This document shows, one piece after another, positions 1 to 64,000 of a stretch of DNA of 64,000 nucleotides; within the stretch, counting starts at the first letter, position 1, and each line of letters starts with the position of its first letter. The translations under genes were made by a program, and so were the position numbers. The DNA is taken from NCBI GenBank assembly GCA_964396715.1, contig CAYNFQ010000001.1, positions 117,873 to 181,872 of the forward strand, given 5' to 3'. This stretch comes from an uncultured Gammaproteobacteria bacterium. Lineage in GTDB: Bacteria > Patescibacteriota > Microgenomatia > Daviesbacterales > UBA10151. The notes beneath the pieces were generated by a model. The model ran no database searches. It was given only the letters and a program-made list of their open reading frames with translations, and had not been told where the DNA came from.

Positions 1-868
1 TTGGGAATATAATTAGTATGCTTAAAGTAAAGAATAGACCAACGGCAACTAAACTATGAATGAATAAAATGAATCCGTCAATTGTAGCGGGTGCTCCAAA
101 ATGATCAAACCCCCAAGCAGTTTTAGGTAATTGTCCTAGCCAATGAACTACCCCCTCTGAAATATTTGGAAAAGTTATATTAATCGGCCAAGCTAGAATA
201 AAACCTCCAAGAGAGATAAATCCTATCAAAGGGATAACAATAGATGAAATTAAGATATAGATTTTATTTTCTTTAAAGAGAAATATGTTGGAGATTATTT
301 GGCCTATTGAAAAAAGGACTAGAAACGACAAAATTGCATATAAGAAATTATTATATCCGCCTGTAAGAACTCTGGAGGCTCCCAAAAATTCTGCCACACC
401 GATGTGGTAATAAGCAAGGTAATCAGGTTGCCAGGGTGTATGCATAGGGTAATCACCTCTTATGAAAGATGAGGAAAGTGAATAATGCATGGTTGAATCA
501 GCGCTAATTGAACCACCGCTTGTAGCAGTAATAATAATCAAAAAAATAGACCAAAAAGAAATTGAAATAAGCCATAAAAATAGAGAAGAATTTTTTGGAA
601 AATTAATTTTTTCTACTGGAAAATTATACTTAATTAACCAGGCAATGATGATTTCCGCAATCAGGCTGATATAAAATCCTGGAGGGCCTTTAATCAGGTG
701 TACTACAGCATTAATTAGGAAAATATAAAAAGCGATTCCCAATATAATCCCCGAAGGGATAACTATTTGCGCTCTAGTTTCGTTGACAACTCTTTTAAGA
801 ATGGTAATTCCACAGATAATCAGTACGGAAAAAAACAAAATGGTTTTAAAATATACTAAAAATTCCAT
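1..868 (-). CDS. Partial (N-terminal ~289 aa) polytopic membrane protein, family-A paralog of 870..3143 and 5314..7656; start ATG at 868-866, runs off the window start
   Basis: Manual reverse-strand translation gives MEFLVYFKTILFFSVLIICGITILKRVVNETRAQIVIPSG...HTPWQPDYLAYYHIGVAEFLG, collinear with N-termini of the two downstream paralogs (shared ITxTS, RGDxPxHTPWQPDY motifs); not in ORF track because no stop inside window. Confidence 0.6.
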   Translation of the reverse strand, partial: MEFLVYFKTILFFSVLIICGITILKRVVNETRAQIVIPSGIILGIAFYIFLINAVVHLIKGPPGFYISLIAEIIIAWLIKYNFPVEKINFPKNSSLFLWLISISFWSIFLIIITATSGGSISADSTMHYSLSSSFIRGDYPMHTPWQPDYLAYYHIGVAEFLGASRVLTGGYNNFLYAILSFLVLFSIGQIISNIFLFKENKIYILISSIVIPLIGFISLGGFILAWPINITFPNISEGVVHWLGQLPKTAWGFDHFGAPATIDGFILFIHSLVAVGLFFTLSILIIFP

Positions 869-869
869 T

Positions 870-3143
870 TTAATTTGTGCTCCATAATTTTAAACCATTG
901 CCAAAGCCTTCCCATATTACCTCGGGGTCACAATTACAAATACTCTTAGGGTCCTTCCCCTGTCTCAAAATCAGATAGTCATAGTGATCTAAATTACCAA
1001 GTATTGGTATTTTTCCCTCAATTCTACTCCAATAGTTGTGGGCACCATAAATATCTCTTTCTCTTAACGTCATCACCATGGCTCGATAAAATTCAATTGA
1101 GTCTTGGTCAATGTAAATTGATCCATCTGATGGAGCTATTCTTGCTAGTTCCTCTAAAGTGCCGCTTAGGGTTTGAGAATTTTCTATATAAGAGGGTAGT
1201 ACCTTTAGGATTGTTTCCGTTGGATCGGAGTAAACTTTTTGAAAATAATCCGGATTTAACAGATCCTGTTTTCTTAAATTAGGCAGGCTGGAGTAATAAA
1301 AGTTATTGATCATTAAATATTCTACCTTGAGGTTTTTTAGTATTCCAGGATTTAAAGTGTAGTATAAATCCACATATGATGGACCTGCATCAAAATTTTC
1401 ATATGCTCTTAAATCAGGGCCAAAAACAGGGGTAAAAACTCCAATCTGTGTTGCCAAATCCATATTGGTTGAGGGAATAGTATTCCCATCAGTTAAGGCA
1501 ACAATTCTTTTCTCCACAGGTAAATTATTTTTTATCCACTCAAAGCTGGGTCTTTTGATTTCTTGAACAATTTTAAACCAAGATAAATCCGATCTTCTGG
1601 GAAAAAGCCTGGCAAATGGTGGAACCAAAGAAAATATTAATATCCAAAGGATCAAAATTTTTAAAACTATGTATTTTTTGCCTTGATGGCTTAACCACCA
1701 ATTTATGATAAAAAATCCAATGCCTATTCCTGATAATTGATATGAAATTGCCAGGAATCTCCATCCATTTGTATGGAACAGTTTTGGCACCAACCCATGG
1801 TAGGCAATCAATGCTGAAAGGGAAGAAATGAGTATTAATGCTAAAATAGTATTAAATTCATAATCTTTTTTTTTAGTTAAGTAAAATACAACAATAATAA
1901 GAAGGGCAAGGAGTTGCCAAATAATACCTATCTGCAACCATCTAAAAGGTTGGAACCTAGGAAGATCTTCAAATAAAGTGGATGCTTGTGAATGCAATCT
2001 AAGACTTCTGAAATTCTCATAAGGATTATTTGGATTATCAGCGGGGAATATTAATATTCCTGAGCCCGTGTGGTATCTATTCAATATAGCTTCTTTGATT
2101 ATTCCGCCCTGAAAAGAAATGATAAACAAAATAGCTAGAGTAGTTAATATCCATAATTTAATTTTTCTTTCAAAGCAAAAAAAGGATACCAAAAATATGG
2201 CAGGTAATATAGAAATTAAAACTGATTCATCAAGCAAAGCAATCGATGCGATCGAAATTATAAGAACAAGGCTAGTTAATAGATTTTTCCTATTGGGATA
2301 CAAAAGGAGAGGAATTAAGCTTAAAAAAATTGAAGTAGAGACTAACCTATGCAATATATAAATTAAGGGATCTAGAAATCCCGCCGAAGCATTAGAAATC
2401 TCAATACTTGGTAGCTTATTTAGCCAGTTTAAAATTCCATTATCAAGATTAGGAAGTGCAAGTTTGCTTGGCCAGACTATCATAAACGCTCCCAAGGAAA
2501 TAAAGCCTATAAAACCCGACAGTGAAAACAATAAAATATTAGAAGATTTTTTAGAAAATAAAATCCAGGTTATGATTTGGATAGAGCAAAATAAAGAGAT
2601 AAGTGCTAAAACAGCATGTATAAAATGATATGAACCTCCAGTTAGAAACCTAACCGCTGCCAGAAGTTGAGAAATGCCTAAATGGGAATAGCTCACATAA
2701 TCAGGTTGCCAGGGAGTATGTATTGGAAAATCTCCTCTTAAAAAAACAGAAGCCTGAGTAAAATAAAAAGTATTATCAGATCCATTAAAGGGGGATGTAT
2801 TGGTAATAATAAGAAAAAATGCACCCCAAAAAAATAAGGTAACAAACCAAGCAATCCTTTGTTTTCCTTGAGGAAATTCTAGTGGATTGGTTTTAATAAG
2901 CTTTACTATGATAAAGGTCAGAAGTAGTTGGATTATTACAGCCGAATAAAATAGTGGCCAGCCTTTTATAAAATGCGCTGAAAAATTTATTAAAAATAAA
3001 AATAGCGATATTCCAAACAAACAACCGGCTGGTAATATGATTTCTGCTCTTCGGGTAGATAACACTCTTTTTGTGATTGTAATTCCACAGTATAGTAGGA
3101 TGGAAAACAAAATTAGTGTTTTAAAGTAAATATACAAAGTCAT
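870..3143 (-). CDS. Polytopic membrane protein (family A), ~12 N-terminal TM helices plus C-terminal soluble domain; possible GT-C-type glycosyltransferase
   Basis: 757-aa ORF; hydrophobic N-terminal two thirds; motifs ITNTSPFNG, HTPWQPDY, HTNGWRFL, RLFPRRSDLSW, LTDGNTIPSTNMDLATQIG shared with 5314..7656. Confidence 0.7.
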   Translation of the reverse strand: MTLYIYFKTLILFSILLYCGITITKRVLSTRRAEIILPAGCLFGISLFLFLINFSAHFIKGWPLFYSAVIIQLLLTFIIVKLIKTNPLEFPQGKQRIAWFVTLFFWGAFFLIITNTSPFNGSDNTFYFTQASVFLRGDFPIHTPWQPDYVSYSHLGISQLLAAVRFLTGGSYHFIHAVLALISLFCSIQIITWILFSKKSSNILLFSLSGFIGFISLGAFMIVWPSKLALPNLDNGILNWLNKLPSIEISNASAGFLDPLIYILHRLVSTSIFLSLIPLLLYPNRKNLLTSLVLIISIASIALLDESVLISILPAIFLVSFFCFERKIKLWILTTLAILFIISFQGGIIKEAILNRYHTGSGILIFPADNPNNPYENFRSLRLHSQASTLFEDLPRFQPFRWLQIGIIWQLLALLIIVVFYLTKKKDYEFNTILALILISSLSALIAYHGLVPKLFHTNGWRFLAISYQLSGIGIGFFIINWWLSHQGKKYIVLKILILWILIFSLVPPFARLFPRRSDLSWFKIVQEIKRPSFEWIKNNLPVEKRIVALTDGNTIPSTNMDLATQIGVFTPVFGPDLRAYENFDAGPSYVDLYYTLNPGILKNLKVEYLMINNFYYSSLPNLRKQDLLNPDYFQKVYSDPTETILKVLPSYIENSQTLSGTLEELARIAPSDGSIYIDQDSIEFYRAMVMTLRERDIYGAHNYWSRIEGKIPILGNLDHYDYLILRQGKDPKSICNCDPEVIWEGFGNGLKLWSTN

Positions 3144-3203
3144 AACTAGTTTAAATTAACAATAAAAAGATAATCCATACATTATTTAGCTTTGAGCGAT
3201 TCT

Positions 3204-3953
3204 TTATTTTTTGATTACTGCCAATAACGATATGCCAAAAGGATAATTTATAAATTTACTAAATGCTATTTCTGTTTTAAATATTGTGAGCAATATTTTA
3301 TTGATTATTCTGATTTTAGCTAAGTTAAAATTTAACTGGGAATCATGCTCTCCTAATCCCTTGAATAGACTAATCTTGGATAAAAATCTTATTATTACTA
3401 TGGGAAAAGAAAGTAGAAAATTAAAAAAGACCATATTTAGTATTTTTAGGTTAGCATTTTCTGCCAAAGATTCAATTTCATCTCTCCTGTACCTTCTATG
3501 GTGATTTTGCATGCTATCATGTTGAGACCAAATTATAGGGAGCGCAGGGACGGTTATTATTATAAGACCATTTTTTTTTAGTACACGTTTAGCTTCCTTA
3601 ATTGCTAACTCGTCATTTTCAATATGTTCTAAAACATCTAAGAAAACAACTACATCAAACATGCGGTTCCTATAAGGTAATTTACATGCATTTGCCAATT
3701 TTACCTTCTTTGCCCCCTTTTTTTTACAGTAGTCAATTGCTAGTTTCATATTGTCTATTCCGTGAACATTGCCGAAATTGGATAAAAATTTAATATTGCT
3801 ACCTGTACCACAACCTATATCTAAAATAACTACATCTTCTAGTTTTTTTTGTAGAAATTTCTTAAAAATTTTGCTAAGAATTTGTCTTCTTCCCTCAAAC
3901 CACCAATGAAAATCTTCAATCTCGGTAAATTTATCAATTAAATAAGCGTTCAT
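3204..3953 (-). CDS. Class I SAM-dependent methyltransferase
   Basis: Motif I VILDIGCGTGSN, acidic loop, LDVLEHI motif; 249 aa. Confidence 0.8.
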   Translation of the reverse strand: MNAYLIDKFTEIEDFHWWFEGRRQILSKIFKKFLQKKLEDVVILDIGCGTGSNIKFLSNFGNVHGIDNMKLAIDYCKKKGAKKVKLANACKLPYRNRMFDVVVFLDVLEHIENDELAIKEAKRVLKKNGLIIITVPALPIIWSQHDSMQNHHRRYRRDEIESLAENANLKILNMVFFNFLLSFPIVIIRFLSKISLFKGLGEHDSQLNFNLAKIRIINKILLTIFKTEIAFSKFINYPFGISLLAVIKK

Positions 3954-4030
3954 AGGTATTTTAATATCATAAAAAGGTCAAATAAAATTTTAACATAGCT
4001 TTTTTAGATACAAAGCCATCTTAGTAAATT

Positions 4031-5359
4031 CTAGACGATTATTTCTCTAGAGATAATTTCTGCTATGGCCCCCCCCATTTCTATTGCATAGTTTGTTCCT
4101 CTGTCCCAGGGATAAACCATATCCAAATTAGCCAGATAAACATTTTTTAAAGGAGTTTTAAATGTAGGGATTAAATCTTTGTAGTTTGTGGTGACAATGG
4201 GTTGGGCAAAGGGGCCGACAAATTTGTGATAAGTGATAAGTGATAAGTGATAAGTTGGGTTGATTTTTTTAAGATATGGATCAAATTTTTTCAAAATTGA
4301 CTTGGCGGTCATTTTTAAAAACGGATGATCAGATGGTAAGTAATTACCAATATAAATAATGTGCTTCCCCCCATAATGTTTGGGATCCATGAAGTTGGTG
4401 TGTTCTGCAATTATCAAAAATGGGAAGCTGCTGTCAGTGATATTTAACCAGTAAGTTTTTTCCATAAACGGTTTTTTGAGAACCAGAATTAAAACTAAAG
4501 CATGAAGATGGGGGATGGAGCATATTTTTTTAACATATGTTTTTGGAAGATTTGTTGTTATTTTAGCAAAAATGGGGGATGGCAGTGTAATTATTGCTTT
4601 ATCAAAAATGAGTTTTTTAGCACCAGTTTTTATCCTAACATTTTTTCCCGCGGATAACGAGGTAACTGATGTGCCAGTCAAAATTTCTCCTCCCATTTTT
4701 TTAATTTCCTCCCCAAGTCTGTCGGCAAAAGCTTTAAACCCTCCTTCCGGATAAGCAAGCCTTGGAGTTCTTTTTTTAATTCTTGCCCAAAACCAGGATA
4801 ATGCAATATTATCTTTGTAAGAGCCGAACTTTCCGGAAAATAACGGCTCCCACAGCATTTTAGCAGCCCTCTCCCCCATAAAACGCTTAATCCAGGATAA
4901 AGCAAATTTATTTTCAAATTTATCGTAACGGTTGATTAATTTTAGGTACAAAAGGGAAATTCCAACACGCAAACGGTCAATAATTGGGAGCGGAATAAAT
5001 GTTAAAAGAGATTTAGGGCTATCAAAAGGGAATCGCTTACCGTTTACTAAAACATCTGTAGACGGTCTTTTAATTATAACTTTATGTCTCAATTCCCTTG
5101 TTAGATTAAAAGCTGCCTGATCATTAGTAAACCAGTGATGATAGGCTTTCTCCAGTGTCCACCGCCATTTGGGATTTGAAAATCCAATAGCCAGACCGCC
5201 AAGTTCGGATTCTTTTTCAAAAATAGTCACCTTGTAGCCTTTTTTTAGCAAGGTGTATGCGGCTGATAAACCTGTGAAGCCTGCCCCAAGAATTGCAACT
5301 TTATCGGCCCTTTTCATTTTGTTTTCCATAAATTTACTCTTCCGTCCAATCCTGACCAC
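4031..5359 (-). CDS. FAD/NAD(P)-binding oxidoreductase (amine-oxidase/protoporphyrinogen-oxidase/UGM-like superfamily)
   Basis: N-terminal Rossmann dinucleotide motif VAILGAGFTGLSAAYTL...EKESELGGL; 442 aa. Confidence 0.65.
   Translation of the reverse strand: MVRIGRKSKFMENKMKRADKVAILGAGFTGLSAAYTLLKKGYKVTIFEKESELGGLAIGFSNPKWRWTLEKAYHHWFTNDQAAFNLTRELRHKVIIKRPSTDVLVNGKRFPFDSPKSLLTFIPLPIIDRLRVGISLLYLKLINRYDKFENKFALSWIKRFMGERAAKMLWEPLFSGKFGSYKDNIALSWFWARIKKRTPRLAYPEGGFKAFADRLGEEIKKMGGEILTGTSVTSLSAGKNVRIKTGAKKLIFDKAIITLPSPIFAKITTNLPKTYVKKICSIPHLHALVLILVLKKPFMEKTYWLNITDSSFPFLIIAEHTNFMDPKHYGGKHIIYIGNYLPSDHPFLKMTAKSILKKFDPYLKKINPTYHLSLITYHKFVGPFAQPIVTTNYKDLIPTFKTPLKNVYLANLDMVYPWDRGTNYAIEMGGAIAEIISREIIV
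4226..4253. repeat. Perfect heptanucleotide tandem repeat (GTGATAA)x4 inside the oxidoreductase CDS (encodes TYHLSLITYH on minus strand)
   Basis: Read directly: gtgataagtgataagtgataagtgataag. Confidence 0.9.
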
Positions 5360-7656
5360 AGTAATTCAGCCTGGCAATGGCAGATTGATTGAATGTCTAA
5401 ATTATGACCGCCTACAATATAATCATAATGATCTGAACTGATGCCGTAAAAAGGGATATTAATGCTCAATCTGCTATTCCAATAATCTGTTACCCCATAA
5501 AATTTCCTGTCACGTAATATTAAAAGAAGAGGTCTGTACAGGTCGAAAAATTCCTGAGCTGATTTATGATCTATAAAAAAACTTCCCTTTTTCGGTAGTA
5601 TTTTTTCGAGTTCCTCTAAAGTACCCTTCAGATTCTTGCCCTCTTCTAAATATTTAGGCAGTATCTTTACTATTACTTCTCCCGACGGGTCATTTAAGAC
5701 TGGTTGAAAAAACTCACTATTAAATATGTCAGACTTTCTTACTTGGGATAATTGAGATAGATAAAGGTTATCTATTATCAAATAAGAAGGTTTAAGTTTC
5801 TTAAGTGAATTTGGATTTAAAGTATAGTAAAGATCGATATAAGTGGGGCTTATATCAAATCCGTCGTAATTACGGATATCATCGGGCCAAATAGGGGTAT
5901 AAGCTCCAATTTGTTTGACGAGATTCATATTGGAAGAAGGAGTAGGGTTGTCATCGGTTAATGCCAATATTCTTTCGGAAATTGGGATGTTTTGTTTTAC
6001 CCATTCGTAAATTTGTTTTTTCGGTTCAGGTCGTACTGTGATCCATGAGAGATCGGGACGTCTTGGGAAAAGACGCAAGAAGGAGGGAACAAAGGAAAAA
6101 ATCAAAATCCACACAATAAGAAATTTCAAAAAGAAAAATTTTCTTGGAATTTTGCCCCAAAAAAATATTAAAGAGAAACCCACACCAATACCCGCCAGTT
6201 TATATGATAAAAATAAAAACCGCCAGCCATTAGTATGAAAAGGGTTTGGAACTATAATATGGAAAGCAAGAAAGGCGCCTAAAGAGGAAAAAAACATTAT
6301 CAAAATCATAAGTTTTAGTCTTTTTTCTTCCTCATTGTTTTCTTTTTTGGTAAATAATGTAACGTAGGAAGACATAAACAGCAGAAAACCCAGTAGCCAG
6401 ATAATTCCCACTCTAAACCACCTGAATGGTTGCAATGTTGCTAAATCATCATATAGATATGAAGATTGATATGCCAGTCTCCAGCTTCTAAATTTCTCAA
6501 AAGGATTTTCCCTATCCCCAGGCAAAATTAATGTTCCGGAACCCATTTTGTAGCGGTCTAATAGAACCTCTGTGACAGTGCCGCCTTGAATTGCTATTGT
6601 AGCAATTGATAAAAGTACGAAAATGGTTAAGGGGAGCAATCTTCTAAATGTAAATATTGCTATAAAAAAGACCGCTGGCATTGCGGGGATTAATACTGAT
6701 TCATCGGTTAATGCGATTGTTGCAAGAAAGATAACTAAGGTACCTATTGAGATAAGATATTTTTTATTTTCTGATGGAGATAAAAGAACCGGAAGTAAGC
6801 CAATAAAAAAAGACATGGCAGTGACTCTTTGCAGGAAAAGAATGACTGCATCTATTGAAATATAGTCAAGATAGCCAAGGTAAGGAAATTGCGGAGGATT
6901 TGGCATTTCCAAAGCAGGCAGTGATGTTAACCAGTTAACCAAACTGCCATTTATATCAGGTAAAGCTATTTTGGCAGGCCAGGCAAGCATGAAACTGCCT
7001 ACGGAGATAATACCTGCAAAAGGAGGAATAGATAAAATAAGGAAGGACCGGAAACTTTTTGTTTTTTTAAAATCTAAAAGCCAAGTTAGGATTTGACTGC
7101 AAGAAAACAAAGCAAGAAACGCTATGAATGCTTGAATAAAATAATAATTAGCGCCTGTTAAAATCTTAAAAGACCCCAAAAGTTGTGAGGCACCCAAATG
7201 AAGAAAGGCAATATAGTTTGGCTGCCATGGGGCGTGTAGCGGTAAACCCTCTCTAGTAAAGAGGGCTGCAAAGGATTGATATTCAGTATCATGTCCTCCG
7301 TTAAAAGGTGAGGTATTTGTGATAATAAAGAGCAGGACTCCCCAGAAAACAGCTGAAATTATCCAAAATAGCCTTAATGTTTTAGTTGGAAACTCCAGCG
7401 GTTGCACCTTTTGTTTTATATGAATAATTAAAGCTAGGATTATTTCTACTGCTAAACTTATATAAAAAAGGGGTGATCCTTTTATAAAATAGGCAAAGGC
7501 ATTAGTCAAAAAAAGATATAGTGAGAGGCCAAAAATAAGCGCGGTAGGTGCAAGTATTTGTAAACGGTTATCTTTAGTTGCTCTTCTGATAATGGCCATT
7601 CCGCTTAAGAAAATAATTAATGTAAAAATTAAAGTTTTAAGGTATATAAAAAGCAT
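5314..7656 (-). CDS. Polytopic membrane protein (family A paralog); start trimmed to Met98 of the 877-aa ORF by alignment with the 870..3143 paralog
   Basis: MLFIYLKTLIFTLIIF aligns with MTLYIYFKTLILFSIL; trimming also removes the head-to-head overlap with the divergent GT2 gene; motifs ITNTSPFNG, HAPWQPNY, HTNGWRFL, RLFPRRPDLSW, LTDDNPTPSSNMNL. Confidence 0.7.
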   Translation of the reverse strand: MLFIYLKTLIFTLIIFLSGMAIIRRATKDNRLQILAPTALIFGLSLYLFLTNAFAYFIKGSPLFYISLAVEIILALIIHIKQKVQPLEFPTKTLRLFWIISAVFWGVLLFIITNTSPFNGGHDTEYQSFAALFTREGLPLHAPWQPNYIAFLHLGASQLLGSFKILTGANYYFIQAFIAFLALFSCSQILTWLLDFKKTKSFRSFLILSIPPFAGIISVGSFMLAWPAKIALPDINGSLVNWLTSLPALEMPNPPQFPYLGYLDYISIDAVILFLQRVTAMSFFIGLLPVLLSPSENKKYLISIGTLVIFLATIALTDESVLIPAMPAVFFIAIFTFRRLLPLTIFVLLSIATIAIQGGTVTEVLLDRYKMGSGTLILPGDRENPFEKFRSWRLAYQSSYLYDDLATLQPFRWFRVGIIWLLGFLLFMSSYVTLFTKKENNEEEKRLKLMILIMFFSSLGAFLAFHIIVPNPFHTNGWRFLFLSYKLAGIGVGFSLIFFWGKIPRKFFFLKFLIVWILIFSFVPSFLRLFPRRPDLSWITVRPEPKKQIYEWVKQNIPISERILALTDDNPTPSSNMNLVKQIGAYTPIWPDDIRNYDGFDISPTYIDLYYTLNPNSLKKLKPSYLIIDNLYLSQLSQVRKSDIFNSEFFQPVLNDPSGEVIVKILPKYLEEGKNLKGTLEELEKILPKKGSFFIDHKSAQEFFDLYRPLLLILRDRKFYGVTDYWNSRLSINIPFYGISSDHYDYIVGGHNLDIQSICHCQAELLWSGLDGRVNLWKTK

Positions 7657-7738
7657 ACCCTGATACATTATCAAAAAGGTTATGCTTAGTAAAGCTATTG
7701 TTGTAAGCAATTTCACAACTTCAGTTATAATTAGTAAT
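7657..7738. promoter_or_regulatory. Divergent intergenic region between family-A membrane protein gene and GT2 gene; probable bidirectional promoter
   Basis: Only non-coding gap between divergently oriented genes; AT-rich. No consensus elements confirmed. Confidence 0.25.
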
Positions 7739-8455
7739 ATGAAAAATGATTTGAAACAAATGGCTGGGGTGTCTTTAATTATTCCCGTTTTAGATGAAGA
7801 AAAAACTTTAACCGATATAATTTCCAAATGCTCAAAAGAGACAGTAGTGAAACAGCTCGTTATTGTAAATGATGGTTCAACAGATAAGACTAAAAATATC
7901 CTGGATAGATTAAGCAGTGAGAATAAGAATAGTAGGCCTCTTATCACGGTTACTCATCATTCAAAGAATTTAGGGAAAGGTGCAGCTATTAAAACTGGGT
8001 TAACTAGAGTTTTAGGAAAATATGTCATGGTTCAGGATGCGGATTTGGAATATTCTCCTGATGAAATTAAATACCTGTTTAATGAGGCGAAAAAAGAAAA
8101 CAGAATTGTTTTTGGCACAAGATCTCATCATAAAAAAAAGGGTTATCTTCTTGCCCAACTTGGTAACTGGTATTTAAATGTAATGTTTAATTTATTATTT
8201 GGTTACAGTTTAACAGACAGCTATACTTGTTATAAATTGATCCCCCAGACTATTTGGAAAAAAATGAATCTTGTATCAAATGGGTTTGAAATTGATGCCG
8301 AATTAATTTCTAAACTGGGTGTAAATGGTTATAAAATTAAAGAAATTCCTATATCATATTTTCCCAGAAAATATTCAGAGGGTAAAAAAATTAAGTGGTT
8401 GGATCTTTTTAAAGCAACTGCAGTAGCACTAAGGATTCGTTTTAGTCATTTGTAA
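7739..8455 (+). CDS. GT2 glycosyltransferase, polyprenyl-phosphate sugar synthase type (DPM1/ArnC-like)
   Basis: SLIIPVLDEE...VIVNDGSTDKT, DxD motif QDADLEY, C-terminal amphipathic tail; start could be 7682, 7739 or 7760; paralog of 51785..52525. Confidence 0.75.
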   Translation: MKNDLKQMAGVSLIIPVLDEEKTLTDIISKCSKETVVKQLVIVNDGSTDKTKNILDRLSSENKNSRPLITVTHHSKNLGKGAAIKTGLTRVLGKYVMVQDADLEYSPDEIKYLFNEAKKENRIVFGTRSHHKKKGYLLAQLGNWYLNVMFNLLFGYSLTDSYTCYKLIPQTIWKKMNLVSNGFEIDAELISKLGVNGYKIKEIPISYFPRKYSEGKKIKWLDLFKATAVALRIRFSHL

Positions 8456-9393
8456 TGTTTTAAAGCTACCGCTTGGCCATTATTTTCTACAGATTGTTCT
8501 ATTGCAGAGAGCACTTTTACTACTTTAACCCCAAAATTTATATCCGATGTAATTTTTTTGAAACCCTGAATTGCTTTTACAAACTCCGATAATTCTTCGG
8601 TTAATGCTGAATCAGGCTTATATTTTGGATACTCTGGAGGCGTATCCATTTTATGTAATAAGATTTTTTGATCTGTAGTATTTGTAAAATCTAACTCTAA
8701 TTTTTCGCTTCCCCCCTTAACTATTAGTCTTCTAACCTTGTGAGATCCAAACCAACTAATACGAATTGTTGATTTGATACCGTTGATAAAATAGATTAAA
8801 GCTTCAACGCTATCGTATAGGGTGTTTCCGGCTTTTTTTGAACCGGTTGCACTTACTTTTAATATTGGATATTTGACTAAATCAAGTAGTAAAGAAACCG
8901 GATGAGGTCCCCAGTCCCAAATAACGGAAACATCTTTTCTGACAGGGCTGCTCGTACCCTCAAAAAATATTGACTTGACTTTTTTAATCCGTTTAAACTT
9001 TTTTCTAAATACCTGATATGCAGGGTTATATAAATATAGGTGCCCTATTAAAACCTTCGGTTTTTTCATTTGCCAGATTTTTTTAAGCTGTAAAGCCTGA
9101 TCGTAACTTATTGCCAGCGGTTTTTCTATCAATAAATTGCACCCTAAAGATAAAAGTTGATTGGCTATAGCAAAATGTGTACTTGCAGGGCTTGCAATGA
9201 TAAAACCGTCTACCCCTCTTTTTTTAAGCAAATTTTTAACAGATAGTATTTGAATGTATGTATCAGGCAAAAGATCTAATGTTTTCTTACTTCGCGCGCA
9301 AATATATTTGATTTTAACATTGGCTAAAGTGGTAGCGGTATTCAGATAATTTTTACCCCATTTACCTACACCAATAAGCGCTAGAGTAATCAT
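8446..9393 (-). CDS. Gfo/Idh/MocA-family NAD(P)-dependent sugar oxidoreductase
   Basis: N-terminal ALIGVGKWGKNY Rossmann, EKPLA motif; 1-nt TAATG overlap with upstream gene. Confidence 0.75.
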   Translation of the reverse strand: MITLALIGVGKWGKNYLNTATTLANVKIKYICARSKKTLDLLPDTYIQILSVKNLLKKRGVDGFIIASPASTHFAIANQLLSLGCNLLIEKPLAISYDQALQLKKIWQMKKPKVLIGHLYLYNPAYQVFRKKFKRIKKVKSIFFEGTSSPVRKDVSVIWDWGPHPVSLLLDLVKYPILKVSATGSKKAGNTLYDSVEALIYFINGIKSTIRISWFGSHKVRRLIVKGGSEKLELDFTNTTDQKILLHKMDTPPEYPKYKPDSALTEELSEFVKAIQGFKKITSDINFGVKVVKVLSAIEQSVENNGQAVALKHYK

Positions 9394-10451
9394 TACAGTT
9401 GATATGTTTGTTTAAACCAATTGATAGTTTGTTTAAGGCCTGTTCTAAGATCTACTTTTGGTTGGTAATTTAAGTGATTTTTAATCTTTGTTAAATCCGG
9501 GCAGCGTCTTTGCGGTTCTCCGGCAGGATAATTTTCGGGATAATTTTTTCTTCTGGGTTTTACTCCGCTCCCTATCATATCTGCTATTGTTTGGGCCAGT
9601 TCAAACATACCGATTTCCGGATTGTCATTTCCAATATTATAAACCTCACCTTTTTTTCCCGAGATTAATACTTTAAAAATTGCCACAATTGCATCTGTAA
9701 CATAGCAAAAAGTTCGTGTTTGAATTCCTTTGTCATGTACTGGTAAATCTCTCCCGCTTAAGCCACTATAAATAAATGTAGGTATAACTCGGTAGTCAAC
9801 ATGTTTCATACCAGGCCCATAAATATTAAAGGGTCTGACAATTTTAATTGGTATATCATAAAGCTGATGATAAGTAATACATAAAGTTTCGGTGAGCCTT
9901 TTGGATTCATCATAGCAGGCTCTTGGTCCTATGCTGGAAACATGTCCGGCATAAGTTTCCGGAGTTGGGACAAATTTTGGATCCGGATCACCATAAATCT
10001 CGCTTGAGGAAAAAAACAAAAAACTTGCAGGCCTTGAAACCTTTGCCAGTTCCAAAAGATTTTTTGCGCCCAATATTGCACTTTCAATTGTTTCCAATGG
10101 ATATTTTTTATAATAGTATGGAGAAGCAAGCCCTGCGGCGTGGATTATATAATCCACTTTTTCATTAAGGGCAATAGGCTGTCTTATATCTGCATTGAGA
10201 AGTTTAAAATTTTTATCTTTTAAATTTACTAAAAAATTCTCCTTTGATCCTGTTATATAATTATCAATGGAAATAACCCTACATTTATTTTTCAGCACTT
10301 TTTTGTTAAGAAGATACAAAACCGCATTAATATAACTTCCTATAAACCCCGATCCTCCTGAAATAAGTACAATCTTGCCCTCTAAGGCTTTCGCTTCCTT
10401 CTCTATGCTTTTAATGATAGTTTTTAAATCTTTGTCGTTAATTTTTGACAT
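9393..10451 (-). CDS. Extended SDR, UDP-glucuronate decarboxylase (UXS/ArnA-C-terminal)-like NDP-sugar epimerase/dehydratase
   Basis: GGSGFIGS; SEIYGDP...GHVSSIGPRACYDESKRLTETLC closely matches UXS signature SEVYGDP...GPRACYDEGKRVAETMC. Confidence 0.8.
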   Translation of the reverse strand: MSKINDKDLKTIIKSIEKEAKALEGKIVLISGGSGFIGSYINAVLYLLNKKVLKNKCRVISIDNYITGSKENFLVNLKDKNFKLLNADIRQPIALNEKVDYIIHAAGLASPYYYKKYPLETIESAILGAKNLLELAKVSRPASFLFFSSSEIYGDPDPKFVPTPETYAGHVSSIGPRACYDESKRLTETLCITYHQLYDIPIKIVRPFNIYGPGMKHVDYRVIPTFIYSGLSGRDLPVHDKGIQTRTFCYVTDAIVAIFKVLISGKKGEVYNIGNDNPEIGMFELAQTIADMIGSGVKPRRKNYPENYPAGEPQRRCPDLTKIKNHLNYQPKVDLRTGLKQTINWFKQTYQL

Positions 10452-10454
10452 TTA

Positions 10455-11708
10455 TTAAATTATTGTAGGATCTGGAACGGGTATTATAAAGCTACCCCCG
10501 CGCCTTTTATAATCTTTTAATCTTTCCATTATTGAATCTGCAAAATTCCAGGCCAAAATTAATATGTAATCAGGGTTTGTTTCATCTATTTTGTCAGAGG
10601 GGACAACTAAAATATGGGTGCCCGGTGTATATAAGCCTTGTTTATATTTACTGTCATCCACTATATAATCTAAAATTTTTGGTTCTATTTTAAAATAATT
10701 TAAAAGTGTATTTCCTTTGGCAGGAGCGCCGTATCCTACGATAGTTTTATTTTTTGATTTAAGCTTTTTTAAAATATGCATTAACTTCTTTTTATTTTTC
10801 TCAATTTTTTTAGCAAACCTTAAATAAATTCCTGTTTTATTGAGCCCAAGTCTTTTTTCGTTATTAATATAATCAGCGACAGATTTTTGTATTTTGTATT
10901 TTGCTCCAAGTTTTTTAACATAAACTCTTAAAGATCCTCCGTGTGAATTTACCTTTTTGACATCAAAAATTTCCATGCCAAGCCTTTTAAAAATAGCAGA
11001 TAGAGGTCGGATTGAAAGATAAGATAAATGTTCATGATAAATTGTATCGAATAAGTTTTTTTCTATGAAATCAACTAAATATGGGAATTCAATTACAAAA
11101 ACGCCATTCTCGCCTGTTAAAATTTTTACCGATTCTATTATTTCGTCTAAGTTATGAATATGGGCAAATGCGTTGTTTGCAGTTACTACTTTTGCATGCC
11201 CGAATTTTTTAACAATATCCTTAGCAAGCTTTATGTTTAGAAAATTTGGTAAAGTTTTAATACCAGAGAGCGTTGCCTTTTTTGCTATGGCAACAGCCGG
11301 ATCTACACCCAACACTTTCACCAGAGCCTTTTTAAGAGGCTTAAGCAGGATGCCGTCATTTGAGCCAATATCAATTACCATAGATTTCTTATCCAATTCA
11401 AACCTCTTAATTAAATCCCGAGCATACTCTTCAAAGTGTGCTATAAACACAGGCGAAGTAGATGAAACGTAAACGTAGTTTCTAAAAAGCAAGTCGGGGG
11501 AAACAACGTGGGTAAGTTGTAGCTGATTGCAGTCTAAACAGAAATTAACCTCAAGAGGGAAAAAATGCTCTTTTTTTCTTAAATCAGTTTTCTTTAAAAA
11601 AGCATTGGCAGGAGGGGTCGCAGACAAGGAGATCACGCTTTTTAAATTCTTGCCTTTACACATTCTGCAAAAGTTTAGTTTAAATACCAGGAGATTATTC
11701 TTTTTCAT
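10455..11708 (-). CDS. NDP-hexose C-methyltransferase-like (Zn-ribbon N-terminus + class I MTase + C-methyltransferase C-terminal domain; TylCIII-like)
   Basis: N-terminal CRMC...CLDC zinc-binding pattern typical of sugar C3-methyltransferases; MTase core VIDIGSNDG. Confidence 0.65.
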   Translation of the reverse strand: MKKNNLLVFKLNFCRMCKGKNLKSVISLSATPPANAFLKKTDLRKKEHFFPLEVNFCLDCNQLQLTHVVSPDLLFRNYVYVSSTSPVFIAHFEEYARDLIKRFELDKKSMVIDIGSNDGILLKPLKKALVKVLGVDPAVAIAKKATLSGIKTLPNFLNIKLAKDIVKKFGHAKVVTANNAFAHIHNLDEIIESVKILTGENGVFVIEFPYLVDFIEKNLFDTIYHEHLSYLSIRPLSAIFKRLGMEIFDVKKVNSHGGSLRVYVKKLGAKYKIQKSVADYINNEKRLGLNKTGIYLRFAKKIEKNKKKLMHILKKLKSKNKTIVGYGAPAKGNTLLNYFKIEPKILDYIVDDSKYKQGLYTPGTHILVVPSDKIDETNPDYILILAWNFADSIMERLKDYKRRGGSFIIPVPDPTII

Positions 11709-12144
11709 CTGAAGTAATTTTAACTCTTACCGTATCCCCTTCATATTTACTTTGTTCTCTGGGTTCGGTTGTAACAGCCAAAAAAACACTATCCTCCAAA
11801 AACTCCATAGAATGTGCGATCATTGGTTTAGAAAGTACAAGGTCCCCCGGATTTAAAATTACCGATTCTATTTTAGAATTTGGGTCAGCCATATTTTTTT
11901 CCGAATACTTAAACTTTCCGCTTACGCAATATACAAAATGATAGTCTTTTTTATGATAATGATTGCCTCTTTCGGTTCCTGCTTTGCTTGTTATATATAG
12001 AACAGCCATAAATTGCGTTTTACCACCGTCAATCAATCGGGTTATATAACCTCTCTCATCTTCAAACTCGGGTTTTGTATGGGTAACTTTTATCGCCATA
12101 TTTAATTTAGGCTTAAGTGTATAGAGGATTTTATTCCTTGTCAA
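11695..12144 (-). CDS. Cupin-fold sugar isomerase/epimerase (WxcM/FdtA-like dTDP-4-keto-6-deoxyhexose isomerase family)
   Basis: GNHYHKKDYHFVYCVSGKF cupin metal/His motif; 149 aa; paralog of 28160..28552. Confidence 0.6.
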   Translation of the reverse strand: MTRNKILYTLKPKLNMAIKVTHTKPEFEDERGYITRLIDGGKTQFMAVLYITSKAGTERGNHYHKKDYHFVYCVSGKFKYSEKNMADPNSKIESVILNPGDLVLSKPMIAHSMEFLEDSVFLAVTTEPREQSKYEGDTVRVKITSDEKE

Positions 12145-12185
12145 ATATTTCTTTAATTGAAGATAAGCTAATTGGATATTATGAT

Positions 12186-13037
12186 ATGATTTGTTTTATG
12201 TTATTGGTCTCCATTATTATAACCACCAAAAACGAGCAGAAGAATATTGGCAGACTGCTTGATTCAATAAACGCCCAGAGCTATAAAAATATTGAAACTA
12301 TTTTGGTTGATAATAACTCTTCTGATCAGACTAAAGATGTTGCGAAAAAACTGGGAGCTAAAGTTTACAATTTTGGTCCGGAAAGATCTGCCCAGAGAAA
12401 TTTTGGCGCTAAAGTAGCCAGGGGAAAATACTTATTATTTGTTGATGCGGATATGGAACTTTCAAAAGATGTAGTTTTACAATGTGTCAAATTAATGGAG
12501 AAAAATGAGGAAACAGTAGCTTTAGCCATACCGGAAAATCCAATCGCCAGCACTTTTTGGGATAAAGTGAAAGCACATGAAAGATTAATCTATAACAGGG
12601 AAGGCGATCCGGTAACCGATGCCGCAAGATTTTTTAGAAAAGAAATTTTTATGAGGGTCGGCGGATATGATGAAACAATAACCGGTCCTGAAGATTGGGA
12701 TTTACCGGAAACAATAAAAGAGGCGGGTTTTAAAATAGGCAGGATTTCAGGGTATATCAATCATAGGGAGAGGGTACTTTCCCCTCTAACTCTGGCAAGG
12801 AAGAAATTCTACTACGGCTTGGGCGCTCACAGATATTTGGAAAAGCACAAAATTCCTATAGTTGGCCCTAAAACCGTCTATTTTTTAAGGCCGATATTCT
12901 ATAAAAACTGGCTTAAGCTTATCAAAAATCCTTTTTTAACTTTGGCTATGATATTCATGATGACGGCAGAGCTTTTAGGCGGAGGATTGGGCTATTTAAT
13001 TGGGCTATATAATAGTAGAAGGATTAAAAGATTATGA
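12186..13037 (+). CDS. GT2 glycosyltransferase
   Basis: VSIIITTKNEQKNI...VDNNSSDQT, DAD motif; start moved to Met24 to avoid overlap with convergent cupin gene. Confidence 0.75.
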   Translation: MICFMLLVSIIITTKNEQKNIGRLLDSINAQSYKNIETILVDNNSSDQTKDVAKKLGAKVYNFGPERSAQRNFGAKVARGKYLLFVDADMELSKDVVLQCVKLMEKNEETVALAIPENPIASTFWDKVKAHERLIYNREGDPVTDAARFFRKEIFMRVGGYDETITGPEDWDLPETIKEAGFKIGRISGYINHRERVLSPLTLARKKFYYGLGAHRYLEKHKIPIVGPKTVYFLRPIFYKNWLKLIKNPFLTLAMIFMMTAELLGGGLGYLIGLYNSRRIKRL

Positions 13038-14158
13038 AGGTGTTACAAATTTCAACCCATTTCCTGCCAAATCTGGGGGGTATCGAGACCCATCTTGGGG
13101 ATTTAACAAAGGCTTTGGTAAAAAGACATTGGCAGGTTTTTGTATTGGCATACAGGCCGCTTACCACAAAAACCGACTGGAAAATATATGAGATGGAGGG
13201 AAATTTAAAAGTTTTAAGAATTCCCTGGATACCGGGTTTTTTCTATAAACTTGTTCAAAGTCCTGTTTTGGAATTTTTATACCTTGTTCCGGGTCTTTTC
13301 CTTGCCACCCCAATACTGCTGCTGCTATACAATCCCGAAGTGATAAACGGACACGGATTGGTCGCCGGATTTGTTTCAGTTTTTTGGGGAAGGCTGTTTG
13401 GTAAAAAAGTTGTTGTTTCCACCCACAGTATTTACCATTTTCCAAAAAGAGGTTTATACAAACAATTTGTCCGTTGGATTTTCTCTAAATCAGATTTTGT
13501 TTTGGGACTTTCCAAGCAGGCTGTTTCGGAGATTAAATCATTGAATCCTGAGAATTCCAGGGTTGACAACTTTACTTATTGGGTAGATTTAAATAAGTTT
13601 AAAGTGCAAAGTGCAAAGTTCAAAGTGAAAAAACAGTTGGGGTGGGATGATAAATTTGTGATTTTGTTTGTGGGAAGACTGGTTTTAGAAAAAGGCATAA
13701 AGGAGCTTTTGCAGGCAGCAGGTATTTGGAATAAAAATATCCGGCTGGCAATTATCGGAAGCGGGCCTCTTGAAGGATACCTAAGGAGTCGATTTTCTCG
13801 CGCAAACATTCACTTTGCAGGAAAAATTGAGCAGGATAAATTGCCTGACTTTTATAACGCGGCGGATTTGTTAGTCGTACCTTCAATTCATGAAGAAGGA
13901 TTTGGCAGAGTGATTTTGGAATCGCTGTCTTGCGGATTGCCGGTTGTAGGAGCAAACCGCGGCGCTATTCCCGAAGCCATGGATGAAACCGTAGGAAAAC
14001 TTATTGACATTACTGTGCAAAACATTAAAAATGCCGTAGAGTATTTTTATTTGCATCAAGATGAATTAAGGAAATTAGCCAAAAACTGCCGCAACTTTGC
14101 AGAAAGGAGATATTCGGAAAAAAATGTTGAAAAAATCATCAAAGCCTACCTTGGATAA
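13034..14158 (+). CDS. GT4 (GT-B) glycosyltransferase
   Basis: C-terminal EEGFGRVILESLSCGLPVV signature; ATGA overlap with upstream gene. Confidence 0.8.
   Translation: MKVLQISTHFLPNLGGIETHLGDLTKALVKRHWQVFVLAYRPLTTKTDWKIYEMEGNLKVLRIPWIPGFFYKLVQSPVLEFLYLVPGLFLATPILLLLYNPEVINGHGLVAGFVSVFWGRLFGKKVVVSTHSIYHFPKRGLYKQFVRWIFSKSDFVLGLSKQAVSEIKSLNPENSRVDNFTYWVDLNKFKVQSAKFKVKKQLGWDDKFVILFVGRLVLEKGIKELLQAAGIWNKNIRLAIIGSGPLEGYLRSRFSRANIHFAGKIEQDKLPDFYNAADLLVVPSIHEEGFGRVILESLSCGLPVVGANRGAIPEAMDETVGKLIDITVQNIKNAVEYFYLHQDELRKLAKNCRNFAERRYSEKNVEKIIKAYLG
13593..13627. repeat. Imperfect heptanucleotide tandem repeat (CAAAGTK)x5 inside GT4 CDS, encoding NKFKVQSAKFKVK
   Basis: Read directly: taagttt aaagtg caaagtg caaagtt caaagtg; same unit as the tract at 48356-48390. 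Confidence 0.85.
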
Positions 14159-14189
14159 GCTGAAGAATCTTTTGGCAAATGTTGGGGAT

Positions 14190-14966
14190 ATGGCTCTTAA
14201 AGCAAGGGCTGTAAATATTGTTTTGGGCTTGGGTCTAGAAGATCAAGACAAAATATTAGATATAGGCTGCGGAAATGGTTATTATTTATATCTTTTAAAT
14301 AATTTAGAGGTTAAAGTTGCATTAACAGGTGTAGATAGTGATGATAATGCCTTGAAATCAGCACGAGAGATTGTAGATAACAAAAATATAAAACTGCTTA
14401 AAGCAGATGCTACAAAGCTACCATTTAAAGACTTAAGTTTTGATAAAGTTTTAATGTCCGAGGTGATTGAGCATATAGATGCGGAGGAAAAGGCTTTGTC
14501 TGAGATCAAAAGAGTACTTAAGCCTGGTGGGTTGCTTGTTTTGACTACCTGCAATATTGACTATCCTTTTTTTTGGGATCCAATAAATTGGATACTCCAG
14601 GGTTTGTTTAATACTCACATAAGGTCTGGTTTTTGGGCAGGAATTTGGAACCACCATATAAGATTATACAAGATGGACAGGTTAAAAAAATTAATAGTAA
14701 AAGAAGGATTTATGGTGGAGGAAATTAAACCGTTGACATTCTGGTGTATTCCATTTAACCACTATCTTGTTAATTTTATGGCCAGGTTATTTTATTCAGA
14801 TAAGCTGCCAAAGAATATTTCCCGGGGCATAAATAAATTTGATACAGGCAGACAAATTCCTATGGTAAAGTTTATATTCTGGTTAGTCAATAAAATAGAT
14901 TATTTGAATGAATTATTTCCACAAAAGAGCGGTGTGTCAATTTTTGTTAAAGCTGTTAGAAAATGA
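14190..14966 (+). CDS. Class I SAM-dependent methyltransferase
   Basis: ILDIGCGNGYY motif I, SEVIEHI; ORF opens at 14097 but Met at 14190 avoids overlap with GT4 gene. Confidence 0.7.
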   Translation: MALKARAVNIVLGLGLEDQDKILDIGCGNGYYLYLLNNLEVKVALTGVDSDDNALKSAREIVDNKNIKLLKADATKLPFKDLSFDKVLMSEVIEHIDAEEKALSEIKRVLKPGGLLVLTTCNIDYPFFWDPINWILQGLFNTHIRSGFWAGIWNHHIRLYKMDRLKKLIVKEGFMVEEIKPLTFWCIPFNHYLVNFMARLFYSDKLPKNISRGINKFDTGRQIPMVKFIFWLVNKIDYLNELFPQKSGVSIFVKAVRK

Positions 14967-15007
14967 TTTATGTTGACGATTAGTAAACTTTAGGCTAAAC
15001 TCAGCTC

Positions 15008-16018
15008 ATGTTAAATTGCGCATTGATAGGATATGGATACTGGGGACCCAATATTGCCAGATCTTTAGCAAGGATTAAAAATGTTAATCTTTCAATAATT
15101 TGTGATAAAGATAAAGAAAAACTTGAAAGTGCAAAACTTTTATATCCTCAGGTTTTGATTACGGATGATTTAGATAAAGTTTTAGAAAATTCCAAAGTTG
15201 ACGCAGTGATCATTGCAACCCCTGCCAGCAGCCATTTTACTTTGGCCTCAAAAGCGCTCAAAAAGGATAAGCACATCTTGATTGAGAAGCCAATTACCAT
15301 AAATACCATTGAGGCTCAAATTTTAATAGAGCTTAATAAAAAGCTAAAAAAGATCGTCATGGCCGGGCATACTTTTGAATATAATCCCACAGTTTTAAAA
15401 ATGAAGGAAATAATAGAGAATGATAGTTTTGGAAAAGTTTACTATATTTATTCAACGAGGGTAAATTTGGGACAAATCAGGGGAGATGTGAATGCCCTTT
15501 GGAATCTGGCACCGCACGATGTCTCGATTTTAAATTTCCTTCTAGGAATTTATCCTGATGAAGTTATGGCATCCGGCGCCAGCTTTTTACAAAAGGGGAT
15601 AGATGATGTAGTTTTTGTAATCCTCCGGTATTCAAACAATGTGTTGGCTAAGATTCATGTCAGTTGGCTTGATCCTGCCAAGGAAAGAAAAATGATAGTG
15701 GTGGGTTCAAAAAAAATGCTTGTTTTTGATGATTTAGACAACGAGATGCCCCTAAAAATTTATGATAAAAGAGCGGATACCGGTGAGATTGCCAAGGGTT
15801 TGTCTACGGAATATAAAATTAAGCTTCACTCCGGGGATATTTATGCTCCTCAAATTGAGAATAAAGAACCACTTCTTGAAGAATTAAAACATTTTTTTGA
15901 TTGCATTGAAAAAAATAAACAGCCTGCCACAGGTTTGAATAACGGTTTAAATGTGGTACGTGTTCTGCAAGCTGCACAGGAATCTTTAAGAGATAATAGT
16001 AAATGGATAAAAATTTAA
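15008..16018 (+). CDS. Gfo/Idh/MocA oxidoreductase, UDP-GlcNAc(A) 3-dehydrogenase (WbpB/WlbA)-like
   Basis: ALIGYGYWGPN Rossmann, EKPI motif; operon context with LbH acetyltransferase and DegT aminotransferase. Confidence 0.7.
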   Translation: MLNCALIGYGYWGPNIARSLARIKNVNLSIICDKDKEKLESAKLLYPQVLITDDLDKVLENSKVDAVIIATPASSHFTLASKALKKDKHILIEKPITINTIEAQILIELNKKLKKIVMAGHTFEYNPTVLKMKEIIENDSFGKVYYIYSTRVNLGQIRGDVNALWNLAPHDVSILNFLLGIYPDEVMASGASFLQKGIDDVVFVILRYSNNVLAKIHVSWLDPAKERKMIVVGSKKMLVFDDLDNEMPLKIYDKRADTGEIAKGLSTEYKIKLHSGDIYAPQIENKEPLLEELKHFFDCIEKNKQPATGLNNGLNVVRVLQAAQESLRDNSKWIKI

Positions 16019-16587
16019 GCCCGGTTTCTATTGATTCAATAATTGGTGCCGATTCCCAAATAGAAGAGTTTGTGGTTATCAAAGGAAATACAACAATCGG
16101 AAAAAACAGTTTAATCCGCTCACATACGGTAATTTATCCGGGGAATAAAATCGGGGATAACTTTAAAACAGGCCATGGAGTTTTAATCAGGGAGAACAAC
16201 ATTATTGGTAAAAACGTAAGTATTGGAAGCCACACAGTTTTAGAACATGACGTGATAATTGGCAGCAGTTGCAGAATTCATTCGGGAGCCTTTATTCCGG
16301 AGTTCACAGCTATAGAAGAAGGAGCGTGGATTGGTCCTGCTGTTGTGATTACAAATGCGAAATATCCAAACTCCCCTACGGCCAAGAATAAATTAAAAGG
16401 GGTCACAATTAAAAAGAATGCAAAGATCGGGGCGGGAGCGGTGATCTTACCAGGTGTTATAATAGGCCAAAATGCTTTGGTTGGGGCGGGAGCTGTTGTG
16501 ATTAAAGATGTTTTGGATGGAGAAGTGGTTGTCGGCAATCCCGCAAGAGTTATCAAAAGAATTTCGGAGATTAAAGATTATGAGTAA
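16003..16587 (+). CDS. Left-handed beta-helix (hexapeptide) N-acetyltransferase, WbpD/WlbB-like
   Basis: Repeated [LIV]G-x4 hexapeptides throughout (IGKNVSIGSHTVLEHDVIIGSSCRI...). Confidence 0.8.
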   Translation: MDKNLSPVSIDSIIGADSQIEEFVVIKGNTTIGKNSLIRSHTVIYPGNKIGDNFKTGHGVLIRENNIIGKNVSIGSHTVLEHDVIIGSSCRIHSGAFIPEFTAIEEGAWIGPAVVITNAKYPNSPTAKNKLKGVTIKKNAKIGAGAVILPGVIIGQNALVGAGAVVIKDVLDGEVVVGNPARVIKRISEIKDYE

Positions 16588-17695
16588 TATAAAAAACGTT
16601 TCACTGATGGATTTACCGGGACAATACCGGCTGGTTGAAAAACAGGTTTTACCCAAGATAAAAGAAGTCTTAAAATCCGGCCGTTATATCATGGGGCCGG
16701 AAGTTACCAAATTTGAGGAAAATTTCGCCAAATATTGTCATGTAAAGCATTGTATTGGTACGAGTTCAGGAACGGAATCATTATATCTTTCGCTGCTCGC
16801 GCTTGGTATAGGAGCAGGGGATGAGGTTATCACGGTCCCTAATACCTTTACAGCTACGGCAGAGGTGATAGTTTTGGTGGGTGCAACTCCTGTTTTTGTT
16901 GATGTTGACCCAAAGACTATGAATTTGGATCCCAAGGCGCTAAAATCTAAAATCACCGGTAAAACCAAAGCGGTAATTCCCGTTCATTTGCACGGTAACC
17001 CGGTTGATCTGGATGAAATTTATAAAATTACCTTTCCCAAAAAGATTGCGGTGATTGAAGATGCGGCCCAGGCCCATGGCGCAAAATATAAAGGCAAAAT
17101 TATCGGATCATCAAAATCTGAATTTATCTGTTTTAGTTTTCATCCTGTCAAAAATTTGGGAGCATTTGGTGATGCGGGAGCAATTGTGACAAACGATTCC
17201 AAATTGGCTGAAATTGTCAGAAAACTTTCCAACCACGGAAGGGAAGATCACTATTTTCATAGCTTGATTGGTACAACCGGCAGGTTGGATGCGCTACAAG
17301 GGGCGATTTTGGATATTAAGCTCAAAAAACTTAACAAATGGACAAGGGCAAAAACAAAATGGGCAGGTTATTATAAAAAGAAGTTGTCTGGTATCTGTAA
17401 ATTTATTGAAACAACAACAGGGGGAGAGAGTGCGCACCATGTAGTAGCGTTATTAACTGACCGCAGAGATGAGTTGTCGACATACCTTAAAAGTTTCGGT
17501 ATTGAAACAGGGGTACATTATCCGACGCCGTTGCATATTCAGCCGGCATACAAATTTTTAGGTCATAAAAAGGGTGATTTCCCGGTTGCCGAAAAATACG
17601 CAGAAGAAACTCTTTCCCTACCTCTTTATCCGCATATGAAAAAAGAGGAAATAGATTTTGTTATCCAAAAAATTCATCAATTTTATGACCAGTAA
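16580..17695 (+). CDS. DegT/DnrJ/EryC1/StrS-family PLP-dependent sugar aminotransferase (WbpE/ArnB-like)
   Basis: Start ATG 16580 preceded by ggaga, 8-nt overlap with upstream stop; family-typical GTESL, DAAQAHG, FSFHPVKNLGAFGDAGA motifs. Confidence 0.85.
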   Translation: MSNIKNVSLMDLPGQYRLVEKQVLPKIKEVLKSGRYIMGPEVTKFEENFAKYCHVKHCIGTSSGTESLYLSLLALGIGAGDEVITVPNTFTATAEVIVLVGATPVFVDVDPKTMNLDPKALKSKITGKTKAVIPVHLHGNPVDLDEIYKITFPKKIAVIEDAAQAHGAKYKGKIIGSSKSEFICFSFHPVKNLGAFGDAGAIVTNDSKLAEIVRKLSNHGREDHYFHSLIGTTGRLDALQGAILDIKLKKLNKWTRAKTKWAGYYKKKLSGICKFIETTTGGESAHHVVALLTDRRDELSTYLKSFGIETGVHYPTPLHIQPAYKFLGHKKGDFPVAEKYAEETLSLPLYPHMKKEEIDFVIQKIHQFYDQ

Positions 17696-18659
17696 AAAAA
17701 TATTAATCACCGGAGGCGGAGGTTTTATCGGCAGTTTTCTGACGGAAAAATTTTACAAAGATAATCAAGTTACTTTATTTGATAATGGCCGCAGAAATTC
17801 TTTCCATTTTCTTGACCAAACAATCCGTAAGCAGGTTAATTTTGTAAGCGGCGATATCAGGGACGACGAGAAAGTTTCAAAGATTGTTAAGGGTCAGGAT
17901 ATCGTTATTCATATGGCGGCAATTGCAGGAGCATCTTTTTATGAAACCGATCCGCTTTTGACTTTGGACGTAAATCTCTTTGGGACTGCCAATCTGCTCA
18001 AAGCTCTTATAAAATCAAAAGCGGAAAAAATAATTACTTTTTCCACCTCGGAAGTTTACGGATCTTTGGCAGCTGATGTTTCAGAAGATGATCCAACCTG
18101 CATTGGTCCCGTATCGGAAGGACGGTGGTCGTATGCTGTTTCTAAAATAGCTTCCGATCATCTGGCCAGGGCGTATTTTAAAAAATATAGCCTGCCGGTT
18201 AATATGATAAGACCTTTTAATATTTACGGGCCAAGGCAGGTAGGGGAAGGGGCTGTCAGTAATATGTTAACTCAAGCAATAAAGACGGGAAAGATTTATG
18301 TTTCAGGAGACGGCGCACAAAAAAGGGCATGGTGTTATATATCAGATATGGTTGAAGCTGTAAAGTTGGCTTTGGAAGAAGATGTCTTGGGAGAGTGTTT
18401 TAATGTGGGTAATTCTGATGCTTATGTTACTATTCTGGAGCTTGCAAAAAAAATCCAAAGTCTTGTTAAAGGCTCGGAGATAATTTTTACCGAAGAGAGA
18501 AAGGTGGAAGTTTTGGATAGAAAACCAAATGTAGACAAGGCCAAAAGAGTGCTCGGCTACTCACCTAAAGTTACACTTGAGCAGGGACTTGGATTGACTT
18601 ATAGATGGTGGACTGACAATATTTTAAATTTTAAAAACTTGGGTAGTTGCGGTTTCTAA
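17685..18659 (+). CDS. NAD-dependent NDP-sugar epimerase/dehydratase (extended SDR)
   Basis: ITGGGGFIGS, YAVSK catalytic YxxxK; start at Met10 overlapping upstream stop. Confidence 0.8.
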   Translation: MTSKKILITGGGGFIGSFLTEKFYKDNQVTLFDNGRRNSFHFLDQTIRKQVNFVSGDIRDDEKVSKIVKGQDIVIHMAAIAGASFYETDPLLTLDVNLFGTANLLKALIKSKAEKIITFSTSEVYGSLAADVSEDDPTCIGPVSEGRWSYAVSKIASDHLARAYFKKYSLPVNMIRPFNIYGPRQVGEGAVSNMLTQAIKTGKIYVSGDGAQKRAWCYISDMVEAVKLALEEDVLGECFNVGNSDAYVTILELAKKIQSLVKGSEIIFTEERKVEVLDRKPNVDKAKRVLGYSPKVTLEQGLGLTYRWWTDNILNFKNLGSCGF

Positions 18660-20138
18660 AAGCAAAGATTTGGAGTTTAAATTTAGCTCCTTGCTATTTG
18701 CATAATCTTTTTTAAGGACCAAAATATTTAAATTATATTTTTTAGCAAGTTCACGGATTGGCTTTTTTATTATTGGAAATATATCATTGATTCTCCCCAG
18801 GTGTCCTGCCTGAATTTCCACCATTACCTTGGCACGGGTATTATATAAGACCATAGTAGTTATTTGATGGGGAATGCAAAGGATCCTGGGTTGGGGTTTT
18901 AATTTATTTAATAATTTAAAAACCTGATTCATATCTTTAGTCATAGTCCTGTTTTTATCGGCAATAATTCCCTTTATTTGTAAAAATATTGTTAAAGCAA
19001 TATTTGTGATAAATATTACAATATAGCCGGGAATAGCAATATTTTTATAAGGGCTCCCACTCAGGGCAAAAAAGGCGATTGCAGAAATTATGGCTGTTGG
19101 GGCAATTGACATTTCCATATATCTTTGCCCCTCCCCTATCGGGGTAAGCGGTTTAATAGTTAGAACTAAAATTGAAAAGAGATAGAAGAAGATTACCCAG
19201 ACACTCATTTTTATCATCAATGGGTCATTTAGTGAATAAAGACTGGTTGAGGCAATAGGAATATGGAAATAATTGGCAATAAGAAGGGCAATTGGGATTA
19301 TTATCCAAAGATTGGTTCCGATTAATGTGACAGGACTAAAAGTGCCCAGCAGTTTGTAAATTTTACCTACCAGATCTATTTTTTTAGGGGGAACCAGTCC
19401 CCTAACCTGATGGGCAAATCGGTAGTGATAATTTTTTACCCAGAAGAGAATATTATCAATGTGACCCCTCAAGATTCTCAGATAGTATCCTTTGGAGATT
19501 GCTATAGCAAGCCCCATTCCGGTAAAAAATAAAAGTAAGTAAAAAGGATTTTTCTCGATGATGGAGAAAAAAATGCTTATAAAAAAAAGCGATTGGAGCG
19601 CAAATTTGTGAGTAAAAAAAAGGATTATCAAAAAAATTAAGCCAATGGTTAAATATAGAAGATTTGGGGCCAGCGTATATAAAATTATCGGATAGAAAGC
19701 CAAAGTAAAGTTTAAATAGCCCATCGACCTTGGGGTTAGGTAGCTATTTTCCAAAATCGTTAGGGGAATTGATGCATATATAGCTTGTGAAAGCAGAGCT
19801 GCTTCCAACCTGTTTGTTAACTGCAGAGTTATTAGAAAGACCAGGTAGTTTTGGATGATATCAAAAAGAGGGGCAATAAACCCCTGTATCTTAAAAACTA
19901 CACCTTTAGGAATAAAGGAGAGCATCCAGGGAAGAGCCGGAGGGTAATTTAAATATCCATCAAGAATGAAACCGCCGGAAATTTTTTCCAAAGGGAGCTT
20001 GTGATTATTTTTCCTGAAGTATTCAGCCTCAATCATCCGGGTCCAAACATCCACCCCAAAATATTTATTAAAAAGCCGAGGGTATGTTTGTAATAAGTAG
20101 CTAAGCAAAGGTATAATCAGTCCCAAGAGAAAAAACAT
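18624..20138 (-). CDS. Polytopic integral membrane protein, possible polysaccharide polymerase or GT-C-like transferase
   Basis: 504 aa, ~12 hydrophobic segments; no recognisable soluble enzyme motif. Confidence 0.5.
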   Translation of the reverse strand: MFFLLGLIIPLLSYLLQTYPRLFNKYFGVDVWTRMIEAEYFRKNNHKLPLEKISGGFILDGYLNYPPALPWMLSFIPKGVVFKIQGFIAPLFDIIQNYLVFLITLQLTNRLEAALLSQAIYASIPLTILENSYLTPRSMGYLNFTLAFYPIILYTLAPNLLYLTIGLIFLIILFFTHKFALQSLFFISIFFSIIEKNPFYLLLFFTGMGLAIAISKGYYLRILRGHIDNILFWVKNYHYRFAHQVRGLVPPKKIDLVGKIYKLLGTFSPVTLIGTNLWIIIPIALLIANYFHIPIASTSLYSLNDPLMIKMSVWVIFFYLFSILVLTIKPLTPIGEGQRYMEMSIAPTAIISAIAFFALSGSPYKNIAIPGYIVIFITNIALTIFLQIKGIIADKNRTMTKDMNQVFKLLNKLKPQPRILCIPHQITTMVLYNTRAKVMVEIQAGHLGRINDIFPIIKKPIRELAKKYNLNILVLKKDYANSKELNLNSKSLLLETATTQVFKI

Positions 20139-20188
20139 AAGTTTTGATTATATTATATAATCAAAAGGATTTTAAGTAATTTTTAAAT
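20139..20188. promoter_or_regulatory. Divergent promoter region between minus-strand block and the long plus-strand gene array
   Basis: 50-nt AT-rich gap between divergent genes containing tattatataat (-10-like). Confidence 0.3.
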
Positions 20189-21106
20189 ATGACAAAAATA
20201 CTTTTTATAGGCGGTCGGGAAAAAGGCTTAAAAACACTTGAAGAATTAATAAAACAAGGAGGGAAGGTCTCATACTCATATATCCTTGAAGAAGATGAAC
20301 ATGAAGTAGAAAAATTTTCAGCCGAGATAGCGGATTTTTGTAAAAAAAGAAATATTGGTTTTACTATAACCAAAAGCATTAAAGGCAAAGAGGAAGAGAT
20401 TAAGAAATTAAATCCGGATTTGATTGTGGTTTCCGGCTGGAGAACCCTGATTCCCCCGTCGGTTATCTATATTCCTAAATTAGGAACTGTTGCCCTGCAT
20501 GAATCTTTGCTTCCAAAATACAGAGGATTTGCCCCAATTAATTGGGCGCTAATAAATGGTGAGAAATATACAGGAGTAAGCCTGTTTTATATAACTGAGG
20601 GTATAGATGATGGGGATATAATTGCCCAGGAGAAAATTGAGATTGGCCCAAACGAAACTGCTTTCGAGATTTATAAAAAATCCATTAATACTTGTGTTGT
20701 TCTGATAAGAAAATACTATCCGCTGATAATTTCCAAAAGGGCTTCCCGGACAAAACAAAATGAAAAGGAAGCGACCTATCTTTGCGTAAGGACTCCGGAT
20801 GATGGAAGAATAAACTGGATGAATTCAGCTGTCAATATACATAACTTGATCCGGGGGCTTTCACATCCTTATCCGGGGGCTTTTTGCTTTCATAAAGGAA
20901 TAAAGATTACTATACAGAAATCGGAAATCCCAAAACAATTAAACTGGGTTGGTAGAATTCCCGGCAGGATTGTTTCTATAAAGAGAGATTTTGGGATGGA
21001 GGTTTTAACCGGAGATGGATCTATTCTAATAACCTCCATAGAGGTCGACAAAAAAATATATAATCCAGCGGATTATTTTAAATCGATCAAAGATATTTTA
21101 GTATGA
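20189..21106 (+). CDS. Formyltransferase (Fmt/ArnA-N-terminal-like), probable sugar N-formyltransferase with C-terminal Fmt-like subdomain
   Basis: Catalytic signature HESLLPKYRGFAPINWALING; 305 aa; polysaccharide context. Confidence 0.8.
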   Translation: MTKILFIGGREKGLKTLEELIKQGGKVSYSYILEEDEHEVEKFSAEIADFCKKRNIGFTITKSIKGKEEEIKKLNPDLIVVSGWRTLIPPSVIYIPKLGTVALHESLLPKYRGFAPINWALINGEKYTGVSLFYITEGIDDGDIIAQEKIEIGPNETAFEIYKKSINTCVVLIRKYYPLIISKRASRTKQNEKEATYLCVRTPDDGRINWMNSAVNIHNLIRGLSHPYPGAFCFHKGIKITIQKSEIPKQLNWVGRIPGRIVSIKRDFGMEVLTGDGSILITSIEVDKKIYNPADYFKSIKDILV

Positions 21107-21654
21107 AGCAAAATATTAAAAAAATAATTTCGGAGATTGACTTAATTTTATCAACTATTTCGGATAAAGAAGTCGAAAGGCTGGTAGATGAAATTATTAA
21201 GGCAAGAAAAATTATCACAATTGGGGCTGGAAGGGTTGGCATGATGGCAAGAGCCTTTGCCATGAGACTGGGGCATTTAGGGCTTCAGTCTTTTACCACA
21301 GCTGATGCGACAATTCCTGCCATAGGGAAAGAGGATTTATTGATAGTCTGTTCGGGTTCAGGTGAAACACAGGCAATATATGATTTAGTTTTAATCGGGA
21401 AAACACACGGTGTTAAAGTTTGCGCAATAACGGCAAGAGTAAATTCTAAAATTGGCAAAGCAGCAGACTTTATTGTCAGTTTGAAAGCTCCGACCAAAGT
21501 GGATAAAGATCCAAAAATAAAATCTATTCAGCCAATGACAACCTTAAATGAACAATGCCTGATGATTTTTTTCGATGCTGTTGTGTTAGAATTAATGCGT
21601 GAACTGAATGAGACAGAGGACAGTATGTGGAGCAGGCATTCCAATTTAGAATGA
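21103..21654 (+). CDS. hxlB: SIS-domain 6-phospho-3-hexuloisomerase (HxlB/PHI)-like sugar-phosphate isomerase
   Basis: GAGRVGMMARAFAMRLGHLG, CSGSGET, C-terminal IQPMTTLNEQ...HSNLE closely match PHI signatures. Confidence 0.75.
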   Translation: MKQNIKKIISEIDLILSTISDKEVERLVDEIIKARKIITIGAGRVGMMARAFAMRLGHLGLQSFTTADATIPAIGKEDLLIVCSGSGETQAIYDLVLIGKTHGVKVCAITARVNSKIGKAADFIVSLKAPTKVDKDPKIKSIQPMTTLNEQCLMIFFDAVVLELMRELNETEDSMWSRHSNLE

Positions 21655-22313
21655 AATATCAACTGGCAGCATCTATCATTTGCGCAAAATTAATCGCTTT
21701 GAAAACACAGTTAAAGCTTCTGGAAAAAGGTAGAATTGACCGCATTCATTTTGACGTAATGGACGGAGTATTTGTGCCAAGATACGGCTTGCCTCCTGAA
21801 ATATTAAAAGAAGTACACCAAGTTACCAATATCCCAGTTACAGTTCATCTGATGGTTTCTGACCCCGAGCCATATATTGAAGTTTTTGCCAAAGCAGGGG
21901 CAGATGCTTTTGTTTTTCATATTGAGCCGGTATTTCATGTAAACAGAGTAATAAAAAAAATTAAAGAGGTCGGTATGAAAGCAGGGGTTGCCTTAAATCC
22001 GGCTACTCCCCTTTCCGTTTTGGATTATGTTTTGCAGGATTTGGATGTAGTAATGCTGATGGTAATAAACCCTGGAATTTTAGGCCATAAATTGATTCCC
22101 GAAATGCTTTTTAAAATTGCCGATTTAAAAAATAAATTAAAAAATTATCCCGATATCAAAATAGAAATTGACGGTGGAGTAACGTCTGAAAGCGCTCCCA
22201 AAATGATTGCAAACGGCGCTGATATCCTGGTCTGCGGAAATTCCAGCATTTTCAAAAACGACTCATCCGTTGATAAGACAATAAAAGAATTTAGAAGGGT
22301 AATAGAAAAATGA
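21651..22313 (+). CDS. rpe: Ribulose-phosphate 3-epimerase family (RPE/allulose-6-P epimerase-like)
   Basis: HFDVMDGVFVP, VHLMV, LNPATPL, DGGV motifs collinear with RPE; ATGA overlap with upstream. Confidence 0.8.
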   Translation: MKYQLAASIICAKLIALKTQLKLLEKGRIDRIHFDVMDGVFVPRYGLPPEILKEVHQVTNIPVTVHLMVSDPEPYIEVFAKAGADAFVFHIEPVFHVNRVIKKIKEVGMKAGVALNPATPLSVLDYVLQDLDVVMLMVINPGILGHKLIPEMLFKIADLKNKLKNYPDIKIEIDGGVTSESAPKMIANGADILVCGNSSIFKNDSSVDKTIKEFRRVIEK

Positions 22314-23902
22314 AAAGCAATTATAAAGTTTTAATTACCACTTCCGGGTTAGGACAAAGGTTGGGGGAGCTGACTAAATATACCAATAAATCTTTAATCA
22401 GGATTGGCAAAAAACCGGCAATCTCCTATATTATAGAAGCTTACCCAAAGGAAACCGAGTTTGTAATCACCGTCGGCCATTTTGGCAACCAGATAAAGGA
22501 TTTTATAAAAATTGCCTACCCAAATTTAAAAGTGACTTTTGCGGAGGTTGATAAATACCAGGGTTCGGGTTCAAGTTTGGGATATTCCATGCTGGCGGCA
22601 AAAAAATATTTGCAGTGTCCTTTCATCTTTCATGCATCAGATACTATAGTAACTGAACCGATTCCGACTCCTGATAAAAATTGGAACGGAGGGTTTAAAG
22701 GAGTTAGTTCTGCCAACTATTCTACTTTTACTGTTTCAAAAAATATGGTGGGTAGCATAAATGATAAAGGAGCCCTGGAGTATGATTTTATCCATATTGG
22801 ACTGGTGGGAATTAAAGATTTTAAGTCTTTTTGGTATAACCTTGAATCGCTATATTTGGGATCTATTTATAAAGATCCCAATGATACTTCATTAAATGAC
22901 TGCAAAGTTTTAAACGTGATGCTTAATGAGGGTAAAATATTCGAGGCAGTAGAGTTTAAAAGCTGGCATGACATAGGTAATGTTGACGTCTTAAATCAGA
23001 TCAGAAAAGAAATAGTGGAGAAGTTTGAAAACCTTGATAAGCCGGGGGAGGCAATTTTTATCTTTCCTAAATTCGTCATTAAATTTTATTTTGATAAAGA
23101 ACTTGTCGAAAAAAAGATTAAAAGGGCAGAAACCCTAAAAGGGCTCGTTCCTGATATTGAGAGATCAATTGGTAATTTTTTCAGATATAAATATGAAGAG
23201 GGGGATCTTTATTCAGAAAGTATTACGGTTTCTGATTTTGAAAGATTTCTGAATTGGTGTAAAGAAAATCTTTGGATTAAGAAAAATATTCTGGTTGATA
23301 AAAAATTCAAAGATCTGTGCGGCAATTTTTATATAGATAAAACAAAACAAAGAGTCCACGATTTTTTGGAGATAACTAAAATAGGAGATACAGAGGAAAT
23401 TATTAACGGAGATAGGGTACCTTCTGTCTCAGAACTTTTGAAACAGATTGATTTTGCTTGGCTATCAGATGGTATCCAGGCTCTTATGCACGGCGATTTA
23501 ATACTGGAGAATATTATCAAGACGAAAGAGGGATATAAGCTTTTGGACTGGAGGCAGGATTTTGGGGGGAATATGGAGATTGGGGATATGTATTATGATC
23601 TTGCCAATTTAAATAAGAACTTTACCTTAAATCATGAATTAGTGAATAAAGGACATTTTTTTATTGAAAAAAAAGGTAAGAATATGAGATGCGACATTCT
23701 GGAAAGCCATAATCTGGTTGAGTGCCAGTTGACTTTGTGGGATTTTATTCAGAAAGAAGGACTTGATCTTAAAAAAGTAAAAGTTTTAACATCTCTTAAA
23801 TGGCTTTCTATGTCCCCCCTGCACCCAACTCCTGTAAACTTTAATTTGTTTTTATATTATTTTGGCAGATTAAATTTGTACAGGTCATTGAAAGGCATAT
23901 AA
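22310..23902 (+). CDS. Bifunctional fusion: N-terminal sugar-phosphate nucleotidyltransferase (LicC/MobA-like) + C-terminal APH/choline-kinase-like phosphotransferase
   Basis: N-terminal LITTSGLGQRLG nucleotidyltransferase motif; C-terminal HGDLILENII...LLDWRQDFG kinase catalytic/Mg-binding motifs. Confidence 0.7.
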   Translation: MKSNYKVLITTSGLGQRLGELTKYTNKSLIRIGKKPAISYIIEAYPKETEFVITVGHFGNQIKDFIKIAYPNLKVTFAEVDKYQGSGSSLGYSMLAAKKYLQCPFIFHASDTIVTEPIPTPDKNWNGGFKGVSSANYSTFTVSKNMVGSINDKGALEYDFIHIGLVGIKDFKSFWYNLESLYLGSIYKDPNDTSLNDCKVLNVMLNEGKIFEAVEFKSWHDIGNVDVLNQIRKEIVEKFENLDKPGEAIFIFPKFVIKFYFDKELVEKKIKRAETLKGLVPDIERSIGNFFRYKYEEGDLYSESITVSDFERFLNWCKENLWIKKNILVDKKFKDLCGNFYIDKTKQRVHDFLEITKIGDTEEIINGDRVPSVSELLKQIDFAWLSDGIQALMHGDLILENIIKTKEGYKLLDWRQDFGGNMEIGDMYYDLANLNKNFTLNHELVNKGHFFIEKKGKNMRCDILESHNLVECQLTLWDFIQKEGLDLKKVKVLTSLKWLSMSPLHPTPVNFNLFLYYFGRLNLYRSLKGI

Positions 23903-24409
23903 ATGAAAAATTTTATTATTGATGTGGATGGTTGTTTAACAACCGGACAGTTTCTATATTCTATCAAGGGTAAGGTGATGAAAGTGTTTGGGCCTGATGA
24001 TGCGGATGCCCTGTCAATACTAAAAAATAAAATCAATATCAGAATGATCTCAGGAGACAAGAGAGGATTTGCTATTACAAAAAAAAGAATAGATGATATG
24101 GGATTTCCTCTTGATCCGGTAAGCACTTTTGAGAGGATTAAGTGGTTTGAGGAAAAATTTCACCTGAATGAGACAATCTATATGGGGGATGGAATATATG
24201 ATAGCCTGGTTTTTGAAAAAGTTGCCTACAGTATTGCTCCGGCAAATGCTTTTTATCTAACCAAAAAGAAAGCTAAATTTGTGACACAAAGCAAAGGTGG
24301 TGAAGGAGCTGTTGCTGAAGCTTGTATACACATAATGGAAAAGTTTTTTGAGCCATTTGATCTTGCATCGCTTGATTTTTCATCAGGATCGGGCACATGG
24401 CAAAAATGA
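23903..24409 (+). CDS. HAD-superfamily phosphatase, KdsC (Kdo-8-P phosphatase)/GmhB-like
   Basis: IIDVDGCLTTG (DxDG), GDGIYD motif IV, ~168 aa typical of KdsC family. Confidence 0.7.
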   Translation: MKNFIIDVDGCLTTGQFLYSIKGKVMKVFGPDDADALSILKNKINIRMISGDKRGFAITKKRIDDMGFPLDPVSTFERIKWFEEKFHLNETIYMGDGIYDSLVFEKVAYSIAPANAFYLTKKKAKFVTQSKGGEGAVAEACIHIMEKFFEPFDLASLDFSSGSGTWQK

Positions 24410-25458
24410 ATTTTCCCCTGGTTTCCGTACTAATACTGACATATAACCGTGCTGATTTACTAAAGACGGCCTTGTCTTCGGCCTTAAAATCAGACTATCC
24501 CAATCTTGAATTTATTGTTGTTGATAATGAATCATCAGAGGACATTTCCGGATTTGTTAAGAAAACATTTCCAAAAGACAAAGTAAAAGTCGTCAGATTA
24601 AAAAAGAATAAAGGTTTAACAGGAGGCTTTAATTTTGGTTTTAAATACTGTCAAGGTAAATATACCATGTTGCTTTGTAATGATACTAAAATAGATAAAA
24701 AAGCCGTAACTTTAATGGTGAAGATAATGGAAAAAGATTCTCAGCTTGGGATGGTAGTGCCAAAAGTTATCCAAATGAGAAAGCCGACGGAGCTTCATAG
24801 CGCGGGAGGTTTTGTGACAATCTATGGCATGCTTTACCACTACGGAGTTTACCAGAATAAGCACGATAAGAAATATCAAAAAATTTATTATGTATTTACG
24901 GGAACAGGAGCCGGTTATTTAATCAAAACATTTGTGGGTAAAACAGTTGGTTTATATGATGATGATTTCTATATAGCATATGACGATATTGACCTTTGCC
25001 ATAAAATATGGCTTTCCGGTTATAAAATAGTTTATTGCCCAAAGGCAGAATTATTGCATTATTGGAGTGCCACCCTGAATGCTTCGGCACCCAAACTTTG
25101 GTACTGGGCGCACAGAAACGGCATTTCATCATATATTCAAAACCTTTCCCTGCCGTATCTTTTTATAATCTTACCTATGCTCTTTCTCTGTTACGGAGTG
25201 CTTTTTGCCGAAAGAATTATCAAAAGAAAGTTTGGTGTGGCATTATCGATCCCAAGCGCTTATATTTGGCACATTTTCAACATAAGAAAGACTCTCAAAA
25301 AAAGAAATATAATACAGCGGGAAATTCGTAAGGTTTCTGATGGGGAAATTTTTAAATATACAATGGTTAACCCCGGTTGGAGGTATTACTTGATTTCTTG
25401 GAATAGGCGCTTTGATGATGTGGAGCTACCGGAGAGAGTTTTGTACTTTGATAAATAA
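24397..25458 (+). CDS. GT2 glycosyltransferase
   Basis: VSVLILTYNRADLL...FIVVDNESSED, DD motif. Confidence 0.75.
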   Translation: MAKMNFPLVSVLILTYNRADLLKTALSSALKSDYPNLEFIVVDNESSEDISGFVKKTFPKDKVKVVRLKKNKGLTGGFNFGFKYCQGKYTMLLCNDTKIDKKAVTLMVKIMEKDSQLGMVVPKVIQMRKPTELHSAGGFVTIYGMLYHYGVYQNKHDKKYQKIYYVFTGTGAGYLIKTFVGKTVGLYDDDFYIAYDDIDLCHKIWLSGYKIVYCPKAELLHYWSATLNASAPKLWYWAHRNGISSYIQNLSLPYLFIILPMLFLCYGVLFAERIIKRKFGVALSIPSAYIWHIFNIRKTLKKRNIIQREIRKVSDGEIFKYTMVNPGWRYYLISWNRRFDDVELPERVLYFDK

Positions 25459-26158
25459 TATTTGTGTCATTCGCGTAGACTTTTTTATAACCCACTTTTG
25501 ATAAAAATCGCCTAATTTCCATCCGTTCTTTACTTTTAGAACGATCTCTTTTAAATGTAAATGATTCCACACATACAAGCTTAGGATTAAAATTTTCCCA
25601 GTTATTGGATTTTAGGACTTCCATCTCAAATCCTTCCGTATCTATTGACAGAAAATCAATTTTTTTAATTCGGAATTTGTGAAGAATTTTATCCAACCTT
25701 TCAACTTTTACCTTAGATTTGTCAATAATTTCAAATCCAATTTTTTGATATTTTATGGCATCAATTTTTGAAAATGTTGAAAGAGTATCAGGAAATAAAT
25801 TATAAAAATCAAGATTTGCCCTTTTTGCGCAGATGCCGATATTAAGATTATAGTCTCTAGGGCGGGCTGTAACAAATTTTTTGTAATTGTGCACATTAGG
25901 TTCAATATTTATTCCCTTCCATCCTCTTTTATAAAATCTGTAGGTATTGCTGAAGCGATAAGGGTCATAGGATCCAATGTCTACATAAAAGCCCGTTTTC
26001 TTATAATTTAGCAGTTTATCGATAATTAAATCTTCACCGTTTTGGCTGAAGGAACCATTAATAATTTGCGTATAAAAAATACTTTTCAGCTCTGAATAGG
26101 CAAAGGAGATAAATTGCCGGAGTCCATATAATTTAATTTTTTTGAAGGCATTAATCAT
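25367..26158 (-). CDS. FkbM-family methyltransferase
   Basis: YVDIGSYDP and IDTEGFEMEVL motifs characteristic of FkbM domain; convergent 92-nt overlap with GT2 3' end. Confidence 0.55.
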   Translation of the reverse strand: MINAFKKIKLYGLRQFISFAYSELKSIFYTQIINGSFSQNGEDLIIDKLLNYKKTGFYVDIGSYDPYRFSNTYRFYKRGWKGINIEPNVHNYKKFVTARPRDYNLNIGICAKRANLDFYNLFPDTLSTFSKIDAIKYQKIGFEIIDKSKVKVERLDKILHKFRIKKIDFLSIDTEGFEMEVLKSNNWENFNPKLVCVESFTFKRDRSKSKERMEIRRFLSKVGYKKVYANDTNIIYQSTKLSPVAPHHQSAYSKKSSNTSNRG

Positions 26159-26172
26159 TCCGATATTATATA

Positions 26173-27354
26173 ATGAATGGCGTGATGTTTAGAGACTATA
26201 CTTTTATTATAGCCTTTCATGAAGCCATTCCCATTGGACCCTCCTTTGATTTGAAAAAGTTTCTCTTTATTACTCCCCCAAAAAAGCTTTTTTTTATATC
26301 ACACCCGCTTCTTTATAACAAATTAGCATACAAAAACAGTTCGTGGTATGAATATCATGAGAATGGCAGATTGATTTTCAAAAGAAAAGCCTTTCACTGG
26401 ATTTTACCCGAACCGGTCCACTATATCAAAGATGTTTTGTATACATTCTTTTGGTGCAGTCGGATAAGTGGCAAATTTGATGTTTTTGTAGGTTTAAACC
26501 CCCTTAATGCGCTGGTGGGGATATTATTAAAAAGATTTGGTAAAGTTAAAAAAGTTGTTTATTATTCAATCGATTATTTTCCTCAAAGATTTGAAAATTC
26601 TCTGATGAATAATATTTATCACTCTACAGACAAACTGGCCGTAAAATTTTCAGATGAAACCTGGAATGTTTCTCCCAACATGGCTATTTCAAGGAATGAG
26701 TATCATCATGATCCAAATTTGTTTAAAAAGCAGTTTACAGTTCCGATAGTAGCCTGGGTAAGGGGTACTAAAAGAGTAAAATTTAACGAGATTGATAAAA
26801 AAAAATTAGTTTTTATAGGACTGCTAGATAAATCTTCGGGGTTGGAGCTTATTATTAAAGCGCTTCCTAAAATAATAAACAAAATTAAAAATGTTAAATT
26901 AGAAGTTATTGGGGGAGGACCGAATTTAGACTATTTGAAACAGCTGGCAAAAAAATTTAAAGTGGATTCTAATATTATTTTTCATGACTGGATAATAAAC
27001 AGAGAGAAAGTTGAAGAAATAATTTCACACTCGGCTGTGGGGTTAGTTTTATTTAATACAAGAGAATTCGGTACAGAAATAAAAAATGCCGACCCGATGA
27101 AGATAAAAGATTATATGTCATTAGGTCTCACTATAATTTCAACGGATGCCATTTTGACTGCAGATGAAATAATAAAAGCAAAATCAGGGATTATCATACA
27201 CTTTGATGTGAATGAATTGGCAGATGCGGTAATTAAATTACTGGGGGATGAGAAGTTACTCAAAGCTTATAGAAAAAATGCGCTAGATTATATTAAGAAA
27301 TTTGATGCGGAGAAGGTATTTGGAGATAATCTGACAAGATTATTATCAGTATGA
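26173..27354 (+). CDS. GT4 (GT-B) glycosyltransferase
   Basis: 393 aa, two Rossmann-like halves, KxxE-rich C-domain. Confidence 0.7.
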   Translation: MNGVMFRDYTFIIAFHEAIPIGPSFDLKKFLFITPPKKLFFISHPLLYNKLAYKNSSWYEYHENGRLIFKRKAFHWILPEPVHYIKDVLYTFFWCSRISGKFDVFVGLNPLNALVGILLKRFGKVKKVVYYSIDYFPQRFENSLMNNIYHSTDKLAVKFSDETWNVSPNMAISRNEYHHDPNLFKKQFTVPIVAWVRGTKRVKFNEIDKKKLVFIGLLDKSSGLELIIKALPKIINKIKNVKLEVIGGGPNLDYLKQLAKKFKVDSNIIFHDWIINREKVEEIISHSAVGLVLFNTREFGTEIKNADPMKIKDYMSLGLTIISTDAILTADEIIKAKSGIIIHFDVNELADAVIKLLGDEKLLKAYRKNALDYIKKFDAEKVFGDNLTRLLSV

Positions 27355-28163
27355 ATAGAGTGATAATTACTGGCGCAACAGGTTTTATTGGTAAAAATTT
27401 AGTTGAAAACCTTAATTCTAAAAACTTTATAGTTTCAATTTTTGATCGAAAGAAACATGACTTATTCCAAATCAATTCACTTAAGGATTTATTAAAAGGG
27501 CAAGATGTAATAGTTCATCTGGCGGGTGTTAATAAAGACGGTTCACTAAAAGATATCTTAAGGGTAAACATTTTGGGAACTAAAAAATTACTAGATGCTG
27601 CTTTAAAATATTGCCCGAACGCAAAATTTATTTTCGCCTCATCCTCTCAAGTTTACGATGAAGATGATGTTTCCGGGCTTTCAAAATTAATAGCAGAGGA
27701 GTTGATAAAAGATTATGTAAAAAACAAACTCTTAAAAGGTGCAATAATTCTTAGATTTTCCAATATCTTTGGAAAAGGCTCAAAACCATTTACAAATTCT
27801 GCTCTGTCAACTTTTGCCTATTTAATAAAGGAGGGTAGAGAAATTACCATTAACGGAATAGGGGAACAAACCAGAGATTTTCTCTATATTGACGATGCCA
27901 TAAACGCTATAATAAGGGCAATTGACTTTGATCCTAAAGGGATAGAAACCTTTGATATATGTACAGGTAAATTGACTTCAATAAATCAACTTATACAAAA
28001 ATTGATGCAAATCTTAAAAATTAAGGTTCCAATAAGGTATAATAGGGGGAACCAATCAATAAAAAAGGTGCTGAAAAATTATCAAAAAGCAAAAAAAATA
28101 TTGGGTTGGCAGCCAGTAATACTATTGGAAGAAGGATTAAGACAATTTATAGAAAAAATATGA
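27351..28163 (+). CDS. Short-chain dehydrogenase/reductase, CapF/WbjC N-terminal (4-reductase) domain-like
   Basis: ITGATGFIGKNLV Rossmann; 270 aa; directly followed by cupin ORF and CapE/CapG homologs. Confidence 0.6.
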   Translation: MNRVIITGATGFIGKNLVENLNSKNFIVSIFDRKKHDLFQINSLKDLLKGQDVIVHLAGVNKDGSLKDILRVNILGTKKLLDAALKYCPNAKFIFASSSQVYDEDDVSGLSKLIAEELIKDYVKNKLLKGAIILRFSNIFGKGSKPFTNSALSTFAYLIKEGREITINGIGEQTRDFLYIDDAINAIIRAIDFDPKGIETFDICTGKLTSINQLIQKLMQILKIKVPIRYNRGNQSIKKVLKNYQKAKKILGWQPVILLEEGLRQFIEKI

Positions 28164-28552
28164 AAATTGACATAAGGAAGCTTGATGTAAAAAAAGACGA
28201 AAGAGGTTGGCTGACAGAAGCCATAAAACCTGGTGATGTCGTGGAAGCTTCCTTTGGGTTGATTCACATAACCTGTGCAAAGCCGGGATACGAAAGAGGT
28301 GGCCACTATCATAAAAGAAAAACAGAATGGTTTTGCGTGATAAAAGGAGAGGGAAAATTTTTTCTAAAAGATCTCAAGTCAGGCGATAAAAAAACTTTAA
28401 AAGTAGGAAGGGAAAACATGTCACTTATAAAAATTCCGCCTTACATTTTTCATTCAATTAAAAACACAGGAAAAGATGATATGTATATTTTAGCTTACGT
28501 TAATGAGGGATTTGATCCCAAAGATACGGATACTTACAGGGAGCTTAGTTAA
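28160..28552 (+). CDS. Cupin domain protein, CapF/WbjC C-terminal (3-epimerase) domain-like
   Basis: GGHYHKRKTEWFCVIKGEGKF; ATGA overlap with SDR gene; CapF is known as an SDR+cupin fusion. Confidence 0.6.
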   Translation: MKIDIRKLDVKKDERGWLTEAIKPGDVVEASFGLIHITCAKPGYERGGHYHKRKTEWFCVIKGEGKFFLKDLKSGDKKTLKVGRENMSLIKIPPYIFHSIKNTGKDDMYILAYVNEGFDPKDTDTYRELS

Positions 28553-28554
28553 TT

Positions 28555-29628
28555 ATGGATAAGGATTTTTCCAAAAAAATTAAAGATAAGCAAAGTTTGT
28601 TACTTCATAATAAAGTGATTTTAATAACCGGGGGGACGGGTTCATTTGGTACAGCAGTTGTTGCTAAGTTGCTAAGCTTCACTCCCAAAAGAATAATTAT
28701 ATTCTCAAGAGACGAAAAAAAACAGTTTGACATGCGAAATTTCTATGACAGCCCGCTTTTAAAATTTGTCATAGGTGATGTTCGTGATAAAGAAAGTCTA
28801 GATAAAGTTATGAGTGGAGTGGATTATGTTTTCCATGCGGCAGCTTTAAAACAAGTACCATCCTGCGAGTTTTTTCCGATTGAAGCTGTTAAAACTAATG
28901 TACTGGGCGCAAATAATGTTATAGAACTTGCCGAACATCACAATGTGGAACGTCTGGTTATTTTATCAACAGATAAAGCTGTTTATCCGATTAATGCCAT
29001 GGGTATGACCAAGGCCTTGATGGAAAAAGTGATGATAGCGGCTGCCAGAAAAATCAGCGAGGCAAATAACAAAAGTACAACCTTATGTGGTGTGAGGTAT
29101 GGAAATGTGATGTATTCCAGGGGATCTGTAATTCCTTATTTTGTAGATTTAATAAAACAGGGAAAACCTTTGGCGGTTACAGATCTCAATATGACGAGAT
29201 TTCTATTGCCTTTGCCGGATTCTGTTGATTTGGTTCTTTTTGCTTTGACTTTTGGTGAGAATGGGAATATGTACGTCAGGAAATCTTCTGCGTCAACAAT
29301 TGAGATTTTAGCCAAAGCTTTGTGTAAGATATTTGACCACAAGACTGGCATTCAAGAGGTAGGGGTGAGGGCAGGAGAAAAAATACATGAAACATTAGTA
29401 TCTGAAGAGGAATTTTTAAGAGCAAAGGATTTGGGTGATTATTACAAAATTCCGTCTGAAACTCAAGGGTTGGATTATAATAAATATTTTATCAGAGGCA
29501 GAGAAATTGAAGATGGTCGTCTAGAGCCGTTTACTTCCGAAAATACCAGACGACTGAGTTTAAAAGAAACAATAGAGTTACTTATGACTCTTCCCGAAAT
29601 TCAACAGGAATTGAAAAATTTATCATGA
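28555..29628 (+). CDS. UDP-GlcNAc 4,6-dehydratase/5-epimerase, CapE/WbjB/FnlA-like (CapD family)
   Basis: KVILITGGTGSFGTAVVAKLL; catalytic region MGMTKALMEK with Met replacing Tyr, as in CapE. Confidence 0.85.
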   Translation: MDKDFSKKIKDKQSLLLHNKVILITGGTGSFGTAVVAKLLSFTPKRIIIFSRDEKKQFDMRNFYDSPLLKFVIGDVRDKESLDKVMSGVDYVFHAAALKQVPSCEFFPIEAVKTNVLGANNVIELAEHHNVERLVILSTDKAVYPINAMGMTKALMEKVMIAAARKISEANNKSTTLCGVRYGNVMYSRGSVIPYFVDLIKQGKPLAVTDLNMTRFLLPLPDSVDLVLFALTFGENGNMYVRKSSASTIEILAKALCKIFDHKTGIQEVGVRAGEKIHETLVSEEEFLRAKDLGDYYKIPSETQGLDYNKYFIRGREIEDGRLEPFTSENTRRLSLKETIELLMTLPEIQQELKNLS

Positions 29629-30761
29629 CTCAAAAACTTAAAATCTTAACTATACTGGGAACGAGACCGGAAATCATCAGGCTTTCCCGCATATTACCCA
29701 AAATGGATGAATATTTCAATCATGTAATTGTTCATACCCGACAAAGTTACGACTTCGAGTTAAGTAAAATCTTTTTTGAAGAACTTGAGCTTAGGAAGCC
29801 TGATTATTTGCTCGAAGTAAAATCAGATACACTGGGCGGACAAATAGGAAATATTTTAAAACAGACTGAAGAGGTTATGAAAAAAGAAAAACCGGATGCA
29901 ATTTTGATTCTTGGTGATACGAACAGTTCTTTGTCGGCAATTATGGCAAAACGGCTGGGTATTTTGATATTTCATATGGAGGCCGGCAGCAGGTGTTTTG
30001 ATTTTGAGGTGGCAGAGGAAACAAACAGGGCTTTGGTTGATGTGATCAGTGATTATAATGTACCATACACACAAAGAAGTAAAGAATACTTAATTCATAG
30101 CGGAATACATCCGAGGACCATTTTAGTGACCGGTTCTCCACTGGCTGAAGTATACGATTTCTTTAAAGAAAAGATCGACTCTTCTTCGATCATTGAGGAT
30201 TTAGATCTCAAGCCAAACCAGTATTTCGTAGTCAGTGCTCACAGGGAAGAAAATGTAGATAATCCAGCTAATCTTAAAGAATTATTTGAATCTTTAAATT
30301 TTTTAACGGATTTATATAAATTACCAATTATTATCACGCTGCATCCAAGAACCAAAAAAAGGCTAAGTGACAATAAGATTAAAATTAATCCAAAGATATT
30401 GTTGCATAAACCGTTTGGGATTTTGGAATATATCAAATTGGAACAGAATTCACTTTGTACAATTTCCGACAGCGGTACTATCCAGGAAGAATCCTCCATA
30501 TTAGGTTTTAATGCCATTCAAATAAGGGCCAATTTGGAAAGGCCGGAGGCTTTTGACAAAGGAGCAATAATCCTAGCAGGTTTGAATAAAAACACTATTG
30601 TTAATGCAATAGAGATGACTATAAAAGAAAAAGAATTAGGACAAAAAATAGTAACACCAGATGATTATAAGGACATTAATGTTTCTTCCAAAGTAGTGAG
30701 GTTAATAATGGGGCTTTCAGCTGCTAAAAAATATCACAATAAAGCACCTCACGGATTTTGA
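29625..30761 (+). CDS. UDP-N-acetylglucosamine 2-epimerase, non-hydrolysing (WecB/CapG/WbjD-like)
   Basis: ILTILGTRPEIIRL, VSAHREENVDN, signature collinear with WecB. Confidence 0.85.
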   Translation: MTQKLKILTILGTRPEIIRLSRILPKMDEYFNHVIVHTRQSYDFELSKIFFEELELRKPDYLLEVKSDTLGGQIGNILKQTEEVMKKEKPDAILILGDTNSSLSAIMAKRLGILIFHMEAGSRCFDFEVAEETNRALVDVISDYNVPYTQRSKEYLIHSGIHPRTILVTGSPLAEVYDFFKEKIDSSSIIEDLDLKPNQYFVVSAHREENVDNPANLKELFESLNFLTDLYKLPIIITLHPRTKKRLSDNKIKINPKILLHKPFGILEYIKLEQNSLCTISDSGTIQEESSILGFNAIQIRANLERPEAFDKGAIILAGLNKNTIVNAIEMTIKEKELGQKIVTPDDYKDINVSSKVVRLIMGLSAAKKYHNKAPHGF

Positions 30762-31491
30762 TCTTTTTCAATGTGGGCATCAGTAAAAAAGATTTTTTTA
30801 CCATCTTTACAAACTATATACGCATTAGGATAGGGATTAGCAAGGCTTCTTATAAAATTATAAAGCTCATCAGATGTTTTTGTTTGAAAATCCTTAACAG
30901 TTAATTCACTCTGTTCAGGTTTTCTTCTTTTGAATGTAGTAACTATTGAAGGATCTTGCGGTACAGGTTGAAGAGTTCCATTGCTAATCCCTCTCAGAAT
31001 TCTAAGGGTTGTTGAAGTTCCTTCATTAATTATTCGTTTGAATATTTGATCTAGAGATCCCTTAAGAGAAAACGGAGATTGGCCATAGATTGGTCCGGAA
31101 TCCAGTCCAGCATCTGCTTTAAAAATGGTCACAGCAGACGTTTTTTCCCCTGCTATAATCTGATGTTGTAAGGGAGATCCACCTCGATATTTAGGCAGGG
31201 GAGAGATATGCAGTGTTAAAGTCAGATATTTTTCAAAAATTTCTTTTGGTATAAACCATAACCATCCAAAAATGAGTAAAATATCTGCCTTTTGTTTCTT
31301 TATTATTTCAACCAGGCCTTTTTTATCAAGAGGATCAAGTTTATAACAAGGAACAGATAAATTTTCAAACTTGCCTCTGGATTTGGTGTTGTAACTGTCG
31401 CACGAATTTTCCAATTAGTGTTTTTTTGTTGTAAGAGTTTTCTTAAAATCTGATAAGCCCATTTTCTATACCCGAAGTAGATAACGTTCAT
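30749..31491 (-). pseudogene. Frameshifted formyltransferase (PurN/Fmt-like); N-terminal 62-aa ORF (31303..31491) and 221-aa catalytic ORF (30749..31414) in different frames
   Basis: MNVIYFGYRKWAYQILRKLL... matches Fmt N-terminal Rossmann; second frame carries HISPLPKYRGGSPLQHQII; frames must join near 31381-31395. Confidence 0.55.
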
Positions 31492-32166
31492 AATGATGCT
31501 TTAAGGAGATTATAGCCTTCCGCATATTTCACGCCTATTTCAGTCCCCCTTATTCCTGCCATCCTTTCTAAATTTTGAGGGCTTCTGGGAAAAGGGTCTT
31601 CCCGTAGCTGAGTTTCGTGGCATTTTAAAAGTTCTATTTTTTCTTTAAAAATTTCAGAAATATCAAAATAAAAATTAGGTTTGAATCCATCCCGGTTAGT
31701 CCAGCTATATGGCTCTTCAGCTTCCAGTATGATTTTTGGCTGATGGCGCAAATTTTTAGGAATTGGTCTAAGAGCCGTGATAGATGCGGAAAAAAGCGCT
31801 CTATGGTCCTGATCAAAGCTGTCCCTAAATGGTATGCAAATTATATCAGGTTCAAACGCTTCAATTTTATCTTCTATATTTTCAATAAGTCTCTTTTGCG
31901 GCACACTGTCAAGTTTCATAAATTCCTCACCTTGAAACATTATTGAGTATTCAAAACCACCATACTTTGAAGCTTTTTTTGCCTCATCAAGACGACTTGC
32001 AGAATTTGTTTTTCCGGTAACCAACTGCCTTGATGAGCCAATAGATCCATACATCACGAATACTCTTGCACCAGTTTTTTTTTGCAAGCATGATCAACCC
32101 ACCACAGCAAATGGCTTCATCATCGGGATGAGGTGCAATAATCAAAATTTTTTTACCCTTAAGCAT
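31488..32166 (-). CDS. PIG-L/LmbE-family N-acetylglucosaminyl deacetylase, interrupted by a frameshift in an A9 homopolymer (plus-strand T9 at 32075-32083)
   Basis: Upstream frame encodes MLKGKKILIIAPHPDDEAICCGGLIMLAKK (PIG-L motif), downstream frame continues TGARVFVMYGS...; removing one A restores one ORF. Confidence 0.6.
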
Positions 32167-32226
32167 ATAAGTTCCAAAATTGCATTATGTAAGCAGAACA
32201 ACTGTATTATACAATATATAGATCTT

Positions 32227-34377
32227 ATGATGGATATTAAAAAAAATTTGAGTCCACTAATTATTTTAATAGTTTGTTTGATCCTTATTTTTGTATGGTT
32301 TAACAAGGGTTTGCTTTTTGCAGGTGGAGAGGGGGGAATCCCTTTTTATAACCTTTCAAAAACTGCAGAGCGCATTTCTTATCTTTGGATAGATGAAGAG
32401 GCTGGTTATCCGGGTGTAGGCAATCTAACAGAAGTCCCTTACTATGCATTGCTTAAGATCCCTTTGCAGTTTGGTGTGCCTTCAAATCTGGTTCAGGCTT
32501 TTCATTTTTTCTTGGTTATGTTTACCGGCGTGGTTTCTGTATATTTTCTGATAAAAATAACCATAGAGGAAGAACTTAAAAAAAATCTTAATTTTTGGGG
32601 CGCAAAATATATATCTTTGATTGGCGCTATCTTCTATTTATTAAATCCTTTTTCCATGTCGCAGGTTTTTGGCAGGAGTTTAAATATTCAATATCTTTCT
32701 TTTGTATTGCTGCCTTTATTTCTCCTGCTGTATATCAGGGGACTTAAAACAAGAAATCTAATATATGGCTTTTTAAGCTTGATACCTTCTTTTATCTTCT
32801 CAGGAGCGTATGGCAGTTTTGGATATATACCAGCACTTTGGTTTCTGGTATTTCTTTATACTGTATTTTACCTTTGGAAAAATAGAAGTAAAAGAGAAAT
32901 TATTTTTGGTATTTTTTTCTTATCTTTTGTTTTTCTCAGCTGGATCATGGTAAATCTTTTTTGGATTATTCCGGTTTTTAAATTAGGGGGACAACAACTG
33001 GCAGCTTCCCTTAATGCGACAGAGGAAAATCTTGGGTCTTTAAGAGGGGTGAGTAAGCATTTTTCTCTGCCTATTCTTATCAGGCTTCTTCATACAGGAT
33101 ATTTCTATGAGGATTTATACGGGATTGTTTATTCAAGTTTATTCTTTGTGATTATAAGTTGGATAATTCCTGTAGTGTCATTTTTTTCATTAACCCTTTT
33201 TAAGAAAGTAACCAGTTTTAAATTCTACCTGACTTTATTTGTAATTTCCCTTTTTATATCTTTAGGTTCTAATTTCCCAACAGGCTGGTTATTTGAATTC
33301 ATATTTGAAGCTGTACCTGCATTTCAAATGTACAGGAATCCTTATGAAAAATTTGGGCTGATTTTTCTTTTAGCCTATACCCCATTTTTTGCATTGGGGA
33401 CTCTGGTTTTGTCAGAAAAATTAGCTGCCTTTTTTAAACATCAACGTTTAAAGTATTTTTGGGTGGTGCTCATTCTTTTTCTGGTGAGTGGCATTTTTGT
33501 TTGGCCAATGTGGAAGGGAATTTTTGCAGGAGGTTACAGGATCAATACCTGGATAAACGTACCTGATTATTATAAAAATGCTAACGATTGGTTAAATCAG
33601 CAGGATGGAGATTTTAGATTGTTGCATCTTCCTTTAATTCCAGGAGATGGCATAAGGTATAAGTGGGATCATCCATATCAAGGCATTGAACCGTCTGAAT
33701 TTTTATTTGATAGAGCATCAATAGCTCAAAATATTCCTTTTAACAAACAATATTACAATGTTTTACTTCAGCGCATTGGGATTTTCCAGCCAAATATTTT
33801 TGGTTCTGATCCTGATTTGACAAATTCGGAATTTAAATCCGAAAAATTAGGGGAAGAGTTAGCGAAATTAAATATTCGATATATAGTTTTACATAATGAT
33901 ATTGATGTTAGTTTCGGTGGTTTCAAAACACCACAAGAAACTGCAGTCTATTTGGCCAAAGATAAAAAAATAATCAAAGTTAAAAGTTTCGGTCAGCTGG
34001 ATATATATGAGGTGGAAATTCCCCAAAATATTCAAATTATTTATTCTCCATCAACTACTTTAATCTATGAAAAAATTAACCCCGCTTTTTATAAAGTAAA
34101 AGTTACTGATGAAGTTAAACCTTTTAATTTGAATTTTCTTATGTCTTACAATTCAAATTGGCACGCTGTTATTGATGGTGAAGTAATACAGGATCATGTA
34201 AAATTATTTTCGTATGGAAATTCCTGGGAAGTTAACAAAACCGGCAGTTTTGAAATAGATTTAGTTTATAAACCGCAGGAACTGGTTAAACAGGGACAAA
34301 TAATTTCAACGTTTTCGTTTATAGTAATATCTCTGCTGATGGTCTGTTACCAAATTATATGGAAAAAAAGAATTTAA
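32227..34377 (+). CDS. Large polytopic membrane protein, family B (N-terminal multi-TM GT-C-like domain + C-terminal extracytoplasmic beta-rich domain)
   Basis: Shares WFxxGLxFxGGxxGxxFxN, RNPYEKFG, LLHLPLIPGDGIRYKWDHPYQGIEPSEF, IRYIVLHND motifs with the giants at 38636, 42468 and 46347. Confidence 0.65.
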   Translation: MMDIKKNLSPLIILIVCLILIFVWFNKGLLFAGGEGGIPFYNLSKTAERISYLWIDEEAGYPGVGNLTEVPYYALLKIPLQFGVPSNLVQAFHFFLVMFTGVVSVYFLIKITIEEELKKNLNFWGAKYISLIGAIFYLLNPFSMSQVFGRSLNIQYLSFVLLPLFLLLYIRGLKTRNLIYGFLSLIPSFIFSGAYGSFGYIPALWFLVFLYTVFYLWKNRSKREIIFGIFFLSFVFLSWIMVNLFWIIPVFKLGGQQLAASLNATEENLGSLRGVSKHFSLPILIRLLHTGYFYEDLYGIVYSSLFFVIISWIIPVVSFFSLTLFKKVTSFKFYLTLFVISLFISLGSNFPTGWLFEFIFEAVPAFQMYRNPYEKFGLIFLLAYTPFFALGTLVLSEKLAAFFKHQRLKYFWVVLILFLVSGIFVWPMWKGIFAGGYRINTWINVPDYYKNANDWLNQQDGDFRLLHLPLIPGDGIRYKWDHPYQGIEPSEFLFDRASIAQNIPFNKQYYNVLLQRIGIFQPNIFGSDPDLTNSEFKSEKLGEELAKLNIRYIVLHNDIDVSFGGFKTPQETAVYLAKDKKIIKVKSFGQLDIYEVEIPQNIQIIYSPSTTLIYEKINPAFYKVKVTDEVKPFNLNFLMSYNSNWHAVIDGEVIQDHVKLFSYGNSWEVNKTGSFEIDLVYKPQELVKQGQIISTFSFIVISLLMVCYQIIWKKRI

Positions 34378-35528
34378 AAATTTATATTTTTGCCCTAGCT
34401 GCAACAGGTTCGGGAATTTCTGGTTCTGACAGGATTTTTATTGAATTTACTAGAAAGTGGAGTAAAGAAGTTCCAGTGATAGTCTATCTATGGAGGGAGG
34501 GTTATGAGATGTGCCAAAGGCAAAATCTGGGAATATCAAATATTGAATATCGAATATCGAATATGAAATCATGGAGACCTTTTAGATTTCTAATAAATTA
34601 CATAGTTAGAATTATAGAGGGGATAAAACTAGGGACTATCTTAAAATTAAAAAATACTCCCCAAATCATTATTTATTCAGCTTCGGAATTTTGGATGGAT
34701 TCATTGCTGGCATTTTTATTAAAATTGCGCTTTCCCAAGGTTAAATGGGCTGCAGCATGGTATCAAACTGCACCTAGTCCGCTAAAAGGATTTTCCGGGT
34801 CTTTAATTTATTGGTTAGTTCAACTTCCAATAAAACCTCTGATTGATAGATTTGCTAACTTTGTTTTAGTAAATAATGATATGGAGAAGAAGGTTTTCAA
34901 GAGACTGAACAGAAAAAATAAAGCAATAGTTGTTTTGGGAGCAATAGATCTAGAGGGAATAAAAAAGTGGCAAAAGATTATCGGTAAAAAGAAGAAAATT
35001 TATGACGGAGTATTTCAAGGCAGGTTTCATCCGCAAAAAGGAGTTTTGGAGCTTATTGGTATATGGAAGAAGGTGGTTGATAAGAAACCGGATGCAAAAT
35101 TGGTAATGATAGGGGATGGGCCACTGATGGAAAATGTCAAATTACAAATTACAAATTACAAATTAAACAAAAACATCATTCTCAAAGGGTATATGTTTGA
35201 TGGGGAAGAGAAATATAAGATATTTGCCCAAAGCAAAATTGTGGTGCATCCTGCCATCTTTGATTCCGGCGGTATGGCATCGGCCGAGGCAATGGCTTTT
35301 GGATTGCCTTGCGTGGGTTTTAATTTAAAATCATACATTTACTATTACCCTTCAGGAATGGAAAAGGTTGATGAAGGAAATACCGAAGCTTTTGCCAAAA
35401 AAATACTTGAGCTTCTAAGTAATAAAACTTTATATGAAAAAGTATCCAAAGAAACATTGTATCTAATTAATTATAAATGGTCATGGGAATATAGGGCTCG
35501 TCAAATACTACAAGCAGTGTTAGAATAA
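34359..35528 (+). CDS. GT4 (GT-B) glycosyltransferase
   Basis: C-terminal GGMASAEAMAFGLPCVGF GT4 signature. Confidence 0.75.
   Translation: MEKKNLKIYIFALAATGSGISGSDRIFIEFTRKWSKEVPVIVYLWREGYEMCQRQNLGISNIEYRISNMKSWRPFRFLINYIVRIIEGIKLGTILKLKNTPQIIIYSASEFWMDSLLAFLLKLRFPKVKWAAAWYQTAPSPLKGFSGSLIYWLVQLPIKPLIDRFANFVLVNNDMEKKVFKRLNRKNKAIVVLGAIDLEGIKKWQKIIGKKKKIYDGVFQGRFHPQKGVLELIGIWKKVVDKKPDAKLVMIGDGPLMENVKLQITNYKLNKNIILKGYMFDGEEKYKIFAQSKIVVHPAIFDSGGMASAEAMAFGLPCVGFNLKSYIYYYPSGMEKVDEGNTEAFAKKILELLSNKTLYEKVSKETLYLINYKWSWEYRARQILQAVLE
34531..34572. repeat. Imperfect heptanucleotide tandem repeat (GAATATC)x6 within GT4 CDS (encodes GISNIEYRISNMKS)
   Basis: gaatatc aaatatt gaatatc gaatatc gaatatg aaatcat. 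Confidence 0.85.
35138..35165. repeat. Perfect heptanucleotide tandem repeat (CAAATTA)x4 within the same GT4 CDS (encodes KLQITNYKL)
   Basis: caaattacaaattacaaattacaaatta. Confidence 0.9.
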
Positions 35529-35535
35529 TTTCTTA

Positions 35536-36447
35536 ATGAAAAATTATCCCGGCGTTTCGGCAGTAATCCCGAGTTTTAATGATAAGAAAAAAGTTTTCCG
35601 GCTTTTGGATTCTTTAAAAAAATCAAAATATAAAAAATTGGAAATTATTGTTGTTATAAACGGGTTGATAGATACCCTTTTGGAGGGAAAGATTAAATAC
35701 AAATGGGTCCGCTGGATTGATGCGGGAAGGGAAAATATTGGCCAGACCGGATGCTACAATTTAGGTTTTGCGCATGCTAATAGAAAAAATCACATACTTT
35801 ATGTTGATTCCGATGTGGTTGTAGATAAGGAGATGGTTTCTAAATTGGTAGAAAGAGCCCAGTCAGATAAAAAAATTGGTATAGTTACCCCCATGATTTT
35901 ATATTTATCCGATAAAGATTGGGTTAATCAGGCAGGGGCAAGTGTGAATTTGATAACAGGAAAAGTAACAGTGGGCTGGGGTCCAAAAAAGGATTTTTTA
36001 ATAGCAAAAGAAGTGCAAAATTCTGGTACCCTGATGCTTTTTAAAAGACAGGTGGTTGATAAAATCGGAGGAGTTGATGATTGGTTCCTTTGTTATTTTG
36101 ACCCGGACTATTGTCTGAGAGCCAAAAAGGCAGGGTTTATAACCTGGTATGAGCCGAAAGCAATCTGTTACCATGATCAGTCTAAAAACCCAAATGTCTG
36201 GAGACCAAGAGTATTAACAAGGGCATATCTTTTGGGAAGAAACAGGGTTTTATTTATGAGAAGGCATGGAAATATAGTTACTTTCTCCTTTTTTTTGCCC
36301 TTAATTTTAGGTTTTTATCTTTTTGAATGCATTAAATTTGGACAAATTATTAAATTCTTTAAACTTTTGTGGGGGAGTATTGTAGGGTATTTTTATCCAT
36401 TAAGATCAGGTAATTTTATCCCGCTGCCAAAAGTAAACCGCACATGA
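35536..36447 (+). CDS. GT2 glycosyltransferase
   Basis: VSAVIPSFNDKKKV...EIIVVING, DSD motif. Confidence 0.7.
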   Translation: MKNYPGVSAVIPSFNDKKKVFRLLDSLKKSKYKKLEIIVVINGLIDTLLEGKIKYKWVRWIDAGRENIGQTGCYNLGFAHANRKNHILYVDSDVVVDKEMVSKLVERAQSDKKIGIVTPMILYLSDKDWVNQAGASVNLITGKVTVGWGPKKDFLIAKEVQNSGTLMLFKRQVVDKIGGVDDWFLCYFDPDYCLRAKKAGFITWYEPKAICYHDQSKNPNVWRPRVLTRAYLLGRNRVLFMRRHGNIVTFSFFLPLILGFYLFECIKFGQIIKFFKLLWGSIVGYFYPLRSGNFIPLPKVNRT

Positions 36448-38000
36448 AAAACAAATTAGCTTCGGTTGTAATAGTCACACATAATAGGAAGAAAGACTTG
36501 CTGGAATGTATAGATTCTTATTTTAAGTCAAGTTATCACCCGATTGAAGTAATTGTTGTAGATAATGCCTCAAATCCTGCCGTAAAAACATATCTTCCAA
36601 AAAAATATCCTAAGGTAAGAGTAATAACCAATAATAGAAACCTGGGGGCAGCGGAAGGAAGAAATATAGGTTTGGATACCTCAGTGGGGGAGTATATCCT
36701 GTTTTCGGATGATGATGCTTTTTGCGATAAAGATATGGTTAAGTATTTGGTTGAGGCATTCAAAAAAAAGCGTAAGGCAGGGATAATCCAGCCTTTGGTT
36801 TATGACAAACAAAAGAAAAATTATTTACAGGGGGCAGGTCATGATATTGATCTAACAACTGGAAGAATTAAGGCCTGGGGAGTCAGAGAAGAAGATAAGG
36901 GCCAATATGAAGGTTTAAGAAAAGTGCCAATGGTAGGATGTGTCTGGATGGTTAGAAAAGAAGTGTTTGAACAGGTGGGTAAATTTGATGCGGAATACTT
37001 TATTCCCTATGAAGACAGCGATTTTTGTTTGAGAGCATCAAATGCCGGTTTTGAAATTTATTGTTACTCAATGGCTAAATCTTGGCATTTGGGTCTTAAA
37101 ACAACTCATGTACATCCCCTGGTAGAGTGGTTAGGAATAACAACTCCGGAAAGATCGTATAGAGTTGCCAGAAACAAAATAATTTTTATGGCAAAAAACT
37201 CAAAATTTCCCAACAATTTGTTATTTTTCGGGCTATTTATGCCTGCATATTTGATTTTGCACTCATTAGTAATAATGTTGAGCGGTAGGTGGGATTTGTT
37301 AACAAGATACTGGCAGGGTGTTATCTCCGGGATATGGTATGGAATAAGGAGATTATTTAATAAAGCGACCATCATTATACTTTCCTTCACTGATCCGCTC
37401 CCATGGGTTTTGGATAAAAAGACAACAAGCATTTTAGACGTAGGGTGTGGAGAGGGTTTACCTATGAAGTTAATTAAAATAAGACTTAAGATAGAAAATT
37501 CAACCGGAGTAGATTTATTCAAGCCCTATATAGAAAAGGGAAGACAGTTTCAAATACATGATAATTACAAAATTCAGGATATAAGAAAGATAAATTTTAA
37601 AAATAGGTCTTATGATACGGTTATAGCGTCTCATGTTTTGGAACATCTTCCCAAAGATGATGCATTGAACCTTTTGCAAAAAATAGAGAAAATTGCCTCA
37701 AGACAAATAATTATAGCTTGCCCGATTGGACAGATGTATCACCCTGAAACAGACGGAAATAAACTGCAATTACACCTTTCGGCTTTTGAACCGGAAGAAT
37801 TTGAAAAAAGGGGTTATAAAATTATTAGGTATGGGTTCAGATGGTTGTTGGGAGAAGGAGGGATAATGGAATCATTTTCTAATATTTTCATCACGGAGAT
37901 TTGTTTTACTATTCACTTGCTATTTACGCCTATTTTTTATATATTTCCCAATATTGGAAGCTACACATTTGTGGCCTACAAAAAATGTAATGAAGCATAA
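36444..38000 (+). CDS. Fusion protein: N-terminal GT2 glycosyltransferase + hydrophobic linker + C-terminal class I SAM methyltransferase
   Basis: ASVVIVTHNRKKDLL...VIVVDNAS, DDD; then ILDVGCGEGLP...SHVLEHLPK MTase motifs; 518 aa. Confidence 0.7.
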   Translation: MKNKLASVVIVTHNRKKDLLECIDSYFKSSYHPIEVIVVDNASNPAVKTYLPKKYPKVRVITNNRNLGAAEGRNIGLDTSVGEYILFSDDDAFCDKDMVKYLVEAFKKKRKAGIIQPLVYDKQKKNYLQGAGHDIDLTTGRIKAWGVREEDKGQYEGLRKVPMVGCVWMVRKEVFEQVGKFDAEYFIPYEDSDFCLRASNAGFEIYCYSMAKSWHLGLKTTHVHPLVEWLGITTPERSYRVARNKIIFMAKNSKFPNNLLFFGLFMPAYLILHSLVIMLSGRWDLLTRYWQGVISGIWYGIRRLFNKATIIILSFTDPLPWVLDKKTTSILDVGCGEGLPMKLIKIRLKIENSTGVDLFKPYIEKGRQFQIHDNYKIQDIRKINFKNRSYDTVIASHVLEHLPKDDALNLLQKIEKIASRQIIIACPIGQMYHPETDGNKLQLHLSAFEPEEFEKRGYKIIRYGFRWLLGEGGIMESFSNIFITEICFTIHLLFTPIFYIFPNIGSYTFVAYKKCNEA

Positions 38001-38682
38001 TCACCGGCATGAATTTGAAAAAGATTCACAGAGCAAGTTTAAATTATTTTTAATGGCTATATCCGATCCATTGTCTTGGGTTGTTGATAAATCGGTAAGG
38101 TCAATATTGGATTTGGGGTGCGGTCAGGGCAAGCCAATGGCTATGATCAAACTTTGGCACAAAATAGATACTGCGGTGGGAGTTGAGCTATATAAGCCGT
38201 ATATTAAACTTGCAAGAAAGCAGAAGTTACACGATAAATATATTATTGGAGATGTAAGAGAGGTTAATTTTAAACCAAAATCTTACGATTTAGTTTTAGC
38301 CTCCCATGTTCTAGAGCATCTTCCTAAAAAGGATGCATGGAAACTTTTGAGCAAGATGGAAAAAATTGCCAAGATGCAAATTATTGTGGCAACGCCGATC
38401 GGAGCAATTTATCAACCTGCTTTTGATGATAATAAACTCCAGCAACACAAATCACATTTTCTGCCGGAAGAATTTGAAAAAAGAGGTTACAAGGTGATCA
38501 AATACGGTTTAAGATTTCTTTTGGATGAACATTCCGGGGGATTAGTTTACAAATTTAGCAATCCTACTGTTAAAAAAATTATCTATATTGTTAATTTTTT
38601 AATGACTCCTCTTTACTATCTATTCCCTCAAATTTGTGATTATTCGTTTGTGGCCTACAGGAGTATTAATAGTGAAAATTAA
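37990..38682 (+). CDS. Class I SAM methyltransferase, tandem paralog of the C-terminal domain of 36444..38000
   Basis: ILDLGCGQGKP...ASHVLEHLPKKDAWKLL...FLPEEFEKRGYKVIKYGLRFLL collinear with fused domain; start at Met13 of ORF. Confidence 0.7.
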   Translation: MKHNHRHEFEKDSQSKFKLFLMAISDPLSWVVDKSVRSILDLGCGQGKPMAMIKLWHKIDTAVGVELYKPYIKLARKQKLHDKYIIGDVREVNFKPKSYDLVLASHVLEHLPKKDAWKLLSKMEKIAKMQIIVATPIGAIYQPAFDDNKLQQHKSHFLPEEFEKRGYKVIKYGLRFLLDEHSGGLVYKFSNPTVKKIIYIVNFLMTPLYYLFPQICDYSFVAYRSINSEN

Positions 38683-41600
38683 AGATTACCTCTCAGTTGC
38701 CTTTTTATTTATTTTGTCAACTATACTTATTTTGATTTGGTTTAAGCAAGGACTGGCATTTGGCGGAGGAGACGTAGGTTTGCCCACTTTTAACCCCCAA
38801 AGGATTTTTCAATTTATCAGTCATATCTGGTGGGAAGCATCAGCCCCGGGTTTTCCAAGACCCCAGGGAATAACGGGTACCCCCTTTTATTTTTTGTTGT
38901 CCTTATTACAAAAAATAATTCCCTCATATGTATTAATGCAGGCTTTAATCTTCTGGTTGGTACTTTTTTTTATGGGGCTGGGTATGTACCTGGTTTCAAA
39001 AAGCGTTTTCGGAAAAGAAAAAGTGCTAATACCTCTTGTCTCCAGCATACTGTATCTCGTTAATCCTTATATGCAAATTTCAGTTTGGCATAGGTTTGTG
39101 CACACCACTTTTTTTCTGGCATCGACACTGCCTTTTTTGTTTATTTTTTGGCGCAGGTGGATTACATCAGGAAAACGATTAGATCTTCTTATTTTTTCTT
39201 TAATTAATGTTTTAGGTGCAATAATTTTCAGCACTTTGGGGTTTGTGATCAGTTTGTGGGTTTTTTTATTTTTTACCTCTTTTTTTATTATTTTTATACC
39301 GCGAAAAAGTTTATTCGAGGCAAAAACAATTATAGTAAGATCTACTGCGGGATTTATTGTTTGGGTATTTATATCTTTGTGGTGGATTTTGCCCCTTTTT
39401 GCTACTTCGCAGGCGATTTTTTCCAGACAGCACTCTTCAGCTGAGAGTGTAACAAACTTAATTGTTTTAAGCAACCAAACGGCAATTCCCAATACCTTGC
39501 AGGGAATTAACCCTTTTTATTTGTTTGAAGAAAAAGAATGGGGGGAAATTTACAATCAGTGGTATTTTCTACTGATGCCATTCATCCTAGTTACCCTGGC
39601 AGTTTTGGGGTTTGTAAGGGGTTTGGGTGATCGCAAATTTATTTTTTGGAGCCTGCTTTTTTTAGTAAGCATAATTTTTGCCAAAGGGGCGGCAGCCCCT
39701 TTTGGAGGCGGTTTTGTATATTTGTTTAGTAAATTTTTTGTATTGGGAGTTTTGAGAAATCCGTTTGAGAAAATAGGTATTTTTATACCCTTTACTTACG
39801 CCATCCTTATCCCGATAGGCTTGATCACTTTTTTTAAATTTGCCAAAAAAGCGAAACTTCAATATATAGTTATGCCATTTGTATCTATATTGCTGATTTT
39901 GATTTTAGTCATTTGGCATTGGCCATTTTGGCAGGGAAAATTATTCGGAAGCCAATATAGTCCGCCCGAAGTTCAGGTACCGGATTATTATTTAAAGGCA
40001 GATAATTGGATAAAGGAACAAGGAAAGGATGGAAGAATTCTTCACCTGCCGCTGGTTGTCGGTGAAGCAACTGCGTATAAGTGGGAGTATGGCTACAGAG
40101 GTGTTGAGCCGAGCCAGGTTTTTTTCACTTCAAATCCTTCTCTGTCCCAGGGGTTTAATTTAAGCTTTTTGGATGATGCGCTAGCAACGCTGCAGATATT
40201 TTTAAACAGGAGTGATTTTGTTGATGAAGATCAAATCAGGCAACTTCTTAAAATTTTTGGGATCCGATACATTGTTTTACATCTTGATATGGATCCAACA
40301 TATATGGACGTATACAACCCAATAAGGCTTAAAAAACAATTGGGTCAGCTTAAGTTTCTAAAAAAACAGAATGAATTCGGCAAACTTATTATATATGAGG
40401 TTCTGGAAGAAAACCCTATCATTTTTACAGCTTCATCTTTTGATTATTTACTAATGGGAGAGAAAAATCAATTTTGGCCCTGGTTAATTAAGAATAAAAA
40501 CAATCAACTTATCTCAGGGATAGACTTGGATGAAGATTCGATTCATACGGATCATTCGATAGTAGTTGCTTCTTTCTCATTTGATACACCGCCCTCAAAT
40601 CCCGTGGAAGAAAAAATAGAATTGGATCAGCTTCCATCTGTCCGGATACTACCAGGATCCCCCTTTTATTTTTTAATAAGGCTGAAAGAGTACTTTGAAA
40701 CATATTCTGTTTTTGGGAAAGAACGTATTTCAAAACAAATCCTCTTTGCCAGTAAAAGGCTTGTGGAAGCGGTTAAGATAAAGGAACTTGATAAAAACAA
40801 CCAAATCTCGGCAATTTTAACAGATTATTCAGACCTTTTGGACAAGCTGAAACTATCATTAAAAGGGGCATTTCCCTATGAAAAATCTGCAGTTGATGCA
40901 ATATTTGCAAGACATAGTGTTATTTTAGATTCACTTACAGATTCCGCTGTTACAGGTAGTGAGAAGGAAATTGTAGTAAAAGCTAAAGAAAAATTGGCCG
41001 AAGATTTGAGTTTATGGGGTTTGCGGCCTCTTATCGCTTTTAATAAAGAAACATCATTGTATAACAGAAGAGTATTTACATTTCAGGTTTCGAAAACAGG
41101 GGATTATGAGGTTTTATTCGGCCTGGATAAAGGAAATAGCTTTGATGAAATTTTTGATATAGCTTTGGATGGAAAACCGATCTTAAAAAATAATCCGACT
41201 GATCTGGAACAACCGGTCAAAATAATAAGTTTCGGCAAAATATATTTAGAGCCAGGTTATCATGAATTAAGTTACCGTTCCAAAAAAATTCCCGTAAATA
41301 TTTTATCGCTTGATAAGTGGTTTAAGTCGGAAAAAGGCGAGTTTAGCGGAAACTCAGATGAGATGAGTATAAGCAGTGAGATAAATGAAACAGCGAGCAT
41401 GCAATTGCCTATGAAAGATTTTATTGCCGGGAATACTTATATACTTCGATTTGAATACTGGGTTCAAAAAGGCAAGGGGCCGATAGTGCAAGTACTTTCG
41501 GATAACGACCCAATAATAAAAGGTAAAAGAGAGATGAAAGCAGATAAGCAGTTTGCCGCCGAAACCTATAACCGTTATTGGCAAAATGCGTTTGTGAGTT

Positions 41601-42139
41601 TTGAACCCCGTTTGTCAGCCGATGATACTTTAATTGAGATATCGGTTGAACCCTGGAATGATTGTGAGATAATCAGCCCGATTCGTTCGACTTGCAAGAT
41701 TAAGAAATTTAGAAAACAATTTGACAGAAAAAGCACATTGATTGTCAAAAATGTTGTCCTTGAAAGAATTTCCAGGTCTGAGATTTTTCTTAAAACCTCA
41801 AATAGCAAAATTAAAGAGTCTACAAATTCAGGCAGGGTTGAATATGCTAGGGAAAACCCTTCTTTTGTCAGGGGGAAATTAAAAATCGATAAACCCCAAG
41901 TTTTGGTATTCGCTGAAACTTTCGATAAGGGTTGGAAGTTAGATTTATTTAAAGAGGGTAGAAAAATTAATCCTCAGGAGCATTTATTGGTAAACGGTTA
42001 TGCTAATGGTTGGTTGGTAAAGGAAGCTGGAGAATATGAATTCTCTATCAATTTTGACGCCCAGAAACTAGTCAACATAGGCGGTATAATATCTATGATA
42101 ACTTTGGGGGGATTACTATTATGGCTTATCAGAAAATAA
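38636..42139 (+). CDS. Giant (1167 aa) polytopic membrane protein, family B; N-terminal ~570-aa multi-TM GT-C-like module and ~600-aa C-terminal extracytoplasmic domain
   Basis: WFKQGLAFGGGDVGLPTFNPQRI...WWEASAPGFPRPQG, VLRNPFEKIG, ILHLPLVVGEATAYKWEYGYRGVEPS, IRYIVLHLDMD, C-terminal NGYANGW; alternative GTG start at 38672. Confidence 0.7.
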   Translation: MIIRLWPTGVLIVKIKDYLSVAFLFILSTILILIWFKQGLAFGGGDVGLPTFNPQRIFQFISHIWWEASAPGFPRPQGITGTPFYFLLSLLQKIIPSYVLMQALIFWLVLFFMGLGMYLVSKSVFGKEKVLIPLVSSILYLVNPYMQISVWHRFVHTTFFLASTLPFLFIFWRRWITSGKRLDLLIFSLINVLGAIIFSTLGFVISLWVFLFFTSFFIIFIPRKSLFEAKTIIVRSTAGFIVWVFISLWWILPLFATSQAIFSRQHSSAESVTNLIVLSNQTAIPNTLQGINPFYLFEEKEWGEIYNQWYFLLMPFILVTLAVLGFVRGLGDRKFIFWSLLFLVSIIFAKGAAAPFGGGFVYLFSKFFVLGVLRNPFEKIGIFIPFTYAILIPIGLITFFKFAKKAKLQYIVMPFVSILLILILVIWHWPFWQGKLFGSQYSPPEVQVPDYYLKADNWIKEQGKDGRILHLPLVVGEATAYKWEYGYRGVEPSQVFFTSNPSLSQGFNLSFLDDALATLQIFLNRSDFVDEDQIRQLLKIFGIRYIVLHLDMDPTYMDVYNPIRLKKQLGQLKFLKKQNEFGKLIIYEVLEENPIIFTASSFDYLLMGEKNQFWPWLIKNKNNQLISGIDLDEDSIHTDHSIVVASFSFDTPPSNPVEEKIELDQLPSVRILPGSPFYFLIRLKEYFETYSVFGKERISKQILFASKRLVEAVKIKELDKNNQISAILTDYSDLLDKLKLSLKGAFPYEKSAVDAIFARHSVILDSLTDSAVTGSEKEIVVKAKEKLAEDLSLWGLRPLIAFNKETSLYNRRVFTFQVSKTGDYEVLFGLDKGNSFDEIFDIALDGKPILKNNPTDLEQPVKIISFGKIYLEPGYHELSYRSKKIPVNILSLDKWFKSEKGEFSGNSDEMSISSEINETASMQLPMKDFIAGNTYILRFEYWVQKGKGPIVQVLSDNDPIIKGKREMKADKQFAAETYNRYWQNAFVSFEPRLSADDTLIEISVEPWNDCEIISPIRSTCKIKKFRKQFDRKSTLIVKNVVLERISRSEIFLKTSNSKIKESTNSGRVEYARENPSFVRGKLKIDKPQVLVFAETFDKGWKLDLFKEGRKINPQEHLLVNGYANGWLVKEAGEYEFSINFDAQKLVNIGGIISMITLGGLLLWLIRK

Positions 42140-42483
42140 AATCAGTATCCATAAGGTTGTTTATTTTGTTTCTTTCAATAGTATTGATTTATTATACTAA
42201 TGGTAATGCCGGCAGTGAATCTTTTGGAAATATTCAATCTGCAATTTTGTCAGCAGGTTTGATTGTTGCAGTGTATTTACCTGCTAAGAGGCCTTTCATA
42301 CTTCTCTTTGCCATTTTAATGTGGTCTGTTATGATAGGATTTTACCTGGTAGAAGCTCGGGATTATGCTTACTTTTTCGGCAGTATAGGTTTTGGGATAA
42401 TATTTCTGGTAATCTTAACTTATGTTCCGGAACTTTTAAAAACAGGTTATATAGCCGATTTTCAAAAATGGTTCAAAGATTAA
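42121..42483 (+). CDS. Small (120 aa) 3-4 TM membrane protein following giant B1
   Basis: Hydrophobic; C-terminal GSIGFGIIFLVILTYVPELLKTGY resembles GSLGIGILAILIFSYFGDFVKRGF of 45935..46264. Confidence 0.5.
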   Translation: MAYQKIKSVSIRLFILFLSIVLIYYTNGNAGSESFGNIQSAILSAGLIVAVYLPAKRPFILLFAILMWSVMIGFYLVEARDYAYFFGSIGFGIIFLVILTYVPELLKTGYIADFQKWFKD

Positions 42484-45400
42484 CAAAATTTTTTTTCAAT
42501 AATAATTTGAACAGTCATTTTTTTGCGTTATTTACGTTTTTTTTACTCAGTGTATTTCTTGTTTTCAGCTGGTTTAGACAAGGCTTAATTTACGGGGGAG
42601 GAGATGTTGGTTTGCAGACCTTTAATCCCCAAAGGATACTGGAAATCTCCCAATTTATCTGGTGGGAAGCAACCGCCCCCGGTATTCCGGTTCCCCAGGG
42701 TTTAACCGCCATACCATTCAATTTTGCCTTTTCTATTTTACAATCCATAGGTTTTAGCCCGTTTTTACTTCAGGCAAGCTTGTTTTTTCTTATACTTTTC
42801 TTCTGTGGTCTGGGAATGTATTTTCTTATTTTATTTTTGTTTGGGGACAGGTATAAAATTTATGCAATTTTGGCGGGATTATTCTATATGGTTAATCCAT
42901 ACATGATGATTTCGGTTTGGCACAGGTTTGTCCACTCAACGTTCTTCTTTATTTCGGCTCTGCCTTTTTTAACTATTTTCTGGCTGAAGTGGATCAGGAA
43001 CAAAAATCCGATATCACTCCTGATTTTTTTATTAATTAACCTTATTTCCTTGTATGCTTTCGGGACGATTGCCTATATTCTTACCCTCTGGCTTTTCCTT
43101 TTTCTAATCACTATTCCTGAAATAATTTTTTCCTGGCAAGGCCTAAAAAATTTTAAGAAAATATTGACGGTTTTTTTAGTAGGTTTCTTTTTTTGGGTTT
43201 TGACAAATGCCTGGTGGTTGGTGCCTATATTTAAAATCTCTCCGACTGCTTTGTCGGAGCAACACAGTAATGAAGAAACTTTATCTACACTAATAAATAT
43301 AAGCAGACAAACTATACTTCCCTACTCATTACAAATGATCAATCCTTTCTATTTATTTTACCAGCTGGATTTGGGGAAAAGTTACCAGAATGTTTTTATC
43401 CGTGTCCTCCCTTGGATTTTTGTTTCAGTTATTTTTATCGGATTAATAAGGGCTTTGTTCAATAAAGACATGGCAAGATGGACTCTGGTTTATCTTGCCG
43501 TAATATTTTTTGCCAAAGGCGCGGCTTCCCCCTGGGGTTTTATATATATCTTTGCCTTAAAATATTTTTTCCCCCTCGGGGTGCTGCGGAACCCGTTTGA
43601 AAAAATTGGTATTCTGTTACCTCTGGTAAGCACAATTTTATTTATCATTGGATTAAAATTTGTTTATGAAAGCCTAAGACATAAATTCAGCGTGAGGGTT
43701 GCAGCAGTTAGCCTGGTAGTTGTTTTTGGATCTGTTTTTATTTTTTGTTTGCCCTTATTCGGAGGGAGAATATTTGGTAGGTTTGATAAACCGGAATTTG
43801 TAAGTGTACCGCAATCTTATAAGGATGCGGATAATTGGATTAAATCCGACTATGAAAAGAATAAAAATCAAAATCCAGGCAAGATTTTACATTTGCCCCT
43901 GACAAGAGGTGAAAGCATTAATTATAATTGGGAATATGGCTACAGCGGACTGGAATCCAGTGCATTATTCTTTACAGCCGCCCCTTCTATTTCTCACGGG
44001 TTCAATCTCAGGAGAACTGATGATTCTTTGACAACGCTTTATTATTCGCTTCGAAATAGTCATTTATTTGATCAGAATATTACAAAAAGACTCTTGAGTG
44101 ATTTTAATATTGCCTACATTGTGTTGCATAAAGATGTGAAATGGCAGGGTTCTGATTTGTACAATCCCGCAGAGACAGAGGAGGTTTTAAATAAATTAAA
44201 TTTTATTAAACTTGAAAAAACCTTTGGAGATTTAATGATTTATAAAGTATTGGAAGAGAATTTTAATCCGAAGATTTTCATAAGCGGAAACTATCACATA
44301 ATTTATCCTCCCAATACTTTTAGCGTACAGCCCTGGATAGAAGCGTCAGGTAGTTCCATCATAACTTCCGTAGATATTGAAGATAATCGAAAATTGGAGG
44401 AATTTTCCCGAAGCACTACAATTTTTTCTAAAAGCTCCTTTGTTTATACAGAGGCATCATCTTCTTCAATTGTGTCAACTATAAATGCATTGGTTTCCAA
44501 TCCGGCAAGTAAAGACTTATGGTTAGATTCATTAATTAAAATCAGGCCGATTTTGAAACAAAATGGTGAGATCCAGGCAGAAGAATTTAGCAGTCAAATA
44601 ATTTATGCCAGTGAAAAAATTTTAAAAATAATGAGAGGATTTGCTTTAGAGAAAAATGATCCTTCCCCAAAAGAGGTAGACGATTATGGTCAAATAGTTA
44701 AAAACCTCTTTTCTGCCAATACCTACAGTCCCAGACTACAACTTTACGCTAACAGTACACAGCTCAGTCAGATATTCCAGATTCATTTATACATTCTCAA
44801 AATAATTTCTGAAATAACCCAATCAGAAACCAGAAACAATTTGATAAGGGTTTTAGATCTGTTAAAAGAAAATTTATCCAGAAATAATCTTATTCCCGAT
44901 TCTTCGGAGATGCAGGCTATCTCATCAAGAAGAGATGTTTATAAATTTGAAGTGCCTTATGATTCGGATTACAAAATTATCCTTGCATTTTCCAAGGACA
45001 AATCTATTTATCAAAATAAATTAGATAAGCTATTTTTTATCCTTGACGGTAAACCACTTAATTTTAAGGGAGAGGTAGAAAATGACCTAATTTCATTTGG
45101 TCCTGTATCCATTGCAAAGGGGTCACACATGATTAGTTTTCCGGTCCTTTTATCGGATAATTTATCAGTTATCGCTAATTTTATTAAGGGGGGGGAGGTT
45201 AATTTATCAGATGATGGTAATTTTTATCTTAAGGGGGCTGACACTAATTTAAGCTTTCTAGAAAGTAGAATAAACAATACTTTTGGACAAGACATATTTA
45301 AAGTAAACTTCGATGTAAAAGTAGAAAAAGGAAACGGTTTTAATTTTCAACTTTTGCAGGATACGGACACCATTGATCAAACCGGCCAGCCGAATTTGGC

Positions 45401-45938
45401 AATAAATCAGAAGATTTTCCAACCGGAGGGAACAGATTGGCTAGAGTATGATTTTTTTCTGCCGCCTCTCAGGTTTAATACGGATACTGTTGCCATAAGA
45501 TTTGTAGCTAATTCTCCCATAAAAGTAAGAAATTTAAAAATTGAGAGAGTATTTAACGGAGACGTTTTTTTAAGGGATATTAAATCTTTTAATAAGATAA
45601 ATGATAAAGGAGCGGGTAAGGTAGATTTCTATCAAAAAAACCCTGCCCTTTACAGAGGTAAGATTTATTTGGATAAACCATCCTTTATAATATTTTCAGA
45701 ATCTTTTCATCCCGGTTGGAAATTAGTTTTATCTAAACAGGGCAAAGATTATATTCCTACCATTCATACAATGGCAAACCTTTATGCAAATGCCTGGTAT
45801 ATTGATAAAGACGGCGAATATGATTTTAAGCTGGAATTTGAACCTGAAAGAATAGTGAAAATTGGCTCTCTATTGGCATTAGCAGGTTATTTGAGTCTTA
45901 TAATCTATATTATCTTAAAAAATAGAAAAAATAGATGA
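42468..45938 (+). CDS. Giant (~1156 aa) polytopic membrane protein, family B paralog
   Basis: WFRQGLIYGGGDVGLQTFNPQRI...WWEATAPGIPVPQG, VLRNPFEKIG, ILHLPLTRGESINYNWEYGYSGLESS, IAYIVLHKDVKW, LYANAW; start at Met50 of ORF (overlaps 3' end of small protein gene). Confidence 0.7.
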   Translation: MVQRLTKFFFNNNLNSHFFALFTFFLLSVFLVFSWFRQGLIYGGGDVGLQTFNPQRILEISQFIWWEATAPGIPVPQGLTAIPFNFAFSILQSIGFSPFLLQASLFFLILFFCGLGMYFLILFLFGDRYKIYAILAGLFYMVNPYMMISVWHRFVHSTFFFISALPFLTIFWLKWIRNKNPISLLIFLLINLISLYAFGTIAYILTLWLFLFLITIPEIIFSWQGLKNFKKILTVFLVGFFFWVLTNAWWLVPIFKISPTALSEQHSNEETLSTLINISRQTILPYSLQMINPFYLFYQLDLGKSYQNVFIRVLPWIFVSVIFIGLIRALFNKDMARWTLVYLAVIFFAKGAASPWGFIYIFALKYFFPLGVLRNPFEKIGILLPLVSTILFIIGLKFVYESLRHKFSVRVAAVSLVVVFGSVFIFCLPLFGGRIFGRFDKPEFVSVPQSYKDADNWIKSDYEKNKNQNPGKILHLPLTRGESINYNWEYGYSGLESSALFFTAAPSISHGFNLRRTDDSLTTLYYSLRNSHLFDQNITKRLLSDFNIAYIVLHKDVKWQGSDLYNPAETEEVLNKLNFIKLEKTFGDLMIYKVLEENFNPKIFISGNYHIIYPPNTFSVQPWIEASGSSIITSVDIEDNRKLEEFSRSTTIFSKSSFVYTEASSSSIVSTINALVSNPASKDLWLDSLIKIRPILKQNGEIQAEEFSSQIIYASEKILKIMRGFALEKNDPSPKEVDDYGQIVKNLFSANTYSPRLQLYANSTQLSQIFQIHLYILKIISEITQSETRNNLIRVLDLLKENLSRNNLIPDSSEMQAISSRRDVYKFEVPYDSDYKIILAFSKDKSIYQNKLDKLFFILDGKPLNFKGEVENDLISFGPVSIAKGSHMISFPVLLSDNLSVIANFIKGGEVNLSDDGNFYLKGADTNLSFLESRINNTFGQDIFKVNFDVKVEKGNGFNFQLLQDTDTIDQTGQPNLAINQKIFQPEGTDWLEYDFFLPPLRFNTDTVAIRFVANSPIKVRNLKIERVFNGDVFLRDIKSFNKINDKGAGKVDFYQKNPALYRGKIYLDKPSFIIFSESFHPGWKLVLSKQGKDYIPTIHTMANLYANAWYIDKDGEYDFKLEFEPERIVKIGSLLALAGYLSLIIYIILKNRKNR

Positions 45939-46264
45939 AAAAAATGTTGCTTAAAACTTTTTTTGTAATAATGTCTTTTTTTATCTTTTGGTGGCTGGAA
46001 TCCGGCTTGAAAATAGAAGAAATTAGCGCAATTATTAAGCCTTTAATATTTGCCCTCTCAGTTTCAATGACTTTTTCAATTAAACTTCGAAGGTATTTAT
46101 TATACATAAGTTTCTTGTTTTATTGTCTGATGATTTTTCTATATTTAATTTGGCAAATAAGCTTAGCAAACCTTGCAGGAAGTTTAGGAATTGGGATACT
46201 GGCTATCTTGATATTTAGCTATTTTGGTGATTTTGTAAAAAGGGGTTTTGTTGAGAAGCTATGA
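45935..46264 (+). CDS. Small (109 aa) membrane protein following giant B2
   Basis: ATGA overlap with giant stop; 3 hydrophobic segments; C-terminal motif shared with 42121..42483. Confidence 0.5.
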   Translation: MKKMLLKTFFVIMSFFIFWWLESGLKIEEISAIIKPLIFALSVSMTFSIKLRRYLLYISFLFYCLMIFLYLIWQISLANLAGSLGIGILAILIFSYFGDFVKRGFVEKL

Positions 46265-46350
46265 AATACCTATTCTCACTTATTTTATTTTTTCTGATAG
46301 TAGCATCGGTATTTTTTTATATTTTGGGGGTTAGATTTAAGAAAAAATGA
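46261..46350 (+). CDS. Micro-ORF, 29-aa single-TM peptide MKYLFSLILFFLIVASVFFYILGVRFKKK
   Basis: ATG overlaps upstream TGA (46261-46264), its TGA overlaps ATG of giant B3 (46347-46350); below ORF-track length cutoff. Confidence 0.35.
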   Translation: MKYLFSLILFFLIVASVFFYILGVRFKKK

Positions 46351-49031
46351 AGAAAAGAATTGCCTTAATGTTTTTTCTGATCTTACCCTTTTTTTGGATT
46401 TTTTGGTTACCTGGCCCTAGGGTGGCAACAGATTATCACCTGACCACAAAGGAAACCCAGCTGGATAACCTGTTTCCCTGGATCTGGAGAGAAACCAGTG
46501 TGGCAGATGGTTTGGGGGAATATACTGCTATTACTCTTTGGTCACAGCCGCTTCATTCATTTTTCGCCAGTCTATATCAGATTAATTTACCTTTTTCATT
46601 TTTGACAAAGCTGCTTGTCGGATTAATTATCCTGCTTAGTATTATTTCCATGCTCAAGCTTTTAGATTATTTGAAAATTAAAAGTCCGTATCAAGAAGTT
46701 GGTGTAATTTTTTACATATTAAATACATTTTTTTTACTTCTCCTTGACGGTGGACAGTTGGCCTTGACACTTGCTTACGCAGTTTTTCCTCTCTCGGTTT
46801 ATTGTTTTCTGCTACTCATGCAAACAGCAAATTTGAAAAGAAGACTTTTATTTGCTTTCAGCGTCCTGGCAATTTCCATATTTGATATCAGGATTGTTTA
46901 TTTGCTGTTTATGGTCTGTGCCATTTTTGTCCTGTTTAAATTTTTTTTATCACCTTCAAAAAAAGAAGTTGTTTTAGTTTTTAAAGAGGTTTTACTATCA
47001 GCAATATTTACCATACTGATAATTTTTCCCTTTCATGCTTACTGGATACTACCTGCTTTAGTTGTTAAGACACCACAGTTGCCGCAGACTTATGAGAGAG
47101 TTTCCCAGATAGATTTTTTAAGCTTTTCCACACTGCTTCATTCCCTAATTTTGAATCAGCCCCACTGGTATAAAAATATCTTTGGTAAAATATCAGAGGT
47201 AAGTTTTGAGTTTTTGCTGATTCCCGCAACAGCTTTTATCTCTTTAGCCCTAGTTAGGAGAAATACCCAGGTTGCTTTCTGGTCACTTATTGCAATCTTG
47301 GGAATTTTTCTCTCCAAGGGTTCAAATCCACCCCTGCCTCAAATTTATTCTTATCTTTTTGCCAGCATTCCCGGATTTTCAATTTTCCGTGATCCTGCCA
47401 AATTTTATTTTCTAATTTGTATCGCGTACACAATATTAATAGGATTTTCTCTTCAGGCGATGGGTAAGTTAGCAAAAATTATCCCATTTGTTTTTCTTTT
47501 GTATATAGTCTGGCTTGCCAGGCCGGTATATCTTGGACAAATGAGCGGACTATTTTCCTTCCCATCTTTTGAAAAAGAATTTAATTTACTATCAGAGGTA
47601 ATAAAAGAAGACAAACAATTCTCCCGGGTTTTCTGGATTCCCAATTCAGCACCTTTAGGTTATGTTGGTCCCAATCACCCGCAAGTTGAAGCTTCCAGGT
47701 TATCTAAAAAAAGGCCTTTTGCCGCAGCAACAGTAGGAACTTATGAGACATTTAATTTCTTAAGAGAGGCACCTTTCATGGGAGAAATTTTTGATGTGTC
47801 GGGGATTGGATATATTGCATATCCCTATATAGACAAACAAAGGGAGGAGGCGGATTTTGATAAAGAAAAATATTACTACACATTTTTAAATCAACTGTCC
47901 AAACTTCCCTGGGTTTCCAAAGTTGAATATTCGGGTATGCCGCTGCTTAAAGTCAAAAATCACCAGGATAAATTTTTTGTTACGGGAAATACCTGGTGGA
48001 TAATAGGGGATGATAGTTTATATAAAGAGTCAACCAAAAGTGCTACGCTTAAATTATCCAAAAACAGTTTGATTTTTACCGAAGAGCATGCGGGTTTGGG
48101 GAAAAGACTGGATGAGGTTTCGGATGCCAAAATTATACTGAATAAAAAAAGCAACATAGACCTTGCAGCAAGTTTTATTGATGCCTCAAAACTTTTTTTT
48201 CCGGCAAAAAGCCTTAATTTCAGTCCCGATGAATCAGGTTGGTGGAAAAGGGAGGCGGTGGATTTGGTTTGGTGGAGAGATTTTTTACAAAACAAATACG
48301 GGATAGATAATAAGGATTTTGATTTAGGAGGAGGATGGGCGGTGGGGGAAGGGTATTCAAAGTTCAAAGTTCAAAGTTCAAAGTTCAAAAAGGACAATAT
48401 TTTGCTGGCAAGAGTAATGGAAAGTTCCAGAAGTGGGAATTTGAAATTTTATCAAGACAATCAACTAATCGGGGAAGTGGGAACTAAAATTAACGGAGAT
48501 GCCAATGTTAGATGGTTTGAAGTAGGGGAGTTAAGTGGAAATGGTAGCGGGATTGCTATAGAGTCCACAGGAGATATTAATGTGGTTAATACATTGGCAG
48601 TTTTGGACAAAAACGACTGGGATAGTTTAAAGGATAAAGCCGATAAGCTGCAGGGGAGAGTGGTAAGTTTTGATGACAAGAGTATACAAAATGTAACCGG
48701 CTCCATGGTTTCTTACCGGAGGATAAACCCCACTAAATATATTGTAAATATAGACGGTTTAACAAAGCCGTCATTGTTAGTATTTTCCCAAAATTATGAT
48801 AGTTTATGGAAGATGAGTGGTCAGACTCCCCTGCCACGTTCAGCTAACATGAACGTGGCTCTGCCGGTGTATAGTTTGCTGAATGGATTTAGAGTGGAAC
48901 AGGACGGAGAGTATATTGTTGAATTTGAGGCGCAAAAGTATGTTTATTTAGGGTTAGCAATCTCCATAATGACTTTGCTTACAATAACTTTTCTACTCAT
49001 CTTAGGCACCAGGAGATCATCTAGGCTATAA
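46347..49031 (+). CDS. Giant (894 aa) polytopic membrane protein, divergent family B paralog
   Basis: N-terminal multi-TM, FRDPAKFYFL (aligns to RNPFEKIG), C-terminal LLNGF...DGEYIVEFEAQKYV like DGEYEFSINFDAQK of B1. Confidence 0.65.
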   Translation: MKKRIALMFFLILPFFWIFWLPGPRVATDYHLTTKETQLDNLFPWIWRETSVADGLGEYTAITLWSQPLHSFFASLYQINLPFSFLTKLLVGLIILLSIISMLKLLDYLKIKSPYQEVGVIFYILNTFFLLLLDGGQLALTLAYAVFPLSVYCFLLLMQTANLKRRLLFAFSVLAISIFDIRIVYLLFMVCAIFVLFKFFLSPSKKEVVLVFKEVLLSAIFTILIIFPFHAYWILPALVVKTPQLPQTYERVSQIDFLSFSTLLHSLILNQPHWYKNIFGKISEVSFEFLLIPATAFISLALVRRNTQVAFWSLIAILGIFLSKGSNPPLPQIYSYLFASIPGFSIFRDPAKFYFLICIAYTILIGFSLQAMGKLAKIIPFVFLLYIVWLARPVYLGQMSGLFSFPSFEKEFNLLSEVIKEDKQFSRVFWIPNSAPLGYVGPNHPQVEASRLSKKRPFAAATVGTYETFNFLREAPFMGEIFDVSGIGYIAYPYIDKQREEADFDKEKYYYTFLNQLSKLPWVSKVEYSGMPLLKVKNHQDKFFVTGNTWWIIGDDSLYKESTKSATLKLSKNSLIFTEEHAGLGKRLDEVSDAKIILNKKSNIDLAASFIDASKLFFPAKSLNFSPDESGWWKREAVDLVWWRDFLQNKYGIDNKDFDLGGGWAVGEGYSKFKVQSSKFKKDNILLARVMESSRSGNLKFYQDNQLIGEVGTKINGDANVRWFEVGELSGNGSGIAIESTGDINVVNTLAVLDKNDWDSLKDKADKLQGRVVSFDDKSIQNVTGSMVSYRRINPTKYIVNIDGLTKPSLLVFSQNYDSLWKMSGQTPLPRSANMNVALPVYSLLNGFRVEQDGEYIVEFEAQKYVYLGLAISIMTLLTITFLLILGTRRSSRL
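48356..48390. repeat. Heptanucleotide tandem repeat (TTCAAAG)x4 + 1 imperfect inside giant B3 CDS (encodes SKFKVQSSKFKK)
   Basis: ttcaaagttcaaagttcaaagttcaaagttcaaaa; same CAAAGTT unit as 13593-13627. Confidence 0.9.
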
Positions 49032-49040
49032 TAAGTTAAT

Positions 49041-50303
49041 ATGCTCAGGACGATCTTAAAAACAGCTACTTTGAGACAATCGAGTATTACTTTTGTAGGG
49101 ACAGTTTTAAATGGGTTTTTGGGAGCACTGTTCTACATAGTTATCGCCAGAATTTTGGGGCCCGCGGAATTTGGCTTACTCACTATCTCCATTACCACCT
49201 TAACACTGATTGCCGACATTTCTGATATAGGTACCAATACCGGCTTAATCAGATTTGTTTCTGCCAATTTAGTATCCAGTAAAGATAAGGCATTAAGGTT
49301 TTTAAGACTCAGTTTAGAGGTAAAATTTTTAGTTTGGGCAGCAGTCTCGGTAATAATTTATTTTGCCTCACCATTTTTAGCAGAAATGGTATTTCATAAA
49401 GAAGAACTGGTTACTCCTCTTCGTCTAGCGGTCATCGGTGTAGGGGGAGCCCTTCTTTTTACATTTGCTACCTCTTCACTTCAGGCTTATCAAAGATATT
49501 TTCTGTGGAGTACAATTAATATTTTGACCAATGCCTTAAGACTTATTTTAATAATTATCTTAGGTACTTTTATACATCTTAATATTGAAAATAGTTTGCT
49601 TATTTATATTACTTTACCTTTTTTTGGTTTTTTTGTTGCCCTATTTTTTCTACCAGCTAGAGAAATTTTAAGAAGTAAAAATGAATTCAGTTTAGCAAAG
49701 GAGCTTTTTCAATATAATATCCCGGTGGCGATTTTTACAGTGATCGCAGCTTTCTCAGCCAGATTAGATATCTACTTAAACGCTGCTCTACTGAGCGCCC
49801 ATAAGGTAGGTATTTATGGAGCAGCCACTCAACTGGTTCAGGTGATGCCGCAACTGGTATCGGCTATTGGATTGGTTGCTGCGCCCAAATTTGCCAGCTT
49901 TCAAAACGATGAACAGATGTTAGTGTATTTAAAAAAACTACAGCTTTTAGTGACAGGGTTATGCTTAGCAGGAATTCTATTCATCCCTTTTGTTATTTAC
50001 CTGATACCGCTGCTTTTCGGAACCCAATATCAGGAGGCAATATTACCCTTTATATTTTTATTTTTTGCTATGTTAGTATTTCTTTTCTCAGTACCCGTTC
50101 ATAACAGTGTGATTTTTTATTTTGGCAGACCGGATGTTTTCATCTGGGTTTCCATAGGACATTTATTAATAATCGGGGGGTTAGGGTATTTGATGATTTC
50201 CAACTTGGGAATGGTGGGAGCATCGATTACAGTACTGATAGGAACAACTTTTAACTTTTTATATCCATTAGCGTGGATGCTTTTGAAGTTAAGGAAAAAA
50301 TAA
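49041..50303 (+). CDS. Wzx-like oligosaccharide flippase (MOP/polysaccharide biosynthesis protein family)
   Basis: 420 aa, ~12 TM segments, N-terminal pattern typical of PF01943-type flippases. Confidence 0.7.
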   Translation: MLRTILKTATLRQSSITFVGTVLNGFLGALFYIVIARILGPAEFGLLTISITTLTLIADISDIGTNTGLIRFVSANLVSSKDKALRFLRLSLEVKFLVWAAVSVIIYFASPFLAEMVFHKEELVTPLRLAVIGVGGALLFTFATSSLQAYQRYFLWSTINILTNALRLILIIILGTFIHLNIENSLLIYITLPFFGFFVALFFLPAREILRSKNEFSLAKELFQYNIPVAIFTVIAAFSARLDIYLNAALLSAHKVGIYGAATQLVQVMPQLVSAIGLVAAPKFASFQNDEQMLVYLKKLQLLVTGLCLAGILFIPFVIYLIPLLFGTQYQEAILPFIFLFFAMLVFLFSVPVHNSVIFYFGRPDVFIWVSIGHLLIIGGLGYLMISNLGMVGASITVLIGTTFNFLYPLAWMLLKLRKK

Positions 50304-50304
50304 A

Positions 50305-51096
50305 ATGAAAATATTTGCCAACACCATAGTTAATAATGAGGAAAATTTTATCTGGTTTGCAATCATGAGTGTAGTGGACTTTGTTGATAAAGTTCTGGTT
50401 TGGGATACTGGCTCAACAGATAAAACTGTGGAGATTATCCAGGAAATAAGAAAGCTTAAAGGGGATAAGGTAGATTTTAGGGAAGTGGGTTCGGTAGATA
50501 AATACCAGTTTACAAAGATGAGACAAGCCATGCTTGATGAGTCCAATTGCGACTGGCTGCTGATTTTAGACGGTGATGAAATCTGGTGGGAAGATTCAAT
50601 AAGGAAAGTAGTGAATGAGATTAAGGAAAATGGTTTAAGGATAGAGGGAATAGTTGTGCCGTTTGTAGTCCCGATTGGTGATATTTATCATTTTCAAAAA
50701 GAGTCGGCCGGGCAATATCAGCTGTTGGGACGCAAGGGGCACCTAAGTTTGCGGGCAATTAACAAAAAAATCCCAGGATTGCATGTAGATTGGCCTTATG
50801 GAAAGGAAAGTTATCTGGATATGAATAATAAACCTATCCAGCAGAGAAAAGGAATGATCTTCCTGGATGCTCAATACTTACATGTGACTCATTTAAAAAG
50901 GTCAAGTTCAAAAAGATTTCCTGACAAATTCAAATTTGAATTAGGAAGCAGTAAAAAAGATTTTAAATACCCGGAGGTTTTTTATAATGATACCCCCCTT
51001 TTTGTATCTTCACCCTGGATAAAGATATCCGGACAGGATCTTATTAAATCTCAGATATTGACACCTTTAAGGAAGATAAAAAGAAAATTTATATGA
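50305..51096 (+). CDS. GT-A fold glycosyltransferase (GT2-like)
   Basis: VWDTGSTDKT and LILDGDE (DxD) motifs. Confidence 0.65.
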   Translation: MKIFANTIVNNEENFIWFAIMSVVDFVDKVLVWDTGSTDKTVEIIQEIRKLKGDKVDFREVGSVDKYQFTKMRQAMLDESNCDWLLILDGDEIWWEDSIRKVVNEIKENGLRIEGIVVPFVVPIGDIYHFQKESAGQYQLLGRKGHLSLRAINKKIPGLHVDWPYGKESYLDMNNKPIQQRKGMIFLDAQYLHVTHLKRSSSKRFPDKFKFELGSSKKDFKYPEVFYNDTPLFVSSPWIKISGQDLIKSQILTPLRKIKRKFI

Positions 51097-51788
51097 GTGA
51101 TCCTTCTTCTTTTCAAACATTGGAATCAATGAGTCAGGCTGTCTGGTATAACCAGTGGACTTTAAAACTCTTTGCCAAATATTTAAAAGGAGATATCCTG
51201 GAGGTTGGTTGCGGAATAGGAAATTTTACCAAATCTTTACTAAAATACGGTAAAGTTTGGGCCGTAGATATTAATAGAATATATATAAGCAATATTAAAA
51301 AAGAACAGGGGGATAAAGTGCGGGTTGGGTTTGGTGATATTGCAAAAGGAAAATATTTTTTTGGTAAGCGGAATTTTGATAGCATCGTTTGCCTAAATGT
51401 TCTGGAACATATTGAGAAAGACGATACGGCATTAAAAAATTTATTTGATCTTTTACAAAACAACGGAACTTTAATTCTACTAGTGCCGGCCCACCCTTTT
51501 CTTTATGGCGAAATTGACAGATCAATAGGTCACTTCAGAAGGTATTCTAAAAAAGAATTATTAAACATAATGGAAAGTATAGGCTTTAATATTATTGAAT
51601 CCTGGAGAATAAACTTTTTGGGGGCAATAGGTTGGTTTATTGCGGGAAGGATTTTGAACGAAAATAAAGTTGAAAATGAAAAAATAAAAATATTTAATTT
51701 ATTGGCACCCTTTTTTTTGGCGATTGAAAATATCATTGAACCGCCAATCGGGACTTCTATACTGGTAGTTGCGCAGAAAAAAATATGA
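51093..51788 (+). CDS. Class I SAM-dependent methyltransferase
   Basis: ILEVGCGIGNFTKSL motif I, LNVLEHIEKDD. Confidence 0.75.
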   Translation: MSDPSSFQTLESMSQAVWYNQWTLKLFAKYLKGDILEVGCGIGNFTKSLLKYGKVWAVDINRIYISNIKKEQGDKVRVGFGDIAKGKYFFGKRNFDSIVCLNVLEHIEKDDTALKNLFDLLQNNGTLILLVPAHPFLYGEIDRSIGHFRRYSKKELLNIMESIGFNIIESWRINFLGAIGWFIAGRILNENKVENEKIKIFNLLAPFFLAIENIIEPPIGTSILVVAQKKI

Positions 51789-52525
51789 AAACGCTTTCCA
51801 TTATTATTCCTGTATATAACGAGGAAAAAACTGTTGGAGTATTATTAGGAAAGGTAGTAGATGCGAAATTACCCGCAGGTTTCAAAAAAGAAATAATTAT
51901 TATTGATGATGGATCAACCGATAAAACTGAATCAGTTTTATCGAAATGTCAAATGTCAAACCTGTCTGCCGTCAGGCAAGATGTCAAATGTCAAATTTTT
52001 AGACATAATACAAATCAGGGTAAAGGTGCTGCCATAAGAACAGGTTTAAAGCATGTGACAGGAGACTATATTATTATCCAGGATGCGGACTTGGAATATA
52101 ATCCTGCTGATTATAAAGAGTTGCTTAAGCCGATTTTGGAAAAAAAGGCTAAGGTAGTATACGGCACCAGGTTAAAAAACTATCCATTAAGGTTGTGGGG
52201 GGAAAATAAGACAATACTGCCCTTGCATTTAATAGCAAATAAGTTTTTAACTTTTATGACAAATATGCTTTATGGAAGTAAACTCTCTGATATGGAAACC
52301 TGTTATAAATTATTGACAAAAAATGTCCTAACTGGTTTTGATTTGCAATCAAACAGATTTGAAATTGAACCGGAGATAACCGCCAAAATATTAAAAAGAG
52401 GATTTTCAATTTTAGAAATCCCGATCAAAGTTACTCCCAGAACACACAAAGAAGGTAAAAAAATCAGCTGGAAAGATGGATTTAGGGCTGTATTTAGCTT
52501 AGTTAAATATCGATTTTATGACTAG
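51785..52525 (+). CDS. GT2 polyprenyl-phosphate sugar synthase (DPM1/ArnC-like), paralog of 7739..8455, carrying an in-frame repeat insertion
   Basis: LSIIIPVYNEEKTV...IIIDDGSTDKT, QDADLEYNP; insertion CQMSNLSAVRQDVKCQI absent from paralog. Confidence 0.75.
   Translation: MKTLSIIIPVYNEEKTVGVLLGKVVDAKLPAGFKKEIIIIDDGSTDKTESVLSKCQMSNLSAVRQDVKCQIFRHNTNQGKGAAIRTGLKHVTGDYIIIQDADLEYNPADYKELLKPILEKKAKVVYGTRLKNYPLRLWGENKTILPLHLIANKFLTFMTNMLYGSKLSDMETCYKLLTKNVLTGFDLQSNRFEIEPEITAKILKRGFSILEIPIKVTPRTHKEGKKISWKDGFRAVFSLVKYRFYD
51944..51994. repeat. Composite element inside GT2 CDS: (AAATGTC)x2 - 20-nt core cctgtctgccgtcaggcaag - (ATGTCAA)x2; the core is the reverse complement (1 mismatch) of the 28-nt repeat unit at 61240-61312
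   Basis: Read directly; reverse complement of cttgcctgtcggcagacagg (61255-61274) is cctgtctgccgacaggcaag. Confidence 0.8.
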
Positions 52526-53984
52526 AAAAATTATATTTTTTTTAGGGTTAATAGTATTATTATCAGCTTTCTTAAGATTTTATCATCTGGGAAACAATTA
52601 TATTTTTGGGTTTGATGAAGAGTATCAGGCCACATATGCTATGACTTTGGTTAAGGATATTCATCCTATTTGGATTGGTGTAAGCGCCTCATTTTTGGAT
52701 TATTATTTAGGCCCTTACTTTACTTATTTTAGTGCTTTCTGGCTGATGCTTTCCCAGGGCGATCCTCTGATGACAGCCTATGTTGCCGCTACTGCGGGTG
52801 TTATTACGACAATCGTGATATTTTTTGTGGGGTGGAAATTTTTCAATTTAACTGCCGGAGTGGTCAGCTCGCTTCTCTACGGTGGATTGTCATTGATTGT
52901 TTTTTATGACCAAAAATATTGGAATCCGATGTTTGTCCCCCTCATTGTGCTTTTGATGTTTACTTCCCTTTTGCTGATAAAAAGATCGCCCTGGTGGTGG
53001 TTGCTTTACTCTGCAACGGTAGGGGCAATCTTTGAAACCGACCTTGCTCCCCTGCCGCTGGTGTTAATTGGAGTTTGGTATTTTATAAAAGGAAAATATT
53101 TTCTCAACAAGAGGCTTACTTTAGGCTGTCTTGCGGTATTCCTTTTGTTTTATTGGCCGCTTTTAGTTTTTGACTATCACCATAACTTTAGCAATCTGAC
53201 GGTTTTAGCAAGATACAGTCAGCAGGCAAAACAATCCGGAGCTAAATTTGACCCCAAGAGTAAATTAATGTCAGTTGCAGATACCATGGGCAGGTTTTGG
53301 TATTTAAAACCGGGAGCTCCTAATGCTGATGAATTAAATATTTTTTGCAACTCTCAAAGAACATATCCCTCTCCCTGGGTTTCCGGCATATCTGCTATCT
53401 TACTTTTATATTTTATTAGTACAAGTATTAAAACAGGGAAGAGAGCACATAAGATGCTGGTATATTTTTTGGTAGTATCACTGGGATTTTATTTAATTTA
53501 TACAGGCGGTTCTTTTGAATATTATCTTCATGGTTTCATCACTTTGTTTACTTTAACTGTGGGGATTTTAGTCAGCCAACTTAATAAAAAACTTCAGCCG
53601 GCAGCTTTAATTTTAGTAGCAGTGATTTTAGTATTAGGATTTAACACGGTTTTAAATTCATCAGACAAATATAGCTTGGCACCAAAGAAAAAATTAATAG
53701 CTGAAGTAATGTCGGTGGTTGGCCCCAACAGTTTTTCCATAGATCAGATGGGTACTTGCCACATTTATGAAGGGTGGAGGTATTTATTTAAAATTTACGG
53801 AAAAACACCCTCCATGAGTTTTACAGATCAAAACTTTGCCTGGTTATATCCCCAAGAGGTTAATGATGGCTCCCTCAACTATCATGTAATTTTATCGGAA
53901 TATGGAGTAACTCCGGATCGAGATTTAAGCGGATACGTTAATATTAATGAAGGAGGTTTTTCCGCCTATATTAAAAAAAATTGA
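52518..53984 (+). CDS. GT-C fold membrane glycosyltransferase, ArnT/PMT-like (GT39/GT83)
   Basis: N-terminal LRFYHLGNNYIFGFDEEYQATYAMTL (DE motif in first loop), 488 aa, ~11 TM; follows a polyprenyl-P-sugar synthase GT2. Confidence 0.7.
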   Translation: MTRKIIFFLGLIVLLSAFLRFYHLGNNYIFGFDEEYQATYAMTLVKDIHPIWIGVSASFLDYYLGPYFTYFSAFWLMLSQGDPLMTAYVAATAGVITTIVIFFVGWKFFNLTAGVVSSLLYGGLSLIVFYDQKYWNPMFVPLIVLLMFTSLLLIKRSPWWWLLYSATVGAIFETDLAPLPLVLIGVWYFIKGKYFLNKRLTLGCLAVFLLFYWPLLVFDYHHNFSNLTVLARYSQQAKQSGAKFDPKSKLMSVADTMGRFWYLKPGAPNADELNIFCNSQRTYPSPWVSGISAILLLYFISTSIKTGKRAHKMLVYFLVVSLGFYLIYTGGSFEYYLHGFITLFTLTVGILVSQLNKKLQPAALILVAVILVLGFNTVLNSSDKYSLAPKKKLIAEVMSVVGPNSFSIDQMGTCHIYEGWRYLFKIYGKTPSMSFTDQNFAWLYPQEVNDGSLNYHVILSEYGVTPDRDLSGYVNINEGGFSAYIKKN

Positions 53985-53985
53985 T

Positions 53986-54927
53986 ATGAAAATTGCATTT
54001 TTAAGCAGGTATCAGGGTCAAATTCATCGGGGGGCAGAGAATTTTGTCAGTGAAATTATTCTCCGGTTATCTAAAAAATATGAGGTAGAAATACTGGCGG
54101 GTAAAGAGGCGGATGCTTTGACTAAAATATTAGCAGGACACTACGATATTGTAATTCCCGTCAATGGCAGGTTGCAAAGTCTGATGGCTTCATTGGGAAG
54201 ATTGACAGGGGGATATAAACTGCTGATCACTGGTCACAGCGGCATTGGCCGGGATGACATTTGGAATATCGCAGTTGCAAAGCCTGATGTATTTGTGGCA
54301 CTAACGGATTACATGGCAAACTGGGCCAAAAAATGGGCTTGGGGTACAAAGGTTGTAAAAATCCCAAACGGTATAGACATAAACAAATTTACCCCCAATG
54401 GAGAAAAAATCATAATTGACTTACCCAGACCGATCATTTTATCTGTCGGAGCTTTGGTTTGGTACAAACATCATGAAAGGGTAATCAGGGCAATTAGGGA
54501 TATTGGATATGGGTCGGTTTTAATTGTCGGCGGGGGGCCGGAAAAAGAAAACTTGGAAAAATTAGGCAGAAATCTTTTGGGTAAAAGATTTAAGTTGGCA
54601 AGTTTTAAATATGAGGATATGCCGAAAGTATACAGGTCTTGTAACCTGTTTAGTCTGCCTTCCTGGGATCGGGAAGCCTTTGGTTTGGTTTATCTTGAGG
54701 CGCTCTCTTCTGGTTTAGGAATTGTTGCGCTTGATGATTTATCCAGACGTGAGATAATAGGGGAGGTGGGGATATTAACCGATGTGTCTGATGTCAAAAA
54801 ATATGCCCAGGCTATAAAAGCAGCTTTGGCGGTTAATTGGGAAAGCAGGGCAGTTGAGCAGGCCAAAAAATTTTCCTGGGATAAAGTGGCTAAAAAATAT
54901 GAGGAGGTAATTGAGGAAATTTTATGA
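53986..54927 (+). CDS. GT4 (GT-B) glycosyltransferase
   Basis: REAFGLVYLEALSSGLGIVALDD signature; start at Met14 of ORF, just after upstream stop. Confidence 0.7.
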   Translation: MKIAFLSRYQGQIHRGAENFVSEIILRLSKKYEVEILAGKEADALTKILAGHYDIVIPVNGRLQSLMASLGRLTGGYKLLITGHSGIGRDDIWNIAVAKPDVFVALTDYMANWAKKWAWGTKVVKIPNGIDINKFTPNGEKIIIDLPRPIILSVGALVWYKHHERVIRAIRDIGYGSVLIVGGGPEKENLEKLGRNLLGKRFKLASFKYEDMPKVYRSCNLFSLPSWDREAFGLVYLEALSSGLGIVALDDLSRREIIGEVGILTDVSDVKKYAQAIKAALAVNWESRAVEQAKKFSWDKVAKKYEEVIEEIL

Positions 54928-55682
54928 TTTCAACAGTGGTAGTGACTTTCAATGAAGCGGGACTTTTGAAAGATTGTTTGGCATCTGTCGTTCAAGAGAG
55001 TGATGAAATTGTTATCCTAGATTTAGGATCAGAGGATGACACTTTAAAAATTGCCAAAAGCTTGCAAGCTAAAATTTTTACCCATGCAAGGGTTGAGTAT
55101 GTAGAAGGGGTCCGTGATTTTGCTGTTGCAAAAGCAAAAGGGGATTGGATACTGGTTTTGGATCCCGATGAGAGAATGACTCCTAATTTATGGAAGAAAC
55201 TGAAGGAGATAATCTCAGATGATAAATATGTGGCGGTAAAGATCCCCAGAAAAAATATTTTCTTTGGTCATTGGATTGCCCATACTAATTGGTGGCCTGA
55301 TCAGCATGTCAGGTTTTTCAAAAAAGGAAAAGTCAGTTGGTTACCTAAAATCCACCTTTATCCTAAGGTAGATGGTCAAGTTTTAGAATTGAGTGCCACA
55401 GAAGATTTAGCCATGGTGCATTATGGTTATCAAAGTGTAAACCAGTTTATTAACAGACAAAGCAGGTACGCCACAATCAAGGCACAAAATTTATATGATG
55501 AGGGTATGAGATTTTCCTGGGTTTCCTTTTTTGGGAACCCGGTCAGGGAATTTCTGGTCAGATACATCAGGCATTTAGGCTTTTTGGACCACTTTTATGG
55601 TTTTGCCCTGACATATCTGATGATGGTTTATCAGATTGAGGTGCAGATTAAACTGTGGGAGCTTAAGAAAAACCAAACATGA
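54924..55682 (+). CDS. GT2 glycosyltransferase
   Basis: ISTVVVTFNEAGLLKDCLASV, LDLGSEDDT, DPDE motif. Confidence 0.7.
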   Translation: MISTVVVTFNEAGLLKDCLASVVQESDEIVILDLGSEDDTLKIAKSLQAKIFTHARVEYVEGVRDFAVAKAKGDWILVLDPDERMTPNLWKKLKEIISDDKYVAVKIPRKNIFFGHWIAHTNWWPDQHVRFFKKGKVSWLPKIHLYPKVDGQVLELSATEDLAMVHYGYQSVNQFINRQSRYATIKAQNLYDEGMRFSWVSFFGNPVREFLVRYIRHLGFLDHFYGFALTYLMMVYQIEVQIKLWELKKNQT

Positions 55683-57082
55683 TATGGGCAATTCTTTTAT
55701 TGGGGTTAATATTAAGGCTGATCAGCTTAGATCAAAGCCTTTGGCTGGATGAGGCAATTAATGTTTTGGCAACCCAAAAGTATTCTTTTGCAGGCATGAT
55801 AACAGAATATGCCAAGGCTGATTTTCACCCACCCGGCTTTTTTATCATCTTGTGGTTTTGGACCAAACTTTTCGGATACTCTGAAATTGCTGTCAGGATT
55901 CCTTCGGTGATTTTTGGGGTGGTAACAATTGGGAGCATCTATTTAATCGGCAAAAAGCTGCATTCCCGAAAAGCAGGACTTATTGCCGCTTTGCTTTTAA
56001 GTATTAACCCCTTGCACATTTATTACAGCCAGGAAGCCAGGATGTATGCACTGGCTACTTTGGCAGTCTCGATAAATATGTTTTTAGTGATAAAATTTGT
56101 CAGAGAAGAAAAATTCAACTTAATTTTTTTGGCTATCAGTAATTTGGCAGTTTTGGCATCTGATTATGTTGCCTACTTTATTTTTCCCGCCCAAGCTTTT
56201 TTTCTGCTGATGATTGGGAAAAAGGAGATAATCAGGAAATGGACTATAGCGTTAGTTAGCGCCTTGGCTTTAGGTTTATGGTGGCTGCCGGTATTTTTGA
56301 ACCAGCTAAATGTCGGATCTATTGCATCTGCCAATTTACCGACCTGGAAATTTGTGGCGGGAGCTTTTGATTTTAAAACTTTGCCTCTCACCTTTGTAAA
56401 ATTTATCATCGGCAGAATAAATCTTTCTGATAAGCTTACTTATGCAGCAGTTTTATTGCCACTTTGCACTCTTTGGGGGTATCTCTTATTAAGAGGCGTT
56501 AAATCATGGAGTAATTCCTTGAGGAAATTACTTATTGTCTGGATTGTTATTCCCCTTGCATTAGCAACTCTTATTTCATTTGTAGTGCCTGTATACAATT
56601 ATTTTAGAGTTTTATATGTTTTACCTGCATTTATTATTTTGCTATCTTTGGGGATTTTGTCTTTTGAAAGCAAAAAAAAGTATATTTTTTTGAGCGCGGT
56701 GGTGTTAATAGAACTATTTTGCGCGCTGGTTTATTTATTAAATCCCGCATATCAGAGGGAAGACTGGAAGGGACTAGTTAATTATTTTGAAAACTTGGAT
56801 TCAATTATTTTATTTGAAAGTTCCGGGACGCTGCCCCCTTTTGATTATTATGCAAAGGGTAGATTGAAAGCAAAAGGAGCCTTAAAAGATTTTCCTATCA
56901 GAGATGAGAGGGGTGTTGTTGATTTGGAAGATGGTGAAAAAGATGTTTATCTTGTTGATTATTTGGTGCAAATAAGCGACCCCGACAGGTTGGTTGCCAA
57001 AAAACTCACAGGTTTAGGATACAATGTTTCTGATACAAAAGATTTCAGGGGAGTGGGATTTGTTTATCATTATACCAAGTAA
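55679..57082 (+). CDS. GT-C fold membrane glycosyltransferase, GT39 (ArnT/PMT-like, polyprenyl-phosphate-sugar dependent)
   Basis: LISLDQSLWLDEAI, DFHPPGFF, RIPSVIFG, YYSQEARMYA - canonical GT39/83 N-terminal motifs. Confidence 0.8.
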   Translation: MIWAILLLGLILRLISLDQSLWLDEAINVLATQKYSFAGMITEYAKADFHPPGFFIILWFWTKLFGYSEIAVRIPSVIFGVVTIGSIYLIGKKLHSRKAGLIAALLLSINPLHIYYSQEARMYALATLAVSINMFLVIKFVREEKFNLIFLAISNLAVLASDYVAYFIFPAQAFFLLMIGKKEIIRKWTIALVSALALGLWWLPVFLNQLNVGSIASANLPTWKFVAGAFDFKTLPLTFVKFIIGRINLSDKLTYAAVLLPLCTLWGYLLLRGVKSWSNSLRKLLIVWIVIPLALATLISFVVPVYNYFRVLYVLPAFIILLSLGILSFESKKKYIFLSAVVLIELFCALVYLLNPAYQREDWKGLVNYFENLDSIILFESSGTLPPFDYYAKGRLKAKGALKDFPIRDERGVVDLEDGEKDVYLVDYLVQISDPDRLVAKKLTGLGYNVSDTKDFRGVGFVYHYTK

Positions 57083-57085
57083 TCT

Positions 57086-58423
57086 ATGAGCAAATTAATG
57101 CTTATTTTGATAATCGCGGCACACTTGTCTGTTTTGTCCAAACTGATTTTTTTTCCTTACCCGGAATTTTTTGTTTATCCCTATTTAACCAATGCAGGCT
57201 TAAAACCATACAGCCAGATACTGGATCAACATTTTCCGGGGCTGATGTTTTTGCCCTTCAATTTTGATAATTTGGGGATGAATGATGAGATTGTTGCCAG
57301 AATGTGGTTGATGGCCCTTGTTATTATAACCCAGCTGTTAATTTTTTTTGTAAGCAGGGAAATATTCAAAAGCGAAAAAAAGGCTCTAGTTGTTAATTTG
57401 CTTTATTTAATTTGGCAGCCTTTTTTTGAAGGTTGGGTTCTTTGGATCGATACTTTTTTGCCATTAATTTTATTGCCAGCTTTTTATGCTTTGTATAAAG
57501 ATAAGATTTTTTTAACAGGACTTTTACTGGGAATGGGTATAGTTTTTAAACAGGTACTGATCCCGCTCTCGGGGTTGGTTTTAATTTATTTGATCTGGGA
57601 GATCAGGAAGATGAGGGTGATTGGGAGATATCTATTTGGCTTAAGTTTGCCTGTTATTTTAATGGTTACCTACTTTTTTTCAATAGGGGTCATAAAAGAT
57701 TTTTGGTATTGGACAATTGTTTTTAATCTGACAACTTTTGCACAGTATGGCAGAAAAGGGCCATTTTTTACAGGAGTTGCCAGAGTAGGTTTTGCCATTG
57801 CCGCCTCATGTGGGGTCTTTTTCTCAAAAGATAAAAGGATGGTTAAAACTCTGATTATTTTTGTTCTTGGATCACTGGCGGCGCTTTATGCCCGTTTTGA
57901 TTTTGTTCATTTTCAACCGGCATTGCCTTTTGTGTTGATTGCCACAGTTTTAGGATTTAGTGCAATATGGAAACAAAAATGGGCCCGATTGATACTAACA
58001 GGTTATCTTGTGGTGATTGTTTGGTGGTTATCAGTTTTTTACAGCGGGCATTTATCAAACAAGGTCATGTTTTTTGATGAGCACACCAAAGCAATTGCTC
58101 AAAAGATCAGACAATATACAAAAGAGGGAGATAAAATTTTTATTTTTGGGGCAGTGCCGCATCTTTACCAGATGACAAAAACAAAACCTGCTGGAGATGT
58201 ATTTGTTTTTCAATTCCCCTGGTTTGTCATGGTAACAGAGGAAAGACTACTTGAGGGTTTAAAAAAAGATCATCCGGAAATTGTGGTTTCGGACAGGACT
58301 GTTGCAATAGAAGGGCAAAAGATCACTGAATTTGGGAAAGGATTGGATGAATATATTCAGCAAAATTACCAAGCGGTTGACCAAGTAGGATCTACCCAAA
58401 TTTTGCGTAAATTTACCCACTAA
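57086..58423 (+). CDS. Polytopic membrane protein with C-terminal soluble domain; possible GT-C (GT87/DUF2029-like) transferase
   Basis: 445 aa, ~9-10 hydrophobic segments then hydrophilic ~110-aa tail; no firm motif. Confidence 0.45.
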   Translation: MSKLMLILIIAAHLSVLSKLIFFPYPEFFVYPYLTNAGLKPYSQILDQHFPGLMFLPFNFDNLGMNDEIVARMWLMALVIITQLLIFFVSREIFKSEKKALVVNLLYLIWQPFFEGWVLWIDTFLPLILLPAFYALYKDKIFLTGLLLGMGIVFKQVLIPLSGLVLIYLIWEIRKMRVIGRYLFGLSLPVILMVTYFFSIGVIKDFWYWTIVFNLTTFAQYGRKGPFFTGVARVGFAIAASCGVFFSKDKRMVKTLIIFVLGSLAALYARFDFVHFQPALPFVLIATVLGFSAIWKQKWARLILTGYLVVIVWWLSVFYSGHLSNKVMFFDEHTKAIAQKIRQYTKEGDKIFIFGAVPHLYQMTKTKPAGDVFVFQFPWFVMVTEERLLEGLKKDHPEIVVSDRTVAIEGQKITEFGKGLDEYIQQNYQAVDQVGSTQILRKFTH

Positions 58424-58441
58424 TCTGCTAGAATGTAGATT

Positions 58442-59464
58442 ATGAGAAAAATTAGAGTGGGAATGGATATCTCCCAGCTTGCCCACAAAGGCGGAGTGGC
58501 AATATATACGCAAAATTTAGCTTCAGAACTTGCTAAGATGAAAGATTTGGAAATGGTTTATTTCTATTCATCATTAAGGAAACCCTATAGGGGTAAGCTT
58601 AAAAATGTTAAGTCATACAGGCTTCCCCCGACCCTTTTTGAGATGTTGTTTAATAGGTGGAGAAATGTTTCCATTGAGAAATTTTTGGGACCTTTGGATG
58701 TATTGCACTCATCCGATTGGACCCAACCACCATCCAAGGCAAAAAAGGTGACAACTTATCATGATGTAATACCCATAAAATATCCCCAGTGGTCACATCC
58801 CAAGATAGTTTCGGTACACAAAAGAAGATTAAAAATTGTGGAGACTGAGATAGATTGTGTGATTGCAGTATCCGAGGCCACAAAAAAAGATTTGTTGACA
58901 GTTTCCAAAATACCGGAGGAAAAAATAATGGTGATTTATGAAGGCCCGACTGCAGATTTTAAACCGCAGTCTGAAGAAAAGACCGCACTGTTTAAAAAGA
59001 AATATCATCTGCCCCAAAATTTTGTCCTGGCAATTGGAGGGATAGGAGAGAGGAGAAATTTGGGAAGGATTAAACAGGCTGCTAAAGATTATCACCTGGT
59101 TATTGCAGGTCAAACTGTTCCCTGGCTTGATCTTGAAGAGCTGGAACTTTTGTATGCATCTGCGGATGTCTTACTTTATGTTTCTTTATATGAGGGATTC
59201 GGATTGCCAATCTTAGATTCATTTTCAGTTGGTGTGCCGGTTATCACCTCCAATGTTTCATCAATGCCGGAGGTTGGAGGAGCAGGGGCTTTATATGTTG
59301 ATCCCACTGATATTGAGGATATCAAAAAGACATTAAAAAATGTTTTAGAAGATCGTGCGTTGCGTGAGGATATGATTAAAAAAGGCTTTGAACAAATGAA
59401 AAAATTTTCCCGGGAAAAAGCTGCCAAGGAAACTGCCGGAGTTTATCGGAGGCTGATAGAGTGA
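58442..59464 (+). CDS. GT4 (GT-B) glycosyltransferase
   Basis: YEGFGLPILDSFSVGVPVITSNVSSMPEVGG. Confidence 0.8.
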   Translation: MRKIRVGMDISQLAHKGGVAIYTQNLASELAKMKDLEMVYFYSSLRKPYRGKLKNVKSYRLPPTLFEMLFNRWRNVSIEKFLGPLDVLHSSDWTQPPSKAKKVTTYHDVIPIKYPQWSHPKIVSVHKRRLKIVETEIDCVIAVSEATKKDLLTVSKIPEEKIMVIYEGPTADFKPQSEEKTALFKKKYHLPQNFVLAIGGIGERRNLGRIKQAAKDYHLVIAGQTVPWLDLEELELLYASADVLLYVSLYEGFGLPILDSFSVGVPVITSNVSSMPEVGGAGALYVDPTDIEDIKKTLKNVLEDRALREDMIKKGFEQMKKFSREKAAKETAGVYRRLIE

Positions 59465-60579
59465 AAATTTGGATAGATGGATATGAGGCAAATGTTTTAC
59501 AAAGATTGGGTTCTTCCCAGGTGGCTTTTGAACTATTGAAACAATTTGAGGATTTGGATCACGAAAATGACTATACAATTTTATTGCCCAGTCCCCCGCT
59601 GGGCGACCTGCCAAAAGAAAGAGTTGGGTGGAAATATAAAATACTTCGGCCCAAAAAGCTTTGGACCAGAATTGCTCTGCCACTAGCTCTTTATTTATCC
59701 AAAAACAAACCGGACGTGTTTTTCTCACCTACACATTATATTCCGCGGTTTTCTCCGGTGAAACGAGTTTGTACTATTTTTGATCTGTCATTTCTTCATT
59801 TTCCGGAAACTTTTACCAAAAAAGATCTCTGGCAGCTAAAAAACTGGACTCAATTTTCAGTCGAGAACGTGGAACATATTATTACCATATCTGACTCCTC
59901 AAAAAAGGATATAGTAGCGACCTATGGAGTGGATAACAATAAAGTGACTGTTGCCTACCCCGGGTTTAATGAAGAAATATTTCACTTAGTAGATGATCAG
60001 GCAAAGACTGACAAAGTCTTTAAAAAATATAAAATGAAGGATCCCTACATTATATATATAGGAACTGTCCAACCAAGGAAGAATATTGTTAGGTTAGTAG
60101 AAACAGTCTCAAGAGTTGAGGATTTAAAATTGGTAATTGTAGGTAAGATGGAGGGTGAGGGTAGAGGGGGGTGGATGTATACAGAGAGCTTGAATGCTCC
60201 TAAAAAATTTGAGATAGAGGGTAGAGTAAAGTTTTTGGGATTTGTCCCGACAGAGGATTTACCCTTTCTTTTATCTGGTGCAAAAGCTTTTATCCTGCCT
60301 TCTCTTTGGGAAGGCTTTGGGATCCCGGTTTTAGAGGCCATGGCTTGCGGAGTACCGGTTCTGGTTTCCAATGTTTCATCTTTGCCCGAAGTAGTTGGTG
60401 AGGTGGGATTAACTTTTGATCCATATTCAATTGATCAGATAGAACAGGCAATCAGGATAGTTTTGACAGACAGAAAGTTAAGACAAAAATTATCCAAAGC
60501 TGGACTGATACAAGCCCAAAAATTTTCCTGGGATAAAATGGCAAAAACCGTCTTAAAAGTTTTTGAAAACTTTGCTTGA
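59461..60579 (+). CDS. GT4 (GT-B) glycosyltransferase
   Basis: WEGFGIPVLEAMACGVPVLVSNVSSLPEVVG. Confidence 0.8.
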   Translation: MKIWIDGYEANVLQRLGSSQVAFELLKQFEDLDHENDYTILLPSPPLGDLPKERVGWKYKILRPKKLWTRIALPLALYLSKNKPDVFFSPTHYIPRFSPVKRVCTIFDLSFLHFPETFTKKDLWQLKNWTQFSVENVEHIITISDSSKKDIVATYGVDNNKVTVAYPGFNEEIFHLVDDQAKTDKVFKKYKMKDPYIIYIGTVQPRKNIVRLVETVSRVEDLKLVIVGKMEGEGRGGWMYTESLNAPKKFEIEGRVKFLGFVPTEDLPFLLSGAKAFILPSLWEGFGIPVLEAMACGVPVLVSNVSSLPEVVGEVGLTFDPYSIDQIEQAIRIVLTDRKLRQKLSKAGLIQAQKFSWDKMAKTVLKVFENFA

Positions 60580-60591
60580 AAGATTGAGCTC

Positions 60592-61209
60592 ATGTATAAT
60601 CTTTACATGAGTATTTTTACAGACAGGATGGGAAGGGGTTTAACGGCCGCGCAGGCTTTGGGGAAAATCCTGGGAAGGATTTATAATTGGGTTTTGGATA
60701 TTGAACTGCTTGTGGTGACCTGGGCAGGTTTGGTTCCCCTGCATTCATTTCGCCTTTTTATTTACTTTTTGGCTGGTATGAAGATAGGCAAAGATTCAAG
60801 GATTCATATTGGCGCCCGCTTTTTTTATCCGGCAAATATTACGATTGGAAATGGGACTATTATTGGAGATAACGCATTTTTGGATGGGAGGGATAAACTT
60901 ACTATTGGTGATCATGTGGATATTGCCTCGCAAGTTTTGATCTATAACAGTGAGCATGATATCAATTCAGATGACTTTCACGCGGTAAATGGGATTGTGG
61001 AGATTGGCGATTATGTTTTTATCGGTCCCAGGGTAATCATACTGCCGGGAGTAAAGATAGGCAGGGGAGCAGTTGTTGCGGCAGGAGCTGTGGTGACAAA
61101 AGATGTAGAAAATTTCGCCATAGTCGGAGGAGTGCCGGCAGAAGTGATAGGCGAACGAAAGATTCACAACTTACATTATCAGCTTGGGAGGGCACGCTTA
61201 TTCCAATGA
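60592..61209 (+). CDS. Hexapeptide-repeat (LbH) O-acetyltransferase, WcaF/WbbJ-like
   Basis: [59 protein letters not shown] hexapeptide repeats. Confidence 0.8.
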
Positions 61210-61847
61210 AGAAATTTCCAATCTCTCGACTTCGCTCGAGACAGGTTTTCAATCTTGCCTGTCGGCAGACAGGTTTTCAATCTTGCCTGTCGGCAGACAG
61301 GTTTTCAATTTTTTTACTGTTCTCTTTTTTACTGTTTATTTATATGGTTTGGCCTTCACCTTCTGCCATAGCGGATTTTAAGTCTCTGCCAAATTCTCAA
61401 AAATCGCGCCTGGAGGGTGACACAATACAAATCCCCAATGTTGCCGCTTATTTTTCCAATCACTACCGTGAATTTGTGGTGCCTTTTTATGCAAAAAATT
61501 ACCGGTTAAAGGTGAATTTGCCAATTCCCCCGCTCAGATTAAATCACCCGCCCGAATTTTCCTGGATTACAATAAAAAAACATACGGATTCCACCTATCT
61601 TGAGGAGTTGGTTTATCCTTTAAGAGATTCGTTGTTTGTAAACGGATATGAGCCATTTTATCCTGATGGGTCACCTAAATTTTGGGGGTCAACAAAATTT
61701 GAGGTTGACGGAAATCTTTGGGAGACCAAAACTACCTTGAGGTTTTACCACTCGAGTATTTGGATCAGACTGCTTGTTTGGTTTGGAATAACTTTATCCA
61801 TTTTTCTGCTATATAAAATGACTAAAAAAATTATATTTAATAAATGA
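61206..61847 (+). CDS. Hypothetical bitopic membrane protein (N- and C-terminal TM segments, central extracytoplasmic domain); 5' coding region contains the 28-nt tandem repeat
   Basis: ATGA overlap with acetyltransferase stop; residues 12-36 encoded by the repeats in shifting frames; no family recognised. Confidence 0.45.
61240..61312. repeat. Tandem direct repeat, 28-nt unit gacaggttttcaatcttgcctgtcggca x2.6; adjacent units form hairpin CCTGTC-ggca-GACAGG
   Basis: Read directly; two perfect copies (61240-61267, 61268-61295) plus 17-nt partial third. Confidence 0.9.
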
Positions 61848-63256
61848 AAATATTTTTTTTTGAAAAACTACTTTTTTATTCGGTTGTATTTCTTTTTGTC
61901 TTTATCCCCTTATATCCGAAATTTCCGCTGTTTAATATTGCCGCTACATTTGTTGCTGTCAGGATAGAAGATTTAATTATTGCCGGCTTTTTATCCTTGT
62001 GGGTTATTTATATTGTCTTATCCGGTCGGATAAAAGAAGTATTATTAACCAAGCTGACTCTTGTCATGCTTCTATTTTTTGCAATTGGAGCACTATCTAC
62101 TTTTTCTGCAATTTTTTTAACACAAACTGTTATTTGGCATTTGTCTATACTGCATTTTTTAAGAAGGGTGGAGTTTATGTTACTGATGGTTGTTGTTGCC
62201 ACAATTGTTAAAAATAGCAAACAACTGGTTACAATTTTAATTAGTTTGGCATTTGTGTTACTTTTGGTTAATCTATATGCTTTGGGCCAGCAATTTTTGG
62301 ACTGGCCAGTTATTTCCACAACCAACTCCGAATTTTCCAAAGGCTTAATTTTGAGGCTTACTCCAGGTGCAAGAGTAAATTCAACCTTTGCCGGACATTA
62401 TGATCTGGCTGTATTTTTGGCCATGGCAATCACCATACTTACTACAATGTTTTTTGCCGTCAGAAAAACTTTGAAGATTGGGGTTTTCGGACTGGGAGCT
62501 TTATCAGGACTGGTTTTAATAATGACTGCCGCCAGGCTTTCTTTTGTCGCCGCATTTGTGGGAATAATTACTGCATTGCTTTTAACACGTCAGAAAAAGT
62601 ATATACTTTTTATCATTATTGCCGTCGGGCTAATTTTAATATACCCGTCGCAACTGAGAGATAGACTTTTCTCCACCATTACGGTTAATCTATTCCAGCA
62701 GGGGCAAAGATACGAGGGGAGAAGTGAAGATCAGCAGATCAGAAGCAAATTAAACATCCCCACTTTGGCAATAAAAACATCCTCTCAATCAGCAGAAACT
62801 TCCACATTTGCAAGCGACTCAGCTGCATTTGCAACAGATATTGCCCCCGGAGAGCCGGTTGATACCACTCAGCTGGGGGTTTACAGATCTTTTCAAATTA
62901 GGCTGCAGATCGAATGGCCCAGGGCAGTCAATGCTTTTTTGAAAAACCCCTTTTTGGGAACCGGTTATTCCTCGCAAGGATTGGCAACGGATAATGATTT
63001 TTTAAGGTCTCTGGCTGAGGTTGGACTTTTGGGTACGATTGCGTTTGGGTTAATTTTAGTGGAAGTTGGAAAAAGGATCTATTGTTGTTTTAGCAATGTA
63101 AGTAAAATAATACGCTATTTTTCTGCCGGGGTTTTTGCCATGATTATCACCTTTTTGGTCAACGGCTTATTTATTGATGTTTTTGAGGCTTCCAAGGTGG
63201 CGTCACTTTTTTGGATGACAGTAGGTTTAAGTTTGGCGGCATTGAAATTTAAATGA
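61844..63256 (+). CDS. O-antigen ligase/polymerase-like (Wzy_C-type) polytopic membrane protein
   Basis: 470 aa, ~12 TM with large Ser/Thr/Ala-rich extracytoplasmic loop (residues ~290-350), conserved His in loop before TM9. Confidence 0.5.
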   Translation: MKIFFFEKLLFYSVVFLFVFIPLYPKFPLFNIAATFVAVRIEDLIIAGFLSLWVIYIVLSGRIKEVLLTKLTLVMLLFFAIGALSTFSAIFLTQTVIWHLSILHFLRRVEFMLLMVVVATIVKNSKQLVTILISLAFVLLLVNLYALGQQFLDWPVISTTNSEFSKGLILRLTPGARVNSTFAGHYDLAVFLAMAITILTTMFFAVRKTLKIGVFGLGALSGLVLIMTAARLSFVAAFVGIITALLLTRQKKYILFIIIAVGLILIYPSQLRDRLFSTITVNLFQQGQRYEGRSEDQQIRSKLNIPTLAIKTSSQSAETSTFASDSAAFATDIAPGEPVDTTQLGVYRSFQIRLQIEWPRAVNAFLKNPFLGTGYSSQGLATDNDFLRSLAEVGLLGTIAFGLILVEVGKRIYCCFSNVSKIIRYFSAGVFAMIITFLVNGLFIDVFEASKVASLFWMTVGLSLAALKFK

Positions 63257-64000
63257 AATTTTTTAAAATTTTTAAAAACCCATATGTATATTTGGTTCTG
63301 ATTATACTGGCAGGATTTTTTGTCAGGCTTTATAGAATTGATGCGCCGATTGCTGACTGGCATTCCTGGAGGCAGGCTGATACAGCTGCTGTCACCAGAA
63401 ATTTTATTAAAGAGGGGTTTAACCCATTATTACCCAGATATGATGATATGTCGGCTAATGCTGAAACGCCTATTTCCAATCCAAACAGGTTTAGATTTGT
63501 GGAGTTTCCGTTTTACAATATTTTTGTTTATCCCTTTTATTTAATATTCGGAATTAGCGAGATGTACCATAGGTTGGTTTCCATTATTTTTTCTCTGGGG
63601 AGTGTTTTATTTCTTTATTTGATTGTGAAAAAGTATGCAGATCAGATAACAGCCTTAGTGTCTGCCTTTTTCTTTGCCTTACTTCCTTTTAATGTATTTT
63701 TCTCCAGAACTACTCTGCCCGAGCCGACATTTGTTTTCTTTGCCTTGGGGATGATCTATTTTGTGGACAGGTGGATTTGGGAAGGTAGGGGTATTTTGAG
63801 ACTTTGGGGATTTGTATTTGCTGCAACTTCATTTTTGATTAAGCCCTGGGCAATATTTTTTTATTTGCCGCTTTTTTACTCAGTTTTAAAAAAGAGCATC
63901 ACCCGTAAATTATTTCTACAATTTATGCTTTTTTCTGTCATTGTTTTGCTCCCTTTTATGTTATGGAGACTTTGGATTTTGCAGCAGCCGGAAGGGATAC
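63253..64000 (+). CDS. Partial (N-terminal ~249 aa) GT-C fold GT39 family glycosyltransferase, runs off window end
   Basis: Manual translation from ATG 63253 (ATGA overlap): RLYRIDAPIADWHSWRQADTAAVTRNF - hallmark of GT39 phospholipid-carrier-dependent glycosyltransferases; no stop before 64000. Confidence 0.7.
   Translation, partial: MKFFKIFKNPYVYLVLIILAGFFVRLYRIDAPIADWHSWRQADTAAVTRNFIKEGFNPLLPRYDDMSANAETPISNPNRFRFVEFPFYNIFVYPFYLIFGISEMYHRLVSIIFSLGSVLFLYLIVKKYADQITALVSAFFFALLPFNVFFSRTTLPEPTFVFFALGMIYFVDRWIWEGRGILRLWGFVFAATSFLIKPWAIFFYLPLFYSVLKKSITRKLFLQFMLFSVIVLLPFMLWRLWILQQPEGI

Follow-up and report, generated by a model that had tools for sequence, protein, structure and literature searches.

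The occurrence of two tandem repeats with seven-nucleotide units inside a single glycosyltransferase reading frame raises the question of whether such a gene could be turned off and on by the loss or gain of a repeat unit. Phase variation by repeat slippage counts as a hallmark of pathogens and commensals that are adapted to a host. The gene considered here, which we call GT4-A, lies in a window of 64,000 nucleotides (the whole stretch of DNA that was analysed), and its protein is identical to a Candidatus Daviesbacteria MAG protein (GCA_016192255.1, contig JACPUL010000012.1). The source setting of the organism is groundwater. On balance we think it probable, though by no means assured, that the repeats are low-copy heptanucleotide contingency tracts, at which frameshifts caused by slippage switch GT4-A off and on.

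The host gene and its two tracts

The initial annotation had placed a GT4 gene at 34359..35528, and we could confirm an ORF of 389 amino acids there, for which Pfam and the predicted fold agree. The gene, its immediate neighbors and the two tracts are located as follows.

34359..35528, plus strand: GT4-A, a retaining GT-B-fold glycosyltransferase of 389 amino acids; intact ORF that hosts both tracts
32128..34377, plus strand: upstream gene for a GT-C (AftD-like) membrane glycosyltransferase (Pfam GT-C_AftD), which overlaps the start of GT4-A by 19 nt
35536..36447, plus strand: downstream GT2 gene (Pfam Glycos_transf_2), 8 nt past the GT4-A stop
34531..34564, plus strand: site-1 tract, a decayed heptanucleotide repeat at residues 58-69 (TRF 4.9 copies, 85% match)
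35131..35165, plus strand: site-2 tract at residues 258-269, comprising a degenerate AAAATGT (35131-35137) followed by a perfect (CAAATTA)x4 (35138-35165)

The Pfam Glycos_transf_1 family matches residues 202-365 of GT4-A with 94.8 bits against a cut-off of 26.4 (E=5.5e-27). An AF2 model built with 34 homologs (pLDDT 90, pTM 0.85) has the two Rossmann domains of the GT-B fold, and the top matches of this model in a Foldseek search of the PDB were MshA, HepE, BshA and PimB' (E ~1e-17, TM ~0.7). The characterized GT4 enzymes MshA, BshA, PimB', HepE and TarM have the GT-B fold and the C-terminal nucleotide-sugar-binding domain in common with GT4-A, although their sequence identity to it is just 12-19%. 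In the C-terminal domain of GT4-A, a D302-x7-E310 pair is invariant among the 34 aligned homologs, and we take it to be the EX7E-type motif of GT4 enzymes. GT4-A sits within a long envelope-glycan cluster with GT-C, GT4 and GT2 genes, the arrangement of which is conserved: of 47 genome loci, 43 have the GT-C gene upstream of the GT4-A ortholog and 27 have the GT2 gene downstream, the latter with a median identity of 66%. The downstream GT2 gene (35536..36447) is a possible target of a polar effect, should GT4-A be frameshifted.

The tract at site 2 is exactly as the initial annotation described it, a perfect (CAAATTA)x4 at 35138-35165 that encodes KLQITNYKL (residues 260-269, with a preceding V), and TRF reports 4.0 copies with a 100% match. 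At site 1, where about six copies of GAATATC had been placed at 34531-34572, a 7-nt repeat is present, but it amounts to 4.9 copies with an 85% match and ends at 34564. Its successive units are GAATATC, AAATATT, GAATATC, GAATATC and GAATATG, and the perfect core (34545-34564) is 20 nt, or 2.9 copies, long. Both tracts are nevertheless genuine 7-nt SSRs inside a single intact GT4 gene. The only live tract in this genome is that of site 2, with its four perfect copies; site 1 is decayed to 2.9.

Because seven is not a multiple of three and both tracts lie within the ORF, a change of one unit at either of them shifts the reading frame. At site 1 the outcome is a GT4-A protein truncated at residue 64-66, and at site 2 a stop is encountered at codon 266 or 282. 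The tracts would give rise to no alternative product, since both other frames reach stops within 0-20 codons. In 20,000 codon shuffles of GT4-A, the probability of a period-7 run of at least 20 nt was 2e-4, and a run of 28 nt was never reached. No run of at least 21 nt arose in 300 triplet shuffles of the window, compared with the three observed, and among perfect repeats of at least three copies with periods of 5-15, the window contains period 7 exclusively. An origin of the tracts through chance or codon usage is ruled out by these shuffles, together with the probability, given family codon usage, that the peptide would be encoded by a perfect repeat (P = 0.002, see below).

In the AF2 model, site 1, in the N-terminal domain, consists of a loop (55-61), an edge strand (62-67) and a second loop (68-76), with pLDDT values of 70-85 that are the lowest of the model, and in the family this site is rich in indels, with insertions of 7-19 amino acids. 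Site 2 occupies the C-terminal two-thirds of helix 257-266 and the next turn, in the nucleotide-binding domain, where pLDDT is 98; conserved residues V260, K261, I264 and L269 alternate here with free positions. The fixed length of site 2 and its well-ordered helix indicate that its sequence is partly constrained by the protein.

Distribution and turnover of the tracts in Microgenomates

The orthologs examined came from 50 genome and 80 metagenome loci of Daviesbacteria, Woesebacteria, Amesbacteria and other Microgenomates, and include 116 unique proteins that are 35-74% identical to the GT4-A of the window. In the 894 kb of genome loci, 11 of the 12 perfect heptamer runs of at least three copies lie inside the GT4-A ortholog, as do 10 of the 10 such runs in the 438 kb of metagenome loci. 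With TRF (score at least 40), 74 of the 80 period-7 arrays in ~1.4 Mb around 128 loci were located inside the GT4-A ortholog, which represents ~11% of that DNA; of the six arrays outside, three belong to the window, a single gene of L026 has two, and L062 has the last. Period-7 repeats of at least three copies are present in 16 of the 116 unique orthologs, and no repeat of at least three copies with a period of 5, 6 or 8-12 was found in any of the 116. Runs of at least 20 nt occur at site 1 in 12 of these orthologs, at site 2 in 11, and at both sites in five. The L053 ortholog has two perfect tracts. Averaged over all 116, the lag-7 autocorrelation rises to 0.39 at site 1 and to 0.50 at site 2 (where the background is 0.29), compared with 0.27-0.30 for controls and for the whole gene. 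The position of the runs at the same two places and the raised lag-7 autocorrelation across the family indicate that both sites are ancient. As judged from these alignments, the tract pair is a family trait, with positions conserved across orthologs down to ~55% identity. The view of the initial annotation that two independent SSRs in one gene are unusual is therefore not upheld, the pair of sites being an inherited feature for which five of the 116 unique orthologs have at least 20 nt at both. A rare third site, in the interdomain linker of GT4-A (L006, P0120), corresponds to the main site of the second GT4 of the window, GT4-B, described below.

Approximately 85% of the GT4-A orthologs possess decayed tracts only, and copy number is ~3-4.7, with 4.7 being the family maximum. 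Translation of (TCAAATA)n gives ISNxKYQISNM, which is the consensus of the family at site 1 and has the appearance of a fossil of that repeat. All three observations are compatible with the tracts being a neutral relic, i.e., an ancient microsatellite that had a single origin in the ancestral gene, at sequence-tolerant sites, and is occasionally regenerated by slippage or recombination, where there is no adaptive switch and frameshifts are deleterious and are purged. We regard this explanation as rather doubtful. If one-unit indels were always purged, the tracts would undergo only point-mutation decay, yet whole tracts have been homogenized to new units in several lineages.

This homogenization is apparent from the units themselves. 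At site 1 the unit is TCAAATA in L033, L054, L043, L053 and L086, TCAAGTA in L010, TCAGGTA in L006, GATTTAC in L004 and L155, and GTATTAA/GTATTAT in L157, and the window has a decayed CGAATAT form; the perfect site-1 tracts of orthologs (TCAAATA, TCAAGTA, TCAGGTA and GATTTAC) have 3-4.7 copies. At site 2 the unit is CAAATTA in the window, L053, L004, L016 and L102, AAAGTGC in L055, L060 and L157, AGAATTA in L054 and L086, and AAAGGGT in L033, and nearly all close orthologs have five AAAGTNN-type units in register. The L004, L033, L054 and L055 proteins are 81-92% identical, and their units differ at one or both sites. Within one tract all copies share the unit of the lineage, and the unit differs among lineages, a pattern that is best explained, as far as sequence comparison can indicate, by concerted evolution through repeated slippage. 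Homogenization at an in-frame length is most simply explained if one unit was lost and one was then gained, with passage through out-of-frame states. Some of the sharing of tracts between lineages may be due to recombination rather than slippage in situ, given the mosaic seen in L033, L054 and L086.

The site-1 peptide tracks the DNA unit, from ISNIKYQ to SSIKYQV to SGIRYQV. That the encoded residues change exactly as the unit dictates indicates that repeat dynamics, and not selection on the protein, drive the change. Periodicity of the protein was considered as a cause and rejected, since a 7-nt period joins different residues in each frame and the peptides follow the changes of unit. It could still be argued that the benefit lies in the peptides, with unit replacement, three-unit changes or cassette exchange diversifying two exposed segments in frame and thereby altering interactions with acceptors or partners. 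Consistent with this, the tract peptides differ sharply among close relatives in which the flanks are conserved (between L033 and L054, with an overall identity of 92%, 12 of 15 site-2 residues differ), the indels of site 1 are numerous, and all of the GT4-A alleles are in frame. We nonetheless find peptide diversification distinctly unlikely. The length of site 2 is invariant in all orthologs, so three-unit changes have never been fixed there; the variable site-2 residues face the solvent on a helix that is far from the D-x7-E pair, which provides no evident functional reason for their variation; and the perfect repeat at the DNA level is left unexplained.

The DNA-level repeat is better maintained than the peptide would require. 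Five orthologs with amino acid identities of 55-74% encode (CAAATTA)4 with the same nine codons, save for one AAG codon in L016, and elsewhere in those orthologs only 36-53% of identical residues share a codon. Under family codon usage, the probability that the (CAAATTA)4 peptide would be encoded by a perfect repeat is the 0.002 cited above. The persistence of perfect DNA repeats where synonymous sites are otherwise saturated also speaks against a neutral relic. Peptide conservation in homologs, which the initial annotation had named as evidence against mutability, is found in part and at face value, in that KLQITNYKL and ISNIKYQISN recur. This does not refute mutability, because it is the DNA repeat that is conserved and close relatives have quite different units.

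Conservation of the repeat beyond the needs of the protein is also what would be expected if the tracts were a nucleic acid signal, be it a protein-binding array, an RNA element or a recoding site (programmed frameshifting or transcriptional slippage). This we consider highly improbable: the sequence of the unit is not conserved among relatives, a search of 33500-36500 against Rfam gave no match at E<=1, and both other frames close within 0-20 codons, with no alternative product. A 7-bp period does not suit the helical repeat expected of a protein-binding array.

Long tracts are formed only by units that are stop-free in all three frames, and units that contain a stop stay below three copies. 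The CAAA core of most units was considered as a common motif and set aside, because it is largely the product of TAA/TGA avoidance in an AT-rich repeat that is read in three frames. Identical units recur at unrelated sites, and stop avoidance with its CAAA core does not account for that recurrence.

Off alleles and further heptamer tracts

Slippage at a contingency tract should leave alleles that are out of frame. No frameshifted (off) allele of GT4-A was found in ~140 loci, ~23 of which bear tracts. A frameshift just past site 2 in L044 proved to be a run of N and not an allele. Identity to the window is 100% for both L001 (MAG) and L002 (Logan SRR12113426), and the L137 contig (SRR12113429) ends 136 nt short of tract 2. 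Loci that were reached through the downstream GT2 gene yielded zero off alleles of GT4-A and only contig ends at the tracts. The expectation of the initial annotation that the gene would be highly mutable is thus not supported: tract 2 has just four copies, tract 1 is decayed, frameshifted alleles are absent from the ~140 orthologous loci, and the sole other assembly that covers the tracts is identical. That every GT4-A allele seen is in frame fits the neutral relic as well. Contigs break inside GT4-A orthologs at nine distinct points, four of which are at tract sites: three at site 1 (L138, L155 and L159) and one at site 2 (L139). The tract sites make up ~8% of the gene. Such breaks suggest coexisting alleles, or heterogeneity within the sample.

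Three further heptamer tracts are present in the window.

13601..13631, plus strand: imperfect (AAAGTGC)x4.4 tract in GT4-B (13034-14158), residues 190-200 (TRF 87% match)
48356..48389, plus strand: perfect (TTCAAAG)x4.9 tract, residues 670-681 of an 894-amino acid ORF (46347-49031) without a family match
4226..4255, minus strand: perfect (TTATCAC)x4.3 tract (coding-strand unit), residues 369-378 of a FAD/amine-oxidase-like ORF (4031-5359)

All three lie in intact ORFs, and a one-unit change truncates each of them. Homologs of the 894-amino acid ORF are variable at the spot of the tract, and the TTATCAC repeat is absent from three homologs of the FAD/amine-oxidase-like ORF. Orthologs of GT4-B have perfect tracts with other units at the site where the GT4-B of the window has its own, and in the L026 ortholog both GT4-B sites bear tracts. 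When homologs were scanned at the protein level for peptides whose only possible encoding is a perfect heptamer repeat of at least 24 nt, such peptides turned up in 10 of 120 GT4-B homologs (at residues ~187-199 and ~247-258) and in 16 of 120 GT4-A homologs. The independent presence of the same habit in a second GT4 family and in other genes would not be anticipated for a neutral relic in GT4-A.

In the paralogous GT4-B family, one tract frameshift was found. The P0180 90%-identity cluster (62% identical to the GT4-B of the window) contains six members of 383 amino acids and one, P0250, of 207 amino acids. The contig that encodes P0250, L133, aligns over ~1.45-1.56 kb with L134 (98.2% identity) and L135 (97.3%), and its sole indel relative to them is one AAGTTCA unit, with four copies reduced to three. 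These three contigs come from ERZ27293362, Ga0210023 and Ga0210050. Loss of this unit splits the gene into ORFs of 207 and 159 amino acids. The one-unit loss in L133 indicates that a tract of a size similar to tract 2 of the window (4.7 copies in this GT4-B case) has slipped in nature, and the survival of an off allele in a natural population is a further point against frameshifts being uniformly purged, as the neutral relic requires. When truncated proteins in 20 further clusters were examined, P0250 stood alone as a tract frameshift. P0253, P0255, P0256, P0269, P0273, P0289, P0294, P0306 and P0308 are truncated at contig ends or for unrelated reasons, and were not counted as tract frameshifts.

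Proposed switching of GT4-A and known phase-variable systems

Under the favored interpretation, the tracts would be in-frame, low-copy microsatellites in a conserved GT4 of Microgenomates, at two places where the structure is permissive. Slipped-strand mispairing during replication would add or remove one 7-nt unit, and the resulting shift of frame would truncate GT4-A past residue ~65 (site 1) or past residues ~266-282 (site 2). A second slip would restore the frame. With one slip turning the gene off and another turning it back on, GT4-A would behave as a contingency (phase-variable) locus, and one step of envelope-glycan synthesis would be toggled off and on in a minority of cells. Such switching of GT4-A would presumably be reversible, would occur at a useful rate, and would be under selection, for example, against phage or for attachment to a host.

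Glycosyltransferase switching by coding heptamers has a precedent in pglE of Neisseria meningitidis and Neisseria gonorrhoeae, whose product is a glycosyltransferase of protein glycosylation and whose phase variation depends on a heptanucleotide repeat in the coding sequence (PMC7157529). Like GT4-A, pglE encodes a surface-glycan glycosyltransferase with a 7-nt SSR in its ORF, such that a one-unit change causes a frameshift (PMC7157529), and it is set among phase-variable glycan genes, just as several genes of the cluster described here have heptamer tracts. In contrast to GT4-A, which is from a groundwater CPR bacterium and for which no on/off polymorphism was seen among the loci compared, pglE belongs to a host-adapted pathogen in which switching is documented in isolates. 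GT4-A also has two tract sites with ~4 copies and positions conserved to ~55% identity.

A second precedent is neuO of the CUS-3 prophage in Escherichia coli K1, which encodes an O-acetyltransferase with a 5' (AAGACTC)n repeat of 3-53 copies, and which is off in 65.6% of genomes (PMC13001214). There too the heptamer is coding, translation of the full-length protein needs the right copy number, and each of the three frames of the repeat yields a repeated heptapeptide (PMC13001214). The differences are that the neuO tract is at the 5' end, that repeat length also tunes activity, and that the enzyme family is unlike GT4. The tracts of GT4-A are at codons 58-69 and 260-269, inside folded domains, with ~4 copies and with all alleles on, and so GT4-A is not a 5' VNTR of the neuO type. 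In Haemophilus influenzae, heptanucleotide tracts of 1-38 copies are known and have been proposed as switches for several Haemophilus loci (PMC2651432). The tetranucleotide and homopolymer loci for LOS, LPS and capsule in Haemophilus, Neisseria and Campylobacter follow the same logic of slippage, frameshift and stochastic variation of a surface glycan (PMC2651432). They differ from GT4-A in unit length, and usually are much longer and located near the 5' end. They are also typically variable between strains, whereas the GT4-A tracts are conserved in position across a phylum-level group.

Taken with these precedents, switching is the best-supported reading of the GT4-A tracts. It is favored by the specificity for period 7, the fixed sites, the concerted evolution, the maintenance of the repeat at the DNA level, the restriction of long tracts to stop-free units, the slippage allele of the paralog, the contig breaks at tract sites, the glycan-cluster context with its further heptamer tracts and the precedent of pglE and neuO. 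The caveats are that there is no off allele of GT4-A, that ~4 copies is at the low end for hypermutability, that the length of site 2 is fixed and that most tracts are decayed.

The full-text literature searched contained no account of phase variation by SSRs among CPR, Patescibacteria or Microgenomates. We suggest as a tentative possibility, one that we hold with less conviction than switching of GT4-A itself, that Microgenomates have ancient, position-conserved heptamer contingency tracts in GT4 and other envelope-glycan genes, with 2-3 sites per GT4 fold, that are kept by second-order selection down to ~55% identity and together form a heritable, stochastic glycan switchboard. If so, the switchboard would serve phage evasion or variation of host attachment in ultra-small, probably host-attached cells, and its 7-nt units may owe their use to the evasion of mismatch repair by loops of this length. 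Were the tracts to switch, uncultured ultra-small bacteria of groundwater would apply pathogen-style bet-hedging to their envelope glycans, with an unusual signature of short tracts, fixed positions in folded domains, 2-3 sites per gene and phylum-level conservation. Switching would also provide a concrete read-level test of surface variation in organisms that cannot be cultured, and split GT4 genes in such MAGs may then be switched-off alleles and not annotation errors. The protein-level scan for heptamer-encoded peptides may be suitable for large surveys.

Heptanucleotide tracts in other genes and a natural one-unit deletion allele

Three further genes of the window, all intact, carry heptanucleotide tracts, and in each of them a one-unit change leads to truncation. 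No run of at least three perfect copies was found in the window at any other period from 5 to 15.

Further heptanucleotide tracts in the window
4226-4255, minus strand: FAD/amine-oxidase-like ORF
13601-13631, plus strand: second GT4 gene (GT4-B, 13034-14158), of a family separate from GT4-A, the glycosyltransferase gene at 34359..35528
48356-48389, plus strand: 894-aa ORF without a Pfam match

A natural one-unit deletion allele was found among the GT4-B orthologs by comparing contig L133 (1500-1640) with L134 (686-840) and L135 (777-931), which come from strains 97-98% identical. The L133 ortholog has three copies of AAGTTCA, versus four in L134 and L135; this 7-nt loss is the sole indel and splits the gene into ORFs of 207 aa and 159 aa. 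A further GT4-B ortholog (L026, ORF 1684-2889) contains two heptamer tracts, so the two-tract habit is not confined to GT4-A.

Tracts of the L026 GT4-B ortholog
L026:2325-2358: (AAAGCTC)4.9, in the interdomain linker
L026:2508-2538: (AAGTATC)4.4, directly past the GxGP motif

Variability at the two GT4-A sites

The two tract positions common to GT4-A orthologs are site 1 (34531..34564) and site 2 (35131..35165). At site 2, 12 of 15 residues differ between the L033 and L054 orthologs (gene nucleotides ~770-815), which are 92% identical overall, and the L054 version is that of L086, a far more distant ortholog. The pattern has the appearance of a mosaic, with a short tract-bearing segment imported. 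In some orthologs (L012, L071/L069, L066, L050, and L011) the site-1 tract region is interrupted midway by 7-19 aa of inserted non-repeat sequence, which makes site 1 a general indel hotspot. An apparent frameshift immediately after the site-2 repeat in L044, a public MAG, was rejected: a run of N in that ortholog (L044:10860-10869) looks like a frameshift in tblastn.

Logan metagenome contigs reached through the adjoining 3' GT2 gene (35536..36447) start in, or a few bases from, the site-1 or site-2 tract. These starts represent four of the nine distinct break points within GT4-A, and the pattern suggests assembly-graph branching caused by coexisting alleles.

Contig starts at tract sites
L138:1-27
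L155:1-30
L159:1-33
L139:1-36

Recurrence of units at non-homologous sites

The same heptamer units were found again at non-homologous sites and in other genes at several loci, including window positions 13601 and 48356 and, among the proteins concerned, P0124, P0139, P0207, and P0238. GT4-A site 1 shares AAATATC and AAGTATC with the GT4-B site that follows the GxGP motif; AAAGTGC is present at both GT4-A sites and in the GT4-B linker, and AAAGTTC is common to the GT4-B linker and the 894-aa ORF. Stop-codon avoidance largely accounts for the CAAA core common to most units. It does not account for the identity of units across sites, as 222 different AT-rich units would be free of stop codons.

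Hairpin array and contig titles

A 28-bp unit, AGACAGGTTTTCAATCTTGCCTGTCGGC, is present in 2.5 perfect copies at 61239-61309, at the junction of the ORFs 60592-61209 and 61206-61847, and every unit contains a GACAGG...CCTGTC hairpin. Many contigs encoding the Microgenomates-type gene cluster (L003, L006, L008, L014, and many others), from TPA 'binchicken' assemblies, are titled 'uncultured Gammaproteobacteria bacterium', which is probably a placeholder or a wrong taxon label.

Follow-up and report, generated by a model that had tools for sequence, protein, structure and literature searches.

Which reaction is carried out by a protein in which a GT2 glycosyltransferase and a methyltransferase (MT) are joined, and what is the role of the second MT encoded directly behind it? 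These questions are raised by two overlapping genes, here named ORF A and ORF B, within a 64-kb stretch of DNA that was analysed as a whole and is referred to as the window. ORF A is read as a bifunctional, membrane-associated GT/MT of surface-glycan assembly, with ORF B as a second MT, and a probability of roughly 0.6 is given to this reading. Both proteins have NCBI entries from the same Candidatus Daviesbacteria genome, namely MBI3103840.1 for ORF A, annotated as 'glycosyltransferase', and MBI3103839.1 for ORF B. The features of the locus are collected in Table 1.

Table 1. Features of the GT2-MT locus and of the surrounding glycan island (positions refer to the window).
Feature	Position	Strand	Size or residues	Basis
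Flavoprotein, sole mutase candidate	4031-5359			matches PRK07233, amine-oxidase-type families
GT-C membrane glycosyltransferase (AftD-like N-terminal domain) and GT4	32128..35528	+	749 aa; 389 aa	Pfam
Stand-alone GT2 glycosyltransferase	35536..36447	+	303 aa	PF13641/PF00535
ORF A, GT2-MT fusion gene	36444..38000	+	518 aa	Pfam, AlphaFold2 model
GT-A catalytic domain of ORF A	36444..37145	+	residues 1-234	
Helical region between both ORF A domains	37146..37409	+	residues 235-322	model, hydropathy
Class I SAM MT domain of ORF A, 'alpha' type	37410..37997	+	residues 323-518	
Gene junction A/B	37980..38000	+		sequence reading
ORF B, stand-alone class I SAM MT, 'beta' type	37990..38682	+	230 aa	Pfam
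Two giant AftD-like GT-C paralogues	38636..45938	+	1167 aa; 1205 aa	PF11847 for the first
Membrane protein between the giant GT-C paralogues	42121-42483		120 aa	
Wzx homologue	49041-50303			PF01943
Polyprenyl-phosphate sugar synthase-type GT2	51785-52525			

The preliminary description had proposed that ORF A fuses a GT2 domain to an MT through a hydrophobic linker, and profile searches and hydropathy bear this out; both ORFs lie at the coordinates given there. Residues 7-178 match PF00535 (Glycos_transf_2) with 104 bits (gathering score 23.3), while residues 331-417 match PF08241 (Methyltransf_11) with 44.8 bits (gathering score 21.2). The AlphaFold2 model of ORF A, with a mean pLDDT of 91.5 and a pTM of 0.83, forms a single compact unit. 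In this model, the joining region contains helices 235-252, a hydrophobic helix spanning residues 257-279, and a long amphipathic helix spanning residues 283-316; the Kyte-Doolittle score of residues 257-282 is 2.15.

The GT2 domain adopts a GT-A fold and carries the metal- and nucleotide-sugar-binding DxD motif as D89-D90-D91 (36708-36716). Across 66 homologues, this triad, E190-D191 and H215 are invariant in the GT2 part, as are F261 and P267 in the helical region. The closest structure to the GT2 domain is GlfT2, which aligns over 290 residues with 18% sequence identity. As this alignment is longer than the 234-residue GT-A core, the helical region is probably partly aligned as well. E190-D191 may correspond to the 'DD' motif of GlfT2. 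The mycobacterial GlfT2, a tetramer which, like GlfT1, is involved in arabinogalactan synthesis, has no MT domain, unlike ORF A. Polyprenyl-phosphate sugar synthases of the DPMS/GtrB/ArnC type are not the closest class of the GT2 domain in structure and sequence.

None of the NCBIfam equivalogs reaches its cut-off for either ORF. Among the best matches, the rhamnosyltransferase family TIGR01556 scores 87.8 bits against the fusion (cut-off 200.55) and the GlfT1 family NF050113 scores 42.8 bits against ORF A (cut-off 330), so that the fusion falls outside these families by score. The only paired matches are to MftF and MftM, a GT2 and a 2-O-methyltransferase of mycofactocin glycosylation, in which MftM methylates the glucan chain built by MftF (PMC9679996). 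Despite E-values of 7e-18 for MftF and 5e-9 for MftM, the scores remain far below those required for membership, with 64.7 of 280 bits for MftF and, for MftM, 34.0 (ORF A) and 35.8 (ORF B) of 200 bits. Furthermore, MftF and MftM are two distinct proteins whose genes lie at different loci, and their substrate is a small redox cofactor.

The MT domain of ORF A has the seven-stranded Rossmann-like fold of class I MTs. Motif I, of the (E/D)xGxGxG type, reads ILDVGCGEG (37431-37457), and acidic residues end strand beta2 (D357) and follow strand beta3 (D379). The domain further contains an LEH motif with E400-H401, as well as N439 and H444. ORF B matches PF08241 with 51.1 bits (gathering score 21.2), and its corresponding residues are LDLGCGQG, E66 and D88. 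The position of D357 is occupied by aspartate in at least 90% of sequences, which makes E66 a conservative replacement. Both MTs retain the full set of SAM-binding and family-invariant residues. GxGxG, D379 and the LEH motif do not vary across the 66 homologues, and the cofactor positions recur in all three MT lineages; the two copies in the window possess them, as well as the LEH motif. A loss of SAM-binding residues, which had been named as grounds for rejecting the preliminary description, is thus not observed on alignment.

ORF B is a paralogue of the MT domain of ORF A, as had been described. Residues 306-516 of ORF A and 15-227 of ORF B share 54% identity and 74% positives with an E-value of 9e-84, which is far beyond chance. 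The motifs ILDVGCGEGLPM / ILDLGCGQGKPM, ASHVLEHLPK and FEPEEFEKRGYK / FLPEEFEKRGYK, listed earlier as collinear, were located in both copies, together with the hydrophobic C-terminal segment.

ORF B begins 11 nt before the end of ORF A (overlap 37990-38000) and is read in frame +1 relative to it. The junction includes a run of six adenines (37980-37985), the ATG of ORF B (37990-37992) and the TAA stop codon of ORF A (37998-38000). This arrangement raises the question of whether the gene boundaries are genuine. The loss of one A from the run would join ORFs A and B in frame, and direct reading of the sequence revealed no obvious Shine-Dalgarno sequence before the ATG at 37990. Moreover, P0002 and P0003, which are 66% identical overall to ORF A, encode GT2-MT-MT in a single ORF of 745 aa. 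The split could on these grounds be a frameshift in such a triple fusion, or one MT copy could be a redundant, inactive remnant. Against this, the 518-aa protein recurs identically on five contigs and the 230-aa protein on four, in NCBI and Logan assemblies. In three other lineages (L002, L009 and L021), the downstream MT is likewise separate and has an ATG of its own that lies at the stop codon of the preceding gene or overlaps this codon. Both copies also retain every invariant residue of the family, and each has conserved orthologues with 63-80% identity. In view of the identical proteins on several contigs and the independent MT starts in relatives, an artefact of frameshift or assembly is rejected, and this reading is given very little credence, as is decay of one copy. 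A programmed +1 frameshift at the adenine run, where a single slip would yield a triple fusion of the P0002 type, was also rejected, because no stall codon is present and the run is not conserved in L002, L009 and L021. The fusion itself is real, as its full-length architecture is found in more than 120 non-redundant protein clusters in Patescibacteria at 50-66% identity. The suspicion of two artificially joined genes, raised together with the original proposal, is thereby removed.

The origin of the second MT differs from what had been suggested, if the proposed duplication is taken as a local tandem event. MT relatives were collected by exhaustive search, and a distance-based bootstrap tree was calculated. 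The alpha clade received 99.5% support, and the grouping of ORF B with P0122 and P0006 received 96%, while monophyly of alpha and beta received 0%. As the two copies in the window are not sisters, a recent local tandem duplication is excluded; by sequence, they belong to different, older MT lineages. Consistently with its placement, ORF B shares 80% identity with the single fused MT of P0006, compared with 64% for the second MT in the triple fusion P0002 and only 52% for its neighbour in ORF A. The MT lineages are distinguished by 18 positions, and this pattern is compatible with a divergence in specificity, though no proof of it.

Relatives display a variety of module layouts. The GT2 and MT can be encoded by separate genes, by a GT2-MT fusion, by a fusion preceded by an MT (MT+GT2-MT), by a fusion followed by a separate MT, as in the window, or by a single GT2-MT-MT ORF. 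Even at the same chromosomal position, they may be unfused (L028-L031), fused, or doubly fused (L001 and L012). The occurrence of two proteins in separate, fused and doubly fused form is a classic indication of a joint function.

The genomic surroundings of the module are those of a glycan island. The window encodes many sugar-nucleotide-modifying enzymes and at least five other methyltransferases, as well as a Wzy_C-like protein and the Wzx homologue. Among the scanned ORFs of at least 120 aa in the window, no ABC-transporter family was found. No match to the Pfam family of UDP-galactopyranose mutase (GLF), the enzyme that supplies UDP-Galf, was obtained among the scanned window proteins. The GT-C and GT4 genes upstream of the module are found in the same arrangement in L001, L005, L009 and L010. 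Downstream, the order of the giant GT-C genes, whose products share 34% identity over their full length, is the same in L001, L002, L003 and L008. An additional observation, absent from the preliminary description, concerns the GT2 encoded immediately upstream of ORF A. This protein and the GT2 half of ORF A are paralogous, with 30% identity over 303 aa and an E-value of 4e-33, and the similarity extends to the hydrophobic C-terminal helices. The paralogue occupies the same place ahead of the fusion in L001, L003, L005, L008, L009 and L010.

The invariant association with the giant GT-C genes allows for a different product. GT-C enzymes need polyprenyl-phosphate sugar donors, and both domains of the module carry hydrophobic helices. 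The GT2 domain might then make a polyprenyl-phosphate monosaccharide that is methylated by the MT and used as donor by the neighbouring extracytoplasmic AftD-like GT-C enzymes. This alternative is regarded as improbable.

The hydrophobic helices also bear on membrane topology. Helix 481-500 of ORF A (37884-37943) is an insertion between strands beta6 and beta7 of the MT, and in the model it is bracketed by strands 459-463 and 508-514 of the sheet. Since it sits between two strands of the MT sheet, it cannot span the membrane, and the MT therefore remains on the side that contains SAM. Helix 257-279 is sufficiently hydrophobic for a true transmembrane span, and the topology argument fails should it traverse the membrane with no helix leading back. 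The hydrophobic lid helix of the MT suggests a membrane-embedded substrate, which might also be something other than a glycan, such as a membrane lipid head group methylated in the manner of PmtA-type phospholipid N-methyltransferases. Sequence comparison also gave a weak hit to the phosphatidylethanolamine N-methyltransferase 8ys9 (E 9e-4), in line with such a target. However, the PmtA match is no better than those to many unrelated class I MTs, and the MT recurs in fusions with glycan-building enzymes and keeps strict synteny with them. A non-glycan target is accordingly considered very unlikely.

Bifunctional GT/MT enzymes have been known before, namely WsaE, ORF6 of Klebsiella O7, and a GT2 of Clostridioides difficile, and provide an experimental precedent for such proteins in glycan modification. 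WsaE of Geobacillus stearothermophilus NRS 2004/3a is a methyl-rhamnosyltransferase that acts in the cytoplasm on the lipid-linked S-layer glycan (PMC2943079). Judged by its described architecture, it resembles the module in combining SAM-dependent glycan methylation and GT2-type transfer in one polypeptide. The domain order differs, as WsaE has an N-terminal MT followed by two GT domains, while in ORF A the GT2 precedes the MT. WsaE is further described as a soluble protein of a Wzm/Wzt ABC-transporter pathway, in which the methyl group is a chain-terminating cap, whereas the module in the window carries hydrophobic helices, is accompanied by an extra stand-alone MT and lies in a context of the Wzx/Wzy type. 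In ORF6 of Klebsiella pneumoniae O7 and in WbdD/WbdA of E. coli O9a, MT and GT2 modules are split differently depending on the serotype (PMC11231755), a redistribution that parallels the fission and fusion of GT2 and MT in the relatives studied here. CgnL (7pd7) is among the structural neighbours of both the O7 MT domain and the MT domain of ORF A. ORF6 and WbdD are methyltransferase-kinase terminators with coiled-coil rulers that produce methyl-phosphate caps, in contrast to the module in the window, for which neither Pfam nor NCBIfam detects a kinase domain and the model contains no helix resembling a coiled-coil ruler. The type B flagellin GT2 of C. difficile (CDR20291_0242) was proposed to add rhamnose residues and to methylate them (PMC5207246). 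Its likeness to ORF A consists of shared Pfam families, PF00535 and PF08241 in one protein; it modifies a protein-linked O-glycan of flagellin, whereas the glycan of ORF A is predicted to be lipid-linked and its neighbours are GT-C enzymes.

These precedents bring up a terminator function. GlfT2 is a processive polymerase (PMC12269835), and both WsaE and ORF6 are terminators that unite MT and GT. The GlfT2-like domain might accordingly produce a homopolymer or repeat polymer, and the fused MT might cap its non-reducing end with a methyl group and thereby set its length, as in WsaE and WbdD, with the second MT adding a second or variant cap. Known methyl-cap terminators, however, use Wzm/Wzt ABC-transporter pathways and usually a coiled-coil ruler, while the window offers Wzx and the Wzy_C-like protein instead, and the MT is N-terminal in WsaE and ORF6. 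A terminator is therefore considered unlikely, albeit the most probable of the alternatives.

On the preferred reading, the bifunctional GT/MT of surface-glycan assembly would operate as follows. At the cytoplasmic face of the membrane, the GlfT2-like domain would add a sugar derived from a nucleotide sugar to a glycan linked to polyprenyl diphosphate. The fused MT would then O- or N-methylate this lipid-linked intermediate at the expense of SAM. ORF B, a member of the same small, membrane-facing family, would be translationally coupled through the overlap of the two genes and may methylate a second site, be it a different position or a different residue. Helix 257-279, and helix 481-500 or its equivalent in both MTs, would anchor the catalytic domains to the surface of the membrane, close to the putative lipid-linked substrate. 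The product would be flipped by the Wzx homologue, and the adjacent AftD-like GT-C enzymes would then elaborate it further on the outer side.

The cell-surface glycans of Patescibacteria (CPR) are not known to have been studied by experiment. A literature search on glycans or S-layers of Patescibacteria or Daviesbacteria gave nothing relevant, and no paper was found in it to support the earlier remark that methylated S-layer glycans are common in CPR organisms. The genome analysed here devotes at least 64 kb to the production of surface glycans, with the GT2-MT module placed in the conserved core region of the island, next to the giant AftD-like GT-C enzymes.

Because the module is conserved in relatives and resembles known bifunctional glycan enzymes, it represents an uncharacterised system and not a new type of system. 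Taken alone, the finding amounts to the correct domain annotation of a widespread, uncharacterised enzyme family and adds no new principle. The natural variants, which are unfused, fused or doubly fused and contain one to three MTs, provide a comparative series that could help to assign methylation steps as soon as the glycans of enrichment cultures become amenable to analysis. A broader and decidedly speculative reading, held to be unlikely, is that the MT is a mobile cassette of one to three copies and that a GlfT2-like polymerase with an MT in cis couples elongation to methyl-capping. If this were true, MT copies, whether fused or free, would be swapped between lineages and give rise to strain-specific methylation patterns of surface glycans, the module thereby serving as a serotype-like generator of diversity in ultra-small, probably host-attached bacteria. 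In the lineage of the window, capping would take place without an ABC transporter or a coiled-coil ruler, and such coupling would constitute a mechanism of length or pattern control undescribed in known pathways.

ORF A (WIN_A) encodes a glycosyltransferase family 2 (GT2) domain fused to a class I SAM methyltransferase (MT), and ORF B (WIN_B), a stand-alone MT, follows in frame +1 with an overlap of 11 nt. The ORF list and the Pfam matches to both domains bear out the fusion proposed in the preliminary description, and ORF B is indeed a paralogue of the fused MT domain, with 54% identity between residues 306-516 of ORF A and 15-227 of ORF B (BLASTP, E 9e-84). All motifs quoted in that description lie inside this alignment, its hydrophobic linker corresponds to the strongly hydrophobic residues 257-282 between the two domains of ORF A, and a hydrophobic segment is found at the end of both MT copies. 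The observation was accurate in each detail, apart from overlooking the upstream gene, whose product is paralogous to the GT2 half of ORF A (30% identity), hydrophobic helices included. The local layout is GT2, GT2-MT, MT.

Positions of the features in the window and in homologous loci of relatives (L handles)
Feature	Sequence	Position	Details
FAD/amine-oxidase-type flavoprotein	window	4031-5359 (-)	
Sugar-modifying genes	window	10455-12144, 28106-28552, 30749-32087	
Four-gene run	window	21103-24409	
GT-C protein	window	32128-34377	AftD-type N-terminal domain
GT4	window	34359-35528	
GT2 paralogue	window	35536..36447	
ORF A, GT2-MT fusion	window	36444..38000 (+)	518 aa, ATG start
Glycos_transf_2	ORF A	residues 7-178	104 bits (gathering score 23.3)
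Methyltransf_11	ORF A	residues 331-417	44.8 bits (gathering score 21.2)
ORF B, stand-alone MT	window	37990..38682 (+)	230 aa from ATG at 37990
Methyltransf_11	ORF B		51.1 bits
Giant AftD-like protein	window	38636-42139	1167 aa; AftD-type GT-C N-terminal domain, weak DUF5667 match
Membrane protein	window	42121-42483	120 aa; flanked by the two giants
Giant AftD-like protein	window	42321-45938	1205 aa; paralogue of the 1167-aa protein
Listed, like 32128-34377, alongside the giant GT-C trio	window	46347-49031	
Wzx-type flippase	window	49041-50303	
AglJ/ArnC/PpgS-type GT2	window	51785-52525	
Wzy_C-like protein	window	61844-63256	
P0002, GT2-MT-MT	L001	10001-12238	745 aa
P0003, GT2-MT-MT	L012 (CALRFD010000005.1)		745 aa
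Flavoprotein	L003	8683-9960	425 aa
Distant MT and GT2-MT	L009	7345-10185	
Distant MT and GT2-MT	L010	7349-9560	
GT2 with ~590-aa region	L026	5561-8239	
GT2 with ~590-aa region	L027	5909-8659	

Among 5.8 billion non-redundant proteins, 430 relatives of ORF A were detected. Among the best 120 of these 430, identity is 50-66% over about 99% of the query, length is 514-556 aa bar a few truncated proteins, and the named members belong to Candidatus Daviesbacteria or 'Patescibacteria group'. GT2 and methyltransferase Pfam domains are present in all 120, and this constant architecture upholds the earlier view that the fusion is authentic. Exact-sequence look-up at NCBI identifies ORF A as MBI3103840.1 ('glycosyltransferase', 518 aa) and ORF B as MBI3103839.1 ('class I SAM-dependent methyltransferase', 230 aa), both of a Candidatus Daviesbacteria bacterium; identical proteins occur on 5 (ORF A) and 4 (ORF B) contigs in NCBI and Logan assemblies.

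P0002 and P0003, the two nearest non-identical relatives for which long contigs exist, carry GT2, MT and MT in one reading frame and share 66% identity with ORF A. Removal of one A from the A6 run at 37980-37985 would convert the window genes into the same triple fusion. An error or very recent frameshift as the origin of the A/B split is made very unlikely by the loci L002, L009 and L021, in which the downstream MT is likewise separate, with its own ATG at or overlapping the upstream stop, and by the recurrence of the split on independent contigs. The natural state in the window is thus one of separate genes coupled in translation, and the triple fusion exists as a genuine variant in a neighbouring lineage.

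In A1, an alignment of 66 homologues numbered by ORF A, the invariant residues of the GT2 half are D89-D90-D91 (DxD), E190-D191-x-D193, and H215, those of the hydrophobic helix are F261 and P267, and those of the MT half are L331-D332, G336, G338, G355, D379, D391, V393, E400-H401, N439, and H444. ORF B retains all invariant MT positions, its sole change being the conservative D357 to E. Loss of SAM-binding residues, on which the preliminary description had let its idea stand or fall, was looked for, and these residues are intact in both copies. The AlphaFold2 model of ORF A built from A1 (mean pLDDT 91.5, pTM 0.83) predicts a GT-A domain, helices 235-252 and 257-279, a long helix 283-316, and a seven-stranded MT fold. 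In the modelled MT sheet, strand 459-463 and the last strand, 508-514, bracket the C-terminal hydrophobic helix 481-500. As the model anchors both ends of this helix in one soluble domain, it cannot span the membrane, and hydropathy together with the model favours a role as hydrophobic lid or membrane-interface helix. An exhaustive search of 1.84 billion representatives for the MT family yielded relatives at 30-45% identity that are mostly stand-alone proteins of 200-240 aa, the match running through the lid helix, and some proteins with two tandem MT domains. The lid is thus a trait of the MT family.

The alignment with GlfT2, the mycobacterial galactofuranosyltransferase, comprises 290 residues, which exceeds the GT-A core (residues 1-234), so that part of the helical region following this core probably aligns as well. 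None of the curated NCBIfam models reaches its cut-off with ORF A or ORF B, the scores being 87.8 bits for a rhamnosyltransferase (cut-off 200), 64.7 for MftF (280), 42.8 for GlfT1 (330), and 35.8 for MftM (200). Membership in a characterised family is therefore not claimed.

The history of the two MT copies was addressed with a neighbour-joining tree of MT domains (200 bootstraps). The fused MT of the window and five other fused MTs form the alpha clade with 99.5% support, and all four alpha members with examined loci have a further MT of the same family immediately downstream or fused on. ORF B, representing the beta lineage, groups with P0122 and the sole MT of the GT2-MT protein P0006 (96% support), within a wider group (52.5%) of other stand-alone MTs, the second MTs of triple fusions, and the fused MTs of P0026, P0031, P0042, and P0049. 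In no bootstrap replicate do alpha and beta form one monophyletic group (0% support). ORF B is 80% identical to the MT of P0006 versus 52% to its own neighbour ORF A; the GT2 domain of ORF A shares 76% identity with P0007 and 72% with P0006, unlike its MT, which shares 47% with both. These groupings and identities contradict a recent local duplication, so the suggested origin of the second MT by duplication is not supported in the sense of a local tandem event. Either the duplication is old and differential loss and fusion came after it, or related loci have exchanged MT cassettes. Of the two copies, the stand-alone gene rather than the fused domain is closest to the fused MTs of related genomes. 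Alpha and beta are separated by 18 positions, each at least 80% conserved within its own group, among them E337/Q and L339/K beside motif I and H491/N and F498/Y within the lid helix; this pattern would be compatible with different substrate or positional specificity.

The neighbourhoods of eight relatives and an HMM scan of 88 loci, 77 of them from a scan of one genome per species, show a core order of GT-C, GT4, GT2, GT2-MT, giant GT-C, small membrane protein, and giant GT-C, which is kept in Daviesbacteria, Amesbacteria, Woesebacteria, and further Patescibacteria. The methyltransferase complement at the GT2-MT position differs among loci. A single GT2-MT is found in L003/L015, L008, L016, L020, and L022, and GT2-MT is followed by a close paralogue in the window, L002, L009, L021, and L023. 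Both MTs are fused on in L001 and L012, GT2 and MT are separate genes in L028 and L029, and GT2, MT, and MT are all separate in L030 and L031. In L026 and L027, one of which is from Woesebacteria, the GT2 orthologue carries a C-terminal region of ~590 aa instead of the MT, which is the next, separate gene. As the same partners are repeatedly fused and split, there is strong comparative evidence that GT2 and MT function together in a single step or complex.

A more distant MT of the same family lies directly upstream of GT2-MT in L010, L013, L014, L017, L018, and L019, as well as in L009, where three MT modules surround one GT2; the window is without this copy. In L001 and L003, an unannotated protein of 611-632 aa adjoins GT2-MT and possibly corresponds to the ~590-aa region. 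The Patescibacteria-type loci L014, L017, L022, L023, L028, L029, and L030 stem from MAG records titled 'uncultured Gammaproteobacteria bacterium' (binchicken and SRP co-assemblies), a label that looks like a placeholder or mis-assignment.

The entire 64-kb window is a glycan-biosynthesis island. The two giant membrane proteins share 34% identity over their full length, and the trio they form with the 120-aa protein is kept downstream of GT2-MT in Daviesbacteria and related genomes; these AftD-like proteins are uncharacterised and probably more unusual than the rest of the locus. Further genes comprise a PMT_2 GT-C, several GT4 and GT2 enzymes, DegT aminotransferases, acetyltransferases, epimerases, dehydratases, and at least five methyltransferases of other families, ORF A and ORF B being the only window genes of their MT family. 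The glycan may contain branched, N-formylated or N-deacetylated amino sugars, judging from genes for a sugar C-methyltransferase (Methyltransf_13/14), FdtA-like cupins, a second formyltransferase, and a PIG-L-type deacetylase. A pathway dedicated to an unusual nucleotide-activated sugar is suggested by the four-gene run, which encodes a SIS-domain sugar-phosphate isomerase, a ribulose-phosphate 3-epimerase, a 530-aa protein whose N-terminal part weakly matches a nucleotidyltransferase, and a small HAD phosphatase. The flavoprotein matches NCBIfam PRK07233 ('hypothetical protein', 399 bits) and not UDP-galactopyranose mutase; in L003, another Daviesbacteria locus, a flavoprotein of like size and Pfam profile lies immediately upstream of the GT2-MT gene. 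No tRNA genes were found in window positions 1-64000, all but one of the 32 profiled 2-kb windows (31) have a positive GC skew, and beyond 12 kb the genes are mostly on the + strand.

Domains, motifs, fold class, conservation, synteny, and module shuffling are directly supported. For the substrate, the sugar, the methylation chemistry, the order of steps, and the division of labour between the two MTs, we infer a scheme to which we assign a probability of roughly 60%. On the cytoplasmic side, the GlfT2-like GT2 domain would elongate a glycan linked to polyprenyl diphosphate, the in-cis MT of ORF A would methylate the product, and the coupled ORF B would add another methyl group, with hydrophobic helices holding the active sites close against the membrane. 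After flipping, GT-C enzymes would elaborate the glycan. The main rival, in which a polymerase is paired with a methyl-capping terminator in the manner of WsaE or WbdD, is unlikely, being weakened by the lack of an ABC transporter among the ORFs scanned in the 64-kb window and of a coiled-coil ruler in the model. A more novel reading, likewise unlikely, is that the MT cassettes serve as a generator of surface-glycan diversity or couple elongation and capping independently of a transporter.

Bifunctional or modular GT/MT enzymes are already established. WsaE combines an N-terminal 2-O-methyltransferase with two rhamnosyltransferase domains (PMC2943079), and Klebsiella O7 ORF6 a methyltransferase-kinase, a coiled coil, and two GT2 modules, the distribution of modules varying by serotype, as stressed in the same work (PMC11231755). 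A C. difficile flagellin GT2 contains PF00535 and PF08241 (PMC5207246), and in MftF/MftM a GT2 and an O-methyltransferase work on the same glucan (PMC9679996). Several ORF A homologues carry the JGI label 'GT2 family glycosyltransferase/SAM-dependent methyltransferase'. Characteristic of ORF A are the GlfT2-like GT2, the GT2-then-MT order, and the hydrophobic lid helices, and of the module as a whole the variable number of MT cassettes and the Patescibacteria-specific partnership with giant AftD-like GT-C enzymes. ORF A and ORF B are thus an uncharacterised addition to the established GT/MT enzymes.

Follow-up and report, generated by a model that had tools for sequence, protein, structure and literature searches.

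Small membrane-protein genes that adjoin AftD-type GT-C glycosyltransferase genes in Patescibacteria as candidates for dedicated subunits

The GT-C glycosyltransferases of bacteria are generally taken to act as single chains, and PglB, AglB and ArnT from bacteria and archaea are viewed as enzymes of one subunit; in the eukaryotic oligosaccharyltransferase, the GT-C catalytic subunit is accompanied by mini-subunits of one to four transmembrane (TM) helices, among them Ost4, a single-TM mini-protein that is bound to the GT-C subunit STT3. Mycobacterial AftD (PDB 6W98) is a single chain, in which an 11-TM GT-C core and periplasmic domains are followed by TM12, by an 18-residue cytoplasmic loop and by a four-helix bundle, TM13-16; this bundle docks against TM8/TM9 and binds a cytoplasmic cofactor, the 4'-phosphopantetheine of ACP, and mycobacteria cannot do without it. 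It has been described as a separate membrane domain that no other GT-C has and that the enzyme needs in order to function (bioRxiv 10.1101/2019.12.22.885152). AftD also forms 1:1 complexes with other membrane proteins, e.g. TmaT. A small membrane protein that always adjoins a glycosyltransferase gene has a precedent in the GacI-GacJ and PpgS-Rv3632 pairs, where a GT-A enzyme forms a complex with the adjacent small DUF2304 membrane protein and is stimulated by it.

Here, we describe a Daviesbacteria locus in which large genes of the AftD type, which we call “giants”, alternate with genes for very small membrane proteins. The locus is located in a window of 64,000 nt, i.e. the whole stretch of DNA that was analysed, and its features are listed in Table 1; the coordinates and overlaps that a preliminary description had given for the giants, the small ORFs and the micro-ORF all proved correct. 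Giant 1 and small1 overlap by 19 nt, and small1 and giant 2 by 16 nt, counted to the conserved ATG of giant 2; the list of open reading frames places the start further upstream, at a GTG at 42321, but it is the version encoded from 42468 whose N-terminus is conserved in the related loci L001 and L002. Three ATGA overlaps join giant 2, small2, the micro-ORF and giant 3. The 749-aa paralog has no small partner, and is probably translated from an ATG inside the listed ORF. The Wzx-type flippase gene occurs at the same position, downstream of giant 3-type genes, in L001, L007, L025, L029 and L030.

Table 1. Features of the Daviesbacteria locus, in window coordinates.
Coordinates	Strand	Feature	Evidence
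32128..34377	+	AftD-like GT-C paralog, 749 aa as listed; context only	PF11847 match, E 1.8e-11, 43.2 bits (cutoff 26)
38636..42139	+	Giant 1, putative type-1 AftD-family GT-C glycosyltransferase, 1167 aa	PF11847 match, E 4.3e-11, 41.9 bits (gathering cutoff 26)
42121..42483	+	small1, 120 aa, 4-TM candidate partner of giant 1, type-1 subfamily	Family HMM, E 1.3e-36
42468..45938	+	Giant 2, putative type-2 AftD-family GT-C, 1156 aa from conserved ATG	Identity to giant 1; AF2/Foldseek
45935..46264	+	small2, 109 aa, 4-TM candidate partner of giant 2, type-2 subfamily	AF2; family HMM, E 4.6e-43
46261..46350	+	Micro-ORF, 29-aa single-TM peptide	Alignment with 2-TM homologs
46347..49031	+	Giant 3, 894 aa, putative distant AftD-like GT-C paralog, candidate micro/mini-protein partner	BLASTP
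49041..50303	+	Wzx-type flippase gene; context only	PF01943, E 1.2e-20; PF13440, E 1.6e-18

The giants are assigned to the AftD family of GT-C glycosyltransferases on the basis of sequence comparison and structural modelling. Giant 1 (MBI3103838.1), which carries the NCBI name “DUF3367 domain-containing protein”, starts, as judged from its hydropathy, with a core of several TM helices, continues with a long extracytoplasmic stretch and ends in one TM. Neither giant 2 nor giant 3 matches Pfam PF11847 directly, and both are placed in the family through their links to members that do: giant 2 aligns with giant 1 from end to end at 34% identity, and giant 3 matches the 749-aa PF11847 protein (BLASTP E 5e-18), in addition to matching giant 2 in the C-terminal domain and anchor (E 1e-7) and in the TM core (E 3e-5). 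Giant 3 also ends in a single C-terminal TM, and has a weak match to the NCBIfam model of MmpA (E 2e-8), a protein that has been reported as similar to the first 11 TMs of AftD. In the AF2 model of giant 2 (pLDDT 89.4), the helices fit an 11-TM core and one terminal TM, so that the GT-C core, the large periplasmic region and the re-entry TM of AftD are all present; the Foldseek search of the PDB with this model returned AftD as the top three entries (6w98/6wby/6wbx, E 7.5e-16 to 5e-15), followed by a second tier of STT3, PglB and AftA at E ~1e-5. The periplasmic domains differ from those of AftD (TM-score ~0.45, 10% identity), and the host, unlike that of AftD, is a Patescibacterium without arabinogalactan. 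The giants had been likened to membrane polymerases; the evidence points instead to AftD-type glycosyltransferases and lends the polymerase role no support.

The comparison of 120 listed giant homologues has revealed a consistent difference from AftD at the C-terminus: the four-helix bundle TM13-16 is found on the same chain in none of the 120, exactly one TM is predicted in the last 200 aa of 110 of them, the tail past the last predicted TM is at most 23 residues long, and the longest protein has 1192 aa.

The small genes that follow giants 1 and 2 encode proteins that are both predicted to have four membrane helices and that are, by their sequences, true paralogs: the pairwise BLASTP alignment is gapless with 21% identity (E 2e-7), and the profiles of the type-1 and type-2 subfamilies align in hhalign with a probability of 99.5% (E 5.6e-23), in agreement with the homology that had been claimed for them. 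The N-terminus of small1, MxYQKI(K/R)S, is kept in L001 and L002, and the dN/dS values are 0.21-0.43 for small1 and ~0.2 for small2. The AF2 model of small2 (pLDDT 84.2) is a compact bundle of helices 2-23, 31-46, 49-71 and 75-103, with the basic residues at the N-terminus, the H2-H3 loop and the C-terminus, i.e. on the cytoplasmic side, and the small proteins are thus predicted to be N-in/C-in with a basic cytoplasmic face. The conserved residues of small2 form Gly/Ser packing motifs (G82, S83, G85, G87), and no conserved charged residue was found in the helix cores of the family. The family comprises 91 clusters among 1.84 billion proteins and has no Pfam or NCBIfam model. Three known identities were tried and rejected: GtrA (PF04138; hhalign probability against YfdG 0.14%), SMR-type ArnE/ArnF (hhalign ~0.1%, with only the gene order alike) and DUF2304/GacJ (PF10066), none of the 92 members matching PF04138, SMR or DUF2304.

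As the source is a metagenome-assembled genome and each small ORF starts inside or at the stop of a giant, the small ORFs might be C-terminal pieces of giants that were split off by frameshift errors in the assembly. We give this explanation almost no credence, and the comparative data refute it: the same split occurs in >20 independent assemblies with differing overlap geometries, every small ORF begins with an ATG of its own and has a basic N-terminus that is conserved, and in L022 a clean in-frame TAA lies between the giant and the small gene.

Our search for homologs of the small proteins and of the micro-ORF near giants in related contigs, a check that had been proposed, has found both across Patescibacteria loci. 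About 31 giant-small junctions were collected from ~20 independent loci, and the small gene is located directly 3' of the giant in every one; counted as matches to the small family, this position, behind a giant of about 1000-1190 aa or one cut by the contig end, is taken by 35 of 35 in the first 24 loci and by 7 of 7 in five later loci, with no copy away from a giant in either set, which bears out the proposed genetic tie between the two. Every locus has as many small genes as type-A giants (2:2 or 1:1), each small gene goes with a giant of its own type, type-1 or type-2, and the distance matrices of giants and smalls are correlated (Mantel r 0.886, a value that 0 of 5000 permutations reach). 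On this comparison of sequences, giant and small gene have been duplicated together and have diverged together. Adjacent genes are expected to co-diverge even where their products make no physical contact, a consideration that speaks against a subunit relationship.

The start codon of the small gene overlaps or abuts the upstream stop at all junctions, an arrangement that is conserved across lineages with gaps of -32, -19, -17, -14, -11, -4 and 0 nt among loci, and from which translational coupling is predicted. The tight ATGA coupling had been taken to imply stoichiometric co-production, but 22 of the 38 same-strand junctions in the + strand block of the window overlap, 13 of them as ATGA; overlaps of this kind are commonplace in the Daviesbacteria genome and prove little as to partnership, for which the real evidence is the invariant synteny and the co-duplication across lineages.

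We consider it about an even chance that the ~110-aa proteins are dedicated four-helix subunits of the AftD-family GT-Cs, and that the 29-aa ORF (53-57 aa elsewhere) encodes a one- or two-helix subunit of giant 3. The accessory role was proposed earlier from the overlaps, which do not imply it by themselves, and by analogy with polymerases, but it stands as the best-supported reading through synteny and co-duplication. It is favoured by the invariable linkage of the small genes, one per type-A giant and co-diverging with it, by the match of the giant 2 model to AftD, which is far better than that to any other PDB entry, and by the lack of extra C-terminal TMs in the listed giants, while AftD needs TM13-16. 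The small proteins have four TM helices with both termini predicted to be cytoplasmic, as in the AftD module, and they come after the TM12 equivalent; the small2 bundle, with its cytoplasmic basic side, would fit seamlessly after the cytoplasmic C-terminus of the giant. The 1:1 complexes of AftD, e.g. with TmaT, point in the same direction.

In the arrangement that we propose, the giant ends right after its TM12 equivalent, and the gene at its stop codon encodes an N-in/C-in four-helix bundle; this bundle would be made beside the giant through coupled translation and would attach to the GT-C core, with a stabilising or regulatory effect on the giant. The 4-TM protein probably supplies the AftD bundle in trans, as a separate gene product equivalent to TM13-16. 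The observed gene pairs, with their homology, synteny and co-duplication, the AftD-type fold of the giant and the absence of a fused bundle suggest a physical association of giant and small protein. Against a bundle in trans, the sequences of the small proteins are not detectably similar to AftD residues ~1285-1400, and hmmsearch of the family profile against all PDB chain sequences returned no AftD match at E<=10. Natural fusions are known for GacI-GacJ, but no giant+small fusion was found among 1.84 billion representative proteins, and there is therefore no Rosetta-stone support within the detectable homologs; the GacI-GacJ and PpgS-Rv3632 pairs also differ in that the partner there is a GT-A and the small protein a DUF2304 member. 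ACP is a doubtful ligand for such a bundle, because Patescibacteria often lack fatty-acid synthesis.

The main rival to the subunit reading is that the 4-TM proteins are flippases for the polyprenyl-phosphate-sugar donors of the adjoining outer-face GT-Cs; they would act as homo- or heterodimers and be functionally analogous to ArnE/ArnF or GtrA/GtcA. Their size and topology are those of known small flippases (~110 aa, 3-4 TM; PMC8035078), and the order of arnT-arnE-arnF in E. coli, the lipid A Ara4N system, is alike, with a GT-C gene followed by small 4-TM genes with ATGA overlap. The polyprenyl-P-sugar GT2 of such clusters also has a counterpart: a GT2 gene is located directly after the small gene in L004, L016, L017, L019 and L026, and in L004 and L026 it is followed by a DUF2304 (GacJ-like) gene, giving true GT2+DUF2304 pairs that would complete a set of GT-C, flippase, GT-A and activator; no GtrA-family gene occurs among the window ORFs that were scanned against Pfam. 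We nevertheless regard a flippase function as unlikely, since hhalign of the 92-member family with E. coli ArnE, ArnF and GtrA (YfdG) detects no homology, the known profiles do not match, the membrane core has no conserved charged residue, the membrane-embedded acidic residue included, and the cluster already holds a Wzx-type flippase. The small genes are also strictly paired and duplicated one per type-A giant, unlike a flippase that serves a whole pathway, and several GT-A/GT-C pairs can share one GtrA-type flippase (PMC8035078). Were they flippases, they would be lipid-linked sugar translocases of a new family, unrelated in sequence to the known ones.

The micro-ORF between small2 and giant 3 had been described as a single-TM gene that gene callers would miss, and this has held: L001 and L002, relatives at ~75% identity, have it with the same 29 codons and an ATGA at either end, the annotation has no locus tag that falls between HYZ05_02755 and HYZ05_02760, and ~15 billion predicted proteins include no identical sequence. 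In more distant loci, homologous ORFs of 53-57 aa stand in its place; alignment with the 2-TM homologs of L007, L011, L012, L015, L025 and L009 places the micro-ORF at TM2 and the Y-I-L-E-I-K-like tail of this mini-protein. It is a real ORF and encodes a shortened form of the two-TM mini-protein. It is not a further partner “between giants”: in 10 of 11 lineages the mini-protein gene directly precedes the giant 3-type gene, a further homolog being found there in L030, and in L009 and L030 no small 4-TM gene precedes it. This tracking of giant 3-type genes also favours the subunit reading, under which the mini-protein may stabilise giant 3 as Ost4 would STT3; STT3 itself is among the second-tier structural matches of giant 2, although no homology to the eukaryotic subunits is expected. 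A small ORF of ~57 aa, Rv0236A, is annotated beside aftD (Rv0236c) in M. tuberculosis and would parallel this arrangement, but it is annotated as secreted and not as 2-TM.

Alternatively, the small genes could be conserved neighbours with a role apart from the catalysis of the giant, e.g. in insertion or assembly or in the handling of the acceptor polymer, with the 29-aa ORF as a decaying 2-TM remnant. The micro-ORF has indeed lost TM1 and the T-x-H-x-G loop that is conserved in the 53-57-aa homologs, its dN/dS reaches 0.58 in one pair, L029 has a giant 3-type gene without a mini ORF, and overlaps are generic in this genome. We find this quite improbable, however: three lineages share the 29-codon form with unchanged length, start and stop and have retained its hydrophobic TM and its basic tail, the dN/dS values of 0.15-0.58 resemble those of the neighbouring small genes, and the 4-TM family is never found apart from a giant.

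The pairing of each large AftD-type glycosyltransferase with its own unannotated small membrane protein suggests multi-subunit complexes. More tentatively, and at less than an even chance, the AftD-type GT-Cs of Patescibacteria would be obligate hetero-oligomers, with the TM13-16 bundle as a separate co-evolving subunit and a 1-2-TM mini-subunit on a second paralog. If so, they would be the first bacterial GT-Cs with dedicated small subunits similar to those of the oligosaccharyltransferase, and the AftD bundle would be an ancient separable module, with a ligand other than ACP where fatty-acid synthesis is poor; the naturally split bundle, a 110-aa protein, would offer a simple genetic and biochemical handle on the role of the module. 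Two new small-protein families would also be defined, for which Pfam and NCBIfam have no model, one of them with a 29-aa form that is invisible to annotation pipelines, and the finding would bear on how Patescibacteria build their surface glycans.

The chain of large genes (giants 1-3), small genes with four transmembrane helices (TMs) that partner giants 1 and 2 (small1 and small2), and the 29-residue, single-TM micro-ORF in front of giant 3 has been confirmed from the ORF map and the raw sequence. The gene small1 shares 19 nt with giant 1 and 16 nt with giant 2, while ATGA overlaps occur at the giant 2/small2, small2/micro-ORF and micro-ORF/giant 3 junctions. The ATG codons at 42468 (giant 2) and 42121 (small1) are supported as starts, since the N-termini are conserved across related loci; some automated calls in public assemblies place the start of small1 63 nt late (99 aa) and that of small2 9 nt late (106 aa), both in the window (42121, 45935) and in the homologous locus L003 (5968, 9728), at the cost of part of TM1 or of the basic N-terminus, the longer forms being the conserved ones. 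The window matches a Candidatus Daviesbacteria MAG, under the locus tags HYZ05_02755 to 02770 and the protein accessions MBI3103834 to MBI3103838. The overlaps are compatible with translational coupling, and the preliminary description, which had derived from them a stoichiometric co-production, as for accessory subunits of membrane polymerases, remains plausible as regards the subunits; its argument from overlap is weak, however, because 22 of the 38 junctions in the window overlap.

Features of the gene chain, of the surrounding cluster and of homologous loci in other assemblies (L numbers)
Feature	Locus	Position	Strand	Length
Fourth AftD-like paralog	window	32128..34377	+	749 aa as listed
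Giant 1	window	38636..42139	+	1167 aa
small1	window	42121..42483	+	120 aa
Giant 2	window	42468..45938	+	1156 aa
small2	window	45935..46264	+	109 aa
Micro-ORF	window	46261..46350	+	29 aa
Giant 3	window	46347..49031	+	894 aa
Multi-TM protein without Pfam match	window	52518..53984	+	488 aa
PMT_2-type GT-C	window	55679..57082	+	
PMT_2-type GT-C	window	57086..58423	+	
Wzy_C/O-antigen-ligase-like protein	window	61844..63256	+	
Giant-small boundary	L022	2030..2035		
GT2 and DUF2304 genes	L004	10336..11342		
GT2 and DUF2304 genes	L026	9322..10331		
Opposite-strand gene	L029	8870..10159	-	
Opposite-strand gene	L030	8580..10025	-	

The giants, previously likened to membrane polymerases, are identified here as AftD-type GT-C glycosyltransferases: giant 1 and the fourth paralog match PF11847 (GT-C_AftD) above the Pfam gathering score, giant 2 shares 34% identity with giant 1 along its full length, and giant 3, a remoter paralog, aligns with the 749-aa protein at E 5e-18 and with giant 2 at E 1e-7 and 3e-5 and has a weak NCBIfam match to MmpA, which is reportedly similar to the first 11 TMs of AftD. 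The AF2 model of giant 2, built from 120 homologs (pLDDT 89.4), has mycobacterial AftD cryo-EM structures as its top three PDB matches (E 7.5e-16 to 5e-15), the next GT-C matches, STT3, PglB and AftA, being ten orders of magnitude worse. Searches of PDB sequences with giant 1 alone and with the giant profile gave no AftD match; the homolog search returned Patescibacteria proteins of 955-1192 aa only, actinobacterial AftD being absent, and a tblastn search of plasmids with the giant 1 core gave no match. Each of the giants begins with an N-terminal TM core that extends to about residue 430-460, continues through a long extracytoplasmic part and finishes with a single C-terminal TM.

Within the helical insert of the periplasmic region of giant 1, residues 671-743 weakly match DUF5667 (PF18915, E 6e-4), a domain also assigned to many homologs. 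For the C-terminal beta-sandwich part of the giant 2 model (~820-1125), the Foldseek matches are Vip3/Cry toxin domains and glycoside hydrolase carbohydrate-binding modules, at E 1e-4 to 1e-6, which fits CBM-like domains of the kind present in AftD. The fourth paralog probably begins at an internal ATG near MMDIKKN rather than at the listed start. It has one C-terminal TM, lacks a small partner gene and is followed by a GT4 gene.

In AftD, 11 GT-C TMs lead into the periplasmic domains and TM12, from which an 18-residue loop connects to a separate four-helix bundle (TM13-16) with both termini in the cytoplasm; this bundle, which is unique among GT-Cs, touches TM8/TM9 and binds the 4'-phosphopantetheine of ACP, and its removal abolishes complementation (bioRxiv 10.1101/2019.12.22.885152). 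The Daviesbacteria giants resemble AftD up to the equivalent of TM12, but end there: all 120 giant homologs listed stop after it, with tails of at most 23 aa. From the giant stop codon on, there follows a gene for a four-helix, N-in/C-in protein; small2 is modelled by AF2 as a compact four-helix bundle (pLDDT 84), and the basic residues of the small family are grouped at both termini and in the H2-H3 loop, a distribution that implies the N-in/C-in topology. The four-helix bundle would be provided in trans, with the small protein as a dedicated subunit of its giant. Between the small family and the AftD bundle, neither profile and sequence searches of PDB sequences nor fold comparison gave a match.

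The linkage of the two genes has been surveyed in Daviesbacteria, Microgenomates and Patescibacteria, at about 20 independent loci taken from Logan, JGI, ENA and NCBI assemblies. At every locus retrieved, each small-family member directly follows, on the 3' side, a giant of ~1000-1190 aa (or one truncated by the contig end); the gaps run from -32 to 0 nt, and the small genes are equal in number to the giants of the partnered type (type A). The proteins small1 and small2 are homologous (BLASTP E 2e-7; subfamily hhalign probability 99.5%, E 5.6e-23); small genes of the small1 type follow giants of the giant 1 type, those of the small2 type follow giants of the giant 2 type, and the distance matrices of giants and smalls are correlated (r 0.886; 0 of 5000 Mantel permutations as high), so that giant and small gene were duplicated as one unit. 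A fused giant-small protein was found neither among 1.84 billion representatives nor among the giant homologs listed; nearest to a fusion is locus L022, where the two genes share a frame and are parted only by a TAA stop, with no evidence of readthrough. UGA recoding has been rejected there, the intervening stop being TAA, and an assembly-frameshift artefact has been rejected for the small ORFs on comparative grounds.

In an exhaustive HMMER search of the 1.84 billion representatives, the small family was limited to 91 clusters, all stand-alone (59-139 aa), with M66, G82, S83, G85, G87, Y96, P98, K102 and G104 as conserved residues; dN/dS of the small genes is 0.18-0.43. The family lacks a model in Pfam and NCBIfam: neither database has a match for small1, small2 or the micro-ORF, and no Pfam family recurs among 92 small-family members (alignment A5), five of which weakly match the large, uncharacterised membrane proteins of DUF2298 (best E 0.003); these matches may be due to chance, or may hint at a related helix bundle fused in other membrane enzymes.

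The giants lie in a large surface-glycan cluster with GT4, GT2, GT2-methyltransferase fusions, Wzx, PMT_2-type GT-Cs and a Wzy_C protein; at least 6 or 7 extracytoplasmic glycan-handling enzymes occur within ~30 kb. The main rival reading is that the small 4-TM proteins are flippases: the layout of E. coli arnT-arnE-arnF is identical, including an ATGA overlap, GtrA-type flippases are likewise small (3-4 TMs), a GT2 gene comes directly after the small gene at several loci, and in L004 and L026 that GT2 gene precedes a DUF2304 gene, the two recalling the GacI/GacJ pair. However, hhalign showed no homology to ArnE, ArnF or GtrA; a conserved intramembrane charge is absent from the small family, no charged residue being conserved within the helix core; giants and small genes pair strictly 1:1, unlike GtrA-type flippases, one of which can serve several GT-C enzymes; and a Wzx gene is already present in the cluster. 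In the single-giant lineages L004 and L026, the GT2 protein has 219-221 aa, and the GacI/GacJ-like polyprenyl-P-sugar synthase pair would complete a multi-component glycosylation cassette.

The micro-ORF keeps its 29-codon length and both ATGA boundaries in the ~75% identical relatives L001 and L002, and its dN/dS (0.15-0.58) is within the range of the neighbouring genes. As had been anticipated, length-filtered callers miss it: it is absent from ~15 billion predicted proteins and bears no NCBI locus tag. At five more distant loci (L007, L011, L012, L015 and L025), its slot is filled by two-TM ORFs of 53-57 aa with a conserved T/L-x-H-x-G loop and a Y-x-x-E-I-K-like tail, for which no Pfam match was found; the 29-mer aligns to their TM2 and tail, and the presumed micropeptide is better described as a truncated partner of giant 3. 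The mini-ORF belongs with giant 3, since it precedes giant 3-type genes even where no small 4-TM gene lies before it (L009 and L030); in L030 it remains with giant 3 despite an inserted opposite-strand gene, while in L029 the giant 3-type gene is without a mini-ORF. The opposite-strand gene of L029 and L030 (429-481 aa, no Pfam match) separates the small gene from the giant 3-type gene. In M. tuberculosis, Rv0236A, a 'small secreted protein', is annotated beside aftD (Rv0236c) in the literature, an adjacency that may parallel the pairing of mini-protein and giant 3.

The simplest inference to be drawn from the architecture, the synteny and the co-duplication is that the small 4-TM protein is the AftD bundle supplied in trans, while the mini- or micro-protein would act as another type of small subunit, serving the shorter paralog. 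New here are a proposed split or multi-subunit AftD-type GT-C and two unannotated small-protein families.

Follow-up and report, generated by a model that had tools for sequence, protein, structure and literature searches.

In Neisseria meningitidis, the glycosyltransferase gene pglE undergoes heptanucleotide phase variation, ON and OFF states being found among isolates and changing during carriage (PMC7157529). The heptanucleotide SSRs of Haemophilus influenzae, which are located in the hmw1A/hmw2A promoters, in the HI1369 homologue and in the hmw1a ORF, form tracts of 6-38 units; these differ from strain to strain, and some strains carry them in a frameshifted state (PMC2651432). An excess of heptameric SSRs has been described as general in bacterial genomes (Mrazek et al. 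2007, cited in PMC4692102); it includes the GGGAATC repeats of Xanthomonas, the GGGGA(T/C)T repeats of Nostoc and the cyanobacterial STRR heptamers, and a slippage preference tied to the polymerase active site has been proposed to account for it. PMC3315296 holds no statement on heptamers, and a literature search on CPR/Patescibacteria retrieved no report of heptamer repeats or of phase variation.

Here we describe a perfect heptanucleotide array in a gene called here B3, contained in a window of 64,000 nucleotides (the whole stretch of DNA that was analysed) that matches the Candidatus Daviesbacteria MAG GCA_016192255.1 (contig JACPUL010000012.1). Like pglE, B3 carries a 7-nt coding repeat in what is predicted to be a surface-glycan glycosyltransferase gene, and a one-unit change shifts its frame. 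By contrast, pglE is ON in some isolates and OFF in others whereas approximately 90 distinct B3 orthologs are all ON at one length, and the B3 tract comprises only 4.9 units located 75% into the gene. The Haemophilus SSRs resemble the B3 tract in their heptamer units, in the location of some of them inside ORFs and in the frameshifts caused by unit changes, but the tract of the Daviesbacteria is short, does not vary in length and is never out of frame.

The TTCAAAG array and the predicted GT-C enzyme that carries it

The initial annotation had reported a heptamer repeat inside this coding sequence, and the repeat is real (Table 1). Four TTCAAAG units are followed by TTCAAA, the base at position 48390 being an A and not a G, which gives 34 perfect nucleotides or 4.86 units; TRF returned a period of 7, 4.9 copies, 100% matches and a score of 68. 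The array is in frame within the ORF and encodes residues 670-684 (..GEGY-SKFKVQS-SKFK-KDN..). With thresholds of at least 3 copies and at least 14 nt, the window contains three perfect arrays of period 7 (starting at 4226, 35138 and 48356) compared to 0.01 expected from 100 second-order Markov simulations, and no perfect array of any other period from 2 to 15. The array is not the product of chance.

Table 1. Positions of the B3 array, of its host gene and of the other heptamer arrays of the window
Feature	Positions	Strand	Remarks
Host gene B3, 894 aa	46347..49031	+	NCBI HYZ05_02755, hypothetical protein; predicted AftD-like GT-C membrane glycosyltransferase
Perfect (TTCAAAG)x4.86 array, 34 nt	48356..48389	+	fifth, degenerate unit ends at 48390
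48-nt segment, five heptamer units in fixed register	48351..48398	+	16-aa hairpin GYSKFKVQSSKFKKDN
Perfect (GTGATAA)x4.3 array	4226..4255	-	in frame, FAD amine-oxidase-like gene 4031..5359
Imperfect (AAAGTGC/AAAGTTC)x4.4 array	13601..13631	+	GT4 gene 13034..14158; encodes NKFKVQSAKFKVK
Imperfect (GAATATC)x4.9 array	34531..34564	+	GT4 gene 34359..35528
Perfect (CAAATTA)x4.0 array	35138..35165	+	GT4 gene 34359..35528, which also holds the 34531..34564 array
(AAATGTC) array	51944..51996	+	GT2 gene 51785..52525; split by a 20/21-nt GC-rich hairpin at 51961..51980

B3 belongs to a large glycosylation cluster. A TM region (residues 1-400) precedes an alpha/beta domain (420-650); then come a CBM6-like beta-sandwich (664-860) and, at the C-terminus, a TM helix (865-893). 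The AF2 model places about 12 helices in residues 1-400. Residue D29, which follows TM1 in the first, predicted extracytoplasmic loop, does not vary among 27 homologs, the pLDDT around it being low (50-58). The best structural match returned by Foldseek is AftD (6w98, E = 4.5e-10), and further matches are OST/STT3, PglB, DPY19 and CBM6. A Pfam search with B3 itself gave no match; its window paralogs B1 and B2, to which it is related by BLASTP (E = 1e-9 and 1e-7, respectively), match Pfam GT-C_AftD. AftD, a mycobacterial arabinofuranosyltransferase (PDB 6w98), is a GT-C enzyme with periplasmic carbohydrate-binding modules, and both proteins combine a multi-helix membrane domain with soluble beta-sandwich modules, but they share only about 10% sequence identity, AftD has about 1400 residues compared to 894 for B3, and B3 lacks a Pfam match of its own. 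Structure prediction and homology thus designate B3 as a predicted surface-glycan enzyme of the GT-C/AftD type, in line with the surface-modifying enzyme proposed at first annotation.

The 48-nt segment is flanked by conserved anchors, DFDLGGGWAVGE and ILLARVMES. As modelled by AF2, strands lie at residues 671-675 and 684-691 (pLDDT 87-92), which shows that the array encodes the first beta-hairpin of the predicted extracytoplasmic CBM-like beta-sandwich. The unit length of 7 is not a multiple of 3, and removing one unit in silico led to a stop after 687 aa whereas adding one led to a stop after 715 aa, compared to 894 aa at full length. A truncation of the protein by a one-unit change had been announced from the start and is borne out, the cut falling after the membrane module and the alpha/beta domain; it would remove the beta-sandwich and the C-terminal anchor helix.

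Purifying selection holds the length fixed and the frame open

OFF alleles were searched for in 131 loci with tblastn anchors on either side of the array, and none was found. The 116 B3 ortholog loci (91 distinct sequences) are all in frame, and the segment measures 48 nt in about 95 of them. No copy-number difference was detected across these 116 loci, whose sequences are all consensus assemblies of uncultivated populations, so that minority length variants are invisible there. When closely related loci with matched flanks were compared, only differences in unit content at the same length were observed, with two exceptions: hairpin inserts of 18-27 nt that preserve the frame, and a single +/-6 nt difference in which locus L005 takes part. 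An independent assembly from another sample (GCA_016180885.1, locus L132) carries the identical 34-nt array in a gene that is 77% identical to B3 at the nucleotide level and 73% at the amino-acid level. There, the array sits in a 40-nt identical run; this conservation is not unique to the tract, as two further identical runs of at least 40 nt occur in this gene. These results show that purifying selection holds the length of the segment fixed and its frame open.

At the protein level, more than 200 full-length homologs of B3 were found, and the best 120 are all full length except P0089 (671 aa). The latter was considered as an allele truncated at the repeat and was rejected, its contig (L002) showing that the N-terminus is missing and that the repeat region is in frame.

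Many perfect repeats are young, and errors can occur in MAG assemblies; on these grounds the array could be read as a tandem duplication of recent date, as an insertion or as an assembly artefact found in this MAG only. This explanation is refuted, and we give it practically no weight: the homologs are equally long at this point, the 48-nt length being shared with about 95 orthologs, which means that nothing was inserted; the identical array is present in the independent L132 assembly; and equivalent arrays occur in dozens of other independent assemblies.

The ON/OFF or domain-truncation switch proposed in the initial annotation is, on the same data, not borne out. According to this proposal, the tract would be a true contingency locus in which slipped-strand mispairing toggles the GT-C enzyme between its full-length form and a truncated form without the CBM, with a role in the diversification of surface glycans as bet-hedging, for example against phage or in host attachment. 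A unit length that 3 does not divide, the early stops (687 or 715 aa) brought about by a one-unit change, and the precedent of Neisseria pglE (PMC7157529) all speak for it. Against it, no out-of-frame allele was found among the 116 loci, the unit number is the same at 77% nucleotide identity and in near-identical strain pairs, and the tract never exceeds about 5 units, whereas the known phase-variable heptanucleotide tracts comprise 6-38 units and vary between strains (PMC2651432). A contingency locus of this kind is in our opinion unlikely.

Unit evolution inside the segment

Concerted evolution of tandem repeats, driven by misalignment or by templated (dislocation) mutagenesis, is usually described for arrays whose length changes as well. 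As in that process, the units of the B3 segment are more similar within an array than to the orthologous units, and variants spread between neighbours; the differences are that homogenisation occurs at constant length, in a structured protein segment, and is halted at would-be stops. The heptamer arrays of the orthologs share one register, with a lag-7 identity of 0.6-0.86, but differ in their units: TTCAAAG in B3 and TTTACAA, TTCAGAA, TTGACAA, TTTGAAA or TTAAAAG elsewhere.

Could the periodicity be a coincidence of protein sequence and codon usage, arising from the amphipathic hairpin K-F-K-V-Q-S-S-K-F-K with no repeat-specific DNA process? The 16-residue segment has the conserved motif G-x-x-x-L-x-[IV]-x-[NSD]-x-x-[LIF]-x-K-G, and writing this motif in AT-rich codons puts T's 7 nt apart (nt 13/14, 20/21, 27 and 34/35). 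The AT-rich motif alone thus yields a 7-nt T ladder, which is visible in the 28 non-periodic orthologs, all of them retaining both the protein motif and the ladder. Moreover, when the columns of 75 distinct 48-nt segments were shuffled, the null itself had a lag-7 identity of 0.42, compared to 0.25-0.36 at lags 2-6 and 8-12 and 0.39 at lag 1, the column profile of this null being itself shaped by arrays sharing ancestry. Nevertheless, the same column-shuffle test largely refutes the coincidence, which we regard as very improbable. The observed lag-7 identity was 0.526 against 0.422 for the null (z = 16), and the covariation of the units was also far above the null at lags 14 (z = 12) and 21 (z = 10); among the remaining lags only lag 1 departed from it (z = 7.0), all others having |z| values of at most 3.3. 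Perfect runs of at least 25 nt numbered 5 against 0.001 expected, and those of at least 19 nt numbered 14 against 0.135 expected. Furthermore, lineages differ in their unit, each being internally uniform, and near-identical strains show the same change in adjacent units. The B3 tract thus undergoes repeat-specific DNA dynamics.

In strain pairs with 100% identical flanks, the differences consist of unit conversion only and the length is unchanged: in the L083/L084 pair, two adjacent units have undergone the same T-to-A change, and in the L039/L115 pair a unit boundary is shifted. The reading frame sets the limit of this process. In 23 of the 34 periodic orthologs, the consensus unit would create in-frame stops, and these orthologs deviate at those codons; units that would read TAA or TGA in any one frame are interrupted at exactly those codons, whereas stop-free units such as TTCAAAG are perfect over 25-34 nt, and every long perfect run has a stop-free unit. 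These data show that homogenisation runs as far as the reading frame permits. TTCAAAG is an A-to-C derivative of the common unit TTAAAAG, and it appears that a single base change removing the stop from the unit lets an imperfect array turn perfect. The concerted evolution of the units, which shows that the tract is mutationally active, could be counted in favour of the contingency locus; by contrast, the interruption of the arrays in most orthologs implies that switchability is not the property that is conserved.

The explanation that we favour, and consider probable, is that the tract is a length-locked coding microsatellite, in which a ladder seeded by codons is homogenised by misalignment at a selected length, and not a demonstrated switch. 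The conserved protein motif, written in AT-rich codons, would provide a 7-nt proto-repeat that seeds the array. A process acting in the register of the repeat would then copy sequence among neighbouring units; the pattern is observed, and candidate processes for it are replication misalignment with templated correction or paired -1/+1 slippage. Such copying between units would result in each lineage carrying its own unit. Homogenisation would stop at would-be stop codons, and selection would lock the length. The cause of the 7-nt excess may be a slippage preference of the polymerase. The homogenising mechanism is inferred from patterns in the sequences.

One-unit slip variants (687 or 715 aa) probably arise at low frequency, with no sign of use. 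If homogenisation proceeds by -1/+1 slippage cycles, viable OFF intermediates must exist and the boundary with phase variation blurs. The heptamer arrays of Microgenomates glycosylation genes, that of B3 included, might be conceived as low-frequency contingency loci that are kept slippage-competent in the long term, their concerted evolution at constant length being the footprint of repeated OFF-to-ON changes; we judge this somewhat less likely still than a contingency locus of the classical type.

Heptamer arrays in the window and in related loci

Beside the B3 tract, the window holds a heptamer array in an FAD amine-oxidase-like gene and four in other glycosyltransferase genes (Table 1). The latter, together with the location of B3 in a glycosylation cluster, speak for a contingency locus. 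At the site of the GT2 gene array, heptamer arrays are present in a subset of the orthologs.

The predominance of period 7 extends beyond the window. Period 7 accounts for all 12 perfect arrays in 1.03 Mb that reach 3 copies and 16 nt, and for 46 of the 59 TRF arrays that reach 3 copies. In 1.87 Mb, the perfect arrays of at least 3 copies comprise 17 of period 7, one of period 6 and none of period 8 or more; periods 3-5 are represented by 67 arrays (12 trinucleotide, 53 tetranucleotide and 2 pentanucleotide), all shorter than 21 nt. These counts show that, among the short tandem repeats of these Microgenomates loci, heptamers are practically alone in reaching at least 21 nt. The array units are AT-rich and differ by site and lineage, and the longest array in the 1.87 Mb comprises 5.4 units.

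These arrays further weaken the case for a switch. Intact ORFs contain 69 of the 71 period-7 TRF arrays in the 1.87 Mb, the remaining 2 occupying a gene junction or intergenic DNA, and no array breaks an ORF. The arrays have no bias towards the 5' ends of genes, and the B3 tract itself, with its 4.9 units placed about 75% along the gene, is unlike the known heptanucleotide contingency tracts (PMC2651432). The over-representation of heptamers versus other unit sizes is shared with the excess reported for bacterial genomes (PMC4692102). The Xanthomonas, Nostoc and STRR repeats lie for the most part between genes, often have a G-rich unit that predominates in its genome, and vary in length; the Microgenomates arrays, by contrast, are coding in 69 cases out of 71, AT-rich, different in unit by site and lineage, and fixed in length.

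Coding repeats with a unit length that three does not divide are routinely taken for phase-variation switches, and the B3 case shows that such a conclusion can be wrong: a perfect heptamer tract can be of old age and stay at one position without an OFF state ever being observed. The copying between adjacent 7-nt units within genes, bounded by stop codons, constitutes a mutational signature in a poorly known bacterial radiation, and if the preference for 7 nt is a property of the replication machinery, the arrays would be a natural read-out of that machinery. Should the tract prove to be a contingency locus, it would be the first SSR-based surface-glycan phase variation described in the Candidate Phyla Radiation. 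Length variants, if revealed by read data, would make the tract the first candidate for a phase-variable surface system in CPR bacteria, the episymbiotic lifestyle of which relies on contacts at the cell surface.

The GC-rich hairpins of these loci (179 with perfect 6-bp stems) have no general association with heptamer arrays, so hairpin and array are linked in only a few instances; each of the named hairpin motifs occurs in low copy number in the loci. The peptide NKFKVQSAKFKVK, encoded by the imperfect AAAGTGC/AAAGTTC array of the first GT4 gene in Table 1, closely resembles the peptide encoded by the B3 array.

The heptamer tract and its host gene

Direct reading of the window sequence gave four copies of TTCAAAG followed by TTCAAA at 48356..48389, position 48390 being an A where a G would be needed for a complete fifth unit, and TRF reported a period of 7, 4.9 copies and 100% matches. 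The array lies in frame within B3 (ORF 46347..49031, + strand, 894 aa) and encodes the peptide ..GEGY SKFKVQS SKFK KDN... Chance expectation was estimated by simulating the window 100 times with a second-order Markov model and scoring perfect heptamer arrays of at least 3 copies. Three such arrays were present (4226, 35138 and 48356) against 0.01 expected, far from chance, so that the tandem heptamer tract reported in the B3 coding sequence by the initial annotation is real. Among the other periods between 2 and 15, the window has no perfect array. TRF also reported imperfect heptamer arrays at two more places (13601 and 34531); the arrays at 13601, 34531 and 35138 lie in two GT4 genes.

Positions of arrays, genes, predicted domains and inserts (window coordinates unless a locus or residues are named)
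Feature	Position	Context
Heptamer array, in frame	4226..4255	FAD amine-oxidase-like gene
Heptamer array, in frame	13601..13631	GT4 gene; encodes NKFKVQSAKFKVK, nearly the same peptide as the B3 array
Heptamer array, in frame	34531..34564	GT4 gene
Heptamer array, in frame	35138..35165	GT4 gene
Three consecutive large membrane proteins	38636..42139, 42321..45938, 46347..49031	Glycosylation cluster
Helical membrane domain	B3 residues 1-400	AlphaFold2 model
Alpha/beta domain	B3 residues 420-650	AlphaFold2 model
Beta-sandwich	B3 residues 664-860	AlphaFold2 model
C-terminal TM helix	B3 residues 865-893	AlphaFold2 model
CTTACTT array	L021 11198..11226; L026 3656..3680; L083/L084 7122..7151	Position-conserved
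In-array hairpin inserts	L015/L063 11968..11988; L003/L004 about 11994; L117; L057	B3 orthologs

B3 lies in a long glycosylation cluster, all on the same strand, which besides the three large membrane proteins contains a Polysacc_synt flippase, GT2, GT4 and PMT_2 enzymes, and methyltransferases. The gene for an identical protein, annotated as hypothetical, is present in a Candidatus Daviesbacteria MAG (CPR, Microgenomates; GCA_016192255.1, contig JACPUL010000012.1). The first large protein of the cluster (B1) matches Pfam GT-C_AftD, and BLASTP of B3 against the two upstream large proteins gave E values of 1e-9 and 1e-7; by sequence comparison, B3 is a distant paralog of both, despite the absence of any match in a Pfam search. 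The tandem trio of AftD-like GT-C paralogs (38636..49031) recurs in L132, the closest NCBI relative, at 2984..12607. Between the paralogs lie small ORFs (42121..42483 and 45935..46264; 106-120 aa) that are conserved but match nothing in Pfam.

The structure of B3 was modelled with AlphaFold2 from 27 homologs (mean pLDDT 74.5). Foldseek against the PDB returned mycobacterial AftD as the top match (6w98, E = 4.5e-10), then oligosaccharyltransferases and PglB, and the beta-sandwich matched CBM6 modules. The array encodes residues 670-684, corresponding to sandwich strand 1 (671-675) and the turn toward strand 2 (684-691); their pLDDT of 87-92 marks them as an ordered structural element rather than a disordered linker. 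Removal or addition of one heptamer unit in silico led to a stop after 687 or 715 aa, which on the model would delete the beta-sandwich and the anchor helix, as expected from the earlier proposal that a one-unit change truncates the protein after its membrane module. Another B3 ortholog, L002 (JAMCXV010000074.1, 235..2250), was called at 671 aa with about 220 N-terminal residues missing and 234 nt of contig upstream of the called start. A frameshift near the 5' end or an error in start calling may account for this shortening, which has no relation to the repeat.

Conserved site, divergent units

More than 200 full-length B3 homologs were found (45-74% identity, mostly Daviesbacteria). They are equal in length at the array, indicating that the repeat region is not an insertion, and their peptides at this site are 7-residue periodic yet mutually different (ELRIKNSELR, EFRIQNSEFR, KYQISNIKYQ, QFTIYNLQFT, KLKVKSEKLK). 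Loci were fetched from species-representative genomes (49) and metagenomes (80), together with L132. Many loci with plainly Daviesbacteria/Microgenomates-type B3 clusters (L003, L005, L007, L009 and others) carry the record title "uncultured Gammaproteobacteria bacterium"; these are binchicken/SRP co-assembly MAGs whose taxonomy label looks wrong.

The ortholog DNA contains five heptamer units in a common register, with a lag-7 identity of 0.6-0.86 (most other lags 0.1-0.5). The units are lineage-specific: TTCAAAG (window, L132, L016, L103), TTTACAA (L013, L020, L025), TTCAGAA (L011, L056), TTGACAA (L008, L012), TTTGAAA (L041, L059) and, in many orthologs, TTAAAAG. Periodicity is frequent in orthologs of at least about 55% identity; distant Woesebacteria-like orthologs are mostly non-periodic, with a sporadic return carrying yet other units (L107, L113, L079).

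When each alignment column was permuted among 75 distinct 48-nt segments (the five units between conserved anchors), lag-7 identity was 0.526 observed against 0.42 in this null, itself already elevated (z = 16). Lags 14 and 21 gave z = 12 and 10, lag 1 was also in excess (z = 7.0), and the remaining lags stayed at |z| <= 3.3. Perfect period-7 runs of at least 25 nt numbered 5 against 0.001 expected, and those of at least 19 nt 14 against 0.135. Units inside one sequence thus covary, which on these alignments amounts to concerted evolution of the DNA itself. Pairs of near-identical strains show the process directly: between L083 and L084, whose flanks are 100% identical, two neighbouring units differ by the same T-to-A substitution, and between L039 and L115 the boundary between two unit types is displaced, with no length difference within either pair.

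Reading frame, length and the proposed switch

The anchors flanking the array share one frame in 116/116 loci (91 distinct segments). About 95 of them have the 48-nt segment length of the window (48351..48398); the remainder (45, 51, 54, 57, 63, 72, 75 and 84 nt) stay in frame, their departures from 48 nt are not multiples of 7 or 21, and several contain GC-rich inserts. The L132 gene, at 77% nucleotide identity, has the identical 34-nt array; it falls within 40 consecutive identical nucleotides, and the gene has two other stretches of this kind. Of the 71 distinct period-7 arrays in 1.87 Mb, an intact ORF runs through 69, and the two exceptions are located at a gene junction or between genes; the longest array reaches 5.4 units, and no 5' bias within genes was seen. 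By contrast, phase-variable heptanucleotide tracts of Haemophilus have 6-38 units and vary among strains, some of which carry them frameshifted (PMC2651432), and both states of Neisseria pglE are found among isolates (PMC7157529), whereas B3 loci were found in frame only. The ON/OFF or domain-truncation switch initially suggested is supported only in part: the anatomy fits it, but about 90 distinct genomes show none of the variation by which a switch is defined, and this uniformity of frame and length argues against a switch with an ever-common OFF state. The tract is a potential frameshift site, and populations may hold rare length variants, the data here being consensus assemblies.

The tract is a true heptamer microsatellite in coding DNA, not a chance feature. 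The 28 non-periodic orthologs retain the motif G-x-x-x-L-x-[IV]-x-[NSD]-x-x-[LIF]-x-K-G, and their T frequency is highest at nt 13/14, 20/21, 27 and 34/35. Codons of this hairpin motif (TTR Leu, NTT Ile/Val, ANT Asn/Ser) would create a 7-nt ladder on an A-rich background, a proto-repeat extendable by misalignment; the motif and T-frequency profiles suggest that the array was seeded in this way. A heptamer array is read through all three frames in succession, and in 23 of 34 periodic orthologs a perfect array of the consensus unit would contain TAA or TGA in frame. In the best of these 23, nearly all periodicity breaks fall at would-be stop codons (e.g. L093, L008, L041, L054), and every long perfect run has a stop-free unit. 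Compared with the widespread TTAAAAG, the window unit carries an A-to-C change that abolishes TAA, which is why the array can be perfect there. The arrays approach perfection as far as the reading frame allows, a pattern that speaks for a mutational drive held in check by selection and not for selection of a given peptide. The tract is best explained by an array that would have been seeded by the conserved hairpin motif, homogenised by repeat-register misalignment and locked in length by selection.

Heptamers and GC-rich hairpins across the lineage

Period 7 accounted for each of the 12 perfect arrays (3 or more copies, 16 nt or longer) in 1.03 Mb of ortholog loci, and for 46 of the 59 arrays that TRF reported with 3 copies or more. 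In 1.87 Mb, the perfect arrays reaching 21 nt comprised 17 distinct heptamers, one hexamer and zero octamers or longer; periods 3, 4 and 5 gave 12, 53 and 2 perfect arrays of at least 3 copies, none as long as 21 nt. A bacterial heptamer excess has been described and hypothetically tied to the DNA held in the polymerase active site (PMC4692102); we found no literature on heptamer repeats or phase variation in CPR/Patescibacteria. Arrays recur at the downstream GT2 gene (51944..51996; also L016, L019, L033 and others), where loop length varies from 42 to 84 nt, and at a third site, which in Woesebacteria-like B3 orthologs is a TM segment some 43% of the way along the gene (unit CTTACTT, 25-30 nt). 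At this third site L083 and L084, with identical flanks, show one and the same change in two neighbouring units.

In the GT2 gene (51785..52525), the (AAATGTC) array is interrupted in frame by a 20/21-nt GC-rich hairpin, CCTGTCTGCCGTCAGGCAAG (51961..51980); orthologs carry other GC-rich hairpins at this site (CCGCTTCGCGAGGCGAGCG in L006, CTGCCTTCGGCAG in L132). ORF 61206..61847 has near its start 2.5 tandem copies of a 28-nt unit (61225..61309, AGACAGGTTTTCAATCTTGCCTGTCGGC), preceded by a second hairpin, CTCGACTTCGCTCGAGACAGG; the core of the unit is the hairpin 20-mer of the GT2 gene, with two exact minus-strand copies against 0 expected. A general scan revealed no broad association between hairpins and heptamer arrays. 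Within the B3 array, orthologs carry in-frame GC-rich hairpin inserts of +24 (L015/L063), +27 (L003/L004), +36 (L117) and +27 nt (L057). That of L015, CTCGACTTCGCTCGGGACAGG, is almost identical to window 61225..61245, indicating a short palindromic sequence common to distant Daviesbacteria genomes, reminiscent of the palindromic elements inserted in frame in Rickettsia.
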